In this document: piece by piece, positions 1 through 64,000 of the stretch
How positions within the stretch are numbered: position 1 is the first letter of the stretch
Layout of the letters: the number at the start of each line of letters is the position of its first letter
NCBI GenBank assembly: GCA_964646575.1
Contig: CAZYFT010000002.1
Location: forward strand, 4,459 to 68,458
DNA from: an uncultured Candidatus Saccharibacteria bacterium
GTDB lineage: Bacteria > Patescibacteriota > Saccharimonadia > CAILAD01 > GCA-016700035
Length of the DNA stretch: 64,000 bases
Direction: 5' to 3'
The notes under the pieces: generated by a model
What the model was told of the DNA's origin: nothing
What the model saw: only the letters and a program-made list of their open reading frames with translations
Databases searched by the model: none
Made by a program: the position numbers and the translations under genes

Positions 1-282
1 TCTTATCGATAAGGCGCTCAGTATTTTGTACGTATTTTGCACGCATACCCTCAGAATCACCCCTGGCAATTGTCTCAGTCGGCACTACACCCTCTCGATC
101 GGTAATGAGGTGCAGATAATTTTCTGCAGTCAGAAGCTTAAATTCAATACGCTTTTCTTTTTCTGCGCCTGAAGGATGAAGTCCTTTTTCCATAAGCATA
201 AGCGTAACATATTTTACCGGTTTACAGTTGGCAGAGAGTATTGTAAAATTACCACCATTCCGCACCTTAAGGGAGATCTTCC

Positions 283-801
283 ATGAAACACGTCGACCCA
301 GCTGCGTTGCCAGTCCAGTTCCGTCGAGATGCGCGAACCACTCGCGAGCTCATCGACCAAGCTGAGCGGCATGCGAAGGCCGGAAAACACGCAGCGGCAC
401 TCCAGGCGTACAAAGACGCCTACCGCGAAAGTCGCCAGCTTCCCGATCGAGATCTCGAGATCGAGATTGCGCTACTCTTGGCACGCTATCAGTTCGAACG
501 CGGCCATCTTGATGCCGCGCAAGACTGGCTGGCCACACACTGCATACTGCTTGTAGATGAGGTTGGCATTCGGGAAGGTGACATAGTCTCAGGCAATGGT
601 ATCACCTTTCACTTTGTCACCACCGCCAGTTTGCACGAGCCTGGCGCCGAGACAATCAAGGTATACCGTGATTTCTCAGACACCTGGAAGAACCCCTTCG
701 TACTCGAAGCGATGGCCGACGAGGTCCATCCGTTCGGCGCGCAATTTCTGCCAGCAAAGGAACTGCTGCTCGCCATTCGCACCGCCTCCACCCCAGAGTG
801 A
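283..801 (+). CDS. hypothetical protein (high-GC island gene)
   Basis: 172-aa ORF with high GC. Preceded by a TATTGTAAAAT extended -10-like motif and followed by a hairpin terminator. No recognisable catalytic motif. Confidence 0.5.
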   Translation: MKHVDPAALPVQFRRDARTTRELIDQAERHAKAGKHAAALQAYKDAYRESRQLPDRDLEIEIALLLARYQFERGHLDAAQDWLATHCILLVDEVGIREGDIVSGNGITFHFVTTASLHEPGAETIKVYRDFSDTWKNPFVLEAMADEVHPFGAQFLPAKELLLAIRTASTPE

Positions 802-817
802 TCTGGGGTGTTTATTT
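791..817 (+). terminator. intrinsic terminator (CCCCAGA-GTGA-TCTGGGG then T-rich)
   Basis: Perfect 7-bp stem overlapping the stop codon, followed by TGTTTATTT. Confidence 0.5.
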
Positions 818-880
818 ACATACTTAAATTATTATTGTAAAATATCATCTATTCGTACCTACTAGTGAATCGAGAAAACC

Positions 881-1558
881 ATGGACAGATATCTGGAGGC
901 CTTCGACGCCGCCGAGCAGGCACGCATCCAGGGCAACAGTGAAGAGGCAGTCGAGCTGTATGCCGAAGCTTCGAGTCTGGCAAAAGAGAGCTCCTCTGCA
1001 GATCTCGTCGCCCTCCACCACATGTGGGGAGTGACCCTGACCAGCCTGGGGCTGACCGACGAGGCGCTCGGCCATCTCAACATGGCACTCTCCCGAGCAA
1101 ACGCCGCGAATGACTTCAAGCTCTGTGCCGTAATCGACCGAGATATGGCCCGAGCTAATCTCATGGGAGAGAACCCCGGTGTGGCGCTTGATTTGATTGT
1201 TTGTTCTCTCTTCCATACTCCACAGGAAGATCTTGCTGAGCGTGGAGCCAGCATCGGAGTAAAGGCTCGCATCTTGTTTGCACTAGGTCGACACCAAGAA
1301 GCTCTCGAGCTGTTCGGGACTGCCGATGCGCTTCTTCAGCGCTCCGAGAACCGCCACTACGAGCTCTACAATCTCCTGCATTTCATGGAGACCGTCATCG
1401 AACACTGCGATATCTACGGCGGTGATGATGGAGCTCGCAACTTCCTGCAGAACCAGTGGAGAAGACTGCGTGCGCTCGCCGTCAGCCATGGTGGGCGCCA
1501 CCACCGCGAGCAAGCTGAAAGGATCGCTACAGACATCTTCGCGGATGTCGAGGGCTAA
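881..1558 (+). CDS. TPR-like repeat hypothetical protein (high-GC)
   Basis: 225-aa ORF. Helical Ala/Leu-rich repeat pattern typical of TPR. Own promoter-like TTGTAAAAT upstream and a strong terminator downstream. Confidence 0.5.
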   Translation: MDRYLEAFDAAEQARIQGNSEEAVELYAEASSLAKESSSADLVALHHMWGVTLTSLGLTDEALGHLNMALSRANAANDFKLCAVIDRDMARANLMGENPGVALDLIVCSLFHTPQEDLAERGASIGVKARILFALGRHQEALELFGTADALLQRSENRHYELYNLLHFMETVIEHCDIYGGDDGARNFLQNQWRRLRALAVSHGGRHHREQAERIATDIFADVEG

Positions 1559-1568
1559 TTCCTCTCCA

Positions 1569-1596
1569 CCCCGAGCTAATGCTCGGGGTATTTTTA
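1569..1596 (+). terminator. rho-independent terminator CCCCGAGC-TAAT-GCTCGGGG + TATTTTTAT
   Basis: Perfect 8-bp stem with a 4-nt loop and a T-run, seen directly in the sequence. Confidence 0.65.
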
Positions 1597-1648
1597 TACT
1601 AAAAAGAGCCCCAAAATGAGGCTCCTTTTAGGTTTGGCGATGTAGTCG

Positions 1649-3552
<1,904 letters not shown>

Positions 3553-3625
3553 TCTTACCTCCTAAAAATTACTTAGTTCTTACTCGATGTAAAAAATGTT
3601 AATGCTATCTGGTTCTGAGAAAGCA

Positions 3626-3652
3626 TTAGCACTCTCATAAGTCGAGTGCTAA
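3626..3652 (-). promoter_or_regulatory. CIRCE operator (HrcA binding site) TTAGCACTC-N9-GAGTGCTAA
   Basis: Exact match to the CIRCE consensus inverted repeat, located between the groESL promoter and groES. Confidence 0.9.
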
Positions 3653-3656
3653 ATTT

Positions 3657-3685
3657 AGTATAGAAAGTCCTTGGTGGCGCGTCAA
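3657..3685 (-). promoter_or_regulatory. groESL sigma70-type promoter (TTGACG-17-TATACT)
   Basis: -35 and -10 hexamers with a 17-nt spacer immediately upstream of CIRCE on the minus strand. Confidence 0.6.
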
Positions 3686-3690
3686 GCAAT

Positions 3691-3725
3691 AAAAACGCCC
3701 AGTCATACTCGACTGGGCGAAAAAA
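3691..3725 (-). terminator. intrinsic terminator CGCCCAGTC-ATACTC-GACTGGGCG flanked by A/T runs
   Basis: Perfect 9-bp stem directly after the stop of the 3726..4562 gene, followed by a T-run on the minus strand. Confidence 0.6.
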
Positions 3726-4562
3726 CTACATGGTGGACTGGAGTGTATGCGCCAGCTCGCGGCCCTTCTCGATGGCTAGCTGCCAATCACGCTGCATGGC
3801 CTGCGCTACCATTCGATCACCCCCCATGTAGTCCCCAGGGAAGATCGGCTCCATCACTATCGCGACAGCGCAGTAGCGGCGCAGAAAACGCGTTCGTCGC
3901 TTTTCATCAGCCTTACCTACTCCGTAGATAGCCAAGGGCACCAGCGGAACACCAGCTCGAATCGCGGCGTACATCGCACCCAGCTTGGCCTCGGAAAGAT
4001 CGTCATCATCACGGCGCGTACCTTGCGGATACAGCACCACGGGCTGACCGCGACGCAAGGCAGAATTCAGCACGTCTTTCATCTCGTACTTGGTATAGAC
4101 GACCTTTTGGTACTGCGGCCGCTTGATCCAATCCACATCACGCATGAAAGGCACACAGCCCATGATCTGATTGATCCACTTCAACCAGCCCCAGCGCACG
4201 AAGTCGGGCTTCGAGGGCCAGGCCATCGGCCGACGGATCAGACCGGTGAGCGGAATGTCGAGAACATGCTGATGGTTGGGCGCCACCACAAATGGGTAGT
4301 CACTCACCTTTCCGCTGTCTCGCCGGCGATATCGCGTCGGGTAGTAGTTGGGTTCGGGCTGCGGCAAGTTGTGTAGGCAGGCAATCTCGCCCTTCATACG
4401 AGTAGCAGCCGCCAGCAGAATCAACCGACGGAACACTCGGTAGCCGAACCACGGACCAATTCCATTGGCCGACTTGAGGCCGCGCAAACGCTTGGCATCT
4501 TCCTCGGGCGTCAGAGCTGGGTAGTCGGACTTCGATGGCCTATCACTGGAATTATCCACCAT
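3726..4562 (-). CDS. PlsC-family lysophospholipid/1-acylglycerol-3-phosphate acyltransferase (high-GC)
   Basis: NHQHVLD (HX4D acyltransferase motif) and a YPQGTR (PEGTR-like) block. GC is far above the window average. Confidence 0.7.
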   Translation of the reverse strand: MVDNSSDRPSKSDYPALTPEEDAKRLRGLKSANGIGPWFGYRVFRRLILLAAATRMKGEIACLHNLPQPEPNYYPTRYRRRDSGKVSDYPFVVAPNHQHVLDIPLTGLIRRPMAWPSKPDFVRWGWLKWINQIMGCVPFMRDVDWIKRPQYQKVVYTKYEMKDVLNSALRRGQPVVLYPQGTRRDDDDLSEAKLGAMYAAIRAGVPLVPLAIYGVGKADEKRRTRFLRRYCAVAIVMEPIFPGDYMGGDRMVAQAMQRDWQLAIEKGRELAHTLQSTM

Positions 4563-4635
4563 GATGCAACCCTTCCTTTTGATAGGTGCTAGGACTGCGC
4601 GGTATCGTACCAGAAAATCAACAGAATGTCATGAG

Positions 4636-4664
4636 TAAAAAAGAAACCCCCACCGAAGTGGGGG
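4636..4664 (-). terminator. intrinsic terminator CCCCCAC-TTCG-GTGGGGG + T-run
   Basis: Hairpin followed by a T-tract on the minus strand, just after the stop of the 4696..6465 gene. Confidence 0.55.
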
Positions 4665-4695
4665 CCGAGAGAGGACCGAAGCCCTCCCCCGAAAA

Positions 4696-6465
4696 TTACG
4701 AACCTGCAGCCGCGCGGCGACTGCGATCCTCGGCATTGAGCCGAGCCAGTTCGTCGATGGTCGCATCCAAGCGAGCCTGGAGCTCGACATCGGTGAGTCC
4801 GTCGAGTTCGCCACTCGCACCGGGGCTTTCGCCACCCGTGGGATTGGAACCCGAACTGCCACTCGAAGCCGAGCCGTCGTAGAGGACACGCCCCATCTCG
4901 CCACCGTTGAGCTCCACCGCCTGGTCCAGCTGACCGGGACGGATGGTGAGCAAATAGCGAGGCTGACCTGATCGGACCGCGAAGGCCGACCAGTTGCCGT
5001 CAGCAGAGGGAATGAACTCCTGCAGCTCGCCCTCCTGCCCCTTGTTGAGGAAGGAGGAATCGATGCGGGCGAGGACGTCCCGAGCACGACGCTCGAGATC
5101 CTGCTCGGTGAGCAGCCCCTTGTCTTCCTCGTGGTGGACCTGCACGCGCATGGGGTTGAACTCCCCATACGTGACCGAACCACTCTCGACCAGCGAGAGT
5201 GCCATGATGGTCTCCGCGCGGGACTGACGAGGCGTCAGAGGGGTGGCGTAGTAAGCGCGCTCATCCAGGGCGGAACGCAGGACGTACTCCGAGGAGTTAC
5301 CCTTGTTCGCACCCAAATTCACTGGATCGAAACCGAAGCCATTGGCCTGCCACTTGCGTCCGGCACCCCAATTGATCATCTCGCGCTGCTGCGCGGCGAT
5401 GCTGATGGGGTACACGGGGCCTTCGAGCTCACCGATCTTGACCGAGCGCTTGTACTCGACCTGCGGCTCACCCGATTGACTCCCTCGGACCACGACAACG
5501 CCAGCGGGAACTTCCACGCTGCGTCCACCGAACCACCGATCCATCTTGACCGGCAGCACGATGGTGGGCACGTTGCCTTCGGCGCAGTAACCGTACGCGT
5601 CGGACAGGGTCCAGAACACGTTCGGAACCTTCTGTCGCACCTGATCCGAGAGACTGTTGGCGTACTCGCCGGTGAGAGCGTAGTTGAGCTCGTTCTCACC
5701 TTCGAATCGACACTGGTAGATCTTCTCGGGGTCGCCATTCCACTCGACGATGGAGTCGATGTGAATACGCTTACCCGAGCCATCACGGATGGTCGTCCAG
5801 CGGCCAGTGCCGTCTTCGGCTGGCAAGTAGGCGTAAGTCTCGTCCAGGACATCAGCCCTGGAGTCACCGGTCGCCCGCTCCGACATCACCTTCTGCGCGC
5901 CCACCAACGATGCGGGGCGTGCGTCGAAGCCCTTCTCGAGGTACTCGATGGGGGTGACGTCGATCTTCACCTGCGGGTCGTGCGACCCGTTGATGCGCTC
6001 CAGGATCAGCGGTTGCTTCTTCTGGGAGGCATACTGGATGGTGATCGACGGAGTGATGGCCCGCGGGGTCAGCTTGGCGTCCAGCGTGAAGGACACGAGG
6101 AGCAACACAGCGGCACAGACCCCGGCGATGACCGCGAGGATACTGTTGAACATGCGACCACGGTTGAAAGCGGTCACCTCATCAGCATCGATCTCGCTGT
6201 TGAAGCCGTAGCGATTGCTCGGGATGGAGTCGTAGCTCCAGTAGGCCGCGATGGCGAAACTGAAGCCAGCCACGATGAGCCAGAACACCTGTCCGCTACG
6301 CGAGCCGACCGACAACATCAAACGCTGTGCGCGCTCAACGCTGTAGCCCGCTTGAGGCCACAGTGAGCCGATCAACTTGGCGATGATGAACCAGAGGCCC
6401 GAGATCACCGCGAAGACACTGACGAACAGGCCGAAGCCCAGCCAGAGCGGCTTGAGTTTCTTCAT
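4696..6465 (-). CDS. polytopic membrane protein of unknown function (high-GC), Ser/Gly-rich C-terminal tail
   Basis: 589 aa. The N-terminus has several hydrophobic helices, followed by a large soluble domain and an SGSSGSNPTGGESPG low-complexity tail. Long high-GC ORF. Confidence 0.6.
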   Translation of the reverse strand: MKKLKPLWLGFGLFVSVFAVISGLWFIIAKLIGSLWPQAGYSVERAQRLMLSVGSRSGQVFWLIVAGFSFAIAAYWSYDSIPSNRYGFNSEIDADEVTAFNRGRMFNSILAVIAGVCAAVLLLVSFTLDAKLTPRAITPSITIQYASQKKQPLILERINGSHDPQVKIDVTPIEYLEKGFDARPASLVGAQKVMSERATGDSRADVLDETYAYLPAEDGTGRWTTIRDGSGKRIHIDSIVEWNGDPEKIYQCRFEGENELNYALTGEYANSLSDQVRQKVPNVFWTLSDAYGYCAEGNVPTIVLPVKMDRWFGGRSVEVPAGVVVVRGSQSGEPQVEYKRSVKIGELEGPVYPISIAAQQREMINWGAGRKWQANGFGFDPVNLGANKGNSSEYVLRSALDERAYYATPLTPRQSRAETIMALSLVESGSVTYGEFNPMRVQVHHEEDKGLLTEQDLERRARDVLARIDSSFLNKGQEGELQEFIPSADGNWSAFAVRSGQPRYLLTIRPGQLDQAVELNGGEMGRVLYDGSASSGSSGSNPTGGESPGASGELDGLTDVELQARLDATIDELARLNAEDRSRRAAAGS

Positions 6466-6531
6466 GATTCCCCTTTCAGGGGTAGTAGGTACTTTCCAGC
6501 GAAACGGTCGCTGGCACCGAGAGGGTCATCC

Positions 6532-6576
6532 CCTCATGGTGTGTAACGGGAAGGCATACACCTTCGCACCATGAGG
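6532..6576 (-). promoter_or_regulatory. structured 5' leader: 10-bp perfect inverted repeat CCTCATGGTG...CACCATGAGG
   Basis: Seen in the sequence upstream of the 4696..6465 gene. A second hairpin, CCCCTTTCAGGGG, overlaps the putative SD. Confidence 0.3.
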
Positions 6577-6716
6577 CGATGAAGCCTTCACTAAAAGCAA
6601 CAAAGTATGGAGCTTGTTGCCACCCTGAGCGGTCCCGTTATCCGCTCATCACTCCGTTCGTTCATATCTGTCGTTTTCGGCGCTTGATGAGAGGATAGGT
6701 TTGTCAGGGCAAGTAG

Positions 6717-6774
6717 ACACAAAAATCCCGCTGGCCACGGACCTAAGGCTTAGTCCAGGGCGAAACGGGATTTT
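6717..6774 (-). terminator. intrinsic terminator (AAAATCCCG...CGGGATTTT compound hairpin + T5)
   Basis: 9-bp outer stem with an internal GGAC/GTCC sub-hairpin and a T-run on the minus strand, after the 6853..7911 gene. Confidence 0.5.
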
Positions 6775-6852
6775 CGATACCTATAGCGTATTAAGTTGTA
6801 AGAGTATATTAGCAAATACACACTATTTTGTCAAGAGTTATTGGCAACTTTA

Positions 6853-7911
6853 TTAAACTTTACGTGACTTTTTAACTTTCTTATCTGTAGCGCGTAATGG
6901 CTTAAGTTCTTTTTTTGGCTCCACCCACGTACCACGCAACTTCTGCCAGGCTTCGGCGATGGCGCCGCTTTCATCGAGTGCATGTAAATTTATTATGTCC
7001 GGACGTACTCGCACGAAGGCCTCTGGCTGCAAGTTTTTAACCTGCTTGCTGGTATGCCGAAGATGAATTTTATACCCGCGATCATCCAAACTATCCATCC
7101 ACTTCATGCCCGCTCGATCAATCGTGCGTCCACCTTTGGGCCAAAGATAATTTGGCGCATGTAAGCGCACATATGGGCTCGCCTGCAAAATCTCATACCA
7201 ACGTCTCTCTCCGTACACTGGCACTGCCGTCATCAGCCAATAAATCAGGTGCGGGTCGTTCTCATGCATAATATCGCGCTCAAACATCACACCACGAGTA
7301 GTTAAAAACATCCCTAAGCTAAACTGTCCGGCCTTTTTCTCTTCTGTTTCCAAGAGTTTTGCCCACCCCAGTGTTTTCCAAAGTAGCCCCTTGGCAACAA
7401 ATACCCGTCCCGGCGTAGTTACAATTAGGAGATCTATATCGCTATCCTCATGCACGTTCCCGATAGCGACACTATTTACCACGCACACCGCTTTAATAAA
7501 TGGTAATTTCGCCAAAACTCGCGCTAATTTTCGAGCTCTCCTGATTAAATATTCTCTGTGTGCCTGGGTTTTGTGCAAATCTGCATAGCGCACACCAGGC
7601 AAGCCAAAGTCATCATTCACCCGCGCCAAATCTCCAGCTTCAGCCATTTCGCGCGTCATTGCCTGCACTGCCAGGTGGCTGGCTTTTACAGAGAGCAGCG
7701 CATTGAGACGATCGGTACTCACCGGCAAACCAAACACCGCAAAATATGCCACCATGTCTAAGATGGCCTCGCGGATGGTCTGTTCTTTATCCTGAGCATT
7801 CATATGCTGTTCATCATAACAAACCTGAAGGACTGAAAGAAAAGTAAATAAAAAAGATTTGAGCCGGTACGCTTGTTGGCGCACCGGCTCTGCGTGCCGT
7901 TTTGCAGGCAC
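6853..7911 (-). CDS. Pol-beta-superfamily nucleotidyltransferase-domain protein (function unknown)
   Basis: VNSVAIGNVHEDSDIDLLIV matches the minimal nucleotidyltransferase motif [GN]S-x10-DxD-hhh. An alternative start lies at the internal Met around 7803. Confidence 0.55.
   Translation of the reverse strand: MPAKRHAEPVRQQAYRLKSFLFTFLSVLQVCYDEQHMNAQDKEQTIREAILDMVAYFAVFGLPVSTDRLNALLSVKASHLAVQAMTREMAEAGDLARVNDDFGLPGVRYADLHKTQAHREYLIRRARKLARVLAKLPFIKAVCVVNSVAIGNVHEDSDIDLLIVTTPGRVFVAKGLLWKTLGWAKLLETEEKKAGQFSLGMFLTTRGVMFERDIMHENDPHLIYWLMTAVPVYGERRWYEILQASPYVRLHAPNYLWPKGGRTIDRAGMKWMDSLDDRGYKIHLRHTSKQVKNLQPEAFVRVRPDIINLHALDESGAIAEAWQKLRGTWVEPKKELKPLRATDKKVKKSRKV
7846..7889 (-). terminator. intrinsic terminator AGCCGGTGCGCC-loop-GCGTACCGGCT + T6
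   Basis: Near-perfect 11-bp stem, then CAAATCTTTTTTATTT on the minus strand. Lies at the 3' end of the candidate ncRNA. Confidence 0.5.
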
Positions 7912-8446
7912 CCGAGGTAGTGATTCTGGACTATCGAGGCCAGTTCACCCTGACAGTAGGAGGAGCGCGCCGGGCACTCACTACTTTCGGTTTTGGACGA
8001 TGTCTGTCCTGCGGGCCACACTGATGCAAGAGTGAATTACGAGTCAAGCTCGGTTTACCTCTGGCTCACCAGTTAAGTTCCTCGCTCACCGTTTTCGTCA
8101 CCCCGGGATCCAGGGTCGTTACGCCAGACCGACTCAAGGCTCTTCTTACCTTGACTAACATTGCTGTCAGCTAAAAGCCAGTCTGGCTAAACGTGATCCT
8201 TGGTGTGCAACTAGGTTTCCCCCTTCGAGACTTCCCGTCAGTTCTTCACCGACGCGTCGAATGATACGAGTTCTCTGTGTGCTCTTCCTGGTTTTCTCAG
8301 GTGCTGCCCGTTAGGGCGGTGCTCGCGACATAACCCCCCTTCAGGTATTACGGGTCGCGGCTGGGGCTCGGATGCCCCTCGGTGCGCCGCTGGCTAGCAG
8401 GGCGCTCTGTTCACCACACAGCGGTCTTACCCGCGTTTGGCGATGC
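7890..8446 (-). ncRNA. long structured ncRNA, central part RNase P RNA-like (candidate rnpB)
   Basis: No ORF over about 560 nt. The promoter at 8452..8480 and the terminator at 7846..7889 bracket it. The minus-strand read shows GGGAAGUCUCG (P4 5' strand, 8226..8233) able to pair with CGAGCUU (8046..8052), including the characteristic bulged U and a compensatory C-to-U/G-to-A change relative to E. coli. GGGGGAAACC, GGUAAGA-GAGC and GGUAAACC blocks occur in the canonical CR order. The P1/P2 helices and exact ends were not resolved. Confidence 0.4.
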
Positions 8447-8451
8447 TTCGT

Positions 8452-8483
8452 ATAGTACCACGTATTGACATCTTTGTCAATAC
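8452..8483 (-). promoter_or_regulatory. sigma70-type promoter TTGACA-17-TACTAT overlapped by perfect palindrome GTATTGACA-TCTT-TGTCAATAC
   Basis: Hexamers and spacing read directly. The 9-bp inverted repeat covers the -35 and could act as an operator or hairpin. Confidence 0.4.
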
Positions 8484-8497
8484 ATTTTGCAGTAGTA

Positions 8498-9862
8498 TTA
8501 ACTATTTTCTTGAATAAGCGCTTTGATCTCTTTGTGAGCTGCCGCTAAAGCAGTCTTAGTTCTGGCTTCAATATTGAGACGAACTAAAGGCTCGGTGTTA
8601 CTAGGACGAATACTGGCGCGCCAGTCATCGGTGCGGATACATAACCCATCGAGCGTATCAAGTTTGGCGGCACGATAATGTTTCTCGAGAGCGATTAAGA
8701 GCCTTGATGTATCCGCTACATCGAGATTCTCTTCTGGAATACTCTGATATTTTCGATAAGGACGCACCAGTTCCGACAGCGGCTTTTCGGTTTCCGACAT
8801 CACGCCCAGAACCATTACCGCGGTGATCAACGCTGAATCACAGTAAAAATTATCACGAAAGTAAAAATGACCGGAGGCCTCGCAGCCAAAAATTGCGTTA
8901 CGGTCGCGCATCACGGCTTGCATGTAGCTATGACCAACCCGGCTTTGCACTATTTCCCCGCCAAGAGCCTCCACAGTTTCACGCACAATGTCGCCTACCA
9001 CCACGCTCTGCACCACTGTACTCTTGGGGTTTTCACCTAAAAATGTGTGCGCCAGCAGGGCTGCGAGTGCCGCCGCCTCCACCGCTTCGCCTTTTTCGTC
9101 TACAAAGAAGCAACGATCACCATCACCATCAAAAGCGATGCCGCAATCGAGTTCATTTCGCTGTACGAGAGTTTTAAGGTCGTCCATCGCCCCTTCCAGC
9201 ACCGGATTTGCCGGGTGATTTGGGAACGTGCCATCTAGCTCCATATACAAGCCAGATACCTCTAAGCCGGTCAGCTCCTGCAGCTTTGGAATCGGCACCG
9301 AACCCATCCCATTACCAGCATCAACACCTACTTTAAGTGGCTTTAAATCAGTGCCAGCAAAGCGCAATGTGTGCTCCACCCAATCTGTTAGAATGTTTTT
9401 CTCGAGCTTTTTGCCAGGCTCATCCGCCGATGCAAGTTCACCTTTAAGAACCCGTTTTTTCAGGTCATTAAGCCCGCCTTCAGCACTCAATTGCACCACG
9501 CCCGCAGCCGTCAGCTTAATGCCGTTATACTTGCCTGGATTATGGCTGGCGGTAATCATCGCCGCACCAGCTAAATCATACTGCCCGACAGCAAAATAGC
9601 TCATATCCGTCGTAACCATGCCGATATCCAGCACTTCCCTGCCTTGCAAGATAAGTCCGTCTATGAAAGCTGTCGCCAATTCTTCGGAATCCGCGCGCAT
9701 ATCACGACCAACCGCAATCGTACCCTCTGGCATTTCGAGAGCAAACGCCTGAGCAATATCTAGAACCACGTCAGCATTCAGCTCATCGCCAACCACACCC
9801 CGAATATCGTAGGCTCGAAAAATCGCGTCTAAACGCGCGGCGCGCTCGCTTCCCTCACTCAT
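8498..9862 (-). CDS. glmM: phosphohexomutase (phosphoglucosamine mutase / phosphomannomutase family)
   Basis: ITASHNPGKYNGIK active-site serine loop and a GVDAGNGMGS metal-binding block. 454 aa. Confidence 0.8.
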   Translation of the reverse strand: MSEGSERAARLDAIFRAYDIRGVVGDELNADVVLDIAQAFALEMPEGTIAVGRDMRADSEELATAFIDGLILQGREVLDIGMVTTDMSYFAVGQYDLAGAAMITASHNPGKYNGIKLTAAGVVQLSAEGGLNDLKKRVLKGELASADEPGKKLEKNILTDWVEHTLRFAGTDLKPLKVGVDAGNGMGSVPIPKLQELTGLEVSGLYMELDGTFPNHPANPVLEGAMDDLKTLVQRNELDCGIAFDGDGDRCFFVDEKGEAVEAAALAALLAHTFLGENPKSTVVQSVVVGDIVRETVEALGGEIVQSRVGHSYMQAVMRDRNAIFGCEASGHFYFRDNFYCDSALITAVMVLGVMSETEKPLSELVRPYRKYQSIPEENLDVADTSRLLIALEKHYRAAKLDTLDGLCIRTDDWRASIRPSNTEPLVRLNIEARTKTALAAAHKEIKALIQENS

Positions 9863-10084
9863 GGAGCTTATTATAGCTGATTTCGTCTAAAGAGAAACAT
9901 CAGGAGGGCGAACAGTATTGACAATCTAAGCATAAGAAATGTCGATAAGGCCGCATAAAATGCAATTCGCGGCCAAAAACGCCGACGGGGGCGTTATCCC
10001 GGTCACTCATTAACAATGCCTTCCCCTTGATCCAGGGATGCCTAATAAGAGTGAGGATCCAGGGTCACGCTGGAATCGTGACGG

Positions 10085-10118
10085 CCCCCAGTCTTCAGAC
10101 TGGGGGCTTCTTCTTTTT
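10085..10118 (+). terminator. orphan plus-strand intrinsic terminator CCCCCAGTC-TTCA-GACTGGGGG + CTTCTTCTTTTT
   Basis: Perfect 9-bp stem and T-run on the plus strand. There is no plus-strand gene upstream, so it may terminate an unannotated sRNA in 9900..10118. Confidence 0.5.
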
Positions 10119-10119
10119 A

Positions 10120-11187
10120 TTACCAAAAAATATTCTGTTTTAATCGAGAGTAAACCTTATGAAACAACGGCTCTGCCTTCTGCCAACGGCCATACACACC
10201 GGCCTTGAGCGGCAATTCCCAACAGCCAACAAATTGGGTAATTTCCTGATTAAACCCACTCTTAAACTGATACAGCCCATACATATGATGCTCGGGACTC
10301 AACTGATCTTTTGGTGGCACAGCAATGAGGTCATATTCCTTCGCACCGCGCTCGCGAGCCCAGCACATTACTTCATACTGCAATAAATACGGGGCCATTA
10401 AGTTACGCTTAGCTCCACTTGAGCCGCCTTCTTTGTAGTAAGCCTTCTCGCCAAAAATCATGGCGTACTCTGCCGCCAGCACTTCGCCTTCGTGCACGGC
10501 CACAAAAAACTGACCCATTCCGGCCTGCGCAAAGCTCTGCCAGTACGACTTAAATGCATGCTTTGGACGTAAATAAAATCCCGCTCGGCCCTGGGTATCG
10601 CCCATCAGCTTATACATTTCATCAACCATCTCGTCGGTGGCATCACGCTTTTCGATGGTGACACCTTTTTTTGTAGCCAGCCGAATATTATAACGCGTCT
10701 TCTGCTTAAAGCTCGCCAGCAATGCGTCATCATCCTTATTAATATCTACGATGATTGTGGCGCGAAACTGCAAATCATGCACACTCTTCAGGTAGCCTGC
10801 CTGCTTGGGCTTCAGCTCATCATCATAAATCTCGGGCTCTACCATCAGCATAAATGCCTTGGAGTCGTGTTTTTTAATGTATGAAGCCAACTCTTTGGTG
10901 AGCGCCTTAAACGCAGCTAGCTGGGCCTTATCACTTTTGTAGTGCGCGAAGATTCCAGGGCCTTTCGGGATATACCAAATGGTGCCAAAACCTGGTGCAT
11001 TTTTTACTAGCGCCTGAAAGTAGACCCGCTCTTTGCCGCCCTCCCAGGCAAGCCTTTCCGGACGCCAATCATATTGCGCTTTATACTCGCCCCACTCCTG
11101 TGTCTGGTAAATATGGCCGCCATCTGGATTCTCTAAAACCAGCTTATTCCAGGCATCGCGCTCTTCGGGTCCGGCACTTCGTATCAT
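10120..11187 (-). CDS. FemAB-family peptidoglycan interpeptide-bridge aminoacyltransferase
   Basis: FemAB-like length and blocks (GQFFVAVHEGEVLAAEYAM, KEGGSSGAKRNLMAPYLLQYEVMCWA). The start is taken at MIRSAGPEE (11187), with a TATAAT 7 nt upstream, which implies a leaderless or near-leaderless mRNA. Confidence 0.75.
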   Translation of the reverse strand: MIRSAGPEERDAWNKLVLENPDGGHIYQTQEWGEYKAQYDWRPERLAWEGGKERVYFQALVKNAPGFGTIWYIPKGPGIFAHYKSDKAQLAAFKALTKELASYIKKHDSKAFMLMVEPEIYDDELKPKQAGYLKSVHDLQFRATIIVDINKDDDALLASFKQKTRYNIRLATKKGVTIEKRDATDEMVDEMYKLMGDTQGRAGFYLRPKHAFKSYWQSFAQAGMGQFFVAVHEGEVLAAEYAMIFGEKAYYKEGGSSGAKRNLMAPYLLQYEVMCWARERGAKEYDLIAVPPKDQLSPEHHMYGLYQFKSGFNQEITQFVGCWELPLKAGVYGRWQKAEPLFHKVYSRLKQNIFW

Positions 11188-11224
11188 GCCCCGTATTATA
11201 CCGGTTTGACCCCTGTAAGATACA

Positions 11225-11253
11225 TTGACTAAATGATTACTAAGTTGTATTAT
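11225..11253 (+). promoter_or_regulatory. promoter TTGACT-17-TATTAT for the 11285 gene
   Basis: Hexamers and spacing read from the sequence. Divergent from the FemAB gene. Confidence 0.45.
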
Positions 11254-11284
11254 ATGCGAACCTGTACCTACCCAAGAAAGGCTC

Positions 11285-12139
11285 ATGATGACAACTGTCA
11301 GCATGGAAAAGTTCCTGTCCAGCTATCCCACTCCACGAGACGCACTCGACGCGCTCGGTCTCGGCGATCTACTCGATCTGGTCGATACCGTCGATGTGCT
11401 CGAAGACTCTTCCTCTGCAGACAGACTGGCAGAGTCTCTGACTATCGCTAAAAGCGAACATGGCATTCGCGATATGTGGGCCTGGCTGCAACGAAACTTC
11501 GGGCTATCCCACAGCCGTGTCAATCAGATCATCGCTCGCAAGCCAGTTGTACACCTTCAGCATCATCTCCGACACGTCACGGCACCGAACCTACGACCAG
11601 GCTATCGCTTCGATCAGTTGCTTTTCGTCTGGGAAATTCTACGTGATGTACCTGAAGGGTTCCTGTACGGCGATAACTTCCAGATCATGCGCGAACGTTT
11701 CGACTCGACTCTTCAGCAGTACCTGGAAGATGCCGTGACTCCTGAGTTGTTCTGGCTGTGCTTCCACGCCAGCCAAGACGAGCTCCTCCAGGATGTACCG
11801 CGCAAGCAGGCTGCTACACATGCTCGACGTGTTCTCGAAGGATACACAGAGTCACTAGAGAAACTCTGGCTTCTTGATCCGCTACAGCAAGAGCCCACCT
11901 CCATCTGGGACCACACCCTTGAGGACGCAGACACACCGGCAGAGGACGTCGACGACGACTCTGATGTCGCCAATGATCTGGAACCACTCGACGTGAGCCT
12001 GACCGAAGGTCCGTTCGACGATGAAGACGACTCGACAAGTGGCGGACCGATCAGCGCCGAAGCCATGGACAACGAAGATGCCTTCGAAGTGTCTATTCGG
12101 AAGCATTACGGCAAGCAAGCCGCCGATCTGCTCTTCTAG
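11285..12139 (+). CDS. acidic hypothetical protein (high-GC island gene)
   Basis: 284 aa, Asp/Glu-rich C-terminus, no recognised motif. Followed by a strong terminator. Confidence 0.5.
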   Translation: MMTTVSMEKFLSSYPTPRDALDALGLGDLLDLVDTVDVLEDSSSADRLAESLTIAKSEHGIRDMWAWLQRNFGLSHSRVNQIIARKPVVHLQHHLRHVTAPNLRPGYRFDQLLFVWEILRDVPEGFLYGDNFQIMRERFDSTLQQYLEDAVTPELFWLCFHASQDELLQDVPRKQAATHARRVLEGYTESLEKLWLLDPLQQEPTSIWDHTLEDADTPAEDVDDDSDVANDLEPLDVSLTEGPFDDEDDSTSGGPISAEAMDNEDAFEVSIRKHYGKQAADLLF

Positions 12140-12146
12140 AGCACCT

Positions 12147-12179
12147 GCCCCGACCATCACCGGTCGGGGTAATTCTTTA
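12147..12179 (+). terminator. intrinsic terminator CCCCGACC-loop-GGTCGGGG + T-rich
   Basis: 8-bp perfect stem, then TAATTCTTTAC. Confidence 0.6.
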
Positions 12180-12204
12180 CTAAGCGCAAATAAAATTGTA
12201 TAAT
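12175..12204 (+). promoter_or_regulatory. extended -10 promoter (TTTACT-17-TGTATAAT) sharing ATAAAATTGTATAAT with the promoter at 13756
   Basis: Read directly. An identical 15-mer occurs upstream of another high-GC gene. Confidence 0.5.
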
Positions 12205-12239
12205 GTGTACATTATTGTACCCTGACCGAAACGAGCAGC

Positions 12240-12725
12240 ATGTCCGACCAAGACTACTGGATCCGTTCCATTCGCTGTGGAGTTGGTTCCAGCCACCGAA
12301 TCTTCGAAGACAGTCGCGCCATCCAGCAGGCAGTCTTCGTCGAAGAGCAAGGCATCGATCCAGATGACGTCTTCGAGCACGAGCACGAAGGCATCCACTT
12401 CGTGCTCTACCTGAAGGTCGACGACCAATTCATCGCCGTGGCCTGTGCCCGAGTGATGGGCAGCAAGCTCCGGCACCCCATCAAGATCGGCCGCGTTGCA
12501 ACCCTGAAGCAGCATCGTCACAACAAGTACGCGCGCCGCCTCCTGGAACACATCATCGATGAACAGGGTCAGCGCTACGAACCTCCCTACTTCTACCTGA
12601 ACTCGCAGGTGGATGCCCGGGGGCTGTACGAAAGCCTGCAGTTCCGCCCGAAAGGCGAGATGTTCAACGAAGCTGGAATCCGACACATCCGCATGGAACT
12701 GCCGTGGCCAACCGAAGCCGCCTAG
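12240..12725 (+). CDS. GNAT-family N-acetyltransferase (high-GC)
   Basis: 161 aa. The R-x-x-G/A-x-A-like acetyl-CoA binding region (RVATLKQHRHNKYARRLLEHI) fits the GNAT fold. Confidence 0.65.
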   Translation: MSDQDYWIRSIRCGVGSSHRIFEDSRAIQQAVFVEEQGIDPDDVFEHEHEGIHFVLYLKVDDQFIAVACARVMGSKLRHPIKIGRVATLKQHRHNKYARRLLEHIIDEQGQRYEPPYFYLNSQVDARGLYESLQFRPKGEMFNEAGIRHIRMELPWPTEAA

Positions 12726-12731
12726 TTCCCG

Positions 12732-12760
12732 CCCTCGCCACGTGCGAGGGTCTTTTTATT
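12732..12760 (+). terminator. intrinsic terminator CCCTCGC-CACGT-GCGAGGG + TCTTTTTATT
   Basis: Perfect 7-bp stem and T-run. Confidence 0.6.
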
Positions 12761-13718
12761 CTAAGCCGCGCAACTTACGATAAACCTGATAAGCCCGATA
12801 CTTCGTCTTTTTTATAGGAATATCCCACGTACCGAGCGTTGTAACACGCTCACCACCAAAGCCCTTTTTAAAGGCCGTAATCCCTGCCCACTTATGGTCG
12901 GCTGAATCATCTGGCGCCGCACCCCAAAAATCAAACTTCGTGAGCCCCGCAGCTTTAGCATCTGTAATCATTTTCCAAACTGCCGAAACCGCCACTTTAT
13001 ACTCTCGATTCAGTGCCTGATCATTGCCAGTATGCGCATACGAGCGCGTATCACCCCAGTCATACACCAGACTGACGCTGGCTACTTTTCCGGCCACGGT
13101 CGAAACGTAAAAACTCGCAACTCCTTTACCTATGAGTGTTTCCGCGAGATGGCGGTAATAACTATCCGGATAATTCGTGATATGTGCATGCGCGGCGGTA
13201 TCTGCCATGAGGCGCAAAAAATCGTCCATAGGCGACATATCTTGCACTTGTCGAATGACGATACCGCGTTTTTCGGTAGTATTGACTCGGTTGCGGTGAC
13301 CAGATTGTAAGCCGTGTCGTAAATCTTCTTCCGGCTGGGAAATATCCAGAACAAATGTGTGCTGAGGATCTACCTCGGTGATCTTGCGCGCACCCGCAGC
13401 TCGCAAATCGGCTTCTGTAACTGCACCAATCGGCTCTATGCGGACAAAATCTACTTCCTGCTCCTCAGCCGAAAAAACTATCGAGCGCAGTGCCTCTGCG
13501 GCATTCTTCTGCACCACTGGGCCATACGGCAAAATAAGATAACGCAAGCCCTTTGAGCTACGCATAAAACCCTGCCAAGCCCACTCGCCTGCTGAACTAG
13601 CCCGCACGGCTTCACGCCCAACAATCTCCTGGAATTCTGCCCAGGCGGTACTTTGCAAAATGCCACCGCCTAACTGCGCAATCTGCGTATCCCAAACGGT
13701 TGGCTCAAAGTTAGTCAT
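12756..13718 (-). CDS. FemAB-family aminoacyltransferase (second paralog)
   Basis: Start at MTNFEPTVWD. The C-terminal GITAFKKGFGGERV block is typical of the FemAB family. Confidence 0.75.
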   Translation of the reverse strand: MTNFEPTVWDTQIAQLGGGILQSTAWAEFQEIVGREAVRASSAGEWAWQGFMRSSKGLRYLILPYGPVVQKNAAEALRSIVFSAEEQEVDFVRIEPIGAVTEADLRAAGARKITEVDPQHTFVLDISQPEEDLRHGLQSGHRNRVNTTEKRGIVIRQVQDMSPMDDFLRLMADTAAHAHITNYPDSYYRHLAETLIGKGVASFYVSTVAGKVASVSLVYDWGDTRSYAHTGNDQALNREYKVAVSAVWKMITDAKAAGLTKFDFWGAAPDDSADHKWAGITAFKKGFGGERVTTLGTWDIPIKKTKYRAYQVYRKLRGLE

Positions 13719-13755
13719 GACTCTTATTGTATACCAATCATGGAGCCAGTATGCA

Positions 13756-13784
13756 TTGCTAAAAAAGACATAAAATTGTATAAT
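13756..13784 (+). promoter_or_regulatory. promoter TTGCTA-17-TATAAT with extended TG
   Basis: Read directly. Shares a 15-mer with the promoter at 12175. Confidence 0.5.
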
Positions 13785-13804
13785 ACAGCAATTCTCGCAC
13801 CTCA

Positions 13805-14104
13805 ATGAAAGGTTTCGACATGGGTGGACTCAGTCCCAACCTCACACCGGATGCCGATGCGCCGAACATCTTCTGGACCGACGGCAGCGGCAGACCGATC
13901 GACAAAGGCAACCCAACCAAGAAGGGCTACGTCCCAGGCCGCTACGACCCGTACAACGACCGGTTCGACCCTGATGTCTTCGACACAAGCATGGTGGTAG
14001 CTCTAACGCTCGCCAGCATCGCGCTGGTCGTCGGCATCATCGGCGCCATCGCGGCAGTGCCGATCACCATCGTGCGTCGCCTCCGTCGGAGGAAGTCATC
14101 ATGA
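13805..14104 (+). CDS. small high-GC protein with C-terminal transmembrane helix and basic tail
   Basis: 99 aa. Hydrophobic stretch VVALTLASIALVVGIIGAIAAVPITIV followed by RRLRRRK. Confidence 0.4.
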   Translation: MKGFDMGGLSPNLTPDADAPNIFWTDGSGRPIDKGNPTKKGYVPGRYDPYNDRFDPDVFDTSMVVALTLASIALVVGIIGAIAAVPITIVRRLRRRKSS

Positions 14105-14170
14105 TCAACCTGCGCTGGATCGCTGAGTAACCGTAAAACCCCACCCTCCTACCTTGGAGCGTGGGGCATT

Positions 14171-14794
14171 TTATACTGCAAGTGCAGCATAATTTGAAAG
14201 TTCGGCAACCGACATGCGCAACGCGAGCGATGTGCGCGGCTGGCCGTTGAGTGGTGGACGCACCCTATGTCGAATACGCGGATCGCTCCCCCGCCCAGGT
14301 GCGCAACCCAGCAGTACCATTACACTACCAGCCTGCACTCGCCAAGAAACAACTCGGCCATGCAACTCAACATCAATCACCGATTCGCCTGCCAACGTAT
14401 AGACTACCACCAAGTACACATCTTGCTTATAATCCCGATGCCAGCCAATCATGTCCCAGGGCTTGACGTAACGCTGCATCGCAACATCATTCACCCGCCA
14501 TTCGCGCAACCACACTGGGCCGCCACGTGCATGAATCGCACATGCAACCGATTCGGTCCGTTCCACCAGCCACTCCAAAGCTTCTGGCAGTGGTTTGGCA
14601 AAATGATGTGTTGCAAATGACTGATACACGCCGCTCGACCGTGGTCGATGGACATCAGCCTTATCGCAGAGCTGTAATAGTTCATCGCACGTCACTGCTG
14701 TAAGTATCACCGGATACACAGCGCAGCCCTGAAACATCGCCGTGAGAACGGCCGAATACAGGCGCTCCCAATCAATCTCCAGCCGGTACTTCAT
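14171..14794 (-). CDS. Fe(II)/2-oxoglutarate dioxygenase, AlkB-like (putative alkylation repair)
   Basis: IGWHRDYKQ (HxD), a distal HGR/RIRH His and an RTSLALR (RxxxxxR) block resemble AlkB. AGGAGAG RBS upstream. Confidence 0.5.
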   Translation of the reverse strand: MKYRLEIDWERLYSAVLTAMFQGCAVYPVILTAVTCDELLQLCDKADVHRPRSSGVYQSFATHHFAKPLPEALEWLVERTESVACAIHARGGPVWLREWRVNDVAMQRYVKPWDMIGWHRDYKQDVYLVVVYTLAGESVIDVELHGRVVSWRVQAGSVMVLLGCAPGRGSDPRIRHRVRPPLNGQPRTSLALRMSVAELSNYAALAV

Positions 14795-15026
14795 CCGCCT
14801 CTCCTTTCAGGAAACTGCCAAAGAGCTCCTGATCTCTTACATCATGGCAGCGCTCGTGTGCCAAGTAGTTGACACTCTGGACGCCATTGCGGAAAAGCAC
14901 CGTTGCAACTACGCGCTGACGCACCTGCACCAAGTGATGGCAGTGCTCACAGAAATGGCCATGCGCCAGAGAAAATCGGCAGGACCATTCGCCTCGAAAA
15001 TCGTGACCGACAAGACACAACGCCAT
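14772..15026 (-). CDS. small Cys/His-rich protein (putative zinc-binding), overlaps the AlkB-like start
   Basis: 84 aa containing HGHFCEHCHH, with a strong AAGGGAGG SD 5 nt upstream. Preferred over the overlapping plus-strand ORF 14742..15206, which runs through a terminator hairpin. Confidence 0.3.
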   Translation of the reverse strand: MALCLVGHDFRGEWSCRFSLAHGHFCEHCHHLVQVRQRVVATVLFRNGVQSVNYLAHERCHDVRDQELFGSFLKGEADEVPAGD

Positions 15027-15060
15027 TGTTGCCTCCCTTTTTGTAGGTACACCCGGATCA

Positions 15061-15088
15061 AAAAACTGCCCGGGCGGGCAGTTTTCTT
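15061..15088 (-). terminator. bidirectional hairpin CTGCCC-GGGC-GGGCAG with flanking A5/T4
   Basis: Perfect 6-bp GC stem, with A/T runs on both sides. Confidence 0.45.
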
Positions 15089-15265
15089 GGTTTACATTAG
15101 TTCAGTGAGGACTTTCAAAAACGCTGGCCGCTCGGTCAGTTTAGGCTATAGTCCGGCATGGACGACCAGGTTGTGTGGCGTTTTGAAAGTAACATTAGCT
15201 TTATGATAACAAATGCGAACATAAAAGAAAACCGCACCCGAATAATCGGATGCGGGGAGTACTAC

Positions 15266-15706
15266 TCAGCAGAACTGAGCCGGATTAAGAGCAGTGAGAA
15301 CAATGCGCGCCTGAATGGTTACCGCAGTCACAATCGTGCGCGTCGGCAAACGTGCATGCGAGATGGGCGTAAACGCCACTTGCCCAACATGCAGACGGGA
15401 TTCGCATACACCACCTCGGGCCTGCGTCTGAATATCCACAGCTCCAGACACGACCAAAACCGCATGATGACCAAGAAAGTGCTGTGGCAAAACCAGCTCA
15501 CCGCCATTTTCCAGGGTGAATTCTTCGACGAAGTTGAAATCATGCTTACAGAGAGGCTGTTCGCGAAGCAACCTCTCGGGTCGAGTGGCGACAGCTTGCA
15601 GGCGCATAGGCGACATTGTGACTTTCTCCACAACGTGCAAGGAGCCAACGAAAGCCGCAAAGACCTTTGGATCTCGGTTTTGTACGAAGCTAGGTGTACG
15701 AGTCAT
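15266..15706 (-). CDS. hypothetical protein, possibly cupin-like (moderately high GC)
   Basis: 146 aa, beta-rich with a His-containing stretch (HFLGHHAVLVVSGAV). The cupin motif match is incomplete. GGAG RBS upstream. Confidence 0.3.
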   Translation of the reverse strand: MTRTPSFVQNRDPKVFAAFVGSLHVVEKVTMSPMRLQAVATRPERLLREQPLCKHDFNFVEEFTLENGGELVLPQHFLGHHAVLVVSGAVDIQTQARGGVCESRLHVGQVAFTPISHARLPTRTIVTAVTIQARIVLTALNPAQFC

Positions 15707-15893
15707 TACTGCTCCAATGTTAGAAGTACAAAAAGCGCTCAGATAAGATCAAAAAGACCGCCTGAGCAGTCAATTTTGCAAGTTTCTAGTCGCTAGTTAG
15801 CGCAAACCTGGCCGCTCGTGCCGTCGAGTGCCATAAAAATACCAAGTGTTTGCGTTGCGTAATTGCATGATGGCCTGTATTATTCCATAGATT

Positions 15894-16964
15894 ATGACTA
15901 CTGACAAGCAAATTCGAACCATTCTCGCCATCGAGTCGAGCTGTGATGAGACAGCCTGTGCCATTATTCGCGACGGCCGTGAAGTTTTGGCGAATGTGAT
16001 AGCTAGCCAGGCCGATCTGCATGCCCAATTTGGCGGCGTGGTGCCCGAAGTCGCTGCCCGCAGCCACATCGAAGTAGTAATTCCGGTTATAGAAGAGGCA
16101 CTCACAGACGCCGAGCTTAGCTGGGATGACATCGATGCCATTGCCGTTACACGCGGGCCTGGACTTATTGGTTCACTGCTCATTGGTGTACTCACCGCCC
16201 GAGTACTGGCTGCAGAAAAAAAGAAGCCGCTCATAGGCGTGAATCATATTCTTGCCCACGCCTACGCGAGCTTCTTAACTAATAGCGAGCAGCCAACCTT
16301 CCCAATGTTGGCACTGATTGTATCCGGTGGCGACTCGAGACTCATGCTATTTCAAGAAGATCTTTCTTTCGCGTTAATCGGTCAGACTCGCGACGATGCT
16401 GCCGGCGAAGCTTTTGATAAGGTCGCCAAGCTGCTTGGCCTCCCCTACCCTGGCGGGCCGAACATCTCTAAAGTTGCTGCGGATGGCAATGACCAAGCAT
16501 ACGAATTCCCGATCGCCAAGATGGGTGAAAGTTACGACTTTAGCTTTTCTGGCCTCAAAACTGCCGTGTTGCGCCAAGTTCAACAAATTGTAGGTGACAA
16601 GCCCGGCCTGGCCGACCTCAAAAAAACCTATCAGCTGCCCTCAGAGACAGTTGCGGACATTGCAGCATCATTTGAGCGCACAGTTGTAGAAACGCTCGTC
16701 AGAGGGCTTCTACGTGCGTATAACGCCTATACTCCAGCTAGTGTCGTGATTGGTGGTGGTGTTAGCGCTAATAAAAGGTTACGAGAAGCGATTGTTGCGC
16801 AAATTCCAGAAGCCCGCGTGGTGCCACCGGTATTCTGTACTGATAATGCCGCTATGATTGGCGCGTTGGCGTATCAGATGGTGGCACAGAGGTCTGGGGT
16901 GATTGCGCCTGAACAGATTCTTGAGACTGAACTAGTGGCGGACTCGAGCTTGGATCAGCTATAG
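15894..16964 (+). CDS. tsaD: tRNA N6-adenosine threonylcarbamoyltransferase TsaD (Kae1/YgjD)
   Basis: AIESSCDETA N-terminal metal-binding motif, GVNHILAHAYA, and 356-aa length. Confidence 0.9.
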   Translation: MTTDKQIRTILAIESSCDETACAIIRDGREVLANVIASQADLHAQFGGVVPEVAARSHIEVVIPVIEEALTDAELSWDDIDAIAVTRGPGLIGSLLIGVLTARVLAAEKKKPLIGVNHILAHAYASFLTNSEQPTFPMLALIVSGGDSRLMLFQEDLSFALIGQTRDDAAGEAFDKVAKLLGLPYPGGPNISKVAADGNDQAYEFPIAKMGESYDFSFSGLKTAVLRQVQQIVGDKPGLADLKKTYQLPSETVADIAASFERTVVETLVRGLLRAYNAYTPASVVIGGGVSANKRLREAIVAQIPEARVVPPVFCTDNAAMIGALAYQMVAQRSGVIAPEQILETELVADSSLDQL

Positions 16965-17379
16965 AGCCGTCGCTCAATTTCCCACGCCTAGCTCTATACT
17001 GATAATTCGCCATTACAATCAGGCTCAATAACCCCAACCCAAAAGGGACTATCATCCAGAGATCATAAATAAAATCTTGTGCATACCTAGGTGGCCTACC
17101 GGGTCCGCCAAGTAAACCTAGCATCGCAGCAAGAAACATTAATTCTACTAAAGACAGAACTATATAAGCCCAAAAAGATACTCCGTTTAATGCCTCCCTG
17201 TTGTTGATCTGCTTTTCCGATCTCCCAAGGAAAACAATTATATAAATGAGAATCGGTAAGGCTATCAAACCTAATCCGTAAATAATTATTGAAAAGAAAG
17301 CAATCGGTATAAGTGATGCAGCCGAAAGCATGCCTATTGCTACAGCCGCTTTATACCCCTTAACTGTAATTGGCTTCAT
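16852..17379 (-). CDS. small polytopic membrane protein (AT-rich); C-terminal tail overlaps tsaD antisense
   Basis: 175 aa with four hydrophobic helices. The last ~37 codons overlap the 3' end of tsaD on the opposite strand, so the true stop is uncertain. Confidence 0.4.
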   Translation of the reverse strand: MKPITVKGYKAAVAIGMLSAASLIPIAFFSIIIYGLGLIALPILIYIIVFLGRSEKQINNREALNGVSFWAYIVLSLVELMFLAAMLGLLGGPGRPPRYAQDFIYDLWMIVPFGLGLLSLIVMANYQYRARRGKLSDGSIADPSSSPPLVQSQESVQAQSPQTSVPPSDTPTRQS

Positions 17380-17437
17380 ATTAATGCGATTGTAGCATAA
17401 CTAGCATCTACACCAGATAATTGATAGGCTGTAAAGT

Positions 17438-19813
17438 ATGGAAAAAGCCTATGAGCCCGCAAAATACGAAGCGAAAATTCGCGAAATTTGGCAACAATCT
17501 GACAGCTTTGTGCTGAATAGCAACTCCCCTACCTCAGACGCCAAACCGTTTACCATCATTATGCCGCCACCAAATGCCAACGGCTCTTTGCACGCTGGTC
17601 ATCTCATGTACGTGGTGGAAGACATCATGACCAGATACGCCCGCATGCAAGGCCGCCCCACTCTCTGGCAGCCAGGCACCGATCATGCCGGTATCGAAAC
17701 GCAATTTGTCTACGAGAAAGAACTCTCTAAACAGGGAAAGACCCGTCACGACCTCGGGCAAGAAAAGTTTTACTCAGAGGTGTGGGATTTTGTAGAAAAC
17801 CACAAAGGCACCATGATTTCTCAGATGCAATCCATGGGATTCTCTGCAGATTGGGATAAGCTGAAATACACCCTTGATGATGACATCGTGGATGTTGTGC
17901 TTGACACTTTTAAGCAACTGCACGAAGACGGCCATATTTACCGTGGCAATCGAATCGTAAATTGGGATCCCGTAACTCAGTCAGCCTATGCGGATATTGA
18001 GCTGAAATACGTGGAGCGCGAGGACGAAATTTACACCCTAGACTACGGCACCGTTCAGATAGCTACAACTCGTCCGGAAACAATTTTTGCTGATGTTGCT
18101 ATTGCCGTTAATCCAGAGGATAAGCGCTTTGCTGAAGTTACCGACGCAACAGCTACCATTCCGCTTATAGACCGCCCAATCCCCGTAATTGCCGATGCGC
18201 ATGTTGACCCTGAATTTGGCACTGGCGCACTAAAGGTTACACCGGGGCACGACAAAAACGATTACGAAATTGGCCTCCGCCACAACCTCCCCCAACTCAC
18301 CGTGATCGACTTTGCGGGCAAAATGATCAATGTGCCTGAAAAATACGCCGGACTGACGGTAGAAGAGGCTCGCGCTGCGGTGGTTAGTGACCTGGAAGCT
18401 GCTGGTAAACTCGTACGCCGCGAGAAGATTACCCACTCGGTAGCGATCCAAGACCGATCTGGGGCCGTGATTGAGCCACTCATAACCGAGCAGTGGTTTA
18501 TGCGTATGTCCGAGCTAAACCAGCCCGTTATCGAAGCGATTGAAAACGAGCATATCAAAATCTATCCAAAGCGTTTTAAAAAGATCGCTTTAGAGTGGCT
18601 CAAAAATGAGCATGACTGGTGTATTTCTCGCCAAATCTGGTGGGGCATTCGCATTCCGGTGTATTACAAGACAAGCCATGATGCAGATAAAAAGCCTTAC
18701 ATCATCGCCAAATCCGAAGATGAAGCCCGCGAATACTACGGCGCTGGAAACTACCGAGCTGAAACTGACACGTTTGACACCTGGTTTTCGTCTGGACAAT
18801 GGCCTTATGCCACACTTATGACCAGTTTGGGCAAAAACTGGCAGAACCACTACCCCACTACAGTAATGGCCACCGCCCGCGACATTCTCCACAAATGGGT
18901 AACACGCATGACAATGTTCTCGATCTACAAAACCGGCAAAGTGCCATTTGAGAACGTCTACCTCTGGGGTATGGTAACCGACGAAAAAGGCCAGAAACTT
19001 TCCAAATCTAAGGGTAACTATGGAGACCCAATGGAAATTACAGCTCAATACGGCACCGACGCACTACGCCTTGCCCTGTCTATTGGTATTACACCTGGTA
19101 ATGACGGCAAACTCTCTGAAGAAAAAATCAAAGGTTACCGCAATTTTTGTAACAAACTTTGGAATGTTGCCCGGTTTACAACTTCCCGCCTAGAAGAAAA
19201 CTACTCTCCTAAACCGCCAGAGCTACACTCCCCTGCTGACCACTGGATTATTGAAAAGACTAACATAGCCATCCAGGACGTTTCACGTCATCTCGATAAC
19301 TACCGCTTTTCTGAAGCCGGTGAAGCGGTCTATCACCTGCTTTGGAGTGAGCTTGCCGACTGCTACATAGAATACTCAAAACAATCACTCAACCCCGAGG
19401 TACTTGCCCACGTTCTAGATACCGTCCTGCGACTAGCTCACCCGTTTGCCCCCTTTGTAACAGAAGCAATCTGGCAGGAACTCCCCTGGACAGACACAAA
19501 TCTTATTACCGAACATTGGCCGAAATCTATTATACAGACAAATAGCGAACAAGCCAAGAAGTTTGACATAGAGATTGCAGCTATCATCGCCCAAAAGCAA
19601 GCCGACTCAGATAACGTGCTCCGCGTGAAACTCGAAAAAGAGCTTCAACTCAAAGCACAACACATCGAAATCATCGAAAAGAAGCTTGCAAACGATAGTT
19701 TTGTAGCTAATGCGCCTGAGTCGGTTGTGGCAGCGGAACGTGCTAGACTTAAAGAAGCACAAGCCGCCTATGAAGAACTCCAAGCCGCTCTCATTCAAAT
19801 CCGACAAGCCTAA
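17438..19813 (+). CDS. valS: valine--tRNA ligase
   Basis: HIGH-type motif (PNANGSLHAGHLMY) and KMSKS motif (KLSKSKGN). 791 aa with a C-terminal coiled coil. Confidence 0.97.
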   Translation: MEKAYEPAKYEAKIREIWQQSDSFVLNSNSPTSDAKPFTIIMPPPNANGSLHAGHLMYVVEDIMTRYARMQGRPTLWQPGTDHAGIETQFVYEKELSKQGKTRHDLGQEKFYSEVWDFVENHKGTMISQMQSMGFSADWDKLKYTLDDDIVDVVLDTFKQLHEDGHIYRGNRIVNWDPVTQSAYADIELKYVEREDEIYTLDYGTVQIATTRPETIFADVAIAVNPEDKRFAEVTDATATIPLIDRPIPVIADAHVDPEFGTGALKVTPGHDKNDYEIGLRHNLPQLTVIDFAGKMINVPEKYAGLTVEEARAAVVSDLEAAGKLVRREKITHSVAIQDRSGAVIEPLITEQWFMRMSELNQPVIEAIENEHIKIYPKRFKKIALEWLKNEHDWCISRQIWWGIRIPVYYKTSHDADKKPYIIAKSEDEAREYYGAGNYRAETDTFDTWFSSGQWPYATLMTSLGKNWQNHYPTTVMATARDILHKWVTRMTMFSIYKTGKVPFENVYLWGMVTDEKGQKLSKSKGNYGDPMEITAQYGTDALRLALSIGITPGNDGKLSEEKIKGYRNFCNKLWNVARFTTSRLEENYSPKPPELHSPADHWIIEKTNIAIQDVSRHLDNYRFSEAGEAVYHLLWSELADCYIEYSKQSLNPEVLAHVLDTVLRLAHPFAPFVTEAIWQELPWTDTNLITEHWPKSIIQTNSEQAKKFDIEIAAIIAQKQADSDNVLRVKLEKELQLKAQHIEIIEKKLANDSFVANAPESVVAAERARLKEAQAAYEELQAALIQIRQA

Positions 19814-20534
19814 GCGCCCTAAACGACTCAAATATATCGTTGGGGGAGTACTATTACTTTGTCTTTTTGCATTCATATTTGGTCGAGAGCCTGCCGCAAG
19901 CCAAATGGCAAAAGTCTCTCAATCGCTTCCACAAACTGAGCGCGAGCAATACCTACTCAACCTTTCGGCGGCTAGCCTGAGAACCGACTCTGCCCAGATA
20001 GCGATCGCGGAGTTTTACCTGGCACAACAGAATTACGCCAAAGCCGCCCAAGCCTACCATGATGGATCTACCAGCTTACGTGATGAGGCCGCCGCAAACT
20101 ATGCCGAGGCAGGGAAGTATGACAAAGCCATCGTACTCTATAAAAACCTCTCTAAAAACGGCGCCGACGTACAATATACCTATCTATTGGCTCGAAGCTA
20201 TATTAATTCCGATCAAGTTAAACAAGGGTGCGAACTCAAGGACAAACTAGGGGAGGGCGATGAAGCCAAAAAACTCCAGCAGCTCTGCGATTTTTCCGAA
20301 AAAAAGGACATTTCTCGCAAAGATATCTATGAACTTTCAAGCCTGGGTGCCGACACGCTGGTAGAGAAAAACCTCGTAAAACAGGATCAAAAAACTGCCG
20401 AAGATTGGCTGCTCTTAACCCGTGTTTACCAAAAAAGGGGAGATCTGGACCGAGCCAAACAAACAGTTGAAGCTGCGCTCAAACAGCTGCCCTACGACAT
20501 ACAGCTCCAAGACGCCCAAAAAGCTCTCAACTAG
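19770..20534 (+). CDS. membrane-anchored TPR-repeat protein
   Basis: Basic N-terminus, one TM segment (IVGGVLLLCLFAFIFG), then TPR-like repeats (AIAEFYLAQQNYAKAAQAY...). The start at the 19770 ATG overlaps the valS end by 44 nt. The 19710 ORF start is less likely. Confidence 0.55.
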   Translation: MKNSKPLSFKSDKPKRPKRLKYIVGGVLLLCLFAFIFGREPAASQMAKVSQSLPQTEREQYLLNLSAASLRTDSAQIAIAEFYLAQQNYAKAAQAYHDGSTSLRDEAAANYAEAGKYDKAIVLYKNLSKNGADVQYTYLLARSYINSDQVKQGCELKDKLGEGDEAKKLQQLCDFSEKKDISRKDIYELSSLGADTLVEKNLVKQDQKTAEDWLLLTRVYQKRGDLDRAKQTVEAALKQLPYDIQLQDAQKALN

Positions 20535-20669
20535 GCGCCATGTGAAACACGATTGTTTCACAACATTCTTATGCTCTTCGCACTAGTTTCGTTTTTTAAG
20601 ATACTTTTTTACTACCGTACATAGAAATTTTTGTTGTAATCCCGTATAATCTTCATCTGTAGCACCTAT

Positions 20670-20762
20670 GGAGAGGTACCCAAGTGGCTGAAGGGGCTGG
20701 TTTGCTAAACCGGTAGGTCGGGGAAACCTGGCGCGAGGGTTCGAATCCCTCCCTCTCCGCCA
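20670..20762 (+). tRNA. tRNA-Ser (anticodon GCT)
   Basis: Cloverleaf with GGAGAGG acceptor stem, long variable arm, GGTTCGAATCC T-loop and encoded CCA. A TATAAT -10 lies 20 nt upstream. Confidence 0.9.
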
Positions 20763-20789
20763 TGATGAACAGATACGCGTCTGCTGATC

Positions 20790-21134
20790 ATGGCGAAACA
20801 ACTCGAAACACTCAACGACCTAGCAAGCTTTATCGATGCACAATACGAACATCTTACAAGCCTGTTTCCAGATGTCTATTCGCACCACGAAATGCTTGCC
20901 TACGCCGCATTGTCTAAGCTTACAGAAGAAACAGGCGAACTAGCCGAAGCTGTACTATCGAAATTTCAACGACAGCGAAAAACTAAAGCCCACAAAACAA
21001 CTTCTATCGAGAAAGAAGCTGCTGATGTAATTGTTGTGGCGCTCCTGATAGCCCATCAGTTTAATATTAATATTCCAAAAATGCTTCAGGCAAAAGTTGA
21101 ATATCTCGAAAATCGCCGGTCAACTGACGCATGA
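20790..21134 (+). CDS. MazG-like nucleotide pyrophosphohydrolase domain protein
   Basis: EETGELAEAV...EKEAADVIVVAL matches the MazG EExxE/D metal-binding helices. 114 aa. Confidence 0.65.
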   Translation: MAKQLETLNDLASFIDAQYEHLTSLFPDVYSHHEMLAYAALSKLTEETGELAEAVLSKFQRQRKTKAHKTTSIEKEAADVIVVALLIAHQFNINIPKMLQAKVEYLENRRSTDA

Positions 21135-21574
21135 ATTCACCTATTGGGTCAATTTACTTAGATGTAGTAGATGGAGCTCTCACATCTTTGAGCTACTCTA
21201 ACCAACTAAGTGAAGGGAAGGTTGATGCTGAAGAGCAGCAACTCCAGGAATATTTCTCTGGGAATCGGGTTAATTTTGATCTTATAGTTCGTCCCGAGGG
21301 GACGCTGTTTCAGAAACAAGTGTGGGAGGAAATGCAGAAAATTCCTTTTGGAGAAACGGTTACGTATGCCGAGCTCGCCAAAAGGGTAGGGCGCCCAGAG
21401 GCCTGGCGAGCAGTTGCCAATGCTTGCGGCAAAAATCCCATCGTCATCATTATCCCGTGCCATAGGGTAGTCGGCTCATATGGCAAACTTGGCGGTTATT
21501 CGGGCGGACTCGATAAAAAACAGTGGCTCTTGCAGCACGAAGCCGCCGTACTCTCGAGAATTTCTCGAAAATAA
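21131..21574 (+). CDS. ogt: methylated-DNA--protein-cysteine methyltransferase
   Basis: PCHRVV active-site motif and a TVTYAELA helix-turn-helix block. Confidence 0.85.
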   Translation: MNSPIGSIYLDVVDGALTSLSYSNQLSEGKVDAEEQQLQEYFSGNRVNFDLIVRPEGTLFQKQVWEEMQKIPFGETVTYAELAKRVGRPEAWRAVANACGKNPIVIIIPCHRVVGSYGKLGGYSGGLDKKQWLLQHEAAVLSRISRK

Positions 21575-21605
21575 CGTATAATCTATGCGTTCCACTTAAA
21601 AACAC

Positions 21606-21695
21606 GGAGAGGTGTCCGAGTGGTTGAAGGAACTGGTCTTGAAAACCAGCAGGCGTGAAAGCGTCTCGTGGGTTCGAATCCCACCCTCTCCGCCA
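21606..21695 (+). tRNA. tRNA-Ser (anticodon TGA)
   Basis: GGAGAGG acceptor stem, long variable arm, CTTGAAA anticodon loop and encoded CCA. The same CGTATAATCT -10 lies upstream as for the first tRNA-Ser. Confidence 0.9.
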
Positions 21696-21740
21696 TTTCA
21701 ACAAATTATTGCCAGATTATATTCCTTTAATAAATCAAAA

Positions 21741-22190
21741 ATGAGCCACACCCGGAAGAACATTAAAAAGTCAGATGCGATAAGTGTTTATTTTCGAGAT
21801 GCATGGACATGCCGATACTGCGACCACGCCGTCTTTTTTAGTCCATCTTTACTAATTTTAGAACAAATGAATCCTGGTCACGGATACTATCACGCCCACA
21901 ATAAGCGCGAAGCGATGATAGATGTCTTCATGAAGAGATGGGCATCAATCGATCATATAACACCAGTCGCTAGCGGTGGCGTAAACTCTTTAGATAATTA
22001 TATGACCGCTTGCTGGGATTGTAATAATCGTTTTAATTCTCAGCATCCGAAAAATAAAAAAATTAAACCTATCAACATTATAAATAAGGATATGCAGTGG
22101 GACGGACTATCAGGAATATATGTAAAATATGGTCTTGACCAAACTTGGAAAAGCTTGATTCTTGCTCATCAAAACATAAATCATAACTAG
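21741..22190 (+). CDS. HNH endonuclease (AT-rich, adjacent to tRNA)
   Basis: CRYCDH...DHITPVASGG...N...CWDCNNRFN gives the HNH/zinc-finger signature. GC is about 38%, below its surroundings. The start is at MSHTRKN, just after tRNA-Ser. Confidence 0.7.
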   Translation: MSHTRKNIKKSDAISVYFRDAWTCRYCDHAVFFSPSLLILEQMNPGHGYYHAHNKREAMIDVFMKRWASIDHITPVASGGVNSLDNYMTACWDCNNRFNSQHPKNKKIKPINIINKDMQWDGLSGIYVKYGLDQTWKSLILAHQNINHN

Positions 22191-22256
22191 CCTAGTTTTT
22201 AGTGCCCAAGAAAGCTAAAGTGCCTTTATTATCAGAACGCTAAGGAGAATTATTTT

Positions 22257-22577
22257 ATGAAAAAGCATATGCACGGATTTATGGATTTTATACGCGAACA
22301 GGGCGTTGTTGGTCTAGCTGTCGGTTTTATTTTAGGAGCTGCGGTTGCGAAAGTCGTATCCTCACTAGTGAGCGACATCGTAAACCCGCTCATTGGTCTA
22401 GCCCTTGGCTCCACCGATGGCCTTAAAGCGGCCAGCGTAAAAGTAGCCGGCGCAACCGTAGCCTACGGGAATTTTCTTGCAACTTTGCTAGATTTCGCGA
22501 TCATCGCAGCGGTTGTGTACCTCGGCGTTAAAATCCTCGGGCTTGATCGCCTCGATAAGAAAAAGGACGACAAATAA
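22257..22577 (+). CDS. mscL: large-conductance mechanosensitive channel
   Basis: FIREQGVVGLAVGFILGAAVAKVVSSLVSDIVNP is the canonical MscL N-terminus. AAGGAG RBS upstream. Confidence 0.85.
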   Translation: MKKHMHGFMDFIREQGVVGLAVGFILGAAVAKVVSSLVSDIVNPLIGLALGSTDGLKAASVKVAGATVAYGNFLATLLDFAIIAAVVYLGVKILGLDRLDKKKDDK

Positions 22578-22616
22578 TATACCTACAAGCGTGAGGGCTT
22601 TGCCCTTTTTGAGTAA

Positions 22617-23177
22617 TTGCGAGATAATGGCGATAGGATGCAGCCAGAATCTCCAGCCCCAGAAGAAGAACAGATTGACCCTCAGCAGCCCGATGTAGCT
22701 GAAGAGGTGAGTCAGCCAGACGAGGTTTTACTGCAATGGCAAGTTCAGGACACCACGCCCGAGCATAAAAGTACGCTCTGGTATATCATCCTCGGACTCA
22801 TCGCCGCCGTCATTATCGTTATCGCTATCTTCACTCAGACTTGGTTCGTAATCCCGCTCGGTATCCTTGTGCCTTGGGCGCTATCACTCTATACGAATCG
22901 TGGTATTGGCGACCACAACTATGAGCTTGCTACGTTTCACGCATCTGTTGATGGCAAAATTCATGCTTACACCAACTTTAAGTCGTTCTTTGTAGTTACA
23001 ACAGGAAAACTTACAACTTTTGAGCTGGTGCCAGCCAAGCGCTTTGGACAGCTCGTAACACTCCACGCTAACGATGCTGAAGTCGAGGATGTGTCTGACA
23101 TCCTTACGTCCGTACTCCCCGAAACCGAGCCGCAAGGCTACGTCGGAGAGTCATTCTTTAATCGCTTGAAGTTTTAG
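22617..23177 (+). CDS. membrane protein of unknown function
   Basis: 186 aa. Acidic N-terminus, then two hydrophobic helices. Confidence 0.5.
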   Translation: MRDNGDRMQPESPAPEEEQIDPQQPDVAEEVSQPDEVLLQWQVQDTTPEHKSTLWYIILGLIAAVIIVIAIFTQTWFVIPLGILVPWALSLYTNRGIGDHNYELATFHASVDGKIHAYTNFKSFFVVTTGKLTTFELVPAKRFGQLVTLHANDAEVEDVSDILTSVLPETEPQGYVGESFFNRLKF

Positions 23178-23241
23178 GCCTTTACGAATCAGGAGAAATT
23201 AGGTAAAATAACCTCTGCTTTTTGTACCTTACATTTTGTGC

Positions 23242-23318
23242 GCGCTCGTAGCTCAGTTGGATAGAGCGTTGGTTTGCGGTACCAGAGGTCGCAGGTTCGA
23301 ATCCTGCCGAGCGCACCA
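23242..23318 (+). tRNA. tRNA-Arg-like (anticodon reads GCG)
   Basis: Canonical cloverleaf with A20, C35, G36, discriminator A and encoded CCA. Anticodon loop TTGCGGT. A GCG anticodon is unusual for Arg, where ACG is expected. Confidence 0.7.
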
Positions 23319-23399
23319 TAATTATTTTCTTGTGAATTCGGGAGGGGAATGATCCTTTCTCGATCACACCAGAAAAGTCTGGTAAGTTCATGAGATCCC

Positions 23400-23865
23400 G
23401 CGTGTCCCAAATAGAGGAAGTGAGAGTTAACCGTACTCACGAAAGCGTAAGTCAGCCTTATAGAGTTGAACGACGACAGCCCTATAAGACGTCAAAGAAC
23501 TTCGCTGCACAGAGGATCGGCAGCTGTATCTGCCCTGCTGGGCTCGTAGAAGCTCGCGGCGGATGCAGCCGTTTCGCACCTTAATACATGCAACAATTCT
23601 GGGATCAGCAACGCCCAGACGTTCGGCGACAAGGCCACCCCAGCTTCGGCTTAGGTGTGCTCACAGGGATCGGGGATCCCCTGCATGTCGAACGAATAAC
23701 CCCGGCATTCCTGTGATGCACACCACTGACACCTGCGGATTAGATACCCGCGCCGTCACACAAGGTGGTAAGGAGGAGTATCGTCCTCTGTTGGTAACCC
23801 AGCAACCGCGGAAGTACCAGCGAAACGTAGAGATTGGGGTGCCAGGACACCCCAATCTCGACCAA
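23400..23865 (+). other. GC-rich noncoding segment carrying scrambled 16S-rRNA-like sequence blocks
   Basis: Contains GGATTAGATACCC (universal 16S ~785), CCGTCACAC (~1400), CAGCAACCGCGGAAGTAC (vs CAGCAGCCGCGGTAATAC ~519), CATGTCGAACG (vs CATGCAAGTCGAACG ~55) and GCCCAGAC (~340), in non-native order. No credible ORF. Confidence 0.3.
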
Positions 23866-23937
23866 GCGCTCGTAGCTCAGTGGTAGAGGTTCAGCCTGAA
23901 AAACTGACGGTCGCAGGTTCGAATCCTGCCGAGCGCT
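23866..23937 (+). tRNA. tRNA-like gene, Phe-type anticodon loop CTGAAAA (GAA); possible pseudo-tRNA
   Basis: 5' 16 nt and 3' 28 nt are identical to the tRNA at 23242. The D-stem G-G and anticodon-stem C-A mismatches, T20, discriminator T and absent CCA argue against a standard tRNA-Phe. Confidence 0.45.
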
Positions 23938-23941
23938 CGAT

Positions 23942-24014
23942 ACCCCCGTAGCTCAGTGGCAGAGCGTCCGGTTCTTAACTCGGAAGGTTGCAAGATCAAT
24001 ACTTGCCGGGGGTG
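23942..24014 (+). tRNA. non-canonical tRNA-like gene (Lys-type CTT in an 8-nt anticodon loop)
   Basis: Acceptor ACCCCCG/CGGGGGT, a good D-arm, T-loop ATCAATA, and anticodon loop TTCTTAAC (8 nt) between the TCCGG/TCGGA stems. Confidence 0.4.
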
Positions 24015-24040
24015 CAAGGCAAATGTGAGCCTTAATCACA

Positions 24041-24111
24041 CGGGCTATAGCTCAGAGGTAGAGCTGCCAGCTGGGTGCTGGTGGTCACAGGTTCGAGTCC
24101 TGTTAGCCCGA
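24041..24111 (+). tRNA. tRNA-Pro (anticodon GGG)
   Basis: 71-nt cloverleaf with CGGGCTA acceptor, GCCAG/CTGGT anticodon stem, loop CTGGGTG, T-loop TTCGAGT, discriminator A and no encoded CCA. Confidence 0.65.
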
Positions 24112-24195
24112 CAACTGACTTCCACCCTCGTTGTTTTTGTAGTAGCGCCGCCAACGCTGCTCTCTGCTCGCAGAAAACAAGGAACGGGGAGTCAG

Positions 24196-24273
24196 GCGGG
24201 GGTAGCTCATGGGAGAGCAACTTGGGTGAAAGCCCGAGGAGGTACGTGGGTTCAAATCCCACCCCCTGCACCA
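24196..24273 (+). tRNA. tRNA-Ala-like gene (G3:U70) with aberrant anticodon arm
   Basis: GCGGGGG/CCCCTGC acceptor with a G3-T70 wobble, GTGGGTTCAAATCCCAC T-arm and ACCA end. The anticodon region CTTGGGTGAAAGCCCGAG cannot form a standard 5-bp/7-nt arm and contains no TGC/GGC/CGC. Confidence 0.45.
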
Positions 24274-24289
24274 CCACACCTTCAGTCGG

Positions 24290-24664
24290 CGAGGTAAGTG
24301 GACCACTGCCTCTAGAGAGGCCTCCATTGGACCCCTCTCGGACCCAGTGGTGCATGCCTTAAAATCAGACTAAGTCACGTGTAAGCGTGGCGAAGACAGT
24401 CTGTGGCATGCTCGGGTAGCACGTCTCTCACACAGACGGAGGCCCCGAAAGACAAGCCGACGCTCGGTAAAATCCGGACACCACGAGACGCAAAACGTAC
24501 ATGGAAGACACATAACGCAAGTCCGGTGCCTCATGCCAGCTTCGGCAAAAATGAGGCTAAGCTAGTTGAAGCATGCGACGGCATGCGCTGCATCACACCG
24601 AAGCGTGGCGATAGAAGCTCGCCTCGCTGAAAGCCTTCGGGCCGTAAAAGTTGGTGCGGCATCC
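24290..24664 (+). ncRNA. unidentified structured RNA or leader ending in the strong terminator at 24665
   Basis: About 375 nt with no ORF. Internal direct repeat TCAC..G.AAGCGTGGCGA.AGA at 24378 and 24592, and multiple hairpins (GTCTGTG/CACAGAC, CCTCAT/ATGAGG). It lies between the tRNA array and a membrane-protein gene. Confidence 0.3.
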
Positions 24665-24705
24665 GCCGGTCGGGGAGCGATCCCCGGCCGGCACTTCTTT
24701 TTTTT
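24665..24705 (+). terminator. strong intrinsic terminator GCCGGTCGGGGA-GCGA-TCCCCGGCCGGC + T9
   Basis: 11-12-bp GC stem, GNRA loop and a long T-run. Confidence 0.8.
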
Positions 24706-24771
24706 CACAGTTTGCCCTCAGTCAACAGAATTAGTTATAGTGGCAATAAGATTTTAGTAAAAGGAAAAGCT

Positions 24772-25455
24772 ATGGCTACCACAAAAAACCCTCCTGTTGT
24801 TCCGGCTAGCACCTCAACAGCAACCGCGACAGTATCAAATTACCCCGGAGCCTTTGGTCTCTTTAAACCCAGCAGTCAGGCAATTCGACTAGCTTTTGTT
24901 CCGCTTCTCCTTATCTACGTTATTCTTTTTGCTATTGGCATCGTAATTGGGCTCTTCAGCGGCAACAATAAAGACCTGGCAGATTCACTTGGCAGTATCC
25001 TCAATATCGTCTCGCAAGTCATCACCATCCCGATGTTTTCGTTTATTATTCTCTACGCCGTCCGAGGCACCCGCAAAGAACTCCGCGAATCGTTTGATTA
25101 CGCCACTCAAAATATTTTGCGCTTCTTCGTAGCTAACCTACTGTCCGCACTTGCCGTAATAGGCGGGCTTATCCTACTGATCATCCCTGGAATCCTGATT
25201 GCGATGAAGTTCTCGATGACCAATTACATCTTGGTAGATAACCCAAAGATGAGTGGTACTGAAGCACTCTCCAGAAGCTGGGATATGACAAGGGGCCATA
25301 TGGGTAAAATTTTTGGCATCATTGGGGTTTCAATTCTCATGCTACTCCCAGTAATCACCATTGTAGGCATCATCGCTACCATTATTCTGCTCGTACTCTA
25401 CGCTGCAGCCATGCCGGTGCTCTACAACTACCTGGTTGGTAAACAGAAAGCTTAA
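24772..25455 (+). CDS. polytopic membrane protein of unknown function
   Basis: Start at MATTKNPP with an AAGGA RBS. 227 aa with six or more hydrophobic helices. Confidence 0.6.
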   Translation: MATTKNPPVVPASTSTATATVSNYPGAFGLFKPSSQAIRLAFVPLLLIYVILFAIGIVIGLFSGNNKDLADSLGSILNIVSQVITIPMFSFIILYAVRGTRKELRESFDYATQNILRFFVANLLSALAVIGGLILLIIPGILIAMKFSMTNYILVDNPKMSGTEALSRSWDMTRGHMGKIFGIIGVSILMLLPVITIVGIIATIILLVLYAAAMPVLYNYLVGKQKA

Positions 25456-25524
25456 ACAGACTCTCCTAAACCTAGAAAATATGTAAAAATCAGGTATAAT
25501 ATTCCAGTTCGACCTCAGCTATCT

Positions 25525-25615
<91 letters not shown>

Positions 25616-25660
25616 CTCTGTGTCGTGAAACATATTCACGGCAAGGACCTGGAGGTACAC

Positions 25661-26278
25661 ATGACCAAACAAGCACATCGACTCGCAGTACTGGTGTCCG
25701 GAAGCGGCACGCTCCTGGAGCACATGATTTCTGAAGGTCTTCCAATAGATCGAGTAATCGCGGACAAACCCTGTCGTGGTCTTCATCTTGCCAAAAAGGC
25801 AAGGATTCAGCGGATAGAGTTCTTTCGAGAAGACTATGGCTGGGACCAGACGAGACGGTGGAATGATCAGCCTAAGTTCAATCGTGAAGGCTTTTCCTTT
25901 GACCTAGCAAGCTCCCTCAACGAGCACGGCATCACCATTGCAGCGATGGCTGGCTTCATGACAATCCTCTCACCGGAGTTCTTCTCTGTTTTCGAGGGGG
26001 TGCTGCTCAATATTCATCCGGCGCTTTTGCCCGCTTTCAAGGGTGAGAAAGCTGTTCAAGACGCGCTCGACGCGGGGGTGAAGATCACCGGTACAACCAT
26101 CCACATTGCCACCCCCGAACTCGATGCTGGACCAATCATCGAGCAGGAAGCGGTGCGGGTTATGGATGATGACACAGTCGATTCACTCCACGAACGCATC
26201 AAGCAAGTTGAGCGACCGCTCTATGCCAAAGTGTTGCGCGAACTCCTGGATGAAACTCGTATTCTGCCGTCACATTAG
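25661..26278 (+). CDS. purN: phosphoribosylglycinamide formyltransferase
   Basis: LAVLVSGSGT, NIHPALLP and GTTIHIATPELDAGPII blocks. GGAGGT RBS before the MTKQAH start. Confidence 0.85.
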   Translation: MTKQAHRLAVLVSGSGTLLEHMISEGLPIDRVIADKPCRGLHLAKKARIQRIEFFREDYGWDQTRRWNDQPKFNREGFSFDLASSLNEHGITIAAMAGFMTILSPEFFSVFEGVLLNIHPALLPAFKGEKAVQDALDAGVKITGTTIHIATPELDAGPIIEQEAVRVMDDDTVDSLHERIKQVERPLYAKVLRELLDETRILPSH

Positions 26279-26303
26279 TGGCGGTTTTTTTTATGTAACT
26301 GTT

Positions 26304-26711
26304 ATGCTAAAAGCTATGCAGCTCATACGAAAGCTCAAACAACACGACATTATCCCTTTGTGGAGCAATCTACCGTTCTATATTCCGGCTGGCCTCGCCT
26401 TACAAAAAGGCCTTATCTGGTACGGCGCACTCATCGCGGTCGCAACTACCGCCTCACTCTATTACCATCATACCGATGAAACAGCTCTCAAAAAAACTGA
26501 CCGCGTACTGGCCTACTCAGTAATTATCGCCAACCTATACGTCTTACATCTCAGCCACTGGAAGCAGCCATACTTCGCAGTCGCACTGATTTTTGTAGTT
26601 ATCGCCTTCTACTTCTTTTTTAATGGCCGTGGAGCCAAATACGACCTCTATCACGGCCTCTGGCACCTCAGTTCGGTGGTTATCACCCTTATGTGCGTTT
26701 TGGCCTACTAG
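26304..26711 (+). CDS. small membrane protein (4 TM) of unknown function
   Basis: Start inferred at MLKAMQL. 135 aa and hydrophobic. Confidence 0.45.
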   Translation: MLKAMQLIRKLKQHDIIPLWSNLPFYIPAGLALQKGLIWYGALIAVATTASLYYHHTDETALKKTDRVLAYSVIIANLYVLHLSHWKQPYFAVALIFVVIAFYFFFNGRGAKYDLYHGLWHLSSVVITLMCVLAY

Positions 26712-27364
26712 CGCTTCGCTACAGCCGCTACAAACACCGGCCCTGAACCAGCTAGCTTTAGTACTCGCGCGCACTCAGTAACCGTAGCACCCGTAGTGAC
26801 AACGTCATCAATAAGAAGTATTCGCTTATCTTCGAGCAATTCTGAATGCTTAGTAGAAAAATTGCCTTTTACCTGTCGCCAGCGCGCCTCGCGGCCAGCA
26901 CCAACCTGTGGCGTATGAACCGTGCGCGACAGCAACTCAACATACGGCTTGCGAGAAATTCGCGACAGTTCACGAGCGACCAACTGCGGAGCTACATAGC
27001 CGCGCTCACGTCTTCGAGACGATGTATCTGGCACAAAAGTAATCAGGTCATAATAGGGAAGTTCTGCCAACGAAAGCTTTCTCGCAAGAACGCTCGCGAT
27101 ATCTTCGCGGCCTTCATATTTCAGCCCTTGGACCACATCTTCAACCTGGCCTTGGTAGTTCCATAAAATAGTTGCTCGCCGCACGCGCGTTCGCCACTGG
27201 CAACTAGAACACACCTGCCCATCAGATGTCATTGCGTTGCATAAATAGCATGCATTCTGGTGGTTTTCTAGGCCGCCACTACACGTATTGCACAGCCCAG
27301 AACCTTCATCGTTGCATAAAACACAACAGCTAGGAACCAGTAACCTGGAAATAAGTTTCAACAA
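26708..27364 (-). CDS. comFC: ComF-family phosphoribosyltransferase-domain protein
   Basis: N-terminal four-Cys zinc ribbon (CxxC...CxxC) and a C-terminal PRTase motif ILLIDDVVTTGATV. Confidence 0.8.
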   Translation of the reverse strand: MLKLISRLLVPSCCVLCNDEGSGLCNTCSGGLENHQNACYLCNAMTSDGQVCSSCQWRTRVRRATILWNYQGQVEDVVQGLKYEGREDIASVLARKLSLAELPYYDLITFVPDTSSRRRERGYVAPQLVARELSRISRKPYVELLSRTVHTPQVGAGREARWRQVKGNFSTKHSELLEDKRILLIDDVVTTGATVTECARVLKLAGSGPVFVAAVAKR

Positions 27365-27438
27365 ACTTGCGTTCTCCTGTAAGTTGCCAGTATAATACGT
27401 GCTAAGATCAGGTGGAGTAAAGGATAAGGAGTTTAACT

Positions 27439-27873
27439 ATGGCTCGTAAGCACAATCCAGACGAAGAGATTTTGCAGGACGAATTCCTCGATGACACCTC
27501 AAGCACTTCTGACGAGTGGATGGGGGAGGAAGAATTTGAAGGGCAGCTTGCCGTCGACGTATATCAAACTAAGGACAGTGTTGTTGTGAAAGCACCGATT
27601 GCTGGTGTTCGATCAGAAGATATCGATATCGCAATCTCTGAAGATGTGATGACAATTCGCGGTGATCGTAAAGAAGAAGTGATTGTAGAAAAAGAGCACT
27701 ACTATGTTCAGGAATGCTTCTGGGGCTCATTCTCTCGATCAATCATCTTGCCTACCTCAACTATTGCCGAGAAGGCTCAGGCCACACTTAAGGACGGCGT
27801 GCTCACCGTAACAGTTCCGAAGGTTGTACAAGAGGATAAGGTGAAGAAGATTAAGGTTAAGCCAGTAGCTTAA
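27439..27873 (+). CDS. Hsp20/alpha-crystallin family small heat shock protein
   Basis: Alpha-crystallin domain blocks (DVYQTKDSVVVKAPIAGV, LKDGVLTVTVPK). 144 aa. Confidence 0.85.
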   Translation: MARKHNPDEEILQDEFLDDTSSTSDEWMGEEEFEGQLAVDVYQTKDSVVVKAPIAGVRSEDIDIAISEDVMTIRGDRKEEVIVEKEHYYVQECFWGSFSRSIILPTSTIAEKAQATLKDGVLTVTVPKVVQEDKVKKIKVKPVA

Positions 27874-27890
27874 GCACTAAATCTCTGATT

Positions 27891-27920
27891 AAAAAACGCC
27901 CAATTGATGGGCGTTTTTTA
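27891..27920 (+). terminator. bidirectional intrinsic terminator ACGCCCA-ATTGA-TGGGCGT flanked by A6/T5
   Basis: Perfect 7-bp stem with A/T runs on both sides. Lies between convergent genes. Confidence 0.7.
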
Positions 27921-28178
27921 ATGCTTACGAAATCGCTTCCAGAGTAGCAGAGAAGCTACCGGTAACAGAGCGAGTAAAATCAGGAGTATCCACGCCAAGA
28001 TAGTGGGTGAGCATATTGGTGCAGAAGCACCGATCAGCTCACACTGAACACCCGTGCAGTCTATCGGCCCACTCTCACAGTTTTTAAAGTCATAGCTCCA
28101 CCATATTTGTGACATCACCCAAAACACGGGCACATAGCTTACAACAGTAATGAGATACGCTTTTTTGTGAGGCTTCAT
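27918..28178 (-). CDS. small membrane protein
   Basis: 86 aa with two hydrophobic helices. The start overlaps the upstream SBP gene stop. Confidence 0.4.
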   Translation of the reverse strand: MKPHKKAYLITVVSYVPVFWVMSQIWWSYDFKNCESGPIDCTGVQCELIGASAPICSPTILAWILLILLALLPVASLLLWKRFRKH

Positions 28179-29569
28179 TTTCTCGGGTAACTTACAACAA
28201 TGTCGGTGGCTCGACGTTCGAGATTCTTAACCGCCAACTGTGGATCTAATCCTGAGAGCACGCTTACTGTAGCATCATAAAAGTACCCGTTCATTTCCTT
28301 ATCGTTGCCACGGTAAAACGTCTGGGCAGAACTTATTTGTGAGGCGAATGGACCGATCATCGCATCTCCATCTTGAGCACTAATAAGGTCTTTTCGACTT
28401 GTTGGCCTCAGCGTTTCTGCATTAAACTTCTTTTGATTGTCTTTGGTGGCTGCAAATCGAATAAAGTCCCAGGCTATTTCTGAGTTTGATGAATTTTTAT
28501 TTACCATCTCAACCCAGTATTGTGCAAAGTTTATCTCTTTCTGATCTTTAATTTGTGGAAGTTTAGCCATCTTAAACTCTAAGCCGGAATTAAACTGCTT
28601 TACCTCTGTAGCCTTAAATGGGTAATTTATCATCATCGCCACCTTACCTTCGGCAAACGCCTTCACTGTATAGCCAAGCGTATCCTGAAAAGCGTAGTTC
28701 TGCTTCTTAGGATTCGCAAAGCTCGTGTAATACTCCATTGCCTTAGCTCCAGAAGCGTAGCCGCTCGCATCTGGCTGGGCAAACGTGGCCTTGGTTGGTG
28801 GCTCATCCGTCATGCTCGCCCCATTCTGCAACATGAGCGCGGACTGGATGTCGACTGACTGATGCACAAACGGCGTACCCAATGCGGCCCCAGATTGAGT
28901 AATAGTTTCACCATCTTTCTTGGTGAGCTTACGGCTTATCTCCGTAAACTCATCCCAGTTTTTTGGAACTCCAACGTTTGCCTCCTTCAACAAAGCAGGA
29001 TTGTAGTACAGTCCAAGCGTAGAAACTCCGTACGTCACGCCGCGAATCTTACCGTCATACAATAATCTTTGCGTAGCCGCATCGACGAAAACATCCTTAT
29101 ATACCTTCTCTGTATACACCGTGTCTGGAGCTGGCGTAGAGTAATCTACATAGCGCGGCATCCAATCATTCAGTACAGAATATATGTCTGGCAAATTGCC
29201 TGTTTGAGCCGCCTGAGCTAGCTCGGCGTCGTAACTACCGTAGTCAATATCGCGTATCTCAATCTTTACGTTCGGATGAAGTTTTTGAAACTGATCAATA
29301 ATTGGCTGCATGTACCGAGCTTCATCCCATGTGCGCCAGTAGGTGAGAGTTACTTGTTTTGATTCATCGTACACGACACGACTTTCGCTATCAGCGGGAG
29401 CAAGAACAGCACCAAGCCCACTCTTATCTGATTGCGTGTCGGCTGGACGCGTAGCTAAATAAAGAAAGCCAGCTGCACCAAGTATGATAACAGCAACTGC
29501 GCACCAAAAAAGAATTCGCTTAAGCATTACAACTATTGTACCAAACCAAAAACGCCCCGAAGGGCGCAT
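28175..29569 (-). CDS. extracellular solute-binding protein (ABC transporter family 1, sugar-type), orphan
   Basis: N-terminal TM/signal, then an SBP_bac_1-like sequence (TLTYWRTWDE...KIEIRDIDYGSYDAELAQAA...). An alternative start lies at MLKRIL (29527). No permease is adjacent. Confidence 0.75.
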   Translation of the reverse strand: MRPSGRFWFGTIVVMLKRILFWCAVAVIILGAAGFLYLATRPADTQSDKSGLGAVLAPADSESRVVYDESKQVTLTYWRTWDEARYMQPIIDQFQKLHPNVKIEIRDIDYGSYDAELAQAAQTGNLPDIYSVLNDWMPRYVDYSTPAPDTVYTEKVYKDVFVDAATQRLLYDGKIRGVTYGVSTLGLYYNPALLKEANVGVPKNWDEFTEISRKLTKKDGETITQSGAALGTPFVHQSVDIQSALMLQNGASMTDEPPTKATFAQPDASGYASGAKAMEYYTSFANPKKQNYAFQDTLGYTVKAFAEGKVAMMINYPFKATEVKQFNSGLEFKMAKLPQIKDQKEINFAQYWVEMVNKNSSNSEIAWDFIRFAATKDNQKKFNAETLRPTSRKDLISAQDGDAMIGPFASQISSAQTFYRGNDKEMNGYFYDATVSVLSGLDPQLAVKNLERRATDIVVSYPRK

Positions 29570-29593
29570 TGGCTTACATGATAAAGCTTTTAC

Positions 29594-29971
29594 TTAAAAC
29601 TGCGCGAGTACGAAGTTTACAATTGCGTAGCCGAGGAGTGCCACAACAATACCAACCACCGCATAAAGAATGGTGTCTTTAGCAGCCTGGGTGTTTTTAG
29701 AATCTCCACCGGAAAGAACATAACGCAAGCCGCCAACTACCAGCATAATAACTGCAGCAACGCCTACGATGTAGAGTAGTATGTTCGTAACACGCCCCAC
29801 AGCCTGCGGGACTGTTAGGGGACTAGCCGGACCACACTCTACGCCACTGTTCAGACCACCAGCTGGATCACCACACGCAGCCAAAGCACGCCCTGGTAGC
29901 TGTAATACTGCGGAGACAGCAGATGCGCCCAAGACCGATACCTTTAAAACTGAGTTGCTAGTAAACTTCAC
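29594..29971 (-). CDS. VirB2/TrbC-like pilin-type small membrane protein (paralog 1)
   Basis: 125 aa: signal peptide, hydrophobic helix, short polar loop (GGDSKNTQAAKD), and a second hydrophobic helix to the C-terminus. This is the TrbC/VirB2 topology. Confidence 0.55.
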   Translation of the reverse strand: MKFTSNSVLKVSVLGASAVSAVLQLPGRALAACGDPAGGLNSGVECGPASPLTVPQAVGRVTNILLYIVGVAAVIMLVVGGLRYVLSGGDSKNTQAAKDTILYAVVGIVVALLGYAIVNFVLAQF

Positions 29972-29986
29972 GAAAACCTAGGATTT

Positions 29987-30364
29987 TTACGCTGCAAACT
30001 GACCGAGTACAAAGTTAACAATCGCATAGGCAAGAAGGGCTACAACGATACCGATAACCGCATAAAGAATGGTGTCTTTAGCAGCCTGGGTGTTTTGTGA
30101 GCTACCACCAGAGAAGATGTAGCGGAAACCACCAACGATAAGCATAATCACAGCAACTACACCGATCACAAAGAGCATAGTGTTGGTGATTGTCTGAATG
30201 TTTGCCACGAGATCAGTCTGCTGATCGTCGCCCTTAGCGGCACTAGCGCCTTCGTTAATTCCGCCTACTGCGGCTGAAGCGTGTCCCGCAAGTGAAGCTG
30301 CCACTACGGTATTTCCAGCCAACACGAGTGAACCTTTTTTAAGTAAATCTTTTGCATTACGCAT
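29987..30364 (-). CDS. VirB2/TrbC-like pilin-type small membrane protein (paralog 2)
   Basis: 125 aa. The C-terminal 45 aa are near-identical to paralog 1 (NTQAAKDTILYAVIGIVVALLAYAIVNFVLGQF), including an identical 38-nt DNA stretch. Confidence 0.55.
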   Translation of the reverse strand: MRNAKDLLKKGSLVLAGNTVVAASLAGHASAAVGGINEGASAAKGDDQQTDLVANIQTITNTMLFVIGVVAVIMLIVGGFRYIFSGGSSQNTQAAKDTILYAVIGIVVALLAYAIVNFVLGQFAA

Positions 30365-30507
30365 GTTGTTTATTGTCTCCTTGACTACTAATGATAGCTA
30401 AGTGGGCGAGTGCACACTACTAGGCACATTCTACTGCAAGGAGAGATGTATCAGCAAGCATTATGGGCAAAATTCTTATGCTTATTTTATAAACAGAAGT
30501 AGGTGGC

Positions 30508-31068
30508 CTAGCGGAACTGTGCACTAACAAAGCTAATAATTGCTGTACCCAAAAGCGCCACGCCAACACCAATCACCGCATACAAAATTGCATCTTTTGC
30601 GGATTTTGTCTTGCCCGGGTCTCCAGCTGAAACCACGTACAAGATTCCAGAGACTATTACCATAATTACAGAAGCTGCACCAATAACCCACATGAAGAGC
30701 TGAATGCCCGAATTGACCACGCTCTGAACGTTTGTGGCCCCAGCAACAACTGGCAAGAAAAAATCTACTAACGCTCGAGCGATAATAGCAATTACAAAAC
30801 CGATTACCGTGTAAATAATCGACTGAATAGCCATCTTGGTTCGATCAGGACGACCGGCAGAAATTACAAACATAAAACCTGAGTACACAATCATGACAAC
30901 GCCAACTACACCAACCACCCAAAGCAAGAAAGTGAAAAGATTATTCACCAACTGGGGAAGTGTGGCTGGGCCATTATTAAATTGTGCCGGCTTATTGGTA
31001 GGGAGGGGAAGATTAGTTGCCTCCGCAGCCACAAAAAGCTTAAGACCAAGTTGATGCAAAACGCCCAT
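30508..31068 (-). CDS. tandem-duplicated pilin-like membrane protein (two helix-loop-helix units)
   Basis: 186 aa with two repeats of the hydrophobic-loop-hydrophobic unit (PDRTKMAIQSIIYTVIGFVIAII / PGKTKSAKDAILYAVIGVGVALLG). Confidence 0.5.
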   Translation of the reverse strand: MGVLHQLGLKLFVAAEATNLPLPTNKPAQFNNGPATLPQLVNNLFTFLLWVVGVVGVVMIVYSGFMFVISAGRPDRTKMAIQSIIYTVIGFVIAIIARALVDFFLPVVAGATNVQSVVNSGIQLFMWVIGAASVIMVIVSGILYVVSAGDPGKTKSAKDAILYAVIGVGVALLGTAIISFVSAQFR

Positions 31069-31072
31069 AATA

Positions 31073-31933
31073 TTACCCCGTTATCACTCTACCAATTAAG
31101 TTAAATATCAAACTCACCGAAGCAACTCCAAGTAATCCAATTACCGCATACGTAATAATCTTGCGAGCAGACTGAATAGCTTGTGGGTTTCCGGCAGCGG
31201 TCATCATTCTGATACCTCCCACAATTATCATCGTTACAGCCAATGCGCCTCCAAGGAACTGTATGTACTGCCATACCGCAACAATAAGCTCGAGGATGGT
31301 GTTCTGGTCAAAGTTATTTAGGTCTACACCCAAGAAGCGTCCACCACCAGTAACGCCGATAAGGTCTAGCGTTACACGAGCAGCAAAAAAGAGCGCAATG
31401 CTAGAAGCAGCTAACGTGATGCGTTTCTTACCAGCTTTCAACGCCTCTGGGGAGGCTCCACCGGTAATAACTTGCACCATGCCCAGGCCGATCATAATTG
31501 CAAAAACAAGCACCCCAATATTTAAAATGTAGTTTGTAAGGTTCTCTACAATAGATTCAATTGCAGTTTGATTATTGCCTCCAGTGCAAAGTGTAGAAAC
31601 GAAGCCGCTACTAATAATTTGCCCATCAGCCTTAATATCATTACAAGTGCCTTTAACGGACTGGGGGTTGCTGAGCCTCTCATTTTCGGCAGCCGTACTT
31701 GTACCATTGCCAATTGGCTCACTTCGAGCGGGACCTTTAGTTCCTGGAGGAAGATTCTCAACACATAACGTCCCCCGTGTTGTGTCTTGCCGAGTTGTAC
31801 CAGCAACACCTCCCGTAAGCGTACAGGGTTTACCGGCATCATTTTGTTGATCGGCATAAGCAACCGGAAGGGTATATACATGTAGACTAATAACCAAAAG
31901 AATAAGGAATAAGTACGCGAGGCGGCTTTTCAT
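31073..31933 (-). CDS. secreted domain fused to two pilin-like helix-loop-helix units
   Basis: 286 aa: signal peptide, ~150-aa Cys-containing extracellular region, then two units ending QAIQSARKIITYAVIGLLGVASV. Confidence 0.5.
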   Translation of the reverse strand: MKSRLAYLFLILLVISLHVYTLPVAYADQQNDAGKPCTLTGGVAGTTRQDTTRGTLCVENLPPGTKGPARSEPIGNGTSTAAENERLSNPQSVKGTCNDIKADGQIISSGFVSTLCTGGNNQTAIESIVENLTNYILNIGVLVFAIMIGLGMVQVITGGASPEALKAGKKRITLAASSIALFFAARVTLDLIGVTGGGRFLGVDLNNFDQNTILELIVAVWQYIQFLGGALAVTMIIVGGIRMMTAAGNPQAIQSARKIITYAVIGLLGVASVSLIFNLIGRVITG

Positions 31934-31975
31934 GTCCCTTATTATAAGCGGGTTTGGTATAATTTCGGTAGGGTA

Positions 31976-34900
31976 ATGAATATTCTTTCCAAAAAACTGA
32001 ATATATTTCAGCAGGGGGCGCTGTTTGGCGTCCTGCTTATTCTTTCATTTTTGACATTTTCACAAAAAGCCGCTGCCGCCTCTGCTCCGGGCAAATGGCT
32101 GGATCCCCAAGGTGGACAGTGCCAATGGCTAAATGCAGCGCAGATTAGGTGTGCACCGGTTGCCGGGGCAGCTGTTGCAAACTATGCAGATTACTATTTT
32201 GACCCGCAATCCACCCTCGCTGCTGGGCACGCTGTATACCGAGTAAATGGAAATGATGAAAATCTTTCAGATTGGGGATACATCCATATCCTCAGCGATT
32301 ACGAAGTAGCCCAAATAAGTAACAGTCCAACAGATGCCGTTGGTGGCTACGAGCAAAAACCCATCCAAGATTCTGATAATTTCGCCAATACATCTGATGA
32401 AGAAATTAATGGGCGTCTAGTTTGTGGTCCGGGTAATACATCTGCAGATTGTACGTTGGGCTTTACCAAGAACACAACTCAGTCAAAAAACCCTCTTTCT
32501 GAAAAAGACTACCTCGCCGCACTTACTATTGTCTCCAATGGAGGAAGTGAGTTCTTTAATGGAAAAGCCGCGGAAGAAGACTGCGCCGAGGATGCTGGCT
32601 CATTGGGTTTTGTGTTGTGTCCAATTTTAAAAACAACACGTAATGCTGTGACAGCCCTCATCGGGGACGGGACTGGCAAGGGCTTCTTGGTGGAGTTACT
32701 CACTATCCGACCACTAAGCTCCACAAACACTCCAGAACTTTACAATGGCTGGCAAGCTGTGAGAAATATCGCTCTCGGGCTGTACATATTAGTGTTTGTT
32801 TTAATTATCTTTGGTAATGGAATCGGTTACGACCCCTACACAATTAAGCGAGCATTACCTCGATTGGCAGCCGGCGTTGTCTTAACATTCGCCTCATGGT
32901 GGATCATGCAGACACTTGTAGATCTTTCGAACCTTGTGGGTAATGTTATTCCCGCCTTTGTTGCTCAAATTTCCGGAAATGCCGGAATTGCCGACTATGC
33001 AATCGATCTGAATCCTGCCCTTGCCTTAAGTTCCGTAATCCTGCTCATTGTGGTTGCGTTTGTCGCCCTAGGCGCCTTGCTGGTTGGAATTGCTGGTTTA
33101 ATTATGCGCATAGTTATAATTTATGCGCTTGTCCTCCTAGCGCCCGTTGCATTCATAGCCTGGGTATTACCAAACACTGAAAGCATCTTTAAAAAATGGT
33201 GGAAAAACCTCGTTAAGGTACTCATGATGTTTCCAATAGTTACAGGAATGCTATCACTCTCCTTGTTCTTCCAGACTGTTCTGTTAAACACTCAAACCGA
33301 TGCAGCTGGAAATAGTAATGGTGCCGGCGGGGCAGCAGCGAACTCGGTAACCGGAATAGTAGGTATGCTTGCACCACTCATCGCAATCATCATGATTCCT
33401 AAGACCTTTAAGTGGGGTGGAGAGGCTTTCGCTGCGGCGGCTGGATACATGGCCGGAAAGGCCAGTGGGGCTGCCGACAAAGTTGCAAACGCGCCAAAAA
33501 CTGTTGGTGGCAAAGCTGCCGGGAGCGCAAAAGAACGAGCACTTGCAAGTGACCGTGTAGCTCGTATGACTGGCGGCATGGCTTCCAACAGGCTAGGTCG
33601 GCTGGCTGGCGGAAAAGCTGCTATGCGAGCTAGTGGTAGAGCCAGAGGTAGGGTTGTGAGTGAGGCCGAAAGTCTAACGAAGAATATGACAAACGACCAG
33701 CTCGAGAAAATTGCTGCAACCGGGACCACAGAAGAAAGAATCGCAGCAATTGGTCAGCTCGCAAAGCGAGGTGACCGTAAAAAACTTGCTAGCCTTGGAT
33801 CAAAAGATGGAAAAACCGCAAAGGCCTACAATGAAGCAAGTAGTAGATATGCTGGTGATTTTGGAAAGAATGCAGACCTTCGAAGGATTGGTGGCAAGCT
33901 AACTAATACGAGCGACCTGTCGGTCGAAGATGCAGCAAACCTCAACCAAGACGCGCTGGCAGTTGGCCTGGCAACTGGATCTATTTCCTACGCAACAGCC
34001 AAGTCCATGTATGAAAGCGATAAGGTTAAAGCATCATTGTCTCCTCAAAAAATGCACGACCTCACAACTTATCTAAGCGGGGCAGGCTACAAGGACTCTT
34101 CAGGTAAGCCTATTCAGGTGCAGGGTAAGAATAACCGTTCAGACACCGATACTGTGATCGGAACAAGAACTACCGCTGATGGTCGAGGTCAGAAGATTAC
34201 AGTAAATGGATCCAGCTCACTAAATACGCAACTCAAGGCAACTGCCGTACAGGCAAAAGTTCAATACGATGATCATATGAATGGAGTTGTTGACGCCAGC
34301 GGGAATCGAGTACCGATGAATGTTAACCCCGAATCTGTAGCTCTAGATCCTAACACTACAAGCATTGAAACACCTCCTGTAGTTAAGGCTGCACCGAGTG
34401 GCTCTATACCCTACAGGGCAGGTAAGGCTGTTGGGCAGGTACGCAGCCAAATGGGCCAAGGAGGTTACGTGGCAGTGCCCGGAGGAAACACCACCAATAC
34501 TGGGGCCCCAACTCAGCAGGCAAGCCCAGCGCCACCACCGCCGCCACCACCAAGTGGAGGGGCACCAACTTACACCACACCGGCCGGAGCACCTAGGTAT
34601 ACGACGAGCGGTACGCCTGTACCTCCACCTCCAACCGGTAACGTTCCAGTTTGGAGCAACCCTACACCGCCACCGCCAAGTGGAACCTCAGGCAGCACAA
34701 CACCACCTCCATACACGGGTCCAGCGGCGCCATGGCAGCCAGCCCCAAGTTCACAAACCCCACCTCCACCACCAAGTGGAGGGGCGCCTACCAGCACGAG
34801 CGGTGGAGGCACAGTCATAAACAATGTCACCAACGAAAATTCAACGACAAATAACAACTCAACTACCAACAACGTAAAAACCGTTCTCAACAACAACGGC

Positions 34901-35188
34901 ATACCGAGTTCGATTGCGCTTGGTGCAGCCACGCAGCTTGGAAGTGCCAAAAATCGCTTCGGAGCAGGATCAGCTGAACACGACGGCCTAGCCGGTATCG
35001 AGAGTAAGCTCAATGATCTGGGTCGTATGATTCAGTCCGGCTCACTCAGCCAAACTCGATTGCGTGAAAACATCCGTGACATCCATCGTGATATCGATGA
35101 TCTCCCGCCCGGAGCACATGACCAGCAAGATAACCTACGTGGCGTACTCAATAACATCGAACGCAATGCCACCGACGACGAGGCATAG
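31976..35188 (+). CDS. VirB6/TrbL-like polytopic T4SS channel protein with long Pro-rich C-terminal extension
   Basis: 1070 aa: signal peptide, ~250-aa exodomain, five or six TM helices (res ~260-480), then K/A-rich repeats and PPPPPPSGGAPT-type Pro-rich repeats. This is the architecture of Gram-positive VirB6 homologs. Confidence 0.5.
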   Translation: MNILSKKLNIFQQGALFGVLLILSFLTFSQKAAAASAPGKWLDPQGGQCQWLNAAQIRCAPVAGAAVANYADYYFDPQSTLAAGHAVYRVNGNDENLSDWGYIHILSDYEVAQISNSPTDAVGGYEQKPIQDSDNFANTSDEEINGRLVCGPGNTSADCTLGFTKNTTQSKNPLSEKDYLAALTIVSNGGSEFFNGKAAEEDCAEDAGSLGFVLCPILKTTRNAVTALIGDGTGKGFLVELLTIRPLSSTNTPELYNGWQAVRNIALGLYILVFVLIIFGNGIGYDPYTIKRALPRLAAGVVLTFASWWIMQTLVDLSNLVGNVIPAFVAQISGNAGIADYAIDLNPALALSSVILLIVVAFVALGALLVGIAGLIMRIVIIYALVLLAPVAFIAWVLPNTESIFKKWWKNLVKVLMMFPIVTGMLSLSLFFQTVLLNTQTDAAGNSNGAGGAAANSVTGIVGMLAPLIAIIMIPKTFKWGGEAFAAAAGYMAGKASGAADKVANAPKTVGGKAAGSAKERALASDRVARMTGGMASNRLGRLAGGKAAMRASGRARGRVVSEAESLTKNMTNDQLEKIAATGTTEERIAAIGQLAKRGDRKKLASLGSKDGKTAKAYNEASSRYAGDFGKNADLRRIGGKLTNTSDLSVEDAANLNQDALAVGLATGSISYATAKSMYESDKVKASLSPQKMHDLTTYLSGAGYKDSSGKPIQVQGKNNRSDTDTVIGTRTTADGRGQKITVNGSSSLNTQLKATAVQAKVQYDDHMNGVVDASGNRVPMNVNPESVALDPNTTSIETPPVVKAAPSGSIPYRAGKAVGQVRSQMGQGGYVAVPGGNTTNTGAPTQQASPAPPPPPPPSGGAPTYTTPAGAPRYTTSGTPVPPPPTGNVPVWSNPTPPPPSGTSGSTTPPPYTGPAAPWQPAPSSQTPPPPPSGGAPTSTSGGGTVINNVTNENSTTNNNSTTNNVKTVLNNNGIPSSIALGAATQLGSAKNRFGAGSAEHDGLAGIESKLNDLGRMIQSGSLSQTRLRENIRDIHRDIDDLPPGAHDQQDNLRGVLNNIERNATDDEA

Positions 35189-35190
35189 TT

Positions 35191-36030
35191 ATGGGGCAGT
35201 ATAAAGTCCCTCAAAACGTAGAGAGTGAAGATAGACTCCTAGGCCCCTTAACGATGAAGCAATTCATCTACGCTATCATTGGTCTTGGGTGGGGATTCCT
35301 TATTTGGCGTATTCTCTCACCGGGAGGCACGGCTGCAATCCCCATTATGCTTCTGCTCATTGTGCCGGTTTCTGGTTTTATGCTTCTCTTGGCATTCGGC
35401 AAAAGGGAAGAGCAGAGTTTTGAGAATTATCTCATTGCCCTCATTCGTTTTAGTGTCGTACCGCGCAAGCGCATTTGGCTGAAAGACGACTTTAAGGGTG
35501 AAGTGATTATTGATGCACCACCTCCGCCAAAACCCACAACTCCAACTAAAGAAGATATTGCGCATGTCCACAGCCGCTTACAACAACTCTCACTAGTTGT
35601 AGACACGCGTGGACACGCCAAGACTCCAGATGTTCAGCTGGCCGACCAAACAAATCGGGCTGCGGAATTTTCTCAGCGCGTATTTACACCTCCGGAACTC
35701 CAAAAACCTATCTTAGAAGGGGGAGTGCAAGAACAAGATGACGTATTAGCAACAACAGAAGCAACAGCCGCTCAAGCGCAAAAAGTTGATGAGCTACTAC
35801 AAAACCAAGAGTACTCCATACGCGAAGAGGCCATGAAAAAGATGACTCAGGCCGTCGAAAATCCCGAAACTCAGGCCGCCGAAACCCCTACACAAACCTC
35901 CCAGCCACCAGCTGATAATGCTATACTGAAAAAGGTTATGGATGCACCTCACCTAAGTGTTGCTCAGGTAGCCCAAGTGGCTAATCGTGGGCAGCTCGCA
36001 CAAGGTCAGGAAATCCAAATCCAACAATAA
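35191..36030 (+). CDS. VirB3/PrgI-like small membrane protein with extended C-terminus
   Basis: Two N-terminal TM helices (FIYAIIGLGWGFLIW... IPIMLLLIVPVSGFMLLLAF) and a position immediately upstream of virB4. Confidence 0.4.
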   Translation: MGQYKVPQNVESEDRLLGPLTMKQFIYAIIGLGWGFLIWRILSPGGTAAIPIMLLLIVPVSGFMLLLAFGKREEQSFENYLIALIRFSVVPRKRIWLKDDFKGEVIIDAPPPPKPTTPTKEDIAHVHSRLQQLSLVVDTRGHAKTPDVQLADQTNRAAEFSQRVFTPPELQKPILEGGVQEQDDVLATTEATAAQAQKVDELLQNQEYSIREEAMKKMTQAVENPETQAAETPTQTSQPPADNAILKKVMDAPHLSVAQVAQVANRGQLAQGQEIQIQQ

Positions 36031-36177
36031 AACGTATAAAAACCAAGACAGAAGACCCTCTAAATAACAAAATCTTTGAAGGTTGCTGTCTTTTTTTGTT
36101 ATGATGATATATTCGTCACTCAACAGCAATACAGTGATGAGGGTGTTCAAAAGTAAAAGAGGGAGAGAGAAGTTCGC

Positions 36178-37098
36178 ATGCCACAGGAGGCTGCCAAAAC
36201 TCCACAACAAATTGAATATGAGAAATCGATCACTCCTACTAAGGAGTCGAAAGATCAGCGCACCAGCACGCAAAACCACCTGATGTTTACCGAAATTAAG
36301 GATGGCATCGTTGTAATGCGTGATGGCTCTTTGCGTATGGTCGTACTTGCGAGTGCGCTCAACTTTGACCTTAAGAGCCCGCAAGAACAGGATGCGATCG
36401 AATATGCCTACCAAGGATTTTTAAATGGTCTGCATTTTCCGATTCAAATTATCGTACGCTCTCGCAAACTCGAACTTGATGGCTACCTGGAAAATCTTGA
36501 AGTCTTACAGGCAAATCAAGAAAATCCACTTTTAGCCGGACTAATGGAAGATTATATTTACAATATTCGTGGGCTTTTGGAGCAAGTAAACATCATGAAT
36601 AAAGAGTTTTATGTCGTTGTGCCATACTACTTGGATGTCGCGTCAAAAAAGAAAGATAATGCCGGATTTAAGCTCGCCAGCCTCTTTAAAACTAACACCG
36701 ACACTATGCAAACCACGGAGATGTTTGAGCAACGCAAACGTGATCTTATTCAGCGCACTAATCTTGTTGCGCAAGGGTTGGCACAGCTTGGTATCCGGGC
36801 AGCCGTACTCTCAACCCAAGAAATTACCGAGCTCTTCTATACTGCCTACAACCAGGAAGAAGCTATTAATCAAAACTTAGTGGACATCGAACAAATGACT
36901 ACGCCAGTTGTAGAACGCGGCGATGCAGATCCAGAGCCATATACTCAGTCTTCCTACACCGAGCCAGTGCCAGATGATTTATATTCTGCGGCCGCTCAAG
37001 CCCAACAACCCGCAGCCCCAACTGAGGGAACTACTCCAGTTCAACAGCCTGCAGCTCAGCAACCACCACAAAATCCATTGATTGGAGGAGGGGTATAA
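36178..37098 (+). CDS. T4SS-associated hypothetical protein (306 aa) translationally coupled to virB4
   Basis: TAATG stop-start overlap with virB4, different reading frame, Gln/Pro/Ala-rich tail. No catalytic motif. Confidence 0.5.
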   Translation: MPQEAAKTPQQIEYEKSITPTKESKDQRTSTQNHLMFTEIKDGIVVMRDGSLRMVVLASALNFDLKSPQEQDAIEYAYQGFLNGLHFPIQIIVRSRKLELDGYLENLEVLQANQENPLLAGLMEDYIYNIRGLLEQVNIMNKEFYVVVPYYLDVASKKKDNAGFKLASLFKTNTDTMQTTEMFEQRKRDLIQRTNLVAQGLAQLGIRAAVLSTQEITELFYTAYNQEEAINQNLVDIEQMTTPVVERGDADPEPYTQSSYTEPVPDDLYSAAAQAQQPAAPTEGTTPVQQPAAQQPPQNPLIGGGV

Positions 37099-39005
37099 TG
37101 GCGCGCAAACCAAAAGTCGATCCCGCTCAACAGGCCGCCATTGATATGGCTGCAGCTCAGCAACAAGAAGCTGAACGCGCCTATCGCGAGGGTATTCTTA
37201 CTCTGCGTGACATTATTGCACCAAGCTCGTTTACCATCGAGAATAATTACCTCATTATTGGCACTCGCTATGTGCGCACATTGTTTGTGTACGGCTATCC
37301 GCGCACCCTATTTACCGGTTGGCTCTCGCCAATTATCAACCTCGATGAGGTTATTGATATTTCGCTCAATATCATGCCGGTTGAAAGTCGTGTAGTACTT
37401 GAGAACCTCAAGAAAAAAGTAGGTCAACTCGAAGCCTCTGTGCAAATTAACGCCGAAAAAGGTAAGATTCGCGATCCAGGACTAGAAGCTGCCATTGGTG
37501 ACGCCGAAGAACTTCGCGACAAGCTCCAGGTAGGTGAAGAACGCTTCTTCCGTTTTGGGCTTTACATCACGCTCTACGGAAAGGATATTGAGGAACTCGA
37601 TCTTATTCAACGCAAAATTGAATCCATCCTCGGAACAAGCCTCGTCTACACAAAACCTGCTAGCGTACAGATGGAACAAGGTTTCAACTCGACACTCCCA
37701 ATTGGCACCGATCAGCTGGGTATTTACCGCAACATGAACACGGGATCACTCTCAACTAGTTTTCCGTTTACTACCGCCGAACTCTCTCGCAATGAAGGGG
37801 TTATGTATGGCTTAAACCGCCACAACAATGGACTCGTGCTGTTTGATCGTTTCAGTCTCGAAAATGCCAACATGGTAGTGTTTGCAAAGTCTGGTTCCGG
37901 TAAGAGCTTTACCGTAAAACTCGAGTGCTTGCGCTCGCTCATGCTGGGTGCAGAGATCATTATTATCGATCCAGAAAACGAATACCGCACGCTATGTGAC
38001 GCAGTGGGCGGGAGCTACATTCATTTGTCACTCGCCAGTAGTACTCGTATTAACCCATTTGATATCCCAACCACAGTTGATCCCGAAGAAGCCGACAACG
38101 CGCTGCGCGCAAACATCATCATGCTACACGGTTTGCTCCGTTTGATGTGCGGTAAGCTTGAGCCAGCAGAAGAAGCAGACCTGGATGTTGCCCTTATTAA
38201 TACCTACGCCCAAAAAGGCATTACCAACGATCCGCTAACACATCGCAGCCAGCCACCTGTGATGAGCGATCTGTATAACACCCTCATTACCATGGGTGGA
38301 ACCGGCCCAGCAATTGCCGCCCGTCTGCGTCGCTACACCGAAGGCACATTCTCTGGTATTTTCTCTCAGCAATCAAACGTCCAGCTCGATAATAAATTTG
38401 TCGTCTTCAATATTCGCGACCTCGAAGATGAGTTACGTCCAATTGGTATGTATATTACGCTGAACTATATCTGGAACCGTGTAAAAACCGATCGACGTAA
38501 GCGCATTCTAGCCGTAGACGAAGCCTGGCAGCTTATGAAGCACCCTGACTCGGCATCATTTATGTTCTCAATCGCTAAGCGCGCCCGTAAGTATTATCTA
38601 GGACTCACAACCATCTCGCAGGACGTGGAGGACTTCTTAAACGACCGCCTGGGACGTGCTGTAGTAAACAACAGCTCATTGCAGGTCCTTCTAAAGCAAG
38701 CACCATCCGCCGCCGATGTTGTTGCGGAAACATTCAAGCTAACAAGTGAAGAAAAAAACCGCCTAACTCAGTTCCCGGTAGGAGAGGGGCTATTCTTTGC
38801 TGGATCTAACCACGTGGTTATTCGCATTTTGGCGAGCCCCATGGAAGAGCAGCTCATCACCACTAACCCGCAACAACTTCTCGAACGACAAATGCGCGAC
38901 CAAGAAGAAGCCCAACTACAGGCCGCAGAACCAGCCCCGGAATTGCAACAAACAGCTCCAGAACCACCGGCAACATACCAGCAGCCAGGAGGGCAGGTTA
39001 GCTAA
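37098..39005 (+). CDS. virB4: VirB4/TrbE/CagE-family T4SS ATPase
   Basis: Walker A FAKSGSGKSFT, Walker B ILAVDEAWQL and the VirB4 N-terminal domain (LIIGTRYVRTLFVYGYP). 635 aa. Confidence 0.9.
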   Translation: MARKPKVDPAQQAAIDMAAAQQQEAERAYREGILTLRDIIAPSSFTIENNYLIIGTRYVRTLFVYGYPRTLFTGWLSPIINLDEVIDISLNIMPVESRVVLENLKKKVGQLEASVQINAEKGKIRDPGLEAAIGDAEELRDKLQVGEERFFRFGLYITLYGKDIEELDLIQRKIESILGTSLVYTKPASVQMEQGFNSTLPIGTDQLGIYRNMNTGSLSTSFPFTTAELSRNEGVMYGLNRHNNGLVLFDRFSLENANMVVFAKSGSGKSFTVKLECLRSLMLGAEIIIIDPENEYRTLCDAVGGSYIHLSLASSTRINPFDIPTTVDPEEADNALRANIIMLHGLLRLMCGKLEPAEEADLDVALINTYAQKGITNDPLTHRSQPPVMSDLYNTLITMGGTGPAIAARLRRYTEGTFSGIFSQQSNVQLDNKFVVFNIRDLEDELRPIGMYITLNYIWNRVKTDRRKRILAVDEAWQLMKHPDSASFMFSIAKRARKYYLGLTTISQDVEDFLNDRLGRAVVNNSSLQVLLKQAPSAADVVAETFKLTSEEKNRLTQFPVGEGLFFAGSNHVVIRILASPMEEQLITTNPQQLLERQMRDQEEAQLQAAEPAPELQQTAPEPPATYQQPGGQVS

Positions 39006-42000
39006 TGTTTCGCCTGGAGGGTGACTCACAGGACCCGCTCACTAGCTCTCGACACTACAAAGATATTAAGAGTGCCGGTAAGCAGTCCAACACTGGACCT
39101 GGATCGATGGCTGACAAGGCAGCGAACGGGCATATAGACAGCCTTTCATCGGCCGGCAAGAAGGGCGGTGAAGCTGCTGCAAAAGGCAGCCCTAGTGCTA
39201 GTGGTGCTGCGTCGAAAGGTGCTTCCAGTGCCGGTGCTAGCGCCACAAAAGAAGCCGGAAAAGCCGCGGCCGATGCGGCGGCTAAAAAATCCATTTCTAA
39301 GGCCGTAGGAAAATCGCTCGGTAAAGGCCTTAATGTAAAAGGTGATCTTGATGATGTAAAACGCACCGCACAAGAAGATGGTGCGGCTGCTGCGGCTGCT
39401 GCGGCAGGTCTAAAAGCTGCCGAAACAGTCGCCTCAAAAGTACCAATCGCATCGCAAGTCGCAACAGCCATTCGGGCTGGCCAAGCTGCCCTGGCTAAAG
39501 TTGGTATCAATATTAAGGATCAGTACATTATGTACATACTCTTATTGGTGCCAATTCTTGCCCTCGTGCCAGTGATAGTTTTTGCACTTATTGTGTTTTT
39601 CGCCTGGAAAAATCCACAAGCTGTCCTCAAGCTTTCATTTACCAATTTTAAAACTTTTGTTGGTGCAGCCCAGTCACTCGTCATCGAAAACGGAGGTGCC
39701 TCAAAGATGGCTTACGAAGTTGAGGCAGGGAGCAATCGTGCAGTCGCAGCTCCGGGTGATGCAGCAAAACCAGAGGAAGGCACGTACGAATACAAATTGG
39801 CTCAAATTGACTGGGAAAAGGCAAAATATCAAACCCTCCCACTTGATAGCCGCTGCGTGATCAAAACAAAAAAAGTTGTTTCTGTTCTCGACGGAAAAGA
39901 GAGGTCGATTATTGAGTCTGTAGAGCTTAAAACTAATCCTGGTAGGGACCTCCAGGGGGTAGCTCGGTCCAACTGTATTAACAATACCTATCCAATTTGG
40001 AATACTATGATGCGCTCACAATTTGTGCGTGATGGCGTCAATAAAAATCTCAATGTTCGCTACGCATATGCCGAACCGCAAGACTCAACTACACTCGACG
40101 AATCTTCCGATGAATTCTCAACCACCCTCCGCGACAAAACTCTCACCAGAATATGGAATCGTGGCCAAGCTATCAATAAACCCATTCAATCCACACCTGA
40201 AGAGGTTACGGCAAATGATGAAGAAGTAAAACGCTTCTTCACTAACACCCGAAAAGTTCAAAAGTACGCAGAAGAAACTAACATCGCAAAATATAGCAAT
40301 GAAGTAATTACTTGTGCTGATATGTATGTCCCGAAAGGGGATAGCTACTATCAAAAAGATATCGACAAAATGAATCATGACCTGGCATGCGGCATTAACC
40401 CCAAAGATATTCTGCTATATACGACTAGTCCACCCGAAAGCTCGACAAATGATCCTGATCCATCAATCGCCATCAAGCCAAAACGAGCAGCTCTCAATGT
40501 AGTTTGTGATCTCTACTATAATCTTCTTGCCCCAGATAGCGATTATGCTCCAGCAGTAGATAAGTACCGACAAAAAGTAAAAGACCGCATCAACTCTGCA
40601 GCTGTTGCTGGCTGGCAAGCCATGACATATGCCGATACACACCAAAAAAGATTTATCGACCTTAAAGAGTTGGGGGGAGACTTTTATAAAATTTCCGGTA
40701 TACAGCAAGGTCAAGAATACAATTATGCCCTAGACTACCGAAAGAATGGAGTTGCGCTCGAACCTGATGCTATCTCCCGCATTGTTGGCTACTACAACAA
40801 GCAAGCAGATGCCATTCCAGCCATCCAGCAAGAAAAACAATATCAAGATGCATTAAATCTTATCTTCACATACGTAACTTCAGGGGGCGACGCCTCTCCT
40901 TGTGATGCAGCTCGAGATACTGGCGAATTCGATAACACAACCAGCAACGACCCTCAGAGAGACGCAAAAATTAATACTTTTTATAGCGATGTGTATCCTG
41001 CATTCAAAAAGGCAATCGCCGGAATAGACTTCTACGCCAACCCATCACAAAGCAAATCCGTAAGCCAAATTTATACAGACCTCACATACGAAGATCTTCG
41101 CTTCCGATTAATTCGCATTGAATCTAACGTTGCAACCGCCGGAACAGAAGATGGTCCTCAAAACTTTAACCGTATGAACTTCGGCATGAAAGCCTACACA
41201 AACGCTTTTACCCTTTCGATGGGTGGAAATTTCCTTACACAAAATGAGGCTATTAGCCGCGATGAATCGACTCGGGTTGCAAGATACTATGATGACAAAA
41301 CAAAGGGGATTGCTTGGCGCTTCTTCAACCTTGATAACCCCGGCTCATTTGCAAGTAGGCTTGCCGTAGCATCTACCGATAAGCCCCAAAATATACCTGG
41401 AAATATAACATCGACCATCGCATACGTCATGAACCCAATTAGAAATGCTGCGGGAGAAAATGGTACCCTTACAGCATTTCTCACGGGTGAGAGCCGTGTT
41501 GCTTCCGCTAGTTCAGTCTACGATTCTTCAAACTTAAAGCTAGACCCGGCAGGTATGCCCGAAGCCTTCAATCAGATCAATCCAATTGAGAATGCGCGCT
41601 ACATTGAAGGTGTCAAGAAAAATAACCCAACTCTCGCCACCGAACTCGCTGGCTACGATCAGTGCTTTAAAGAGTTTATTCCAAGCCGGTTCCATCTGCT
41701 GAATCCACCTCCTGACAAAGTAGATCTCTACAAAAACGTATGTACGCCACTCCTAGACAGCACTGCCACGCGAGATCCAAATAGTCTCATTCTCCGCTAC
41801 CGAGCCTATCACTTTCATATGCTCCAAGCTGATGCACTCGTATATTTGTCAGATCCTAATAAGGAAGATCCCAACTTCAGTGCGCCAGAAGGCGGAAGTA
41901 CAACAAATCCTGTTGCTGCCACTCCAGGCGGTGGAACACCCACTAACCCAAGTGGCGATACCTCAGCATTGCAATGCCCACCAGGAACTACCGACGCGGG

Positions 42001-42421
42001 TATCGGTGAAAAATATGGTGTCGGCCGCGTGCTCATGCACCGACTCCGACTCTGTAATGTACAAGGTATCACCGTAAATGTTTCAATTGCCAATTCGTTG
42101 AATGCCATGCTCACCGAGATGAAGGGAGCTGGTATTAATCTTGGAGGTTGGGGTTATCGAACCTTCGATAAACAGGTGGAGCTCAGAACTACAAATGGCT
42201 GTCCGGATACCTATAATAGTCCAGCAAGCACATGCGGAACACCAACCGCACGACCTGGACAATCAAATCACGAAAATGGAGAGGCGATCGATTTCACTTC
42301 CGGAGGATCAACATTGCGTAGCGGAACTCCAGGCTTCAATTGGCTTAAAGCAAACGCCGCTCGCTACGGGTTTAAAAATCTGCCTTCAGAATCATGGCAC
42401 TGGTCGATTGACGGGAAATAA
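39005..42421 (+). CDS. giant surface protein with C-terminal peptidase M15 (VanY/D-Ala-D-Ala carboxypeptidase-like) domain
   Basis: 1138 aa: Ala/Lys/Ser-rich N-terminus, one TM helix, a large exodomain, and C-terminal SNHENGEAIDF (SxHxxGxAxD) and ESWHW zinc-ligand motifs. Its start overlaps the virB4 stop (TAATG). Confidence 0.65.
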   Translation: MFRLEGDSQDPLTSSRHYKDIKSAGKQSNTGPGSMADKAANGHIDSLSSAGKKGGEAAAKGSPSASGAASKGASSAGASATKEAGKAAADAAAKKSISKAVGKSLGKGLNVKGDLDDVKRTAQEDGAAAAAAAAGLKAAETVASKVPIASQVATAIRAGQAALAKVGINIKDQYIMYILLLVPILALVPVIVFALIVFFAWKNPQAVLKLSFTNFKTFVGAAQSLVIENGGASKMAYEVEAGSNRAVAAPGDAAKPEEGTYEYKLAQIDWEKAKYQTLPLDSRCVIKTKKVVSVLDGKERSIIESVELKTNPGRDLQGVARSNCINNTYPIWNTMMRSQFVRDGVNKNLNVRYAYAEPQDSTTLDESSDEFSTTLRDKTLTRIWNRGQAINKPIQSTPEEVTANDEEVKRFFTNTRKVQKYAEETNIAKYSNEVITCADMYVPKGDSYYQKDIDKMNHDLACGINPKDILLYTTSPPESSTNDPDPSIAIKPKRAALNVVCDLYYNLLAPDSDYAPAVDKYRQKVKDRINSAAVAGWQAMTYADTHQKRFIDLKELGGDFYKISGIQQGQEYNYALDYRKNGVALEPDAISRIVGYYNKQADAIPAIQQEKQYQDALNLIFTYVTSGGDASPCDAARDTGEFDNTTSNDPQRDAKINTFYSDVYPAFKKAIAGIDFYANPSQSKSVSQIYTDLTYEDLRFRLIRIESNVATAGTEDGPQNFNRMNFGMKAYTNAFTLSMGGNFLTQNEAISRDESTRVARYYDDKTKGIAWRFFNLDNPGSFASRLAVASTDKPQNIPGNITSTIAYVMNPIRNAAGENGTLTAFLTGESRVASASSVYDSSNLKLDPAGMPEAFNQINPIENARYIEGVKKNNPTLATELAGYDQCFKEFIPSRFHLLNPPPDKVDLYKNVCTPLLDSTATRDPNSLILRYRAYHFHMLQADALVYLSDPNKEDPNFSAPEGGSTTNPVAATPGGGTPTNPSGDTSALQCPPGTTDAGIGEKYGVGRVLMHRLRLCNVQGITVNVSIANSLNAMLTEMKGAGINLGGWGYRTFDKQVELRTTNGCPDTYNSPASTCGTPTARPGQSNHENGEAIDFTSGGSTLRSGTPGFNWLKANAARYGFKNLPSESWHWSIDGK

Positions 42422-42424
42422 TCT

Positions 42425-44335
42425 ATGAAAATAAGAAAACTACATCTCAATAAATTGAAGGCTAGATTCGTTAGTTTTACGTACATTGTCTCTACATTGC
42501 TTCTTATTGTGACGCCAGCTCAAGCTGCGAGCGAACAGCGACAAGATATCGAGCGCACTCCTTTTTACGATAAAAATGCTGAACTAATTTGTGGGCCATC
42601 TGGCTCATCGCAAGCAGCAGGGGGCGGAGGACTTACGGTTGGGGGATCAGTCTACTATCTTGGTGATTCCATAGGTGAAGGAGTTAAGACTCCTCTCGAA
42701 AAAAATCTCACAACAGCAGGCTATAAGATAGTGGTCAATGCGAGTAATTCTCGCTCTATCAGTGGTCCGGGAAGAGATGGGTTGTCTGGCTTGGAAGCGG
42801 CAGCGAAAGACGCCGCCGTGATTCAAGGCGCTCAAGTAGTAGTTATTGAGCTTGGCACAAATCCAGAGTCGAATGGTGATTTTGCAGGCAATCTTAATAA
42901 CCTGATCACACAAATTAAAACAGCCGGCCCACAGGCAAAAATCTATCTTGTAGATGTTGCCGTAACGACCGAACAAGCTACTCGACTCGGATCGGCTAAT
43001 GTAAATAAAGCAATTTATGCAAAAGCCGCAGAGCTCGGTACGCCAGTGATAAGTAGATTTAAAATTTATTATCCTGGGGGTAATCCGGAAACCTTCGAAA
43101 ATACTGCAAGCCCCTCATTACCATTTGATGCCGCTGGAATTCATAGCCCTAACTCACAAGGTTATGAAGCGCTTGCGGGAGTTATCCAGACCACCATCAC
43201 TACCTCGAGTGCACTCGCAACACCAAGTGCATCCGACCCCTGTCAGTGTCCAGTTTCAGGGGGTGCCGGAGGAAGCGCGGCCACCATTAACCTTGCCGGT
43301 AACGATAATGTTGAAAAAGCATTTAACTTCTTCGTAAGCAAGGGCTTTACGCCACAGCAATCTGCCGGAATCGTAGGTAACCTGATTGCAGAATCTGGTG
43401 TAAATCCAAAGCGGGTCCAGAGTACCCCAACCCCCGAAGGGGACCGAGATAATATTACGGTCAACAACAAAACTGGCTACGGCATCGCACAGTGGACTTC
43501 TTCTGGGCGACAGCAAGGCTTGGTTGATCTTGCACGATCCCGCGGCATGACTATCGAAGGCGATCTAGCGCTTCAGCTCGACTATTTAATGATTGAGCTT
43601 ACCGTCGGCTATAAAGATGTATATGACGCTATTAAACTTTCCGCAGACCTTAAGGCCGCTTCAGATGTATTTATGACCAAGTTTGAACGCCCTGCAGATC
43701 AGAGTGAAACTGCTCGGCAAAAACGTGCCGGTATGGGGCAGCAGGTACTAGATCTGTATGGCAACGGCGCAAGTGCCAGTGGCGCCCTCATTAGCGGAGC
43801 AACAAACTGTAATACCGGAGCAGGGGGACAGGCGGCCGGCTTCGTAGGCTTCCCACTCCAAACCACTAAAGCGCGAATGACCGAGCTAAATGGTGGTCAA
43901 TTTAAGAATGGAGTGATGGGGCAAGGTGGACATCCATATGCAGCGCACGACATCATGGCCGACCCCGGCACCCCAGTAGCCGCAATTCTATCTGGCAAGG
44001 TTGTGCAGGTGGGAACGGATAAGTGTCCGGGTAGACTCATTGCTGTCTGGAGTGAGCAGGCAGGCGTAACTGTTGCATACCTACACCTATCCATCGAACA
44101 AACCATCGTGAAGGAAGGTGATTCTATTGCTGAAGGTCAAATAATCGGCTTCGTTGGGCCACCGGCAGCTGGCTGCGGAACCCCGCACCTCCACATTGAT
44201 GCAAACACAACAGACCGCCGAATAGGCTGCAAGCGTGAAAGTTGTTCTGCAGAAAACAAAGCGCTGTTTCAGGCTGGAAGCGATAAGATTGGGCTACCAA
44301 AATCACTTTTCGATAGCTACCAAAGACTACCGTAA
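42425..44335 (+). CDS. secreted three-domain cell-wall hydrolase: SGNH esterase + lysozyme-like muramidase + M23 peptidase
   Basis: Signal peptide; GDSIGEG (SGNH block I); AGIVGNLIAESGVNP...GYGIAQWTSSGR (CwlT/phage-tail lysozyme-like); HPYAAHDI and TPHLHID (M23 HxxxD/HxH). Confidence 0.75.
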   Translation: MKIRKLHLNKLKARFVSFTYIVSTLLLIVTPAQAASEQRQDIERTPFYDKNAELICGPSGSSQAAGGGGLTVGGSVYYLGDSIGEGVKTPLEKNLTTAGYKIVVNASNSRSISGPGRDGLSGLEAAAKDAAVIQGAQVVVIELGTNPESNGDFAGNLNNLITQIKTAGPQAKIYLVDVAVTTEQATRLGSANVNKAIYAKAAELGTPVISRFKIYYPGGNPETFENTASPSLPFDAAGIHSPNSQGYEALAGVIQTTITTSSALATPSASDPCQCPVSGGAGGSAATINLAGNDNVEKAFNFFVSKGFTPQQSAGIVGNLIAESGVNPKRVQSTPTPEGDRDNITVNNKTGYGIAQWTSSGRQQGLVDLARSRGMTIEGDLALQLDYLMIELTVGYKDVYDAIKLSADLKAASDVFMTKFERPADQSETARQKRAGMGQQVLDLYGNGASASGALISGATNCNTGAGGQAAGFVGFPLQTTKARMTELNGGQFKNGVMGQGGHPYAAHDIMADPGTPVAAILSGKVVQVGTDKCPGRLIAVWSEQAGVTVAYLHLSIEQTIVKEGDSIAEGQIIGFVGPPAAGCGTPHLHIDANTTDRRIGCKRESCSAENKALFQAGSDKIGLPKSLFDSYQRLP

Positions 44336-44349
44336 AAAGAAAGGGAACT

Positions 44350-45138
44350 ATGAATAAACTCTCCACTCAAGCCAAGCTGATTATCGGACTCTCATTCGTA
44401 ACCCTAGTATTGCTCTGCGTGATGATATATGTGCAGTTCGTTCAGTTTCGTATTGTTAAATCTACCCCCGATACAAACAACTACCCAAGCACAATGGGCC
44501 TACTCGTAGTGGAGTTTAATGAAAAATTAGACGCCAAGGCTATTCAGGATGCATACAATAAAGATGCAGCAAGTGTTATAAAGTTTAGTTTTGATAGCCC
44601 AGCCTATATAGAAGTGTATGATAAGACTCTCAAGATAACGATTCAGGAAACTGCTAAAGAAGGTAAGTACAAACTTCTACTTAATAATATTAAATCTGAA
44701 GACGGCAGTATATTTAAACAGGAAATTCCTTTTGTCGTAAAGAATATTGCATACAATGACATGCCCGAAGAAACGCAAAAACTTTTTAATGAGTATGCTT
44801 CAGAGGGAGAGACTCTGCCTCAAGATCCAATTGTAGGAGTGCTCCCTTACCAAACGGATAAGTATAAAATTAGCTACGTTTTTCCAGAAGAAAATGTTGA
44901 GATACCCGCAACAATAACTATTACTATGAAATTCTTTGAGCCAGGTGATAATGCATTACCAGAAACGCCAGCCCAAAGACAGGCTTATTTAAATGACCTC
45001 AGAAAATATCGGACCGAAGCGTTAGCCTACCTCAAAGATAAGGGCATCGATATTAATAAATATGTCATAAAATATACGGAGTTTGATTTACAAAACGAAT
45101 TTCCGTCTGGATACGTCGCTCAACCAGAAACCGAATAA
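44350..45138 (+). CDS. membrane-anchored extracytoplasmic protein (AT-rich), last gene of the T4SS-like operon; VirB8-like topology
   Basis: 262 aa with a single N-terminal TM and a ~230-aa external domain. Assignment is by position and topology only. Confidence 0.4.
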   Translation: MNKLSTQAKLIIGLSFVTLVLLCVMIYVQFVQFRIVKSTPDTNNYPSTMGLLVVEFNEKLDAKAIQDAYNKDAASVIKFSFDSPAYIEVYDKTLKITIQETAKEGKYKLLLNNIKSEDGSIFKQEIPFVVKNIAYNDMPEETQKLFNEYASEGETLPQDPIVGVLPYQTDKYKISYVFPEENVEIPATITITMKFFEPGDNALPETPAQRQAYLNDLRKYRTEALAYLKDKGIDINKYVIKYTEFDLQNEFPSGYVAQPETE

Positions 45139-45146
45139 TTTACTTT

Positions 45147-45419
45147 TTAGCCAATACGTATAAATATTTTTTCTAGTTTTTGACCGGTCTTCTTTACGAT
45201 TTCGCGTTCTATCTGAATTTTACGCATACGAATTTCACTAGCCTCAACTGGATGACCAACAGTTATACGTAATAAACCCTCGTTAAAACTCACCGAATCA
45301 ACAGTTACTCCAGACCGTCTTTTTATAATCTCTTTAACCATCTTAAAAAACTGCAAGATATCAAACTGCGCATCCAAGTTCTTACGTGACAAGCTGTCGC
45401 CAATTCTTTCAAAACTCAT
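45147..45419 (-). CDS. small protein downstream of recF (DUF721/DciA-like position)
   Basis: 90 aa. 4-nt overlap with the recF stop. Conserved gene-order position only. Confidence 0.4.
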   Translation of the reverse strand: MSFERIGDSLSRKNLDAQFDILQFFKMVKEIIKRRSGVTVDSVSFNEGLLRITVGHPVEASEIRMRKIQIEREIVKKTGQKLEKIFIRIG

Positions 45420-46468
45420 GCTTGAGGCCTCGTTAAATCGAGTGTTTGCGCTGGCAACTTGAGCCGCTTATCAATATCGGTACTTGTAATAACTGTCTGA
45501 ATTTCAGATAGCTCACTAATGAGTTGGCGCCGGCGAGATTCATCAAGCTCACTAAACACATCATCTAAAAGAAGCAGCGGCTGACGACCTTCACTTTTTT
45601 GCTTAACATACTCCAGTTCAGCAAGTTTGAGCGCCAGAAGAGCCGTGCGAGTCTCCCCGCGCGAGGCCATACTCTGAATAGGGTAGCCGTCGAACCAAAG
45701 CGACCAATCCTCGCGATGCGGACCTACAGTGGTTGTACCCAGAACGATATCGCGCTGGCGAGCCTCTAAAATGCGTCGCATAAAACCAGAGCTTTTCTCA
45801 TTAAATTCCAGTTTCAGCTCATGCTCTCGTTTAGCAATCCTCGGCACCACCTCGGCCAAAATAGTAGCTAAGTCTGCAAGCAACATTGCTCGTTGCTCCG
45901 AAATTTCTTCAGCAACAGGAGCTAGTTGAGTCTCCAATATAAAAAGCTGGTCATCCAACTCGGCGATGGGCGAGCGCTTGTTGCGCCACAAAAGCGAGTT
46001 ACGCTGTTTTAAAATTCTGCGGAACGATAGAAAATTATTGCGATAATGCTCGTCGGTCTGTGTCAGAACCACGTCTACATAGCGCCTGCGGCGCTCTGGA
46101 GAGCCGGCAAGTAGGTTTAGGTCATTGGGCTCAAACAGGACTACAGGATGCCTCCCAAGCAGCGTAGAACGCGAAATCTTAACAGCATTACGTTCAAACT
46201 GCTTAGATTTACGTGGCATAAGTCGAGATACTACTCGAATCTGCTCATCATCGTACGTCGCCTCAACTACGTAGCCGTCCTGGTTATGCGCAACAAGCTC
46301 TTCATCATCCCCTCGAAATGATCTCCCGGTTGCAGCCACATACATTGCTTCCAATATATTGGTTTTTCCCGTAGCATTTGGTCCAAGTATCAGAAAAACT
46401 GGCTCATCAAGAACTAGCTCTAGAGACTCATACGAGCGAAAATGCGCGAGATGCAAACGAGTGAGCAA
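45416..46468 (-). CDS. recF: DNA replication and repair protein RecF
   Basis: Walker A GPNATGKTNILEA, ABC-signature-like LSSGEQ-type region, and position after dnaN. Confidence 0.9.
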   Translation of the reverse strand: MLTRLHLAHFRSYESLELVLDEPVFLILGPNATGKTNILEAMYVAATGRSFRGDDEELVAHNQDGYVVEATYDDEQIRVVSRLMPRKSKQFERNAVKISRSTLLGRHPVVLFEPNDLNLLAGSPERRRRYVDVVLTQTDEHYRNNFLSFRRILKQRNSLLWRNKRSPIAELDDQLFILETQLAPVAEEISEQRAMLLADLATILAEVVPRIAKREHELKLEFNEKSSGFMRRILEARQRDIVLGTTTVGPHREDWSLWFDGYPIQSMASRGETRTALLALKLAELEYVKQKSEGRQPLLLLDDVFSELDESRRRQLISELSEIQTVITSTDIDKRLKLPAQTLDLTRPQA

Positions 46469-46476
46469 CGATCCTC

Positions 46477-47574
46477 CTAGCTGCGTAGCGGCATAATCAA
46501 ATGGGTGTACTGGTTATTTTTATCAACCGGAACCACCACGCATGGATCTAGCTTATCATTCAGTCGCAATTCCACCTCATCAGTAGACATCACTCCGAGT
46601 GCATCAATCAGGAAACGGACATTGAGAGATATTGTCGCGTCAGCCCCTTCAAGTTTTAGTGAAACCTCCGAAGTATTTTCGCCAACCTGCGCAGCCTCAG
46701 CATGCAACTGTAACGTTGAACCAGAAGCTTTTAATGTGATCGTGTGGGCGCTTTCGCGAGCAAAAATTCCCGCCAACCGAGCCGCCTGAGTTAGTTCAGT
46801 GCGAGAAGTTTTTAGCTTAGTAGCGGCTTGAGAGGGGATAATCTGTGTATAATTCGGAAAGTTTCCTTCGATAAGTCGAGTAACGAGCTCTACATTATCA
46901 ATAGTGACTCTAGCTTCTGATTTACCAAGCTCAAATGTGATCTCGGCCGATTCAGTAGCTCCCGCCAAGCGCAAAACTTCTTGCACTGTACGAAGAGGTA
47001 GTATCACTGTAGCTTCATTACCACCGGAAGAAGGAATGCGCATTTCCGCCAGGCGATAACTATCAGTTGCCGCAAAGATAAGCTCATCTGCGGAAGACTT
47101 CATGTAAACACCAGCGAGAACCGGTCGAGATTCATCAAGTGAAGCAGCCACGGCAACTTTTGTGAGAGCGTCTACTATCACATCTCTCTTTAGTACTAAG
47201 TTCTGCGGAGAGTCAATCGCCGGAATTGCAGGGAACTCCTCGGCAGACATGGCCTGAATCTGAACTTCTGCACCCGCTGCAGCAATTTCTAATTTATTCT
47301 CATCTCCAGAAAGCATAATCTTATCACTTTGTAAGCTTTGGAGAGTCTCCAATAAGAGCTTTGCTGGAACGCAGACAACTCCAGTTTGTTCAGCTTTACA
47401 GCCAATCGTAACAGTAAGGGCAATCTCTAAATTTGTTGCTGAAAGACTTAATGAAGACTTATCAGCTTTTAAAAGAATATTACCTAGAATAGGTAAGCTT
47501 GTTCTTGATCCTACTACTCGGCTAACTGTAGCTACGGCTTTCACTAGGTTTTCTTGTACAACAGATATTTTCAT
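46477..47574 (-). CDS. dnaN: DNA polymerase III beta sliding clamp
   Basis: 365 aa, MKISVVQENL start, three-domain length, located between dnaA and recF. Confidence 0.9.
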   Translation of the reverse strand: MKISVVQENLVKAVATVSRVVGSRTSLPILGNILLKADKSSLSLSATNLEIALTVTIGCKAEQTGVVCVPAKLLLETLQSLQSDKIMLSGDENKLEIAAAGAEVQIQAMSAEEFPAIPAIDSPQNLVLKRDVIVDALTKVAVAASLDESRPVLAGVYMKSSADELIFAATDSYRLAEMRIPSSGGNEATVILPLRTVQEVLRLAGATESAEITFELGKSEARVTIDNVELVTRLIEGNFPNYTQIIPSQAATKLKTSRTELTQAARLAGIFARESAHTITLKASGSTLQLHAEAAQVGENTSEVSLKLEGADATISLNVRFLIDALGVMSTDEVELRLNDKLDPCVVVPVDKNNQYTHLIMPLRS

Positions 47575-47909
47575 GAGCTGGTCCTTTCTTTAATCTTTAA
47601 TATATATGGAAATGGTAGTAATGGGTGTTGTGGAAACTGGGGAGAAGTAGTTTTTAGAAGCTCTAGACCTCGAGAAAAATGCCCCCAAGGTGTGTGTGGA
47701 TGGTGTGTGCATACTGGGTCTGGATGCCGTGGGGATAAGCTGGTGATTGTGGAGAACGGAAGAGGGGGTAGGGATAAGATGTGGAGAATTTTGATGGTAA
47801 ACCACAATTTGCCAACACTTTTTCCGCAACTTTTCCACGAGGTTATCCGCATGTTGTCCACAGGCAAACTGTGGACAAAAACCGAAATTGTTCAGCACCT
47901 TATGCATTA
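47575..47909 (-). promoter_or_regulatory. oriC-type region (dnaA-dnaN intergenic) with DnaA boxes and AT-rich unwinding element
   Basis: TTGTCCACA, TGTGGACA, TTTTCCACG, TGTGGAGAA (x2) and TGTGTGGATGG are DnaA-box-like 9-mers. AATCTTTAATATATATGG AT-rich stretch. Confidence 0.55.
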
Positions 47910-49316
47910 CTAGGCCGCCATAAACTCTTGATGGATACGCTGACGAACCTCAACTATCTCTTGGGTGACGGGGTCTTTAGATTGCATGAGGGTTTCGACT
48001 TTATCGCAGCCGTGCATGATGGTGGTGTGGTCGCGACCCCCTAAGTGTCCGCCTATTTGAGGGAATGAGAGGTCGAGTTCGGAGCGCAAAATATACATTG
48101 CTATTTGACGTGGCAATACAACGTCTTTACTGCGTCTTTTTCCAGATAGGTCATCAGAGCTGAGGCCATAGTATTGAGCAATCTCTTCTATTACTTGTTT
48201 GGGACTTGGTTTGCGTCGGCTTCCGCCGGTCTGTGAGGGACCGCCCAGAATTTGGGCAACAATCTCGAGTGATGGTTTTTCGTGGTGGAGTTCACAGTGC
48301 ATATATACCTTATTAAAACCACCCTCGAGTTCACGAATGTTGGTCGAAATTCTTTCAGCAATAGCCTCAGCAATTTCAAGCGAGATAGAGAAATTCTTTT
48401 CCTCGGCCTTAGCCTGAATAATTGCAACGCGTGTTTCGAGATCTGGGGGTTGAATATCTACCACCATACCCCACTCAAACCGACTCCGGAGGCGCTCTTC
48501 TAGCTCAGGAATTTCCTTTGGAGGTCGATCGGAACAGATGACAATCTGCTTATTAGCTTGGTGGAGTGCGTTAAACGTGTGGAAGAATTCTTCCTGAGTT
48601 GTTTCTTTCTTCTTAATAAACTGAATATCATCCACAAAAAGCACATCCACTTCACGGTATTTATTGGTGAAAGCTTCAGACTTACGCACTGAATCTACAA
48701 AGGTTTTATAGAACTCCTCGATGGTGATATACATCAGCTCGAGATTTTTATTGCGGCGAGTAAGTTCACCATAAATTCCCCACATCAGATGTGTCTTCCC
48801 GACTCCAGCTGGACCATAGAGAAATAGGGGGTTGTAGTCGGTTCCAGGCTTTTCGGCTACCAGACGAGCGGCTGAGTGGGCTAATCGATTTGATGAGCCC
48901 ACAATGAAGTTGTCGAAGTTGTACCGTTCAACAAGATGTTGTTTTTGATTGAAAAGATTTGGTTGAGGGGCGGTTTGTCGAGTATTGCGACCCAATGGTT
49001 TTCGTTGTGGCTGAGTAGAGGAGGGTAACTCTAATTCTATATCGCTACTTTGCGTATTGGAGCGAATAACGTAATCAATCTTTTCGATACCTTCAATATG
49101 GTTGGCGAGGGCATCCAAAATATCATTCTCAAATCGGGCCTTTATTTGAGCGCTAGAAAAAGGATTGGGAACAACTAATACGGCGGTGTTACCTTGAACT
49201 GAATCGAGAATAACGGGTTTTACAAATGTCTTAAAACTGTGGCCACTCAGGGAAACTTCAAGTTCTCCAAGTATTGTCTGCCAAATCGAATTTAAGTCAG
49301 AGCGCTGTTGCCCCAT
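47910..49316 (-). CDS. dnaA: chromosomal replication initiator protein DnaA
   Basis: AAA+ Walker [11 protein letters not shown], Walker [10 protein letters not shown], and a C-terminal DnaA-box binding domain ([29 protein letters not shown]). The start is at MGQQ with a GGTGAG RBS; the longer 49388 start is less likely. Confidence 0.95.
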
Positions 49317-49357
49317 ACTCACCACTCCTTCACATAGCTTTATCTGTATACTACTAG

Positions 49358-49432
49358 TTTTCCACAGGTCTGCCAAGTATTTATCCACATATCACCCACA
49401 ATATTCTGAGGAGCTGTGGATATGTGGATACG
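49358..49432 (+). promoter_or_regulatory. DnaA-box cluster upstream of dnaA (second origin module and dnaA autoregulation)
   Basis: TTTTCCACA (49358), TTATCCACA (49381), and TGTGGATAT/TGTGGATAC (49416, 49424) on the other strand. Confidence 0.6.
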
Positions 49433-49476
49433 ATGGGGTTGAAATATTGGCAGAAAATAGGTATACTAGTGCAGTT

Positions 49477-49611
49477 ATGAAACGGACTTATCAACCAAAG
49501 AAACGCCGTCGCCAGCGAGTGCACGGATTTATGGCTCGTATGAAGACTCGAGTTGGTCGCGCAGTTTTGAAGCGTCGCCGACTTAAAGGTCGGTCACGCG
49601 TAGCTATCTAA
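49477..49611 (+). CDS. rpmH: 50S ribosomal protein L34
   Basis: [44 protein letters not shown]. 44 aa, below the ORF-track cutoff. A TATACT -10 lies upstream. Confidence 0.9.
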
Positions 49612-49625
49612 AAGGTAGGCGACCC

Positions 49626-49961
49626 ATGTTTGCGCGCTCACAGCGCCTCAAAAAAAGCTCTGACATTGCTCGTGTGTATAAGCGAGGAAACAGAGCTTTT
49701 TCTGATCATTTAAAGTTACACTTCTTAGTTAATCCGCGAGGCGGAATGCGAGTAGCGGTTGTGGCTTCCAAAAAGCTTGATAAGCGGGCTGTCGTTCGTA
49801 ATCGGGCAAAACGCCGAGTTCGTGAATTGTTAAAAGCCGAGCTAATAGGTGCGACGTATGCTGGATTTGATATACTAGTAACCATACAGGCGGGCATTGA
49901 GGATGTGAGCATCGATGCCTTGCGACGAGAGGTGCAAAAACTTGTTGGAAGGATACGTTGA
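49626..49961 (+). CDS. rnpA: ribonuclease P protein component
   Basis: 111 aa, basic, RNR-like motif region (VRNRAKRRVRE), conserved position after rpmH. Confidence 0.85.
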   Translation: MFARSQRLKKSSDIARVYKRGNRAFSDHLKLHFLVNPRGGMRVAVVASKKLDKRAVVRNRAKRRVRELLKAELIGATYAGFDILVTIQAGIEDVSIDALRREVQKLVGRIR

Positions 49962-50213
49962 GTGCGACGAGCTGCACAAAAAGTAATTCGTGGTTATCAG
50001 CGCACATTGTCGCCCGATCATGGGGCACTCAAAGTGTTGTATCCGTATGGCTGTTGCCGGTTTTATCCCACCTGTAGTGAGTATGCACACGAAGCAATCG
50101 GTAGATATGGGATTGCAAGAGGAGGGGCACTCGCAGTAAAGCGACTAGGGCACTGTCATCCATGGAATGCCGGCGGTATAGATCTAGTGCCCGATATAGA
50201 AAAGAAAGGTTAA
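49962..50213 (+). CDS. yidD: membrane protein insertion efficiency factor YidD
   Basis: [24 protein letters not shown] conserved Cys motif. 83 aa. Confidence 0.85.
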
Positions 50214-50216
50214 GAA

Positions 50217-51041
50217 ATGTTCGATACGATTTTTGTTCAGCCATTAATGAATGTTTTGTTCTTTATATATGGCATTATCCCGGGTCACGATTTTGGTGTG
50301 GCAGTAATTATTATGACGGTACTTATTCGCTTTGCGTTGTGGCCAGTTATGGCTAAACAGTTGCATTCGCAAAAGAAGATGCAGGCTTTGCAGCCAGAGA
50401 TTGCTAAAATCCGAGCCGAAACTAAAGGTGATAAGCAGCAAGAGAGTGCTCGTTTAATGGAGCTTTATAAGGAAAAGGAAATTAATCCTCTTGCTTCATG
50501 CTTGCCACTCATTATTCAACTACCTTTCCTAATTGCGCTGTTTGCGGTGTTTAGTCGTGCTACACAGGGGATAGAGGTGGTTGCACCTTTACTCTATGGT
50601 CCAGTTAAAAATCTTTCCTGGATTCAGCAGGTTATCCAAAATCCTGGTCTGTTTTCGGCTGAACTTTTTGGAATAGTAAATCTTGCGGCTAAAAATAATA
50701 TCATTCTCGCACTTATTGCTGGCGCTACACAGTATTATCAGGTTTGGCAAATTACTCCAAAGAATGTTGATGCAAATGATCCAAGCGCTGCAGCTAATAA
50801 GATGATGACCTGGATGTTCCCACTTCTTACGGCTTGGATTGGCTATACGTTGGTAGCTGCATTACCACTGTATTGGGCGGTATCAAATGGAATTAGTATT
50901 CTGCAGCAAACCCTGATTATGCGTGGTGAAGTTGATAAAATGGAAGAAGCCAAAGTGGTAACAAAGGTTCGTGAAGTAGGTACTTCATCCGCAGCAAAAA
51001 AGACTAAGAGTAAAGGTAAGTCTAAACGAAAGAAGGGGTAG
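50217..51041 (+). CDS. yidC: membrane protein insertase YidC (short form)
   Basis: Five TM helices; PVMAKQLHSQKKMQALQPEIAKIR and CLPLIIQLPFLIALF conserved YidC/Oxa1 blocks; Lys-rich C-tail. Confidence 0.85.
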   Translation: MFDTIFVQPLMNVLFFIYGIIPGHDFGVAVIIMTVLIRFALWPVMAKQLHSQKKMQALQPEIAKIRAETKGDKQQESARLMELYKEKEINPLASCLPLIIQLPFLIALFAVFSRATQGIEVVAPLLYGPVKNLSWIQQVIQNPGLFSAELFGIVNLAAKNNIILALIAGATQYYQVWQITPKNVDANDPSAAANKMMTWMFPLLTAWIGYTLVAALPLYWAVSNGISILQQTLIMRGEVDKMEEAKVVTKVREVGTSSAAKKTKSKGKSKRKKG

Positions 51042-51045
51042 GGGG

Positions 51046-51513
51046 ATGAAAATTTCTGAAGAGCACCTAGCAAGCGCAAAACAAATTATTGCAGATATGC
51101 TGACAGCTATGGGGTTCGAAGAATTTACGGTGTACGAAGATCAGTTGGAGAGTAGGCAAATTCTCTCGATATCTGCAGATAATCAAGCGGTTTTAATTGG
51201 TCGTAAAGGGGAGAGCTTGACGGCTTTTCAGTCACTATTTAATGCCGTTTTAAAGCATAAAGATCCTACGGCTCCCTTTATTACAATCGATATCGCCGGC
51301 TACAAAAAAGAGCGTATTGAAAAAGTGATGCGGATTGCTGAGGAGACAGCGCAAAAAGTCCGTGACTATGGCCGCGAACAAGAGATGCGACCGATGAATG
51401 CATTTGAGCGTCGTGTGGTACATATGGTGTTAGCCGAAATGCCTGAACTAGAAACAGAGAGCATCGGTGAAGACCCTAATCGAAAAGTAATTGTTCGTTT
51501 GAAGCAGACTTAG
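51046..51513 (+). CDS. Jag/KhpB-family RNA-binding protein (Jag_N + KH + R3H)
   Basis: R3H motif region (FERRVVHMVLAEM) and conserved position after yidC. Confidence 0.75.
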   Translation: MKISEEHLASAKQIIADMLTAMGFEEFTVYEDQLESRQILSISADNQAVLIGRKGESLTAFQSLFNAVLKHKDPTAPFITIDIAGYKKERIEKVMRIAEETAQKVRDYGREQEMRPMNAFERRVVHMVLAEMPELETESIGEDPNRKVIVRLKQT

Positions 51514-53282
51514 TCGACCGGCGGGAAGTCGAGCGATGATCGATAGGTAGTATAGAATGTATTAGTTTTAGAAACCTGGCCGTTTACTACTATGTCGCGA
51601 TAGAATACTGTTTTTGATGGCTGAGTTGCGTCATTACTTCCGCTAATAAAGTAAGGTCCGCGAATAACCCCGCTTTTTTCTTTAGTTCCATAAAAACGGA
51701 ACTTTAGTGTGGTACCAACCATTTCAGTTTGGATAAGTATATGGTGAGATGTGTCGTTTCTGAACTTAAAATCTACTTGAGGGTAGTAAATAGTGGCGTC
51801 AACGCCTGGAACTCCATAGGGAGCGGTGTAATATTCAACTGCAAACGAGTGATTATATCTTTCAAGGATCGGCAGACCGGCTAGCAGGGCGGCACGAAAT
51901 GCCGTGGAGCTAACTTGGCAGAGTCCGCCGCCGTACTGACTTTCGGTACGGCCCTCGAGAATGACACGCCCTTCCTTGTAGCCTTGTTCTGGCCCAACTT
52001 TTCCGAGGATTTCACCAAAACTAAACACCTGGCCAGGTTTAAGGAGTACACCATTATATCTTTTAGCTCCAACTCGTACATTTGTGAGGCGGTTTGCAGA
52101 TGAGCCAGGGAAGTATGACACGCCCTCAGACAGGAGTTCTTTAATTCCTAGCTGATCAATGGTTTCGCTGGTTACATCAGCCTTGGTTACGACTACTGTG
52201 AGCGGAACGGTGGTTTCTGGTGCTTGGGATAGAATTGTTTCTGAGATAGTTTTCGCGGTGGTATCGAGATCTACAGCGCGACCATCTTGGCTTTGCTGAA
52301 ATACGGTGGCTCGATCGCCTTCAACAGTAAGCGTGGCATCGACTGCTTTTTGGTTAATGTCTTTTGCAATCGAGTTGAGGTAGCTCTTGATGCGTGATGA
52401 ATCCATTCCTAATTGAGTGAGGGTTTCAGGTTGTTGGAGGTAATAGTTTTGGACTAAGTCTTGGCGCAGAGGCATAGTGCCATCAGAATAACTGAGCCAA
52501 CTTAGGAGTTCTTGGGTTGGTACGGTCCAATTTCTCTTTTCAAACGTCAGTGTCATTGGGGTGCGTACATATGGTTCGAGGTTAGCCCTTTTTTCTTCGA
52601 GGGCAGAGCTAGTGACTGAAGCTGTTTGAGTGTGTGTTGTTACTGTTATATTGCTTCTTTGTAACCTGGTAACGACATCTGTGTAGTCTCTAACGAAGCC
52701 TTCTAAATTCATGCGGGCGCCCGGTTGGCTATCGTTAACTACAAGACTACCTTGTTCTCCAGCCGTATAGCTAGCGTTTTGCACGGGAACAGCTAGGCTC
52801 TTAGAAAGCGGCTGCAAAATAGTGTAAAGCTTTGTGGTGTTATATGTGACTTGCTTGTCACTATTGCTATGTATACCTAGCAAGAGTCCTGCCTGATCAG
52901 AGAGTTGCTGGAAAGCTTGGCCATTGCGACCTTTTTGGTAGGCTGTCGCTAGGTCATCTTGTATGGCATAGCGCAGTTCAACCTCTGAGGCGGGGATAGA
53001 GACTGTTTCTTCCGACGCATCGCTCTTAACGACAATTGTGGAAGATTCGATATATTGCTGAGTTTCTTTTTCTACTAAAGCTTGGGCTTCGGTCTTTGTG
53101 AGGCCACCCACATACACGCCGTAGACCTTCACGCCCGGGAGAAATCTACCCTGGTAGGCTAGGCGTAAGACTCCAAGTAAAATAACTGCAAACAAGGCAG
53201 CGCCAACAGCGATTAGGAAGGCGATTTGCCAGCGTTTGAGTTGGTATTTTGTGGGCAATGAGAACTGCTCGGATGGATTCAT
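51510..53282 (-). CDS. VanW-family protein with N-terminal membrane anchor and PG-binding-like repeats
   Basis: C-terminal VanW block (YGGGLCQVSSTAFRAALLAGLPILERYNHS). The start is inferred at MNPSEQ because the longer ORF runs into the upstream terminator. Confidence 0.7.
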   Translation of the reverse strand: MNPSEQFSLPTKYQLKRWQIAFLIAVGAALFAVILLGVLRLAYQGRFLPGVKVYGVYVGGLTKTEAQALVEKETQQYIESSTIVVKSDASEETVSIPASEVELRYAIQDDLATAYQKGRNGQAFQQLSDQAGLLLGIHSNSDKQVTYNTTKLYTILQPLSKSLAVPVQNASYTAGEQGSLVVNDSQPGARMNLEGFVRDYTDVVTRLQRSNITVTTHTQTASVTSSALEEKRANLEPYVRTPMTLTFEKRNWTVPTQELLSWLSYSDGTMPLRQDLVQNYYLQQPETLTQLGMDSSRIKSYLNSIAKDINQKAVDATLTVEGDRATVFQQSQDGRAVDLDTTAKTISETILSQAPETTVPLTVVVTKADVTSETIDQLGIKELLSEGVSYFPGSSANRLTNVRVGAKRYNGVLLKPGQVFSFGEILGKVGPEQGYKEGRVILEGRTESQYGGGLCQVSSTAFRAALLAGLPILERYNHSFAVEYYTAPYGVPGVDATIYYPQVDFKFRNDTSHHILIQTEMVGTTLKFRFYGTKEKSGVIRGPYFISGSNDATQPSKTVFYRDIVVNGQVSKTNTFYTTYRSSLDFPPVD

Positions 53283-53342
53283 AGTGTGCGTGTATGGCTC
53301 CGTAACTATACATAGTATAACTGGTTTTTGTTCGGTGCGCGA

Positions 53343-53371
53343 ATAAAAAATCCCCACGCATAAACGTGGGG
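53343..53371 (-). terminator. intrinsic terminator CCCCACG-TTTATG-CGTGGGG + T7
   Basis: Perfect 7-bp stem and T-run on the minus strand after the CHAP gene stop. Confidence 0.65.
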
Positions 53372-53378
53372 CGTGGGT

Positions 53379-54590
53379 TTAGCTAGCTCTGCCAGCCCAG
53401 GCTCCGTCCGCCCATGACCAGCCAGCGTACGGGCCGAAAGCCGTCGTGTTGAGTCCGGTAACGTGGACAGTTTTTCCAGAGCTGATGAACTGACCGCCGC
53501 CAATCGAAAGCATGACGTGTCCGTAGTAGCCGTTTTGCCACGACGGCTTGAAGAAGGCGAGAGCGCCAGCTGGCACATTGGTGTCTCCGGCGTGTAGTTG
53601 ACCGGAGTTGATCTTCTGGTACATGTTGGCCTTGGCGCTGAGATAGCGGCCGGTAGTACCAAAAGCGTTCTCGACAAAGCGCTCGCACAAGTTCCGGTAG
53701 CCCATGCTGCCGATCATGCTGCGTGCCCAATTGATGGCACGCTGTTCACGCAAGCTCGTGCAGCTCGGTGCATTCCCACTGACGGGATAGACAGCCGTGT
53801 AGGCCTGAGTCATTTCAATCGAAACTTGACGCACGTTGCTCCAGCCGCCAAAGCATTGGTCGAGCTGGGCAACGCTTGAAATTGTGTAACTCCGTCCTCC
53901 GAGGACGACATAGGTTGCGGGGCCATATCCTGCCGAATAGTACAGGTTGCGTTCGGTGAGTGGGGCAAAAGGCTTGGCGCCTAGATCGGCTCGCCAGATA
54001 ATTGATCCACCCTGGAAATCCTGCCGCGTGACACCACTCCACGAATACTCATCGCTGCGTGGATAGCCGAGCCAGCCATCGGCACCCGCTTGCGAGATGA
54101 AGTAGTCACGAATTCCGCCATGCACCCCGTAGGTTTGTCCGACAGCATCACCTCGCATGACCAGCGTCCAGCCCCAGCTTCCGTAGTTGAAGTCCTGAGT
54201 CCAGCCAGCTGCCCAGCGATGTGAATCGTTGTACGGATAGCCAACCATCTGGCTATTCATCCGCACGACGTACTGCCAGTGCTGACCAACCACAGGGAAT
54301 ACCTGGGACTGGTTGCAGGTGGGCGACATCAGAGCGGCATCACTGAACGATCCGCCGGCGTAGTCCTGCAGACAGCCGTTATTCCACCAGTGTACACCGT
54401 TTTCGGCAGCACCAATTGTGTTTCCCCCTCCGATGCGATTGTAGGCTGCTGCCCAAGCTACGCCTGAGCCACCCTCACCTACAGTGGCGGCTCCTACAGA
54501 TGGAGCTGCCAGTACCGCGAAGACCGTGCCTATGAATACTGCGAGCAGTACCCGTAGGCTCACCCTCCAGGTCTTTGTGTGTGTCGCCAT
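53379..54590 (-). CDS. secreted CHAP/NlpC-P60-type peptidoglycan amidase with LGFP repeats (high-GC, actinobacterial-type)
   Basis: Signal peptide; LGFP-like repeats (GGIRDYFISQAGADGWLGYPRSDEYSWSGVTRQDFQGGSIIW); C-terminal Cys...His block (CERFVENAF ... YYGHVMLSIGGGQF). GC is about 60%. Confidence 0.65.
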   Translation of the reverse strand: MATHTKTWRVSLRVLLAVFIGTVFAVLAAPSVGAATVGEGGSGVAWAAAYNRIGGGNTIGAAENGVHWWNNGCLQDYAGGSFSDAALMSPTCNQSQVFPVVGQHWQYVVRMNSQMVGYPYNDSHRWAAGWTQDFNYGSWGWTLVMRGDAVGQTYGVHGGIRDYFISQAGADGWLGYPRSDEYSWSGVTRQDFQGGSIIWRADLGAKPFAPLTERNLYYSAGYGPATYVVLGGRSYTISSVAQLDQCFGGWSNVRQVSIEMTQAYTAVYPVSGNAPSCTSLREQRAINWARSMIGSMGYRNLCERFVENAFGTTGRYLSAKANMYQKINSGQLHAGDTNVPAGALAFFKPSWQNGYYGHVMLSIGGGQFISSGKTVHVTGLNTTAFGPYAGWSWADGAWAGRAS

Positions 54591-54698
54591 CGTTCACTCC
54601 TTGTGACTTGCGAATGGGACCACTCCACCATACTGAGATAAGCGTTTTATCTGCAAGCATGGGCGACATCAGGAGTAAATAATCGGTATAATAGCTGT

Positions 54699-55817
54699 AT
54701 GGCACGAATTCTCATTGACGGCCGATGGATGAAAGATAGCGGGATTGGTCGCTATGTAGAAAACCTCACGCTTGAAGTCGTTAAACAAGACACGAAAAAT
54801 AGCTATATTATTCTGGTAAAAAAAGGTGAGTCGGGATGCCTACCGCTTCCAAAGGATAAGGTTGAGTATATTGAGACCGATATCGCCTGGTATACCCCTC
54901 AAGAGCAAATTGCACTTCCTAAAATCATTGAAGCCCATAAGCCGGACTTAGTGCACTTCACAAATTTTAATATTCCACTTGGCTATCGAAAGCCATTTGT
55001 GGTCACGATTCACGATCTCACGCTTTTAAAATACAAAAGTATTCGCGGGGGATTACTGGCGCCCTTTACCTATCGGCTGAAAGACGTCGTGATGCGCCAT
55101 GTGCTTAAAACTGCCGTAAAGCGCAGTAAGCTAATTTTTACACCGAGTAAGTTTGTGGCTGAAGATGTTGCTCGACAATATCGCTGTGATCTAGATAAAA
55201 TCATCGTTACGCACAATGCCGCCGATGGTCTGGCGAAAATGGGTCGTGTGAATCTGGCAAAATACGGCATTGATAAGCCATTTATGTTGTGTGTCGGAAA
55301 TCCTTATCCGCACAAAAATATTGAACGTCTTTTAAAGGCATTTGCACAGCTCGTAAAAAACGAACAAGCTGGCTATCAGTTGGTGGTTGTTGGGCGAGAT
55401 AATGAATTTATGGCTCGCCACAAAAAACTGGTAAAAAAACTAAAGCTCGAAGATCGAGTGGTGTTTCCTGGTTATGTGAGTGATGAAGAACTGGCTGGCA
55501 TTTATCAAAAGGCCAGTCTCTACGTGTTTCCATCTCTTTCAGAAGGGTTTGGTATTCCTGGCTTAGAAGCTATGAAATATGGCGTGCCGGTAGCTAGCTC
55601 TAATGCTACCTGCCTTCCAGAAATTTTAGGCGATGCTGCTATATACTTTGATCCAAAAAATACGCAGGATATCGCGAAGGTTATAGGTGGGCTTATGCAT
55701 GACGATGCACGCCGCAAGCAGCTCGTGAACCTAGGTTACAAACAAGTGAAAAAATATGCTTGGGGCACATCCGCCAAAGAGCTTATTCGTGGCTACAACA
55801 AGGCGCTAAAAAGCTAG
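54699..55817 (+). CDS. glycosyltransferase family 4 (GT-B, retaining)
   Basis: EGFGIPGLEAMKYGVPVASS...PEILGDAAIYFDP, the E-x7-E region typical of GT4. Confidence 0.8.
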   Translation: MARILIDGRWMKDSGIGRYVENLTLEVVKQDTKNSYIILVKKGESGCLPLPKDKVEYIETDIAWYTPQEQIALPKIIEAHKPDLVHFTNFNIPLGYRKPFVVTIHDLTLLKYKSIRGGLLAPFTYRLKDVVMRHVLKTAVKRSKLIFTPSKFVAEDVARQYRCDLDKIIVTHNAADGLAKMGRVNLAKYGIDKPFMLCVGNPYPHKNIERLLKAFAQLVKNEQAGYQLVVVGRDNEFMARHKKLVKKLKLEDRVVFPGYVSDEELAGIYQKASLYVFPSLSEGFGIPGLEAMKYGVPVASSNATCLPEILGDAAIYFDPKNTQDIAKVIGGLMHDDARRKQLVNLGYKQVKKYAWGTSAKELIRGYNKALKS

Positions 55818-56857
55818 CGCGCAACTTCGTTTTTTACTGCCTCCCACATTTCTGGGCGGCCCTGGGTTTCTTTCAGCCAGTACCACCACTCGGCACCCCA
55901 TAGATACATAGTTTTTATTTGGGTTTGGCGAGCGTAGGTGAGATTATCGCGTAGCTGCTCGGGATTCATTGAGCGCTGGGCTTCTTCCCATCTGAGCTCT
56001 TCGTTACCACGTGATCCCCAAGCCTCACCTTGTAACTCATGAATTGTGACTCTGGTGCCACGATACGTCTCGATAAGTGCGGCTTTCCAGAAATTATAGA
56101 TGCCGGTTTGAGGATAGACGTAATAGCCAAACACGTTGTTGTGCACCACGCGGTACATCGAGAAGCCAAATGTTTCGGTACTTGGACCGAGGAAAGGCAG
56201 GCCATTTTGGTTGGATTGAGTGAGCTCGATAGGTCGTGAGGGGTCGAGCGTGCGCACGGTTTCTATTTCTCGAACGAGCGCTTCGTTGGTAAGGTTTTGT
56301 TTTGGGCATTCGCCAAAGGTCTTTAAGAGAAATTCATTTTCCACCTGCCAAGACTCCACGGCCGAGCTGTTTTTATAGCGATTCACAGTTTCACGAATAA
56401 GTGAGTTGGTTTTTTCGGTAACCAACTCGGAGTTATTCTCGTCGAGCCACCCTGGATAAAAGCACTCTGGCCAACGAATAACCTTTTGACCAACAACTAT
56501 TTTAAGCTTAGCATTACGCTCTTCGGCTTCTTGCACCATAAAATCGAGTTCAGAAAAATCATATTTACCAGGAGATTTTTCTATGCGATCCCAATAGGTA
56601 GCGACCCGGATGTGCTTAAAATTGAGGTCATCAAGGGTAGCGATATACGCGTCTCGCCAATTTATGCCAAATCGATCTGCCTGTACTTGCGAAAAGCTTA
56701 CACCGATCACTTCAGCGTTATCTTTGTGACGTAAGTAGAAAATGGACATCATGAGTAGACTTAATACAAATAGGAGTCCTATAATCGAGGCAACGAAAGG
56801 CAGAGCTCCGGCCAGCCATGTAAGTTTTTTGGGTTGCTTTTTCATTACTTGTAGCAT
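55814..56857 (-). CDS. membrane-anchored glycoside hydrolase family 5-like enzyme
   Basis: N-terminal TM; WQVENEF (acid/base NEP-like motif) and IHELQGEAWG (nucleophile Glu context) in a TIM-barrel-length domain. Confidence 0.65.
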   Translation of the reverse strand: MLQVMKKQPKKLTWLAGALPFVASIIGLLFVLSLLMMSIFYLRHKDNAEVIGVSFSQVQADRFGINWRDAYIATLDDLNFKHIRVATYWDRIEKSPGKYDFSELDFMVQEAEERNAKLKIVVGQKVIRWPECFYPGWLDENNSELVTEKTNSLIRETVNRYKNSSAVESWQVENEFLLKTFGECPKQNLTNEALVREIETVRTLDPSRPIELTQSNQNGLPFLGPSTETFGFSMYRVVHNNVFGYYVYPQTGIYNFWKAALIETYRGTRVTIHELQGEAWGSRGNEELRWEEAQRSMNPEQLRDNLTYARQTQIKTMYLWGAEWWYWLKETQGRPEMWEAVKNEVAR

Positions 56858-56890
56858 AGCGTGAGAATAGCGCGTTGGCGAGCCACAGCA

Positions 56891-56919
56891 TTGACGTCAT
56901 ATCTGTTGCGTCGTATAAT
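56891..56919 (+). promoter_or_regulatory. consensus-like promoter TTGACG-17-TATAAT for tRNA-Asn
   Basis: Hexamers and 17-nt spacer read directly. Confidence 0.7.
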
Positions 56920-56968
56920 TATGCGGTCGTCTAGCGCCGGTCACGTGCCGGTTGCTAGGCGGCAACCT

Positions 56969-57043
56969 TCCGGGGTAGCTCAGCGGTAGAGCAGTTGGCT
57001 GTTAACCAATTGGCCGCCGGTTCGAATCCGGCCCCCGGAGCCA
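56969..57043 (+). tRNA. tRNA-Asn (anticodon GTT)
   Basis: TCCGGGG/CCCCGGA acceptor, anticodon loop CTGTTAA, GGTTCGAATCC T-loop and encoded CCA. Confidence 0.9.
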
Positions 57044-57050
57044 TGAAAAA

Positions 57051-57078
57051 AGTCAGACTTTTTGGTCTGGCTTTTTTC
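57051..57078 (+). terminator. intrinsic terminator AGTCAGAC-TTTTTG-GTCTGGCT + T6
   Basis: 8-bp stem with one G-T pair, then a T-run, right after the tRNA. Confidence 0.7.
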
Positions 57079-57172
57079 ATGTTTTCTGTGGAGCGAAATC
57101 AAACTAATGTATGGTAAAAATACAGATATCCTTCAGGCTGCCGGAGTTACTATTTTATGAGAGAATACGTAC

Positions 57173-57601
57173 ATGAAAGAAATGCAGTTCAAGATTGAAA
57201 TTAATGCCCCAAAAGAAAAGGTTTGGCAAATTCTGTGGCAAGATGAATCCTTGCGTGACTGGTCTGGTATTGTTGATCCAGGTACATACATGGTGGGTGA
57301 ACTAAAAGAAGGTGCGACTGTGCAGTTTAATTCAGCAGAAGGATATGGCGTAACAAGCTTGGTAGCGGAATTAGTCCCTGATGAATTCATCCTATTCAAG
57401 CATCAGGCTGACACACAGGATAGCGGTAAGCATAATCGTGATGAGCAGTGGACGGGTGGCCAAGAGAGCTACAAACTTACCGAAAATCATGGGGTTACTG
57501 TTTTAGAAATGAGCCTTGATGTGCCGCCTGAGCTTGAAAAGATAATGAGTGCTAGCTACCCTAAGGCTTTGGGGCGAGTCAAAGAATTATCCGAAAGTTA
57601 A
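57173..57601 (+). CDS. SRPBCC-superfamily protein (AHSA1/activator-of-Hsp90-like)
   Basis: 142 aa. An N-terminal APKEKVWQILWQDESLRDW block is typical of the family. Confidence 0.65.
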   Translation: MKEMQFKIEINAPKEKVWQILWQDESLRDWSGIVDPGTYMVGELKEGATVQFNSAEGYGVTSLVAELVPDEFILFKHQADTQDSGKHNRDEQWTGGQESYKLTENHGVTVLEMSLDVPPELEKIMSASYPKALGRVKELSES

Positions 57602-57666
57602 TCCGTGGAAACCTTCGTTCTTTTGGAGTCTCACCTGGATTGTGATGGGGATTATATACTGAAAAT

Positions 57667-57954
57667 ATGAAAGATTTTCTCAAAAAATACAGAAGGTTAC
57701 TTGGGATAATTGGACTCTTTATTGCATTGTGTATCGCATCAATCTACTTAAAGGTTGTTCCAAGAGAAGCGATTGAAACTGAAGGAGTACAAAAGTTCAT
57801 CCTGATGTATAGCCACTCTTTAGGGTGGCTGCTGCTTGGTTTAGCTAGCATATTGTGGGCGCTGAATCGCACTATTATTTGGGCAAAATACCTATCCTAT
57901 AGCGCCTTGCTTGTGTATATAATTTTTGTTCTTACGTTAGTTTCCAGTAGTTAG
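57667..57954 (+). CDS. small membrane protein
   Basis: 95 aa with three hydrophobic helices. Confidence 0.4.
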   Translation: MKDFLKKYRRLLGIIGLFIALCIASIYLKVVPREAIETEGVQKFILMYSHSLGWLLLGLASILWALNRTIIWAKYLSYSALLVYIIFVLTLVSSS

Positions 57955-58211
57955 ATTCAATTTTTCAAGTTAACAGGGTGGTAGCAGCCTGAGGATTGCA
58001 CCTATCGGTTCTTCTTATCGGGGATTATTTGTTATTATGCATGCATGAATATAAGTCATTCACTCCCAGAAAAAATCGGTAAACCAGCCACGCGGGCGTT
58101 GCTTGGCGCCGGAATAACTACCTTGCAGCAAGTGGCAAATCTTTCTGATGAGGAGTTACTCAAGCTACACGGCGTTGGCCCGAAAGCGGTTAGAATTCTT
58201 CGAGAAAATCA

Positions 58212-58745
58212 GTGAAATATATAGCTCTTCTTCGTGGAATAAATGTGGGTGGTAATAACCGTGTGCCGATGGCGGAGCTAAAGACCTGTTTTGAAAAAGC
58301 TGGTTTTGAAAATGTTGTCACGTATATCAATTCCGGCAATGTGATATTTGAATCGGACGAATCTAGTCTGACAAAACTTGTAGAAATTTGTGAGACTGCA
58401 ATCGAGAAGCAGTTTGGTTTTCGAGTGGTGTGCTCGGTAATATCGGCGAGTGATTTACGCGATGCGGTTAGCCATGCACCAAAGTGGTGGAATGTGGGTG
58501 ATGCAAAACATAATGCTATTTTTGTAATTGCTCCCAAGACGGCTCAGGAAATTATGCAAGAAGTCGGTGAGGCGAAACCTGAGTATGAAAAAGTTGCTGC
58601 CTACGGGCAGGTTATTTTTTGGTCAGCGCCACTTAAGACGTTTGGTCGCACGCGCTACAATAAGATTGTAGGCACTCGAGCATATCAGTTCATTACAATT
58701 CGTAATGCCAACACAACACTTAAACTAGCAGAATTAAGTTTCTAA
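58212..58745 (+). CDS. DUF1697-family protein
   Basis: MKYIALLRGINVGGNNRVPMAELK is the hallmark N-terminus of DUF1697. Confidence 0.75.
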   Translation: MKYIALLRGINVGGNNRVPMAELKTCFEKAGFENVVTYINSGNVIFESDESSLTKLVEICETAIEKQFGFRVVCSVISASDLRDAVSHAPKWWNVGDAKHNAIFVIAPKTAQEIMQEVGEAKPEYEKVAAYGQVIFWSAPLKTFGRTRYNKIVGTRAYQFITIRNANTTLKLAELSF

Positions 58746-58791
58746 GCAATTATGTTGATTTGAATTTTTGGAGTAGAATGACAGCATAAAA

Positions 58792-59070
58792 GTGGAGGTG
58801 TGTATGGGAATTATCTTATGGCTAGTATTCGGTGCGGTTGCTGGATGGCTGGCGTCGCTTATTATGAAGACTGATGCCGAGCAGGGTGCAGTAGCAAATA
58901 TTATTGTAGGTATAATTGGGGCTATGATTGGTGGGTTTGTATTTAGCCTTTTTGGAGGCGCAGGAGTAACAGGCTTTAACTTGTACAGCCTATTGGTTGC
59001 TACGGTCGGTGCGGTAATTGCCCTGGCAATCTATAAAGCACTACGTGGCAAGAAAAATACCGAGGTTTAA
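58792..59070 (+). CDS. GlsB/YeaQ/YmgE-family stress-response membrane protein
   Basis: GIILWLVFGAVAGWLASLIM...GAMIGGFVFSLFG transglycosylase-associated-protein-like motifs. Confidence 0.75.
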   Translation: MEVCMGIILWLVFGAVAGWLASLIMKTDAEQGAVANIIVGIIGAMIGGFVFSLFGGAGVTGFNLYSLLVATVGAVIALAIYKALRGKKNTEV

Positions 59071-59091
59071 TCGTTTGCCTAAGCTCGAAAG

Positions 59092-59421
59092 CTAGCTTTT
59101 CGAACGTTTGGCGAGGATGCCTTTCACCGAGGGGCTAATCTCTTTATCGGTGCGGTGAATACAACCAATCCAACAGCAGGGCCGGCGTTTGCCTTCTTGA
59201 ATTTCAGTAATTGTGCGCTTGATGTGATTCTCTCGCGTTGCAGCTTGTTTTACAGAAATATTCCAACAGATAAATTCGTTGCGGGCGAGAGGTGTGAGGC
59301 TCTCCCACGCATCCACAGCTGCAGGAACAGCGAGTAGAGCCTTTTTTAGGTCGGCCGGCAACTCATGAACGGTGCCGCCAGAGATGGTTTTGGTAGTCAT
59401 GTGTTTATGGTACATCAGCAT
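59092..59421 (-). CDS. YdeI/OmpD-associated (YdhG-like) family protein
   Basis: 109 aa with a LPADLKKALLAVPAAVDAWESLTPLARNEFICWI-type block. Confidence 0.55.
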   Translation of the reverse strand: MLMYHKHMTTKTISGGTVHELPADLKKALLAVPAAVDAWESLTPLARNEFICWNISVKQAATRENHIKRTITEIQEGKRRPCCWIGCIHRTDKEISPSVKGILAKRSKS

Positions 59422-59522
59422 AGGCTAGGCCGCCAGTATCTCCACTCAACGCTTAAGCTTGCTGTTCTGTGAGATACAGTAAATAATTACGCACAAGTGT
59501 ACCTTGAGCGAACGGAAACGAC

Positions 59523-60068
59523 ATGCAAAAATATACCCCAGCTATGCAGGCCTCACTGACGGCTCCCCCTGTGGGAAATTTTGTTGAGGGGCCGACTGTG
59601 ACAATCATGGCGATGTATCGCCGCGGGCTGTGCTACGAGGTTGAGCGCATTGATGGCGGAAGACAGCGAGCAAAACTCACCTATAAGGGTCATGAGGCTC
59701 GGGTGGAAATTGCGCACACTAATGGTCTGGATCTGTTGAAAATACTCCGAGAAGCACGCACGAAGCGAATTGCTTCTAATGGCAGTCGCAGACTCCATCG
59801 AGCCCGCCATGGTGCGGAGATGGTTGCAATAAACCTGGTGGGTCGAGAACTTACCCCTGAAGAAAAACGATTGGTTTCTGAGGTGACCGAACGAGTTATC
59901 GATGTCTTTGAAGAGGGAACAACGAGAATTCTTATTTGTCCGCAATGCAATTTTGTTGTTGGTGGAGATGGGATTGAAACTACGCCCTGTCCGGAACATG
60001 GCTTGCGGCAGTCTTTCCCATTTGGCTTCGGTGTTACTGACCTAGCAGTCAGGTATTGCTCGCCGTGA
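59523..60068 (+). CDS. hypothetical protein with C-terminal CxxC...C zinc-ribbon-like motif
   Basis: 181 aa ORF with CPQCNFVVGG...TPCPEHG. No family recognised. Confidence 0.4.
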   Translation: MQKYTPAMQASLTAPPVGNFVEGPTVTIMAMYRRGLCYEVERIDGGRQRAKLTYKGHEARVEIAHTNGLDLLKILREARTKRIASNGSRRLHRARHGAEMVAINLVGRELTPEEKRLVSEVTERVIDVFEEGTTRILICPQCNFVVGGDGIETTPCPEHGLRQSFPFGFGVTDLAVRYCSP

Positions 60069-60228
60069 CCATCTTTAGCCCTAGGCAGTGCTTGGGGTTT
60101 TTCTTTTGACTGAAAATCTGTATAATTCCATGGAATGTATGAAATAGCGCCACCAAAAACTAGGCACTAGCCGCCCGTAAGGGCGGTTTTTTTATGCACT
60201 CACACCGAACCTTCCAAAAAGGAGATGT

Positions 60229-60609
60229 ATGATTCTGAATCGTGTAGAGATTAGCGTTGTTTTTGAGCAGCGCGAACAGCACTTTGCTCAATTGGTGCCT
60301 GGCCTGGAGGCGCATTTTGCCTTGCAATGCCTGATGTGTGGAAAGATTCATCAGCTTACCACCCCTATGGTGTACAAGCTGCGTGCCGATGAGGTACCGC
60401 ACAAGTATATCCATCAGATCAAGACGGTGATCATGCAGACGCGTAGTTGCGAAAATTGCGGTCTGCTTTCAACCTTGCCAAAAATTGATACAGATCGTCT
60501 GCTCAAAGCTTTGCAAAAGACAATCACGCCAGAATTTATTACGCTGCATAGCCATGATCAACCGCCATTTTTGGCTCAACGACTCTTTGAGCGTATGCAA
60601 CTTGTTTAA
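60229..60609 (+). CDS. hypothetical protein (Cys-pair motifs)
   Basis: 126 aa with CLMCGK...CENCG. Confidence 0.35.
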   Translation: MILNRVEISVVFEQREQHFAQLVPGLEAHFALQCLMCGKIHQLTTPMVYKLRADEVPHKYIHQIKTVIMQTRSCENCGLLSTLPKIDTDRLLKALQKTITPEFITLHSHDQPPFLAQRLFERMQLV

Positions 60610-60643
60610 GCTCCTAGGGGAGCGGAACTCCTCTGGGGGTTCC

Positions 60644-61198
60644 TTATTTACGCAGTTGAGATAGCGCGCTGCTCCAGGCAACTACTTCTTCGGCAACTTT
60701 TTTGAGCTGCTCAGTATGCTCTTCAGTTGGCTTAAACGTAGAATAGTTTTCGAAGTCGGTGCCAAGATAGAGCAAAACTTGATCACGTACGTCGGCCATA
60801 TGGAGTTCACCCGCCACTTGCCTCCACTGCTCAATAGCGCGTGAGCCACCGGCGGCACCATAGCCAATAAAGCCAATCGCTTTATCGTGCCACTCGTGGT
60901 TTAAAAAGTCGACAGCGTTTTTGAATGCACCCGGAACACTATGGTTATACTCTGCAGTAACAAAGATGTAACCGTCAGCTTCAGCGATCTTAGCCGACCA
61001 CTTTTTGGTGTGATCCTTGGTGTATTGCCCCATGAGTGGCGGCATAGGCTCGTCCAGCAGGGGCAAGTTGTAGTCGGCGATGTCGACGAGTTCAAACTCT
61101 GCGTCCTTAAAATCCTTAAGGGTATCTACTGTCCATTTGGCTACTTGTTCGCCAGCTCGACCAGGGCGAGTGCTACCTAAGATAATTTGAATTTTCAT
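60644..61198 (-). CDS. NAD(P)H-dependent FMN reductase family oxidoreductase
   Basis: MKIQIILGSTRPGRAGEQVAKW flavodoxin-like N-terminus. Divergent partner of an HxlR regulator. Confidence 0.8.
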   Translation of the reverse strand: MKIQIILGSTRPGRAGEQVAKWTVDTLKDFKDAEFELVDIADYNLPLLDEPMPPLMGQYTKDHTKKWSAKIAEADGYIFVTAEYNHSVPGAFKNAVDFLNHEWHDKAIGFIGYGAAGGSRAIEQWRQVAGELHMADVRDQVLLYLGTDFENYSTFKPTEEHTEQLKKVAEEVVAWSSALSQLRK

Positions 61199-61266
61199 AT
61201 TTGTGCCTCCATTGCTATAATATGTATAGTATTAACACTATCTATACTATATAAAGTAAAGTAACT

Positions 61267-61602
61267 ATGCAAGATAAAGTTATGAAGAATCCAAGAATTG
61301 AGAAAAAACCGGGTTGTGTCGCTGCTGCAGCGGCAATTATGGGTAATAAATGGACTGCGTTGATGATATTGGAGCTAGCTTCGGGAGAAAAACGTTTTTC
61401 TGAGATCCAAGCCCATTTGCCTGGCATGAGTCCTCGCACGTTGTCCCAGCGGCTCGATGAACTGGAGGCTACAAAAATTATTACCAAAAAAAGTTTTGCC
61501 GAAGTTCCGCCTCGCGTGGTGTATACACTCACACAAAAAGGGCAGGACTTAATTCCAATTCTAAAGAGCATGGCAGACTGGGGGACAAAGTATCACCAAT
61601 AG
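61267..61602 (+). CDS. HxlR-family winged-helix transcriptional regulator
   Basis: RFSEIQAHLPGMSPRTLSQRLDELE is the HxlR wHTH signature. Confidence 0.8.
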   Translation: MQDKVMKNPRIEKKPGCVAAAAAIMGNKWTALMILELASGEKRFSEIQAHLPGMSPRTLSQRLDELEATKIITKKSFAEVPPRVVYTLTQKGQDLIPILKSMADWGTKYHQ

Positions 61603-61659
61603 GAATTTTTCTACTAAAAATTATAGGGCAATGCTAGTCAAATCTGTAAAATAGAGTAC

Positions 61660-62774
61660 ATGCGCTTTTCTTCAAAAAAATCTCGACTCCTGCATCTCGA
61701 CTTTATGCGGGGGATTTTTTTGTGTGTGATAATTATTGATCACCTACAAAAGTTCCCGGGCTTTTTTGAGCTATTTACTGGCAGGGGAATTTTGTGGGCG
61801 TCCGCAGCCGAGGGCTTTTTCTTTTTATCGGGAATACTTTTGGGCTTGGTGCGTGGTCGGCGTGAAGTCACGCAGCCGATGGGCGTGGTGGCAAAAAAAC
61901 TCTGGGGAAGGGCTTTGCTACTCTATCTGTGGAACATTGCTCTCACGCTGTTTTATACATTGCTCGCCATGGCATTTTTCGATCAGGTTGGTATTAAACC
62001 TGGATTTGCGCTTCCTTCTTCTGTGGTAAATCTTGTCAGGGAGACACTGACGTTTAAGTACGTGTATGGTTGGGCTGATTTCTTGCAATATTATGCCGCT
62101 TTCTTGTTTGTGAGTCCTTTGGCGATATGGTTACTACGTAAGAAGTATTGGTGGCTCGTGCTTGCATTATCGCTAGCGGTTTGGCTAAAGAGTGGCCAAA
62201 ATTTCTATTTGAGTTGGCAGCTACTTTTCTTTAGTGGGGCCGTATTTGGGTATTATGTTGAAGATATACATACTTGGTACAAGAGTTTAAGGTCGGGTGT
62301 TCAGAGGCGGCTGCGCTATCTAGCAGTAGCTATTGCTGGAATAACGTTTGTCGTGAGTTATGTGTTTGTGATTGGTTCAAGCTTTTTAAAAAATCACCAG
62401 ATATTGGCCTTTTGAGCTTTGTTCCCACTAAGCAGTTAATTGAGCTAAACGAAAGATTAGCCCCTGGTTTTGACAAGACAAGTTTGGGGGTTGGACGAGT
62501 GATTATTTTTTATGTTTGGTTTTTTGCTCTGTATTTTATGGTGAAACGATTTGCTTGGATATATGAGAAGAACAGGATAGGTCGAGCCTTAACTATGCTC
62601 GGTCAAAACTCACTGTATGTATATATTGTGCATAGTCTTTTGGTGTTTAGTGTGAGCTTGGTTTGGCCCAAGAGTACCGGGTTGATCGGTAATATTTTGA
62701 TTGATGTTGCGGTGATTAGTACGATAGTGTTTTTGGTGCGCAAACGGGTATTTTTCGCCTATATTCCTCGGTAG
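61660..62774 (+). pseudogene. acyltransferase-3 (OpgC/OatA-like) membrane acyltransferase, apparently frameshifted into two ORFs (61660..62415 and 62274..62774)
   Basis: N-terminal LHLDFMRGIFLCVIIIDH motif. The family is normally ~350-400 aa, and here two overlapping ORFs in different frames sum to that length. Confidence 0.45.
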
Positions 62775-63107
62775 AGAAATAGGACCGCAAGAAGAAAGTT
62801 GTGCAGGCGGTGAGGCCTGCCTTTTTTCTTGCGGTCCTAGGTGTCGAGGATTTGTGTCGAACGCCTTCGACTGGCGCTAGGTGCTCCGGACTTATTGCCG
62901 CCATTTCTCGTTGGGGTTTGGGTTGGTTGACGTTTGGGGCGAGAAATTGTGAGTGGCAGCTTTTTACCGGTGGCTTTGGGTTCAGGCTCGGGTAGTAGCC
63001 ATCTCAACGTCAGTCCATCTTGTTACCCATAGTCAGGTAGTATAGGTTTCCTGGTTAAATATGTCAAAGATTTAGGGGTATACTGAAAAGTAATAAGAGG
63101 ATTTAGT

Positions 63108-63545
63108 ATGGCAAAAGTGAGTGTATATCTAAACTTTATGGGTAAAACCGAAGAAGCATTTAATTTTTATAAAGATGTGTTCGGTACCGACTTTATTGAA
63201 CCGATGCAGCGTATGGCAGATGTGCCACAAGATAATTCTCAACCACCTCTTCCTGAGAATGAAAAAAATATGATAATGCACGTGGAGCTTCCGATACTGG
63301 CTGGGATGAGTCTCATGGGTACAGACATGCTCAAATCTATGGGGCACAAGATTAAGTATGGAAATAATATGTCGATTAATTTGATGCCCAATACTGAAGA
63401 AGAGACACACCGTCTGTTTGATCGATTGTCGGAAGATGGTAGTGAAGTGATGCAGCTAGAAAAAATGTTCTGGGGCGATCTTTTTGGATCTTGCGTGGAT
63501 AAGTATGGAATCCGCTGGATGTTTGATTGCCCAGCGCAAAAATAA
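63108..63545 (+). CDS. VOC/glyoxalase-fold protein (PhnB-like)
   Basis: 145 aa with VSVYLNFMGKTEEAFNFYKDVFG and MFWGDLFGSCVDKYGIRWMF, typical PhnB-like blocks. Confidence 0.7.
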   Translation: MAKVSVYLNFMGKTEEAFNFYKDVFGTDFIEPMQRMADVPQDNSQPPLPENEKNMIMHVELPILAGMSLMGTDMLKSMGHKIKYGNNMSINLMPNTEEETHRLFDRLSEDGSEVMQLEKMFWGDLFGSCVDKYGIRWMFDCPAQK

Positions 63546-63555
63546 GGAGGAGCAT

Positions 63556-63819
63556 ATGGCAAAGAAAGAACCAAGAATAGAAATTAAGGCCGACATCACG
63601 GGGGCTGACGAGCTTAAAGAATGGTTTAAGCAGGAGTCTAAAAAGAATACGGCTGGACACAGTACAGGTGGGGCGCTGTATGGACTCGGCTTGATTGGCT
63701 CACTTGTATATTGGCTGCAAGCAGCTACAAGTTTTGGGGCGGTGATTACGGCAGTTCTTAAGTCGATCGTATGGCCAGCCTATGTCGTCTATAAGCTTCT
63801 CGAAAGTTTTTACGGATAG
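63556..63819 (+). CDS. small membrane protein
   Basis: Start at MAKKEPRIEIK with a GGAGG RBS. Hydrophobic C-terminal half. Confidence 0.4.
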   Translation: MAKKEPRIEIKADITGADELKEWFKQESKKNTAGHSTGGALYGLGLIGSLVYWLQAATSFGAVITAVLKSIVWPAYVVYKLLESFYG

Positions 63820-64000
63820 CTTATGGCGATTGCACCGGTTTGTGATTTGTGCCGTGAAGAACTGAAAGATTTTGGCGCATTATTGTTTAGTCCCCCTAAT
63901 ACGCAGTCGGAAGTAAAGAAATTTCACGTCTGTAAGCCTTGTTACAAAAAGCTGATCACAGAATATAAGCTGGAAGATATTCGTGACGAAAATTAATGTT

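Follow-up and report, generated by a model that had tools for sequence, protein, structure and literature searches.

Four open reading frames on the minus strand, in transcription order G4, G3, G2 and G1, exactly fill positions 29594-31933 of the window, by which we mean the whole 64,000-nucleotide stretch of DNA that was analysed (Table 1). The closest genome loci, numbered with the prefix L below, are titled Candidatus Saccharibacteria MAGs. The four genes encode six hairpin pilin units: two each in G4 and G3, and one each in G2 and G1. They are closely packed, with 4 bp between G4 and G3 and 15 bp between G2 and G1, and RNA folding of the longer spacer between G3 and G2 revealed no significant structure (z = -0.87). 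The GC hairpin and T run that follow G1 are likely to mark the end of the pilin operon, judging from the sequence pattern. Neither the count of terminator-like sites nor the promoter scan of the region rose above shuffled expectation.

Table 1. Positions of the pilin genes, their shared repeat and the neighbouring secretion genes in the window.
Feature	Position	Strand	Description
Terminator-like site	29552..29567	-	Intrinsic-terminator-like GC hairpin, then T run (pattern match); 27 nt past G1 stop codon
G1	29594..29971	-	125-aa T4SS pilin, one hairpin
40-nt exact repeat, G1 copy	29658..29697	-	Encodes (K)NTQAAKDTILYAV: inter-helix loop and start of second helix
G2	29987..30364	-	125-aa T4SS pilin, one hairpin; paralogue class without Cys
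40-nt exact repeat, G2 copy	30057..30096	-	
G3-G2 spacer	30365..30507	-	143 bp; sole sizeable gap within the array
G3	30508..31068	-	186-aa pilin, two fused hairpin domains
G4	31073..31933	-	286-aa protein: signal peptide, head, two hairpin domains
VirB6/TrbL-like protein	31976..35188	+	1070-aa polytopic membrane protein, Pro-rich C-terminal part; divergent from pilins
Remaining T4SS operon	35191..44335	+	Five genes after the VirB6-like gene
PrgI/VirB3	35191-36030	+	PrgI match, 54.3 bits
TraC-like protein	36178-37098	+	306 aa
VirB4 ATPase	37098-39005	+	TraG P-loop/AAA_10/DUF87 domains
VanY-domain protein	39005-42421	+	1138 aa
Wall hydrolase	42425-44335	+	Lysozyme, M23 and GDSL

The array lies head-to-head with a Gram-positive-type type IV secretion system (T4SS) operon, and virB4 is 5 kb away. 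The first gene of that operon, at a position equivalent to SEML1_0013 of Southlakia epibionticum, encodes a VirB6-like protein with a weak TrbL match in a Pfam scan (E = 0.052); a truncated copy in L006 has a precomputed match to PF19590 (TrbL_3). The genes recF, dnaN and dnaA lie 10-13 kb from the array, with dnaA at 47910-49388. On the other side, past the pilins, are genes for an ABC-type solute-binding protein and an 86-aa ORF, then Hsp20 and ComFC. No relaxase or T4CP domain was detected among the 20 larger window ORFs scanned, and a mobile element or ICE context was rejected, as the surrounding genes are housekeeping genes.

Family membership and protein architecture

All four proteins score above the gathering threshold of the Pfam family PF18895 (T4SS_pilin), 26.6 bits, with scores of 43.7 (G1), 47.2 (G2), 74.1 (G3) and 65.4 (G4). 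G3 (residues 37-108 and 114-185) and G4 (125-196 and 213-284) each contain two separate PF18895 domains, as a preliminary description of the locus had anticipated in calling the third and fourth genes tandem fusions of two units. Its term "pilin-like" was also borne out, but for the VirB2/TrbC-related T4SS_pilin family and not for type IV pilins. The TrbC/VirB2 family itself, PF04956, has a threshold of 27.9 bits that none of the proteins reached (G2 27.6, 0.3 bits short; G1 20.0; no match for G3 or G4), and it is the PF18895 matches alone that support a tie between the array and the VirB2/TrbC pilins. In the NF045849 model (cut-off 40 bits) G3 passes with 51.6 bits, G2 is just short at 38.9, and G1 and G4 are below. 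The layout of VirB2-type pilins (a signal peptide, two hydrophobic helices and a short charged loop) can be read from the sequences and from the AF2 helices; signal-peptide cleavage sites were judged by eye, with the -3/-1 rule only.

We see next to no chance that the products are instead T2SS-related type IV pilins, holins, or small lipoproteins of some unrelated family. The proteins are small and have hydrophobic helices, and the L-A-A-C33 of G1 resembles a lipobox, but it fits an AxA signal peptidase I site as well, and at the -3 position G1 orthologues have H or V (AHAAC, SHAAC, AVAAC), of which H, found in several, is atypical for a lipobox. No lipobox is present in G2, G3 or G4. Against the type IV pilin and holin readings, a class III signal peptide, in which a short basic leader with a terminal G precedes F/M-T-L-I/L-E and a single long hydrophobic helix, is absent from all four sequences, no type IV pilin match was found in Pfam or NCBIfam, none of the proteins matched a PHROG family at E <= 0.01, and the neighbours are T4SS and housekeeping genes, not a lysis cassette. 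Holins and unrelated lipoprotein families, the alternatives named in the preliminary description, are thus very improbable, given that all four proteins are PF18895 members, although the G1 motif could be read either as a lipobox or as a signal peptidase I site.

G1 begins with a signal-peptide-like N-terminus ending in ...RALA-AC, followed by a variable segment with a pair of cysteines (C33 and C46) and then by the VirB2-like hairpin. The second cysteine, 13 residues after C33, is conserved in proteins of the G1 type, which suggests a disulfide. G2 has no cysteine, in keeping with the earlier observation that the N-terminal halves of the two proteins differ. A profile HMM of G1 and G2 found nothing relevant among PDB sequences, and no pilin match.

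In G3 the two hairpin domains are joined by a linker of ~6 residues. An AF2 model of low confidence (mean pLDDT 60.6) has long helices at 37-69, 74-104, 114-146 and 151-184, and the same architecture is common to 21 homologue clusters of 171-215 aa. In G4 a signal peptide is predicted at about residues 1-27 (...VAYA/D), ahead of a variable head of ~95 residues with four cysteines in two pairs (C37, C57, C97 and C116). "Cys-rich", as the head had been called, is therefore generous, while the head itself, behind a signal-peptide-like N-terminus, stands. When G4 homologues are aligned, indels are plentiful in the head, C97 and C116 are retained, and conservation of the hairpins is high. The G4 model, also of low confidence (mean pLDDT 66.7), places a small beta head before helices at 124-157/162-192 and 210-245/250-285. 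The isolated head had no Pfam match. A Foldseek search of PDB with the G4 model brought up nothing but non-specific helical proteins (E > 0.2 throughout), an uninformative outcome given the low confidence of the model and the plainness of a helical-hairpin fold. Within G3 and within G4, the two hairpins of a protein are only 33-34% identical to each other.

Sequence evolution of the array

G1 and G2 share an exact DNA run that had been reported as 38 nt long; the string quoted has 39 nt, its only two exact occurrences are at 29659 and 30058, and the true identity extends to 40 nt. The "near-identical" C-terminal 45 residues were somewhat overstated, since 37 of the 45 are identical; at full length the two proteins agree in 63/125 residues, and their hairpin domains are 66% identical. 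The claim that the shared stretch is more conserved than its flanks held up on alignment. Across the 72 codons that can be aligned at the C-terminal end, pS outside the run is 0.67, close to saturation, yet 12 consecutive codons are identical, a run beyond chance both when synonymous states are permuted (p = 0.002) and when codon columns are shuffled (p = 2e-5).

Several lines of evidence bear on the origin of this block. In the sister lineage L017 the shared run spans 35 nt and its borders lie elsewhere; within it, the two paralogues alike show four other synonymous states and a V-to-I change. When G1 and G2 of the window and of L017 are compared as a quartet, the block contains four of the five sites with a "concerted" pattern and not one of the 27 "orthologous" sites. 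Because the synonymous changes are concerted in L017, these data support repeated homogenisation of the inter-helix loop segment of G1 and G2 by short-tract gene conversion, in tracts of about 35-40 nt; such conversion would keep the lumen-loop segment of the two proteins identical. The preliminary description had offered gene conversion or recent duplication, and it is the former that these sequences favour. Selection on the nucleotides themselves, for example at an RNA-level regulatory or binding site present in both mRNAs, is a far less probable explanation. The block does lie where the family is best conserved, in the peptide AAKDTILYA, and an identity run is found in several genomes; however, the orthologous regions in L009, L011, L016, L017 and L018 carry many synonymous changes, so that the nucleotides are not constrained across lineages, the two paralogues of a genome change together with shifting tract borders, and block identity is just 62-88% in most other genomes. 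A recent tandem duplication followed by fast N-terminal divergence is hardly credible. Equal lengths, adjacency and the similarity of the hairpin domains speak for it, but synonymous sites are nearly saturated outside the run, the G1 class (with the Cys pair) and the G2 class (without Cys) are present as separate orthologues in L010, L011, L020-L025 and L028, and the paralogous DNA match is 77% in the window and in the sister MAG L007 alike. Both classes also occur in genomes in which G3 is only ~50% identical. These patterns indicate that G1 and G2 are old paralogues, with synonymous sites saturated outside the 40-nt run.

Compared with L007, the G1 protein is 100% identical (dS 0.10) and G2 99%, and dN/dS is 0 for G1, 0.016 for G2, 0.037 for G3 and 0.075 for G4, indicating strong purifying selection on the array. 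Within G4 the ratio is 0.019 for the hairpins and 0.36 for head residues 28-60; by this measure the N-terminal head of G4 is the sole variable and fast-evolving part of the array. Six independent metagenome contigs (L001-L006), retrieved by exact G4 identity, carry the 2.5-kb array at 100% identity, and neither silent cassettes nor invertible elements were observed. Of the diversifying array or variable adhesins proposed earlier, little survives apart from the variable G4 head. The number of G1/G2-like genes among relatives ranges from 2 to 4.

The G3-G2 spacer marks a jump in identity to L007, which is 72-84% towards G3 and G4 and 93-98% towards G2 and G1, and the VirB6-like gene has a dS of 1.7 relative to L007. 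The locus is a recombination mosaic in which G3, G4 and the VirB6-like gene form one divergent block. That these three behave as a single cassette hints at physical interaction among their products. As a separate observation, the low dS of G1 and G2 could reflect recent recombination instead of stronger constraint.

Within the clade (L007, L010, L023 and L024) the array order is conserved: a gene with a head and two hairpins, a gene with two hairpins, then genes with one hairpin each. Most of 80 metagenome arrays show position-specific domain classes in the order E-D-A-A-A-B. Two-hairpin fusions occur in several clades and differ in class composition, 143 proteins among the 150 best representative homologues contain 2-8 hairpins in a single chain, and multi-hairpin proteins such as P0069 occur among the single-hairpin genes of ordinary arrays. 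Going by these homologues, pilin polypeptides with several hairpins, eight at most, are common in CPR, and apparently they are undescribed in the literature searched. A strict rule of six units per array was dropped, as 23 arrays lying fully inside their loci have 4 to 8 (mode 5). BLAST scores gave no one-to-one orthologues of the window hairpins in arrays beyond the close clade, that of S. epibionticum included, because the short, consensus-like G1/G2 domains out-score all others. A tblastn match of G3 spans both genes of a 113-aa and 122-aa pair in L012-L015, and with the failure of distant hairpin assignment by BLAST the equivalence of G3 to that pair was dropped.

Known systems and the role of the array

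The kind of system described here is already known. In the cultured relative S. epibionticum ML1, the pilin array SEML1_0014-0019 consists of six genes, each of which was scored essential by Tn-seq during epibiotic growth (Wang et al. 2023, PMC10633639), and the array has been reviewed (PMC12857230). Both loci belong to Saccharibacteria, and in both the PF18895 genes diverge from a large VirB6/TrbL-like gene near PrgI, VirB4 and wall hydrolases, the order VirB6-like gene, pilins, Hsp20 and ComFC (SEML1_0013-0021) is the same, and the replication origin is nearby. The second gene product has 185 aa in S. epibionticum, with a detected domain at 115-180, and 186 aa in the window, where the domain is at 114-185. 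The loci differ in that there are four pilin genes here and six there, that the first gene here encodes 286 aa (a 95-residue head and two hairpins) whereas SEML1_0014 encodes 132 aa, and that the solute-binding protein gene and the 86-aa ORF separate the array from Hsp20 here. We found no mention of the two-hairpin nature of the 185/186-aa gene in the S. epibionticum literature searched.

More widely, Quinonero-Coronel et al. (2025) reported 2-11 tandem, divergent VirB2-like genes near virB4, abundant in Saccharimonadia, with a mean identity within the surveyed Patescibacteria arrays of 25% and a maximum of 54% (PMC12102498). The tandem VirB2-like genes near virB4 seen here, of which G1 and G2 are 50% identical, fit this description, and the other marks of a Patescibacteria T4SS pilin array are also present: MPF-FATA-like partners, no relaxase or coupling protein among the larger ORFs scanned, proximity to dnaA and synteny with SEML1_0013-0021. 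The survey differs from the present analysis in that it counts genes and not hairpin domains, and it reports no fusions, gene conversion or mosaic divergence.

Pilins of the VirB2/TraA type are helical hairpins that are processed at a signal peptide and polymerised by VirB4-containing machines; the extracellular pilus that results contains bound phospholipid, and in P/T types the subunits are cyclised head-to-tail. The proteins of the array resemble VirB2 (Agrobacterium), TrbC (RP4) and TraA (F) in being small precursors with a signal peptide, two hydrophobic helices and a short basic loop, encoded with VirB3, VirB4 and VirB6 homologues, and in weak sequence similarity (PF04956, 27.6 bits for G2). 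They differ in scoring below the PF04956 threshold, in their monoderm host, in the replacement of a single major pilin by non-identical paralogues, in the two-hairpin fusions and head domain, and in the lack of a VirB5-type tip protein and of a TraF-type cyclase. A further likeness, marked by the score of G3 above the NF045849 cut-off, is to the pilin-like conjugal transfer proteins Mbov_0395/MMCAP2_0565 of Mycoplasma ICEs, hairpin proteins as well, from MPF-FATA-type systems of wall-less or monoderm cells. NF045849 is, however, an equivalog model for Mycoplasma, and the genes here are chromosomal and have no ICE or relaxase context.

Taking these comparisons together, we consider it probable (about 0.8) that G1-G4 constitute the VirB2-like pilin module of a chromosomal, origin-proximal, MPF-FATA-like T4SS of Saccharibacteria, corresponding to SEML1_0014-0019, and that the module is heteromeric, with gene conversion between G1 and G2. 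Each pilin precursor would be inserted through Sec and lose its signal peptide, after which the hairpins would sit in the membrane and both their ends would face outwards. From there the VirB4 ATPase, together with the VirB6-like platform, would extract the hairpins and assemble them into a pilus or a wall-spanning conduit contacting the host bacterium, and the paralogues would be non-redundant parts of one heteromeric structure and not interchangeable variants. G1 and G2, the most conserved units, are probably the bulk subunits, and for G4 a minor, tip- or contact-forming role is probable, since no part of the array other than its head evolves fast; the same feature makes the head a candidate determinant of host contact.

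PMC12102498 favours antigenic or host-range variation for VirB2 arrays, and the paralogues could in principle be interchangeable pilus subunits serving such variation, as proposed for the VirB2 arrays of Bartonella and Anaplasma. The size and divergence of the surveyed arrays were read in this way, and the varying copy number of G1/G2-like genes, the different exposed N-terminal segments of G1 and G2 and the variable G4 head are compatible with it. We nonetheless find this reading improbable, and for G1-G3 the present data do not support it. Each paralogue class is old, conserved across genomes and under strong purifying selection, which argues for a heteromeric structure over antigenic variation; all six S. 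epibionticum pilin genes are individually essential; conserved covalent fusions of different hairpins fix a 1:1 ratio; and there is neither variation among the six metagenome contigs, picked though they were by exact G4 identity, nor any sign of silent cassettes or invertible elements.

Covalent linkage of hairpins, in pairs here and in chains of up to eight elsewhere in CPR, requires that linked units lie next to each other and that the two termini of each face the same side. The rotor rings of V/A-type ATPases offer a precedent, in that side-by-side c-subunit hairpins have repeatedly been concatenated into two- and multi-hairpin polypeptides. The precedent is by analogy only, with no homology and no ATPase context, and by that analogy fused hairpins would occupy neighbouring positions in one assembly. 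It also raises the possibility, to which we give a minority weight, that the hairpins form a short oligomeric channel or ring embedded in the membrane and wall within the T4SS core, like fused c-ring hairpins, and not an extended pilus. Up to eight concatenated hairpins fit a closed bundle more easily than a long helical polymer, and SEML1_0018 was given the ECOD match "F1F0 ATP synthase subunit C" in a structure-based annotation (PMC10633639). Gram-positive T4SSs are normally without a pilus (PMC10633639), and in Patescibacteria none has been seen or imaged, the literature treating one as a possibility only (PMC12857230). On the other hand, PF18895 is related to the TrbC/VirB2 pilins, the secreted variable head of G4 suggests a reach past the wall, and P0069 and its like sit in ordinary arrays beside single-hairpin genes.

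Known conjugative pili are built of five-subunit layers. A more specific form of the heteromeric reading, which we hold as tentatively as the channel or ring, is that the Patescibacteria T4SS "pilus" is an obligate heteromer of 5-7 distinct VirB2-like hairpins at fixed neighbouring positions, possibly with one of each per layer, and that G4-type proteins carry a host-recognition head. If true, this would account for the essentiality of every paralogue, for the repeated fusion of neighbouring genes into 2- to 8-hairpin polypeptides, and for the exchange of G3, G4 and the VirB6-like platform between lineages as a single divergent cassette. Few machines have been shown to be indispensable to Saccharibacteria living as epibionts, and the T4SS with its pilin array belongs to that small set. 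The locus presents nothing new in kind, and what it supplies is constraints for a structural model, for which S. epibionticum is a genetically tractable system.

The pilin array and its neighbourhood

The four minus-strand genes of the array, G1 to G4, are separated by spacers of 15 bp (G1/G2), 143 bp (G2/G3) and 4 bp (G3/G4). All passed the gathering cut-off (26.6 bits) of PF18895 (T4SS_pilin), scoring 43.7, 47.2, 74.1 and 65.4 bits, respectively, and the pilin-like nature claimed in the preliminary description was thereby borne out. G3 and G4 each gave two separate PF18895 domain matches. A domain HMM made from the window sequences placed the hairpins (two-helix pilin units) at residues 37-108 and 114-185 of G3 and 125-196 and 213-284 of G4, and had no match beyond G1-G4 among the ORFs of the 64-kb window. 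With PF04956 (classical TrbC/VirB2), G2 fell just under the cut-off (27.6 vs 27.9 bits) and the others clearly under it; only G3 passed that of NCBIfam NF045849 (Mycoplasma ICE pilin-like protein). Holin or type IV pilin identity is very unlikely, since PF18895 was passed, a PHROG search of G1-G4 gave no holin match, and their sequences contained no type IV pilin leader motif. Low-confidence AlphaFold2 models (mean pLDDT 60.6 for G3, 66.7 for G4) have two pairs of long helices in both proteins plus, in G4, a signal helix at the N-terminus and a small head rich in beta structure. Fold and sequence searches of the PDB returned nothing useful.

Features of the locus, with divergence between the window (W) and its sister MAG (L007)
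Feature	Position	Strand	Detail	dS	dN/dS
G1	29594-29971	-	125-aa ORF	0.10	0
G2	29987-30364	-	125-aa ORF	0.22	0.016
G3	30508-31068	-	186-aa ORF	1.6	0.037
G4	31073-31933	-	286-aa ORF	1.18	0.075
Exact 40-nt run in G1	29658-29697
Exact 40-nt run in G2	30057-30096
VirB6-like gene			operon gene 1; 1070-aa polytopic VirB6/TrbL-like protein	1.7	0.12
PrgI/VirB3			operon gene 2
TraC-like gene			operon gene 3; 306 aa	1.58	0.027
VirB4 ATPase			operon gene 4
VanY-domain protein			operon gene 5; 1138 aa
Wall hydrolase	42425-44335	+	operon gene 6; lysozyme+M23+GDSL; 636 aa
recF, dnaN, dnaA	45416-49388		after T4SS operon
ComFC, Hsp20, SBP, PrgI, VirB4			baseline	0.35-0.57
247-aa ORF			raised dS (range shared with G3, G4, VirB6-like and TraC-like genes)	1.2-1.7
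86-aa ORF	27918-28178	-	downstream of solute-binding-protein gene		0.13
G4/VirB6-like gap	31934-31975
tRNA cluster	23242-24273	+
'tRNA-???', ctta	23942-24015
'tRNA-???', gaaa	24196-24273
Intervals compared with L007 for mosaic dS	24712-25455, 30448-34520, 36178-37098

A T4SS operon, divergent from the array, begins 42 bp from G4. Elsewhere the window carries housekeeping genes (ValRS, GroEL, PGM, FemAB and others), and no relaxase or coupling protein was found among the window ORFs scanned. The nearest genome loci are Candidatus Saccharibacteria MAGs, and the arrangement matches that described for Patescibacteria, in which an MPF-FATA-like T4SS lies close to oriC with VirB2-like pilin arrays (PMC12102498). 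The window also shares the gene order of Southlakia epibionticum ML1, VirB6-like (SEML1_0013), pilins (0014-0019), Hsp20 (0020) and ComFC (0021) (PMC10633639), but adds a solute-binding-protein gene and an 86-aa ORF ahead of Hsp20. SEML1_0014-0019 are six PF18895 genes (132, 185, 103, 126, 127 and 138 aa), each scored essential by Tn-seq (PMC10633639 and supplementary tables). The array is therefore a member of an already known system, the Patescibacteria T4SS pilin array. What it newly shows is that G1 and G2 undergo short-tract conversion, that subunits with two hairpins or a head are conserved, that multi-hairpin pilins occur widely in CPR, and that G3, G4 and the VirB6-like gene make up a divergent cassette.

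Several smaller features were noted nearby. The 86-aa ORF has two hydrophobic segments, five Cys and no Pfam or NCBIfam match; it is 87% identical in amino acids to L007 and has a gene call in only one metagenome contig. The wall hydrolase joins a GDSL lipase/acylhydrolase, a phage-tail-type lysozyme and an M23 peptidase in one protein, more modules than the usual VirB1/PrgK-type hydrolase. Just 42 bp lie between the divergent starts of G4 and its VirB6-like neighbour, so both promoters must reach into neighbouring coding regions; TATAAT-like hexamers discernible on both strands were not reported by a consensus promoter scan. Between tRNA-Phe and tRNA-Pro, ARAGORN made two 'tRNA-???' calls with four-base anticodons; these could be unusual tRNAs or ordinary ones that were folded wrongly.

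Divergence and conversion of G1 and G2

The array and the DNA run shared by G1 and G2 are real, with small numerical corrections: the string originally quoted is 39 nt, with exact copies in the window only at 29659 and 30058, exact identity reaches 40 nt, and the last 45 residues agree at 37 positions (63/125 overall; 66% in the hairpin domain). The run had been attributed to gene conversion or recent duplication. Over the alignable 72 C-terminal codons pS is 0.67, near saturation, and the two types are separate orthologue classes in relatives (L010, L011, L020-L025 and L028) whose G3 has diverged to roughly 50% identity. They differ in Cys content: in the G1 type the signal peptide ends ...AAC and another Cys comes 13 residues further on, and the G2 type is Cys-free. 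On this evidence the duplication is old, not recent, with the run as a local anomaly: 12 consecutive codons are identical within the 72 (p = 0.002, permutation), and the 40-nt run has p = 2e-5 by codon-column shuffle.

Cys33 and the second Cys are conserved in all G1-type orthologues. At G1 codons 29-33 (29873-29887; ...ALAAC), L-A-A-C could be read either as a lipobox or as an AxA site for signal peptidase I. The number of single-hairpin G1/G2-like genes ranges from 2 to 4 among relatives (two of each type in L020; one G2-type and two G1-type in L010 and L024), so this part of the array expands and contracts.

Nucleotides of the 40-nt block are unconstrained across lineages, several synonymous changes being present within it in orthologues of L009, L011, L016, L017 and L018. 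At block codons where both window paralogues read ACC/CTT/TAT/GCG, the two paralogues of the close sister lineage L017 read ACT/CTC/TAC/GCA; L017 G1 has also gained the G2-type 'GTTATC' (V-I), and the L017 paralogues share a 35-nt exact run with borders unlike those of the window. Among the four G1 and G2 genes of W and L017, four of five 'concerted' sites fall inside the block, as do none of 27 'orthologous' sites. In more distant genomes block identity is only 62-88%, with runs of 6-26 nt. The concerted states, shifted borders and site pattern are what repeated gene conversion in short tracts, proceeding separately in each lineage, would leave in G1 and G2; that part of the original proposal is upheld. 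The tract product, (K/Q)NTQAAKDTILYAV, comprises the inter-helix loop and the beginning of the second helix. The inter-helix loop region of solved conjugative pili is turned toward the lumen, and by analogy this segment may be lumen-facing.

Multi-hairpin subunits and their possible assembly

The tandem units described for G3 and G4 are present, two hairpins in each, but not as recent repeats: identity between hairpins is 33% within G3 and 34% within G4, and the second hairpin of G3 is nearer to G1 and G2 (48-50%) than to the first. G3 and G4 are thus old joins of divergent units. The order [head+2 hairpins][2 hairpins][1][1...] is kept in the clade (L007, L010, L023, L024), and G3-like (171-215 aa) and G4-like (245-311 aa) proteins form 21 and 27 clusters, respectively. 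Across 80 metagenome loci, arrays usually hold 4-8 hairpin units, which cluster into position-specific classes in the conserved order E-D-A-A-A-B; two-hairpin genes of other clades have other class make-up ([DA], [IH]). A full phmmer scan with G3 retrieved 11,871 representative proteins at E <= 1e-3, and 143 of the best 150 hold 2-8 hairpin domains per polypeptide, which shows existence and not frequency, as the ranking is biased to multi-domain proteins. The proteins P0069, P0070, P0075, P0088 and P0207 have 5-8 tandem T4SS_pilin hairpins each. P0069 (552 aa; locus L096, 1777-3435) has six, as two sets of three near-identical repeats, and sits within an ordinary pilin array, with four further pilin genes next to it; P0072, with three, is from Paceibacterota. 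The searchable literature yielded no mention of multi-hairpin pilins. SEML1_0015 (185 aa), with a domain detected only at 115-180 (PMC10633639), is probably another.

Directly shown are the family, the T4SS context, the synteny with the essential array, how the genes are conserved, the fusions and the conversion; the steps of assembly are inferred from knowledge of VirB2-type pilins. Precursors would enter the membrane via Sec and be cut by signal peptidase at AxA-like sites (G4 ...VAYA/D, G1 ...ALA/AC, G2 ...ASA/A). Each hairpin would span the membrane with its two termini on the outer side, a topology that would allow hairpins to be fused head to tail. The units would then be pulled out by VirB4 together with the VirB6-like platform and built into a pilus, or a conduit through the wall, aimed at the host cell.

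Three observations favour a single heteromeric structure, in which each unit has fixed neighbours, over interchangeable variants: S. epibionticum needs every one of its paralogues, the classes are ancient and conserved, and different hairpins are covalently linked. G1 and G2 would then be bulk units, and G4 a minor unit whose head touches the host. The product may be a long pilus or a short channel: chains of up to eight hairpins suit a closed bundle at least as well, and no pilus has been seen so far (PMC12857230).

Selection and mosaic divergence

The suggestion of a diversifying array holds, at most, for the G4 head. Ratios of dN/dS against L007 are 0-0.075 across the array, the G1 protein is 100% identical, and the variation sought in metagenomes was absent, the 2.5-kb array being 100% identical in six contigs, themselves retrieved by exact G4 identity. 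An antigenically variable array therefore does not fit the selection and population data. Within G4, dN/dS is 0.019 for the hairpins, indicating very strong constraint, and 0.36 for head residues 28-60, where large indels separate family members; of the Cys pairs in the head, the second alone (C97, C116) is conserved. The head alone behaves as a variable surface element.

Identity between W and L007 switches sharply from 72-84% to 93-98% inside the 143-bp G3-G2 spacer. The locus is accordingly mosaic by recombination, and one of its pieces is an uninterrupted divergent block of G3, G4 and the VirB6-like gene. The mosaic dS points to homologous exchange of divergent alleles inside the T4SS locus. 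The C-terminal part of the VirB6-like protein (encoded at 33937-34519) is of low complexity, rich in Pro, Thr, Ser and Gly, and not alignable to L007 at the DNA level; possibly it is a spacer that evolves fast and lies outside the cell or spans the wall.

Follow-up and report, generated by a model that had tools for sequence, protein, structure and literature searches.

The window analysed here is the whole 64,000-nucleotide stretch from an uncultured Candidatus Saccharibacteria bacterium (GCA_964646575.1 CAZYFT010000002.1:4459-68458), in which recF-dnaN-dnaA adjoins a chromosomal T4SS locus of the Gram-positive type (MPF-FATA). A sequence-only reading had placed two giant hydrolases within this T4SS, and both open reading frames, of 1138 and 636 aa, were confirmed on the plus strand, with four T4SS_pilin genes, PrgI, a TrsD/TraC-like gene and VirB4 alongside. 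The genes of the locus are listed below, with positions counted from the first letter of the window.

29594-29971, 29987-30364, 30508-31068 and 31073-31933, minus strand, divergent: four VirB2-like T4SS pilin genes (Pfam T4SS_pilin, E 3e-11 to 9e-21)
31976..35188, plus strand: 1070-aa protein in the place of the extended VirB6-like SEML1_0011/0013 (conserved position and annotation in the Wang 2023 supplement)
35191..36030, plus strand: PrgI, VirB3-like (Pfam PrgI, E 2e-14)
36178..37098, plus strand: TrsD/TraC-like protein, akin to the N-terminal part of VirB4 (weak NCBIfam TrsD match; precomputed PF26593 TraC-like annotation on an identical gene)
37098..39005, plus strand: VirB4 ATPase of the CD1110 (Gram-positive conjugation) family (NCBIfam conju_CD1110, Pfam P-loop_TraG)
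39005-42421, plus strand: 1138-aa ORF, its start codon overlapping the VirB4 stop codon
42425-44335, plus strand: 636-aa ORF
44350..45138, plus strand: 262-aa membrane-anchored protein at the end of the operon (N-terminal hydrophobic segment, residues 4-37)

PrgI, TrsD and VirB4 precede the two hydrolase genes in one compact operon; VirB4 scores 379 bits against NCBIfam conju_CD1110 (cutoff 325), and stop and start codons overlap as TAATG at the TrsD/VirB4 and VirB4/1138-aa junctions. From this layout, the two hydrolase genes are predicted to be co-transcribed with VirB4 and apparently translationally coupled to it. The 1070-aa protein gave no match in Pfam and NCBIfam searches. The four-pilin array recurs in related loci; the genes 3′ of the pair encode TM-anchored Ig-like/PEGA proteins that differ from locus to locus. 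The 262-aa protein itself had no match in a Pfam search, and it is 32% identical to the gene at the equivalent position of locus L008, which has a Pfam Big_5 (Ig-like) domain. No T4CP or relaxase was found among the eight window ORFs of at least 500 aa (seven are otherwise assigned, and one of 589 aa has no Pfam match), and because both are absent nearby, we do not regard the locus as a conjugation system. No immunity gene is recognisable near the hydrolase pair. A FemAB-family enzyme is also encoded in the window; the epibiont's own wall therefore probably carries interpeptide bridges, which would be a plausible self-substrate for the lysostaphin-like M23 domain described below.

Domain composition of the two hydrolases

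The 1138-aa protein is composed as follows.

39005..39529, plus strand: cytoplasmic low-complexity tail, residues 1-175 (composition; AF2 pLDDT <50)
39530..39604, plus strand: single transmembrane helix, residues ~176-200 (sole Kyte-Doolittle hydrophobic segment, peak 3.2)
39647..41884, plus strand: all-helical Cys-rich ectodomain, residues 215-960 (conserved core of the family)
41990..42421, plus strand: M15B (VanY/LdcB-like) zinc peptidase domain, residues 996-1138 (Pfam VanY and motifs)

Composition and the Kyte-Doolittle profile agree with the low-complexity N-terminus and single TM helix read from the sequence earlier: Ala, Gly, Ser and Lys make up 60% of the first 175 residues (A 24%, G 12%, S 12%, K 12%), and all 12 cysteines of the protein sit outside the membrane. 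The protein is thus predicted to be bitopic and membrane-anchored rather than released, and the term 'secreted', previously applied to both proteins, suits only the 636-aa protein with its Sec-type signal peptide. The ectodomain is the largest and most conserved part, and its ~750 residues have no detectable homologue outside their own family, whose few named members are all from Saccharibacteria. At the C-terminus, the M15/VanY peptidase with SxHxxGxAxD and ExxH motifs was recovered as claimed: Pfam VanY (PF02557) covers residues 1024-1124 at 41.9 bits (cutoff 25), the motifs are in place (R1052 in GYR, S1087-x-H1089-x6-D1096, E1129-x-x-H1132), and the domain has the LAS (Hedgehog/DD-peptidase) fold. 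Across 33 aligned members of the large-protein family, about half of which have a recognisable VanY domain, the site residues are conserved in 27 (H1089), 25 (D1096), 25 (H1132), 17 (E1129) and 16 (R1052) sequences.

The 636-aa protein has a different set of parts.

42425..42526, plus strand: predicted Sec-type signal peptide, residues ~1-34, ending AQA/AS (basic n-region, hydrophobic 11-29, AQA motif)
42659..43168, plus strand: SGNH/GDSL esterase domain, residues 79-248 (Pfam Lipase_GDSL_2, motifs, AF2, Foldseek)
43304..43756, plus strand: gp13/CwlT-type muramidase, Phage_lysozyme2 (PF18013), residues 294-444 (Pfam, 111 bits)
43943..44215, plus strand: M23 (lysostaphin/LytM-type) zinc endopeptidase, residues 507-597 (Pfam Peptidase_M23)

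HMM annotation recovered every domain claimed for the pair, and catalytic residues are in place in the SGNH (Ser, Asn and His), lysozyme-like and M23 domains of this protein. The SGNH score is barely above the cutoff (Lipase_GDSL_2, PF13472, 34.3 vs 32.9 bits); the Ser of block I (G80-D81-S82), the Asn of block III (G144-T145-N146) and the His of block V (H240) are conserved, block V reads D235-AAGI-H240 where relatives have DGIH, DLGVH or no aligned Asp, and the AF2 model (core pLDDT ~97) has 70 Foldseek matches to SGNH enzymes at E<=1e-3. Among its structural neighbours are PatB, OatA, carbohydrate O-acetylesterases, TesA-type lipases and PAF-AH, a mixture that singles out no substrate; action on O-acetyl-peptidoglycan is plausible.

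The invariant E323 of the muramidase domain aligns with Glu45 of phi29 gp13 (3csr/3csq), which is reportedly the catalytic Glu (Xiang et al. 2008), and phrog_11037 spans residues 294-609, that is, the lysozyme and M23 core. Peptidase_M23 (PF01551) scores 53.4 bits against a cutoff of 28.7, with lysostaphin as the best PDB relative (7.7e-8); H503, D509, H554, H588 and H590 are conserved, and H554 and H588-L-H590 are invariant in 16 sequences. The latter is the HxH motif noted earlier, whereas the accompanying HxxxD needs correction: the canonical form is absent, and the protein and its close relatives carry Hx5D instead (H503-P-Y-A-A-H-D509), in which H503 and D509 are conserved and position 508 is H, Y or F. 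A canonical HxxxD (HGGVD) persists in P0038, a distant relative. Zinc binding is probably retained in the Hx5D domain.

Conservation and domain exchange in Saccharibacteria

All Saccharibacteria loci that are long enough to show it have VirB6L-PrgI-TrsD-VirB4-large anchored protein-hydrolase in this order beside recF-dnaN, and the pair stays behind VirB4 in all related loci examined, which upholds the proposed linkage to the T4SS. Locus order and the post-VirB4 position persist at identities as low as 28-29%, in contrast to the non-T4SS genes on the flanks, which differ between loci. Shuffling across lineages affects the catalytic domains: an M15 domain is found in either of the two genes, and the C-terminal M15B domain of the large protein is optional, relatives having M74, M23 or none. 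Each variant examined nevertheless has both a glycan-cleaving domain (lysozyme2 or SLT_2) and a peptide- or amide-cleaving domain (M23, CHAP, VanY, Amidase_2 or C39_2). Between lineages whose catalytic domains are swapped, the T4SS core is 79-99% identical, and the amino-acid divergence of the hydrolase pair outpaces that of VirB4 and dnaN. Gene-wide dN/dS is 0.038 and 0.039 for the pair, 0.007 for VirB4 and 0.045 for recF; by this measure, both hydrolase genes are under purifying selection.

Comparison with the published supplement in gene order, protein size and domain content, rather than direct alignment, suggests that the pair matches SEML1_0007/0006 of Ca. Southlakia epibionticum ML1. 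ML1 and the window share one locus order: pilins, VirB6-like, PrgI, TrsD-like and VirB4 genes come first, next a protein of ~1100 aa that ends in a Hedgehog/DD-peptidase fold and one of ~640 aa with Phage_lysozyme2 at its centre, and beyond this pair small exported proteins and then recF-dnaN-dnaA. The ~640-aa proteins differ at their ends, where ML1 has a glucosaminidase (N-terminal) and a Cys-peptidase (C-terminal) and the window has SGNH and M23. SEML1_0005-0010, including a 643-aa lysozyme protein and a 1113-aa DD-peptidase-fold protein, are Tn-seq-essential for epibiotic growth (Wang 2023, PMC10633639), and the ML1 pair has been proposed to fill the VirB1 role as non-homologous substitutes (Quinonero-Coronel 2025, PMC12102498). 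Because it is already described and essential in a cultivated relative, the pair is a real but known feature; the present analysis adds the domain shuffling, the mobility of M15 between the two genes and the ~750-aa all-helical Cys-rich core.

Proposed wall remodelling, its alternatives and known systems

The reading we favour, with moderate confidence, is that the pair is a dedicated wall-remodelling module and the functional VirB1 equivalent of a chromosomal MPF-FATA, CD1110-like Saccharibacterium T4SS. We take the membrane anchor, Sec signal, stop/start overlap, synteny and purifying selection as signs of wall remodellers that belong to the machine rather than of translocated effectors, and the essentiality of the positional equivalents in S. 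epibionticum fits such a machine function. The anchored 1138-aa protein would dock at the T4SS with its tail toward the ATPases and its ectodomain, for which we infer a scaffold role, across the wall zone. The pair would then cut locally, glycan strands via the muramidase and peptide stems or bridges via M15 and M23, while the SGNH domain would strip an O-acyl modification that keeps the muramidase from cutting. Through the resulting gap, the T4SS channel and a VirB2-like pilus could pass the epibiont's own wall, and the same enzymes may carry the breach on into an abutting host wall.

Partner- or host-directed effectors, rather than channel-assembly lysins, had been suggested by the sequence-only reading. 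The TM anchor and Sec signal, the coupling to VirB4, the absence of a T4CP among the large window ORFs and of a recognisable immunity gene, and a dN/dS of ~0.04 speak against translocated effectors; the gp13-like core and the swapped catalytic domains are compatible with activity against the host wall. It is possible, if rather unlikely, that the pair acts mainly there, on actinobacterial host peptidoglycan at the attachment site in the style of a phage tail-tip lysin, with interchangeable catalytic domains tuned to host wall chemistry, so that the T4SS or pilus reaches the host membrane or muropeptides and amino sugars are freed for the auxotrophic epibiont. The lysozyme2 and M23 core with its phi29 gp13 tail-lysin architecture, the exchange of catalytic domains over a conserved T4SS core, the faster divergence of the pair and the O-acetylated-glycan enzymes among the SGNH neighbours are all consistent with this, as is a T4SS that is required in the epibiotic context alone and whose function is called "completely unknown" in the literature. 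However, the 1138-aa protein has its anchor in the membrane of the epibiont, the gene-wide dN/dS carries no arms-race signature, and Gram-positive conjugation hydrolases are equally varied in their domains, yet not host-directed.

A bolder proposal, which we consider doubtful, makes the ectodomain a new envelope-bridging T4SS component, the exchangeable domains host-matched warheads and the pair a host-range determinant. If so, the helical, disulfide-rich ectodomain would span the epibiont and host envelopes and replace the VirB8/VirB10-type wall-spanning parts, which have not been found so far in these systems; the swappable C-terminal peptidase (VanY, M74, M23 or none) and the shuffled lysin domains would match host peptidoglycan chemistry, and the pair would open a conduit for feeding on, or transfer into, the host.

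It is improbable that the two proteins are housekeeping autolysins, general growth and division hydrolases whose co-location with the T4SS reflects operon compaction near the origin of a minimal genome. Reduced genomes have few hydrolases, LdcB-type and M23 enzymes are classic housekeeping activities, and Tn-seq essentiality of the equivalents could in a minimal genome mean a general autolysin role; against this stand the retention of the post-VirB4 position while non-T4SS flanks vary, the stop/start overlap with VirB4 and a muramidase family typical of conjugation systems and phage tails, not of division machinery. Very improbable, finally, are T4SS-translocated antibacterial toxins with an adjacent immunity protein, in the style of Xanthomonas/Stenotrophomonas X-Tfe, since, although antibacterial T4SSs with peptidoglycan hydrolase effectors exist and the pair is encoded within a T4SS locus, the proteins have a Sec signal peptide and a TM anchor instead of being cytoplasmic substrates with a C-terminal secretion signal, T4CP and relaxase are missing from the eight large window ORFs, the variable downstream Ig-like/PEGA proteins are not recognisable as immunity proteins, and the relative's proteins are essential, not accessory.

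The favoured role as wall-remodelling module has parallels in Gram-positive conjugation. Typical T4SS hydrolases had been called far smaller than this pair, which is true only of Gram-negative VirB1. Hydrolases with several domains and a membrane anchor are used in Gram-positive systems: PrgK of Enterococcus faecalis pCF10 combines such an anchor with three domains, LytM+SLT+CHAP (PMC11323569), and two-domain VirB1 equivalents are described in monoderms (PMC12102498). PrgK, which like the TraG pIP501 class is a VirB1-like hydrolase of Gram-positive conjugative T4SSs, resembles the anchored protein in lying directly after a VirB4 homologue and in its N-terminal membrane anchor, resembles the pair in having several extracellular peptidoglycan-hydrolase domains, among them one of M23/LytM type and one that cuts glycan strands, and is required for T4SS function (PMC11323569, PMC12102498). 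It is, however, a single 871-aa protein without a counterpart of the ~750-aa ectodomain, whereas the window divides the activities between two proteins and draws on other families (M15B, SGNH, Phage_lysozyme2 and M23). Its LytM and CHAP domains are inactive regulators (PMC11323569), and intact motifs in the window are therefore no proof that all four activities are used. The SLT and CHAP domains of the VirB1-defining profiles (TrsG, PrgK, CD419) had no Pfam match in the window proteins, though relatives do have SLT_2 or CHAP at the pair's position.

The phi29 gp13 tail-tip lysin shares the Phage_lysozyme2 family and the lysozyme-then-M23 order with the 636-aa protein, and CwlT of ICEBs1, in which the partner domain is NlpC/P60, shares the muramidase family; PF18013 muramidase genes also occur within Firmicute conjugation clusters, e.g. 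on a Lactococcus plasmid. What sets the 636-aa protein apart is an additional SGNH domain at its N-terminus, a Sec signal and the Hx5D M23 motif. The LD-carboxypeptidases LdcB/DacB and VanY/VanXY (MEROPS M15B) have the fold and the zinc and catalytic motifs seen at the C-terminus of the 1138-aa protein, but they stand alone at ~200 aa, whereas the M15B domain of the window is the optional tip of a large anchored protein.

The gene pair and its secretion locus

Both reading frames lie where the sequence-only reading had placed them, and Pfam profiles match the catalytic domains that it had proposed from motifs. The pair and its neighbours are as follows.

29594-31933, minus strand, divergently transcribed: four T4SS_pilin genes
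31976-35188, plus strand: 1070-aa protein upstream of PrgI, in the position of the extended VirB6-like proteins of ML1 (Ca. Southlakia epibionticum)
Neighbours in the same locus: PrgI and a TrsD/TraC-like protein
Same locus: VirB4 of the CD1110 conjugation family (NCBIfam score exceeds the cutoff)
39005-42421, plus strand: 1138-aa protein; VanY at residues 1024-1124
42425-44335, plus strand: 636-aa protein; Lipase_GDSL_2 at residues 79-248, Phage_lysozyme2 at 294-444, Peptidase_M23 at 507-597
44350-45138, plus strand: operon-closing, TM-anchored 262-aa protein

Judged by this gene content, the locus is a type IV secretion (T4SS) locus of the Gram-positive type. TAATG stop/start overlaps join TrsD to VirB4 and VirB4 to the 1138-aa gene, the next two junctions are gaps of 3 and 14 bases, and the locus adjoins recF, dnaN and dnaA. 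Reading the adjacent 306-aa and 635-aa frames as a single VirB4 that had split or decayed into a pseudogene was rejected, a TrsD-like protein beside VirB4 being the normal arrangement in Patescibacteria. The order VirB6-like, PrgI, TrsD, VirB4, large anchored protein, hydrolase, recF-dnaN is common to seven species-representative Saccharibacteria genomes, as far as the length of each contig lets it be read, even where the large protein is only 29% identical, and is identical in two more distant relatives (28-30% identity). All named relatives belong to Candidatus Saccharibacteria or Saccharimonadia. No orthologue unlinked to T4SS genes was found: this order is kept in relatives, and phage contexts occur only for remote single-domain relatives; P0050 and other distant Phage_lysozyme2 relatives are phage endolysins. 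A phage origin was likewise rejected, all full-architecture relatives being T4SS-linked Saccharibacteria genes.

The 1070-aa protein has no Pfam or NCBIfam match, and conservation is low in its middle, even in comparison with L005, a locus that is 95% related: identity is 66% across residues 1-753 and 92% at the C-terminus. The operon-closing protein has no Pfam match; among relatives this position carries Big_5, PEGA or CarboxypepD_reg beta-sandwich domains (loci L008, L009, L011 and L012), and the closing genes vary in number and size between loci. Just past the origin region lie three envelope-related genes, all on the minus strand: a 615-aa VanW plus PG_binding_4 protein (51510-53357), an LGFP-repeat protein (53379-54590) and a GH5-like glycoside hydrolase (55814-56857). 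Elsewhere in the window, a 589-aa predicted membrane protein lacking a Pfam match (4696-6465, minus strand) sits in the only high-GC block (60.7% at 4001-6000 versus about 48% elsewhere), and eight of the nine tRNA genes lie at 20670-25611 on the plus strand, five of them packed into 23242-24270.

Topology, catalytic residues and domain exchange

The 1138-aa protein begins with a 175-residue tail, rich in Ala, Gly, Ser and Lys and predicted to be disordered, followed by a single TM helix at about 176-200, after which the chain lies wholly outside the membrane with all 12 cysteines. At the start of the 636-aa protein is a Sec-type leader, basic and hydrophobic, that ends in AQA|AS. From the helix in one and the leader in the other, the first is predicted to be anchored and the second Sec-exported.

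In the 636-aa protein, relatives keep the SGNH residues G80-D81-S82, G144-T145-N146 and H240, the muramidase E323 (aligned to Glu45 of phi29 gp13) and the M23 residues D509, H554, H588 and H590. The first M23 zinc motif, previously read as HxxxD, is in fact H503-x5-D509; one distant relative retains the canonical spacing. In having lysozyme ahead of M23, the protein matches the phi29 gp13 tail lysin. The SGNH domain has a confident predicted fold (core pLDDT about 97), and the solved structures closest to it are those of carbohydrate O-acetylesterases and of PatB and OatA, which are peptidoglycan O-acetyltransferases, as well as of TesA-type lipases. Since these neighbours include both O-acetyl enzymes and lipases, an O-acetyl-glycan substrate is plausible only.

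Residues 215-960 of the 1138-aa protein, the ectodomain, are the core that stays constant across the family; many positions in it are invariant, conserved cysteines among them. An exhaustive phmmer search of 1.84 billion representatives with the ectodomain alone as query returned only 43 clusters, nearly all of 900-1250 aa. A family-alignment profile search of a 5.8-billion-protein collection recovered only the 17 proteins already known, the low-complexity tail probably having swamped its word filter. Nothing matched the ectodomain in Pfam (three pieces, E<=5), PHROGs, NCBIfam or a PDB profile search, and self-hhalign found no internal repeats. The homologue of the large protein in locus L011 (9506-14263) is 1585 aa long and has a big insertion that separates its TM-proximal part from the conserved core.

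Around this core the catalytic domains are exchanged. VirB4 is 79-99% identical among loci, while the two wall proteins fall to 29-55%. At the C-terminal tip of the large protein, 15 of 33 representatives have VanY, 6 have M74 and 5 have M23, while the rest have none. The gene after it always joins a domain for cutting glycans to one for cutting peptides or amides, drawn from differing families.

Domain content of the gene after the anchored protein
Window: SGNH + lysozyme2 + M23
L008: SGNH + lysozyme2 + CHAP
L009: SGNH-like + SLT_2 + M23
L011: SLT_2 + Amidase_2 (455 aa)
ML1: glucosaminidase + lysozyme2 + Cys-peptidase

At L014 (CAZIMF010000027.1, 4656-9184) the large post-VirB4 protein has just 842 aa and no peptidase domain, and VanY is fused to the Phage_lysozyme2 protein, the domain having moved between two adjacent genes. 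This placement of VanY on the lysozyme protein, where the large protein lacks a peptidase, argues that anchored protein and partner hydrolase function as one unit.

Constraint and probable role

Against one 95%-identical relative, dN/dS is 0.038 for the 1138-aa protein and 0.039 for the 636-aa protein, compared with 0.007 for VirB4, 0.009 for dnaN and 0.045 for recF. By this measure both wall-protein genes are functional and constrained. Positive selection in an arms race was rejected at a gene-wide dN/dS of 0.04, and no gene-wide signal of it is present in either gene in this comparison; the SGNH segment gives 0.13 at low dS, a value therefore not interpretable.

The best-supported reading is that of a T4SS-dedicated wall-remodelling module, in which the anchored protein, as scaffold and peptidase, and the Sec-exported protein, as an enzyme of three activities, would make a local opening in the peptidoglycan for channel and pilus. 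The window also contains a FemAB-family gene:

10120-11304, minus strand: FemAB-family protein (Pfam E 7.6e-36)

This gene suggests that the epibiont's own peptidoglycan probably carries an interpeptide bridge, which the lysostaphin-like M23 domain could cut as a possible self-substrate. Cleavage of the host wall, as an additional or even the main action of the enzymes, is a possibility kept alive by their phage-tail-like architecture and by domain shuffling between lineages. Neither protein looks, by its sequence, like a cytoplasmic T4SS substrate, and translocated toxins are unlikely. A pure housekeeping role is unlikely because the T4SS linkage is conserved. The earlier proposal of giant, possibly partner-directed hydrolases captured a real observation and described it well; as an interpretation it is correct in part but makes too much of the pair's rarity. 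Epibiotic growth requires the Saccharibacteria T4SS. Among the essential parts that this system exposes at the surface are the two wall-cutting proteins, enzymes whose activities can be assayed, and knowing which wall they target would tell whether the wall-remodelling module belongs to a machine merely building itself or to one physically opening its host.

Comparison with known systems

The size of the proteins, earlier considered atypical, stands out only beside the VirB1 of Gram-negative systems; the hydrolases of monoderm systems are large and have several domains. One of these, PrgK of pCF10, is anchored in the membrane, combines LytM, SLT and CHAP domains and comes after the VirB4 homologue. 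PF18013 muramidase genes occur inside Firmicute conjugation clusters, for example on a Lactococcus plasmid where one has a VirD4 of the CD1115 family and a TrbL-family protein as neighbours. When plasmids were searched with the 636-aa protein, only single-domain matches at about 30% identity came up.

In ML1, an essential T4SS (SEML1_0006-0019) has been defined (Wang et al., Cell 2023, PMC10633639), and Quinonero-Coronel et al. also cover the Saccharibacteria locus; a 2024 paper (PMC11665869) calls the function of the T4SS 'completely unknown'. According to the supplementary tables of PMC10633639, SEML1_0006 (643 aa; glucosaminidase, Phage tail lysozyme, Cys-proteinase fold) and SEML1_0007 (1113 aa; Hedgehog/DD-peptidase fold at 951-1105) adjoin dnaN-recF, the locus continues with VirB4, TrsD-like, PrgI, VirB6-like proteins and six pilins, and SEML1_0005-0010 all have an essential score; the ML1 equivalents of the operon-closing gene, SEML1_0004/0005, are essential as well. 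The window pair agrees with SEML1_0006/SEML1_0007 in position, size and domain logic, a likeness drawn on those grounds, and proteins identical to the pair are present in public assemblies (P0001, P0067). Such a pair of Saccharibacteria T4SS components had already been reported, and the one here is a further example of it; the useful additions are a catalytic-residue map that can guide mutagenesis, the pattern of domain shuffling and the delimiting of an orphan ectodomain family.
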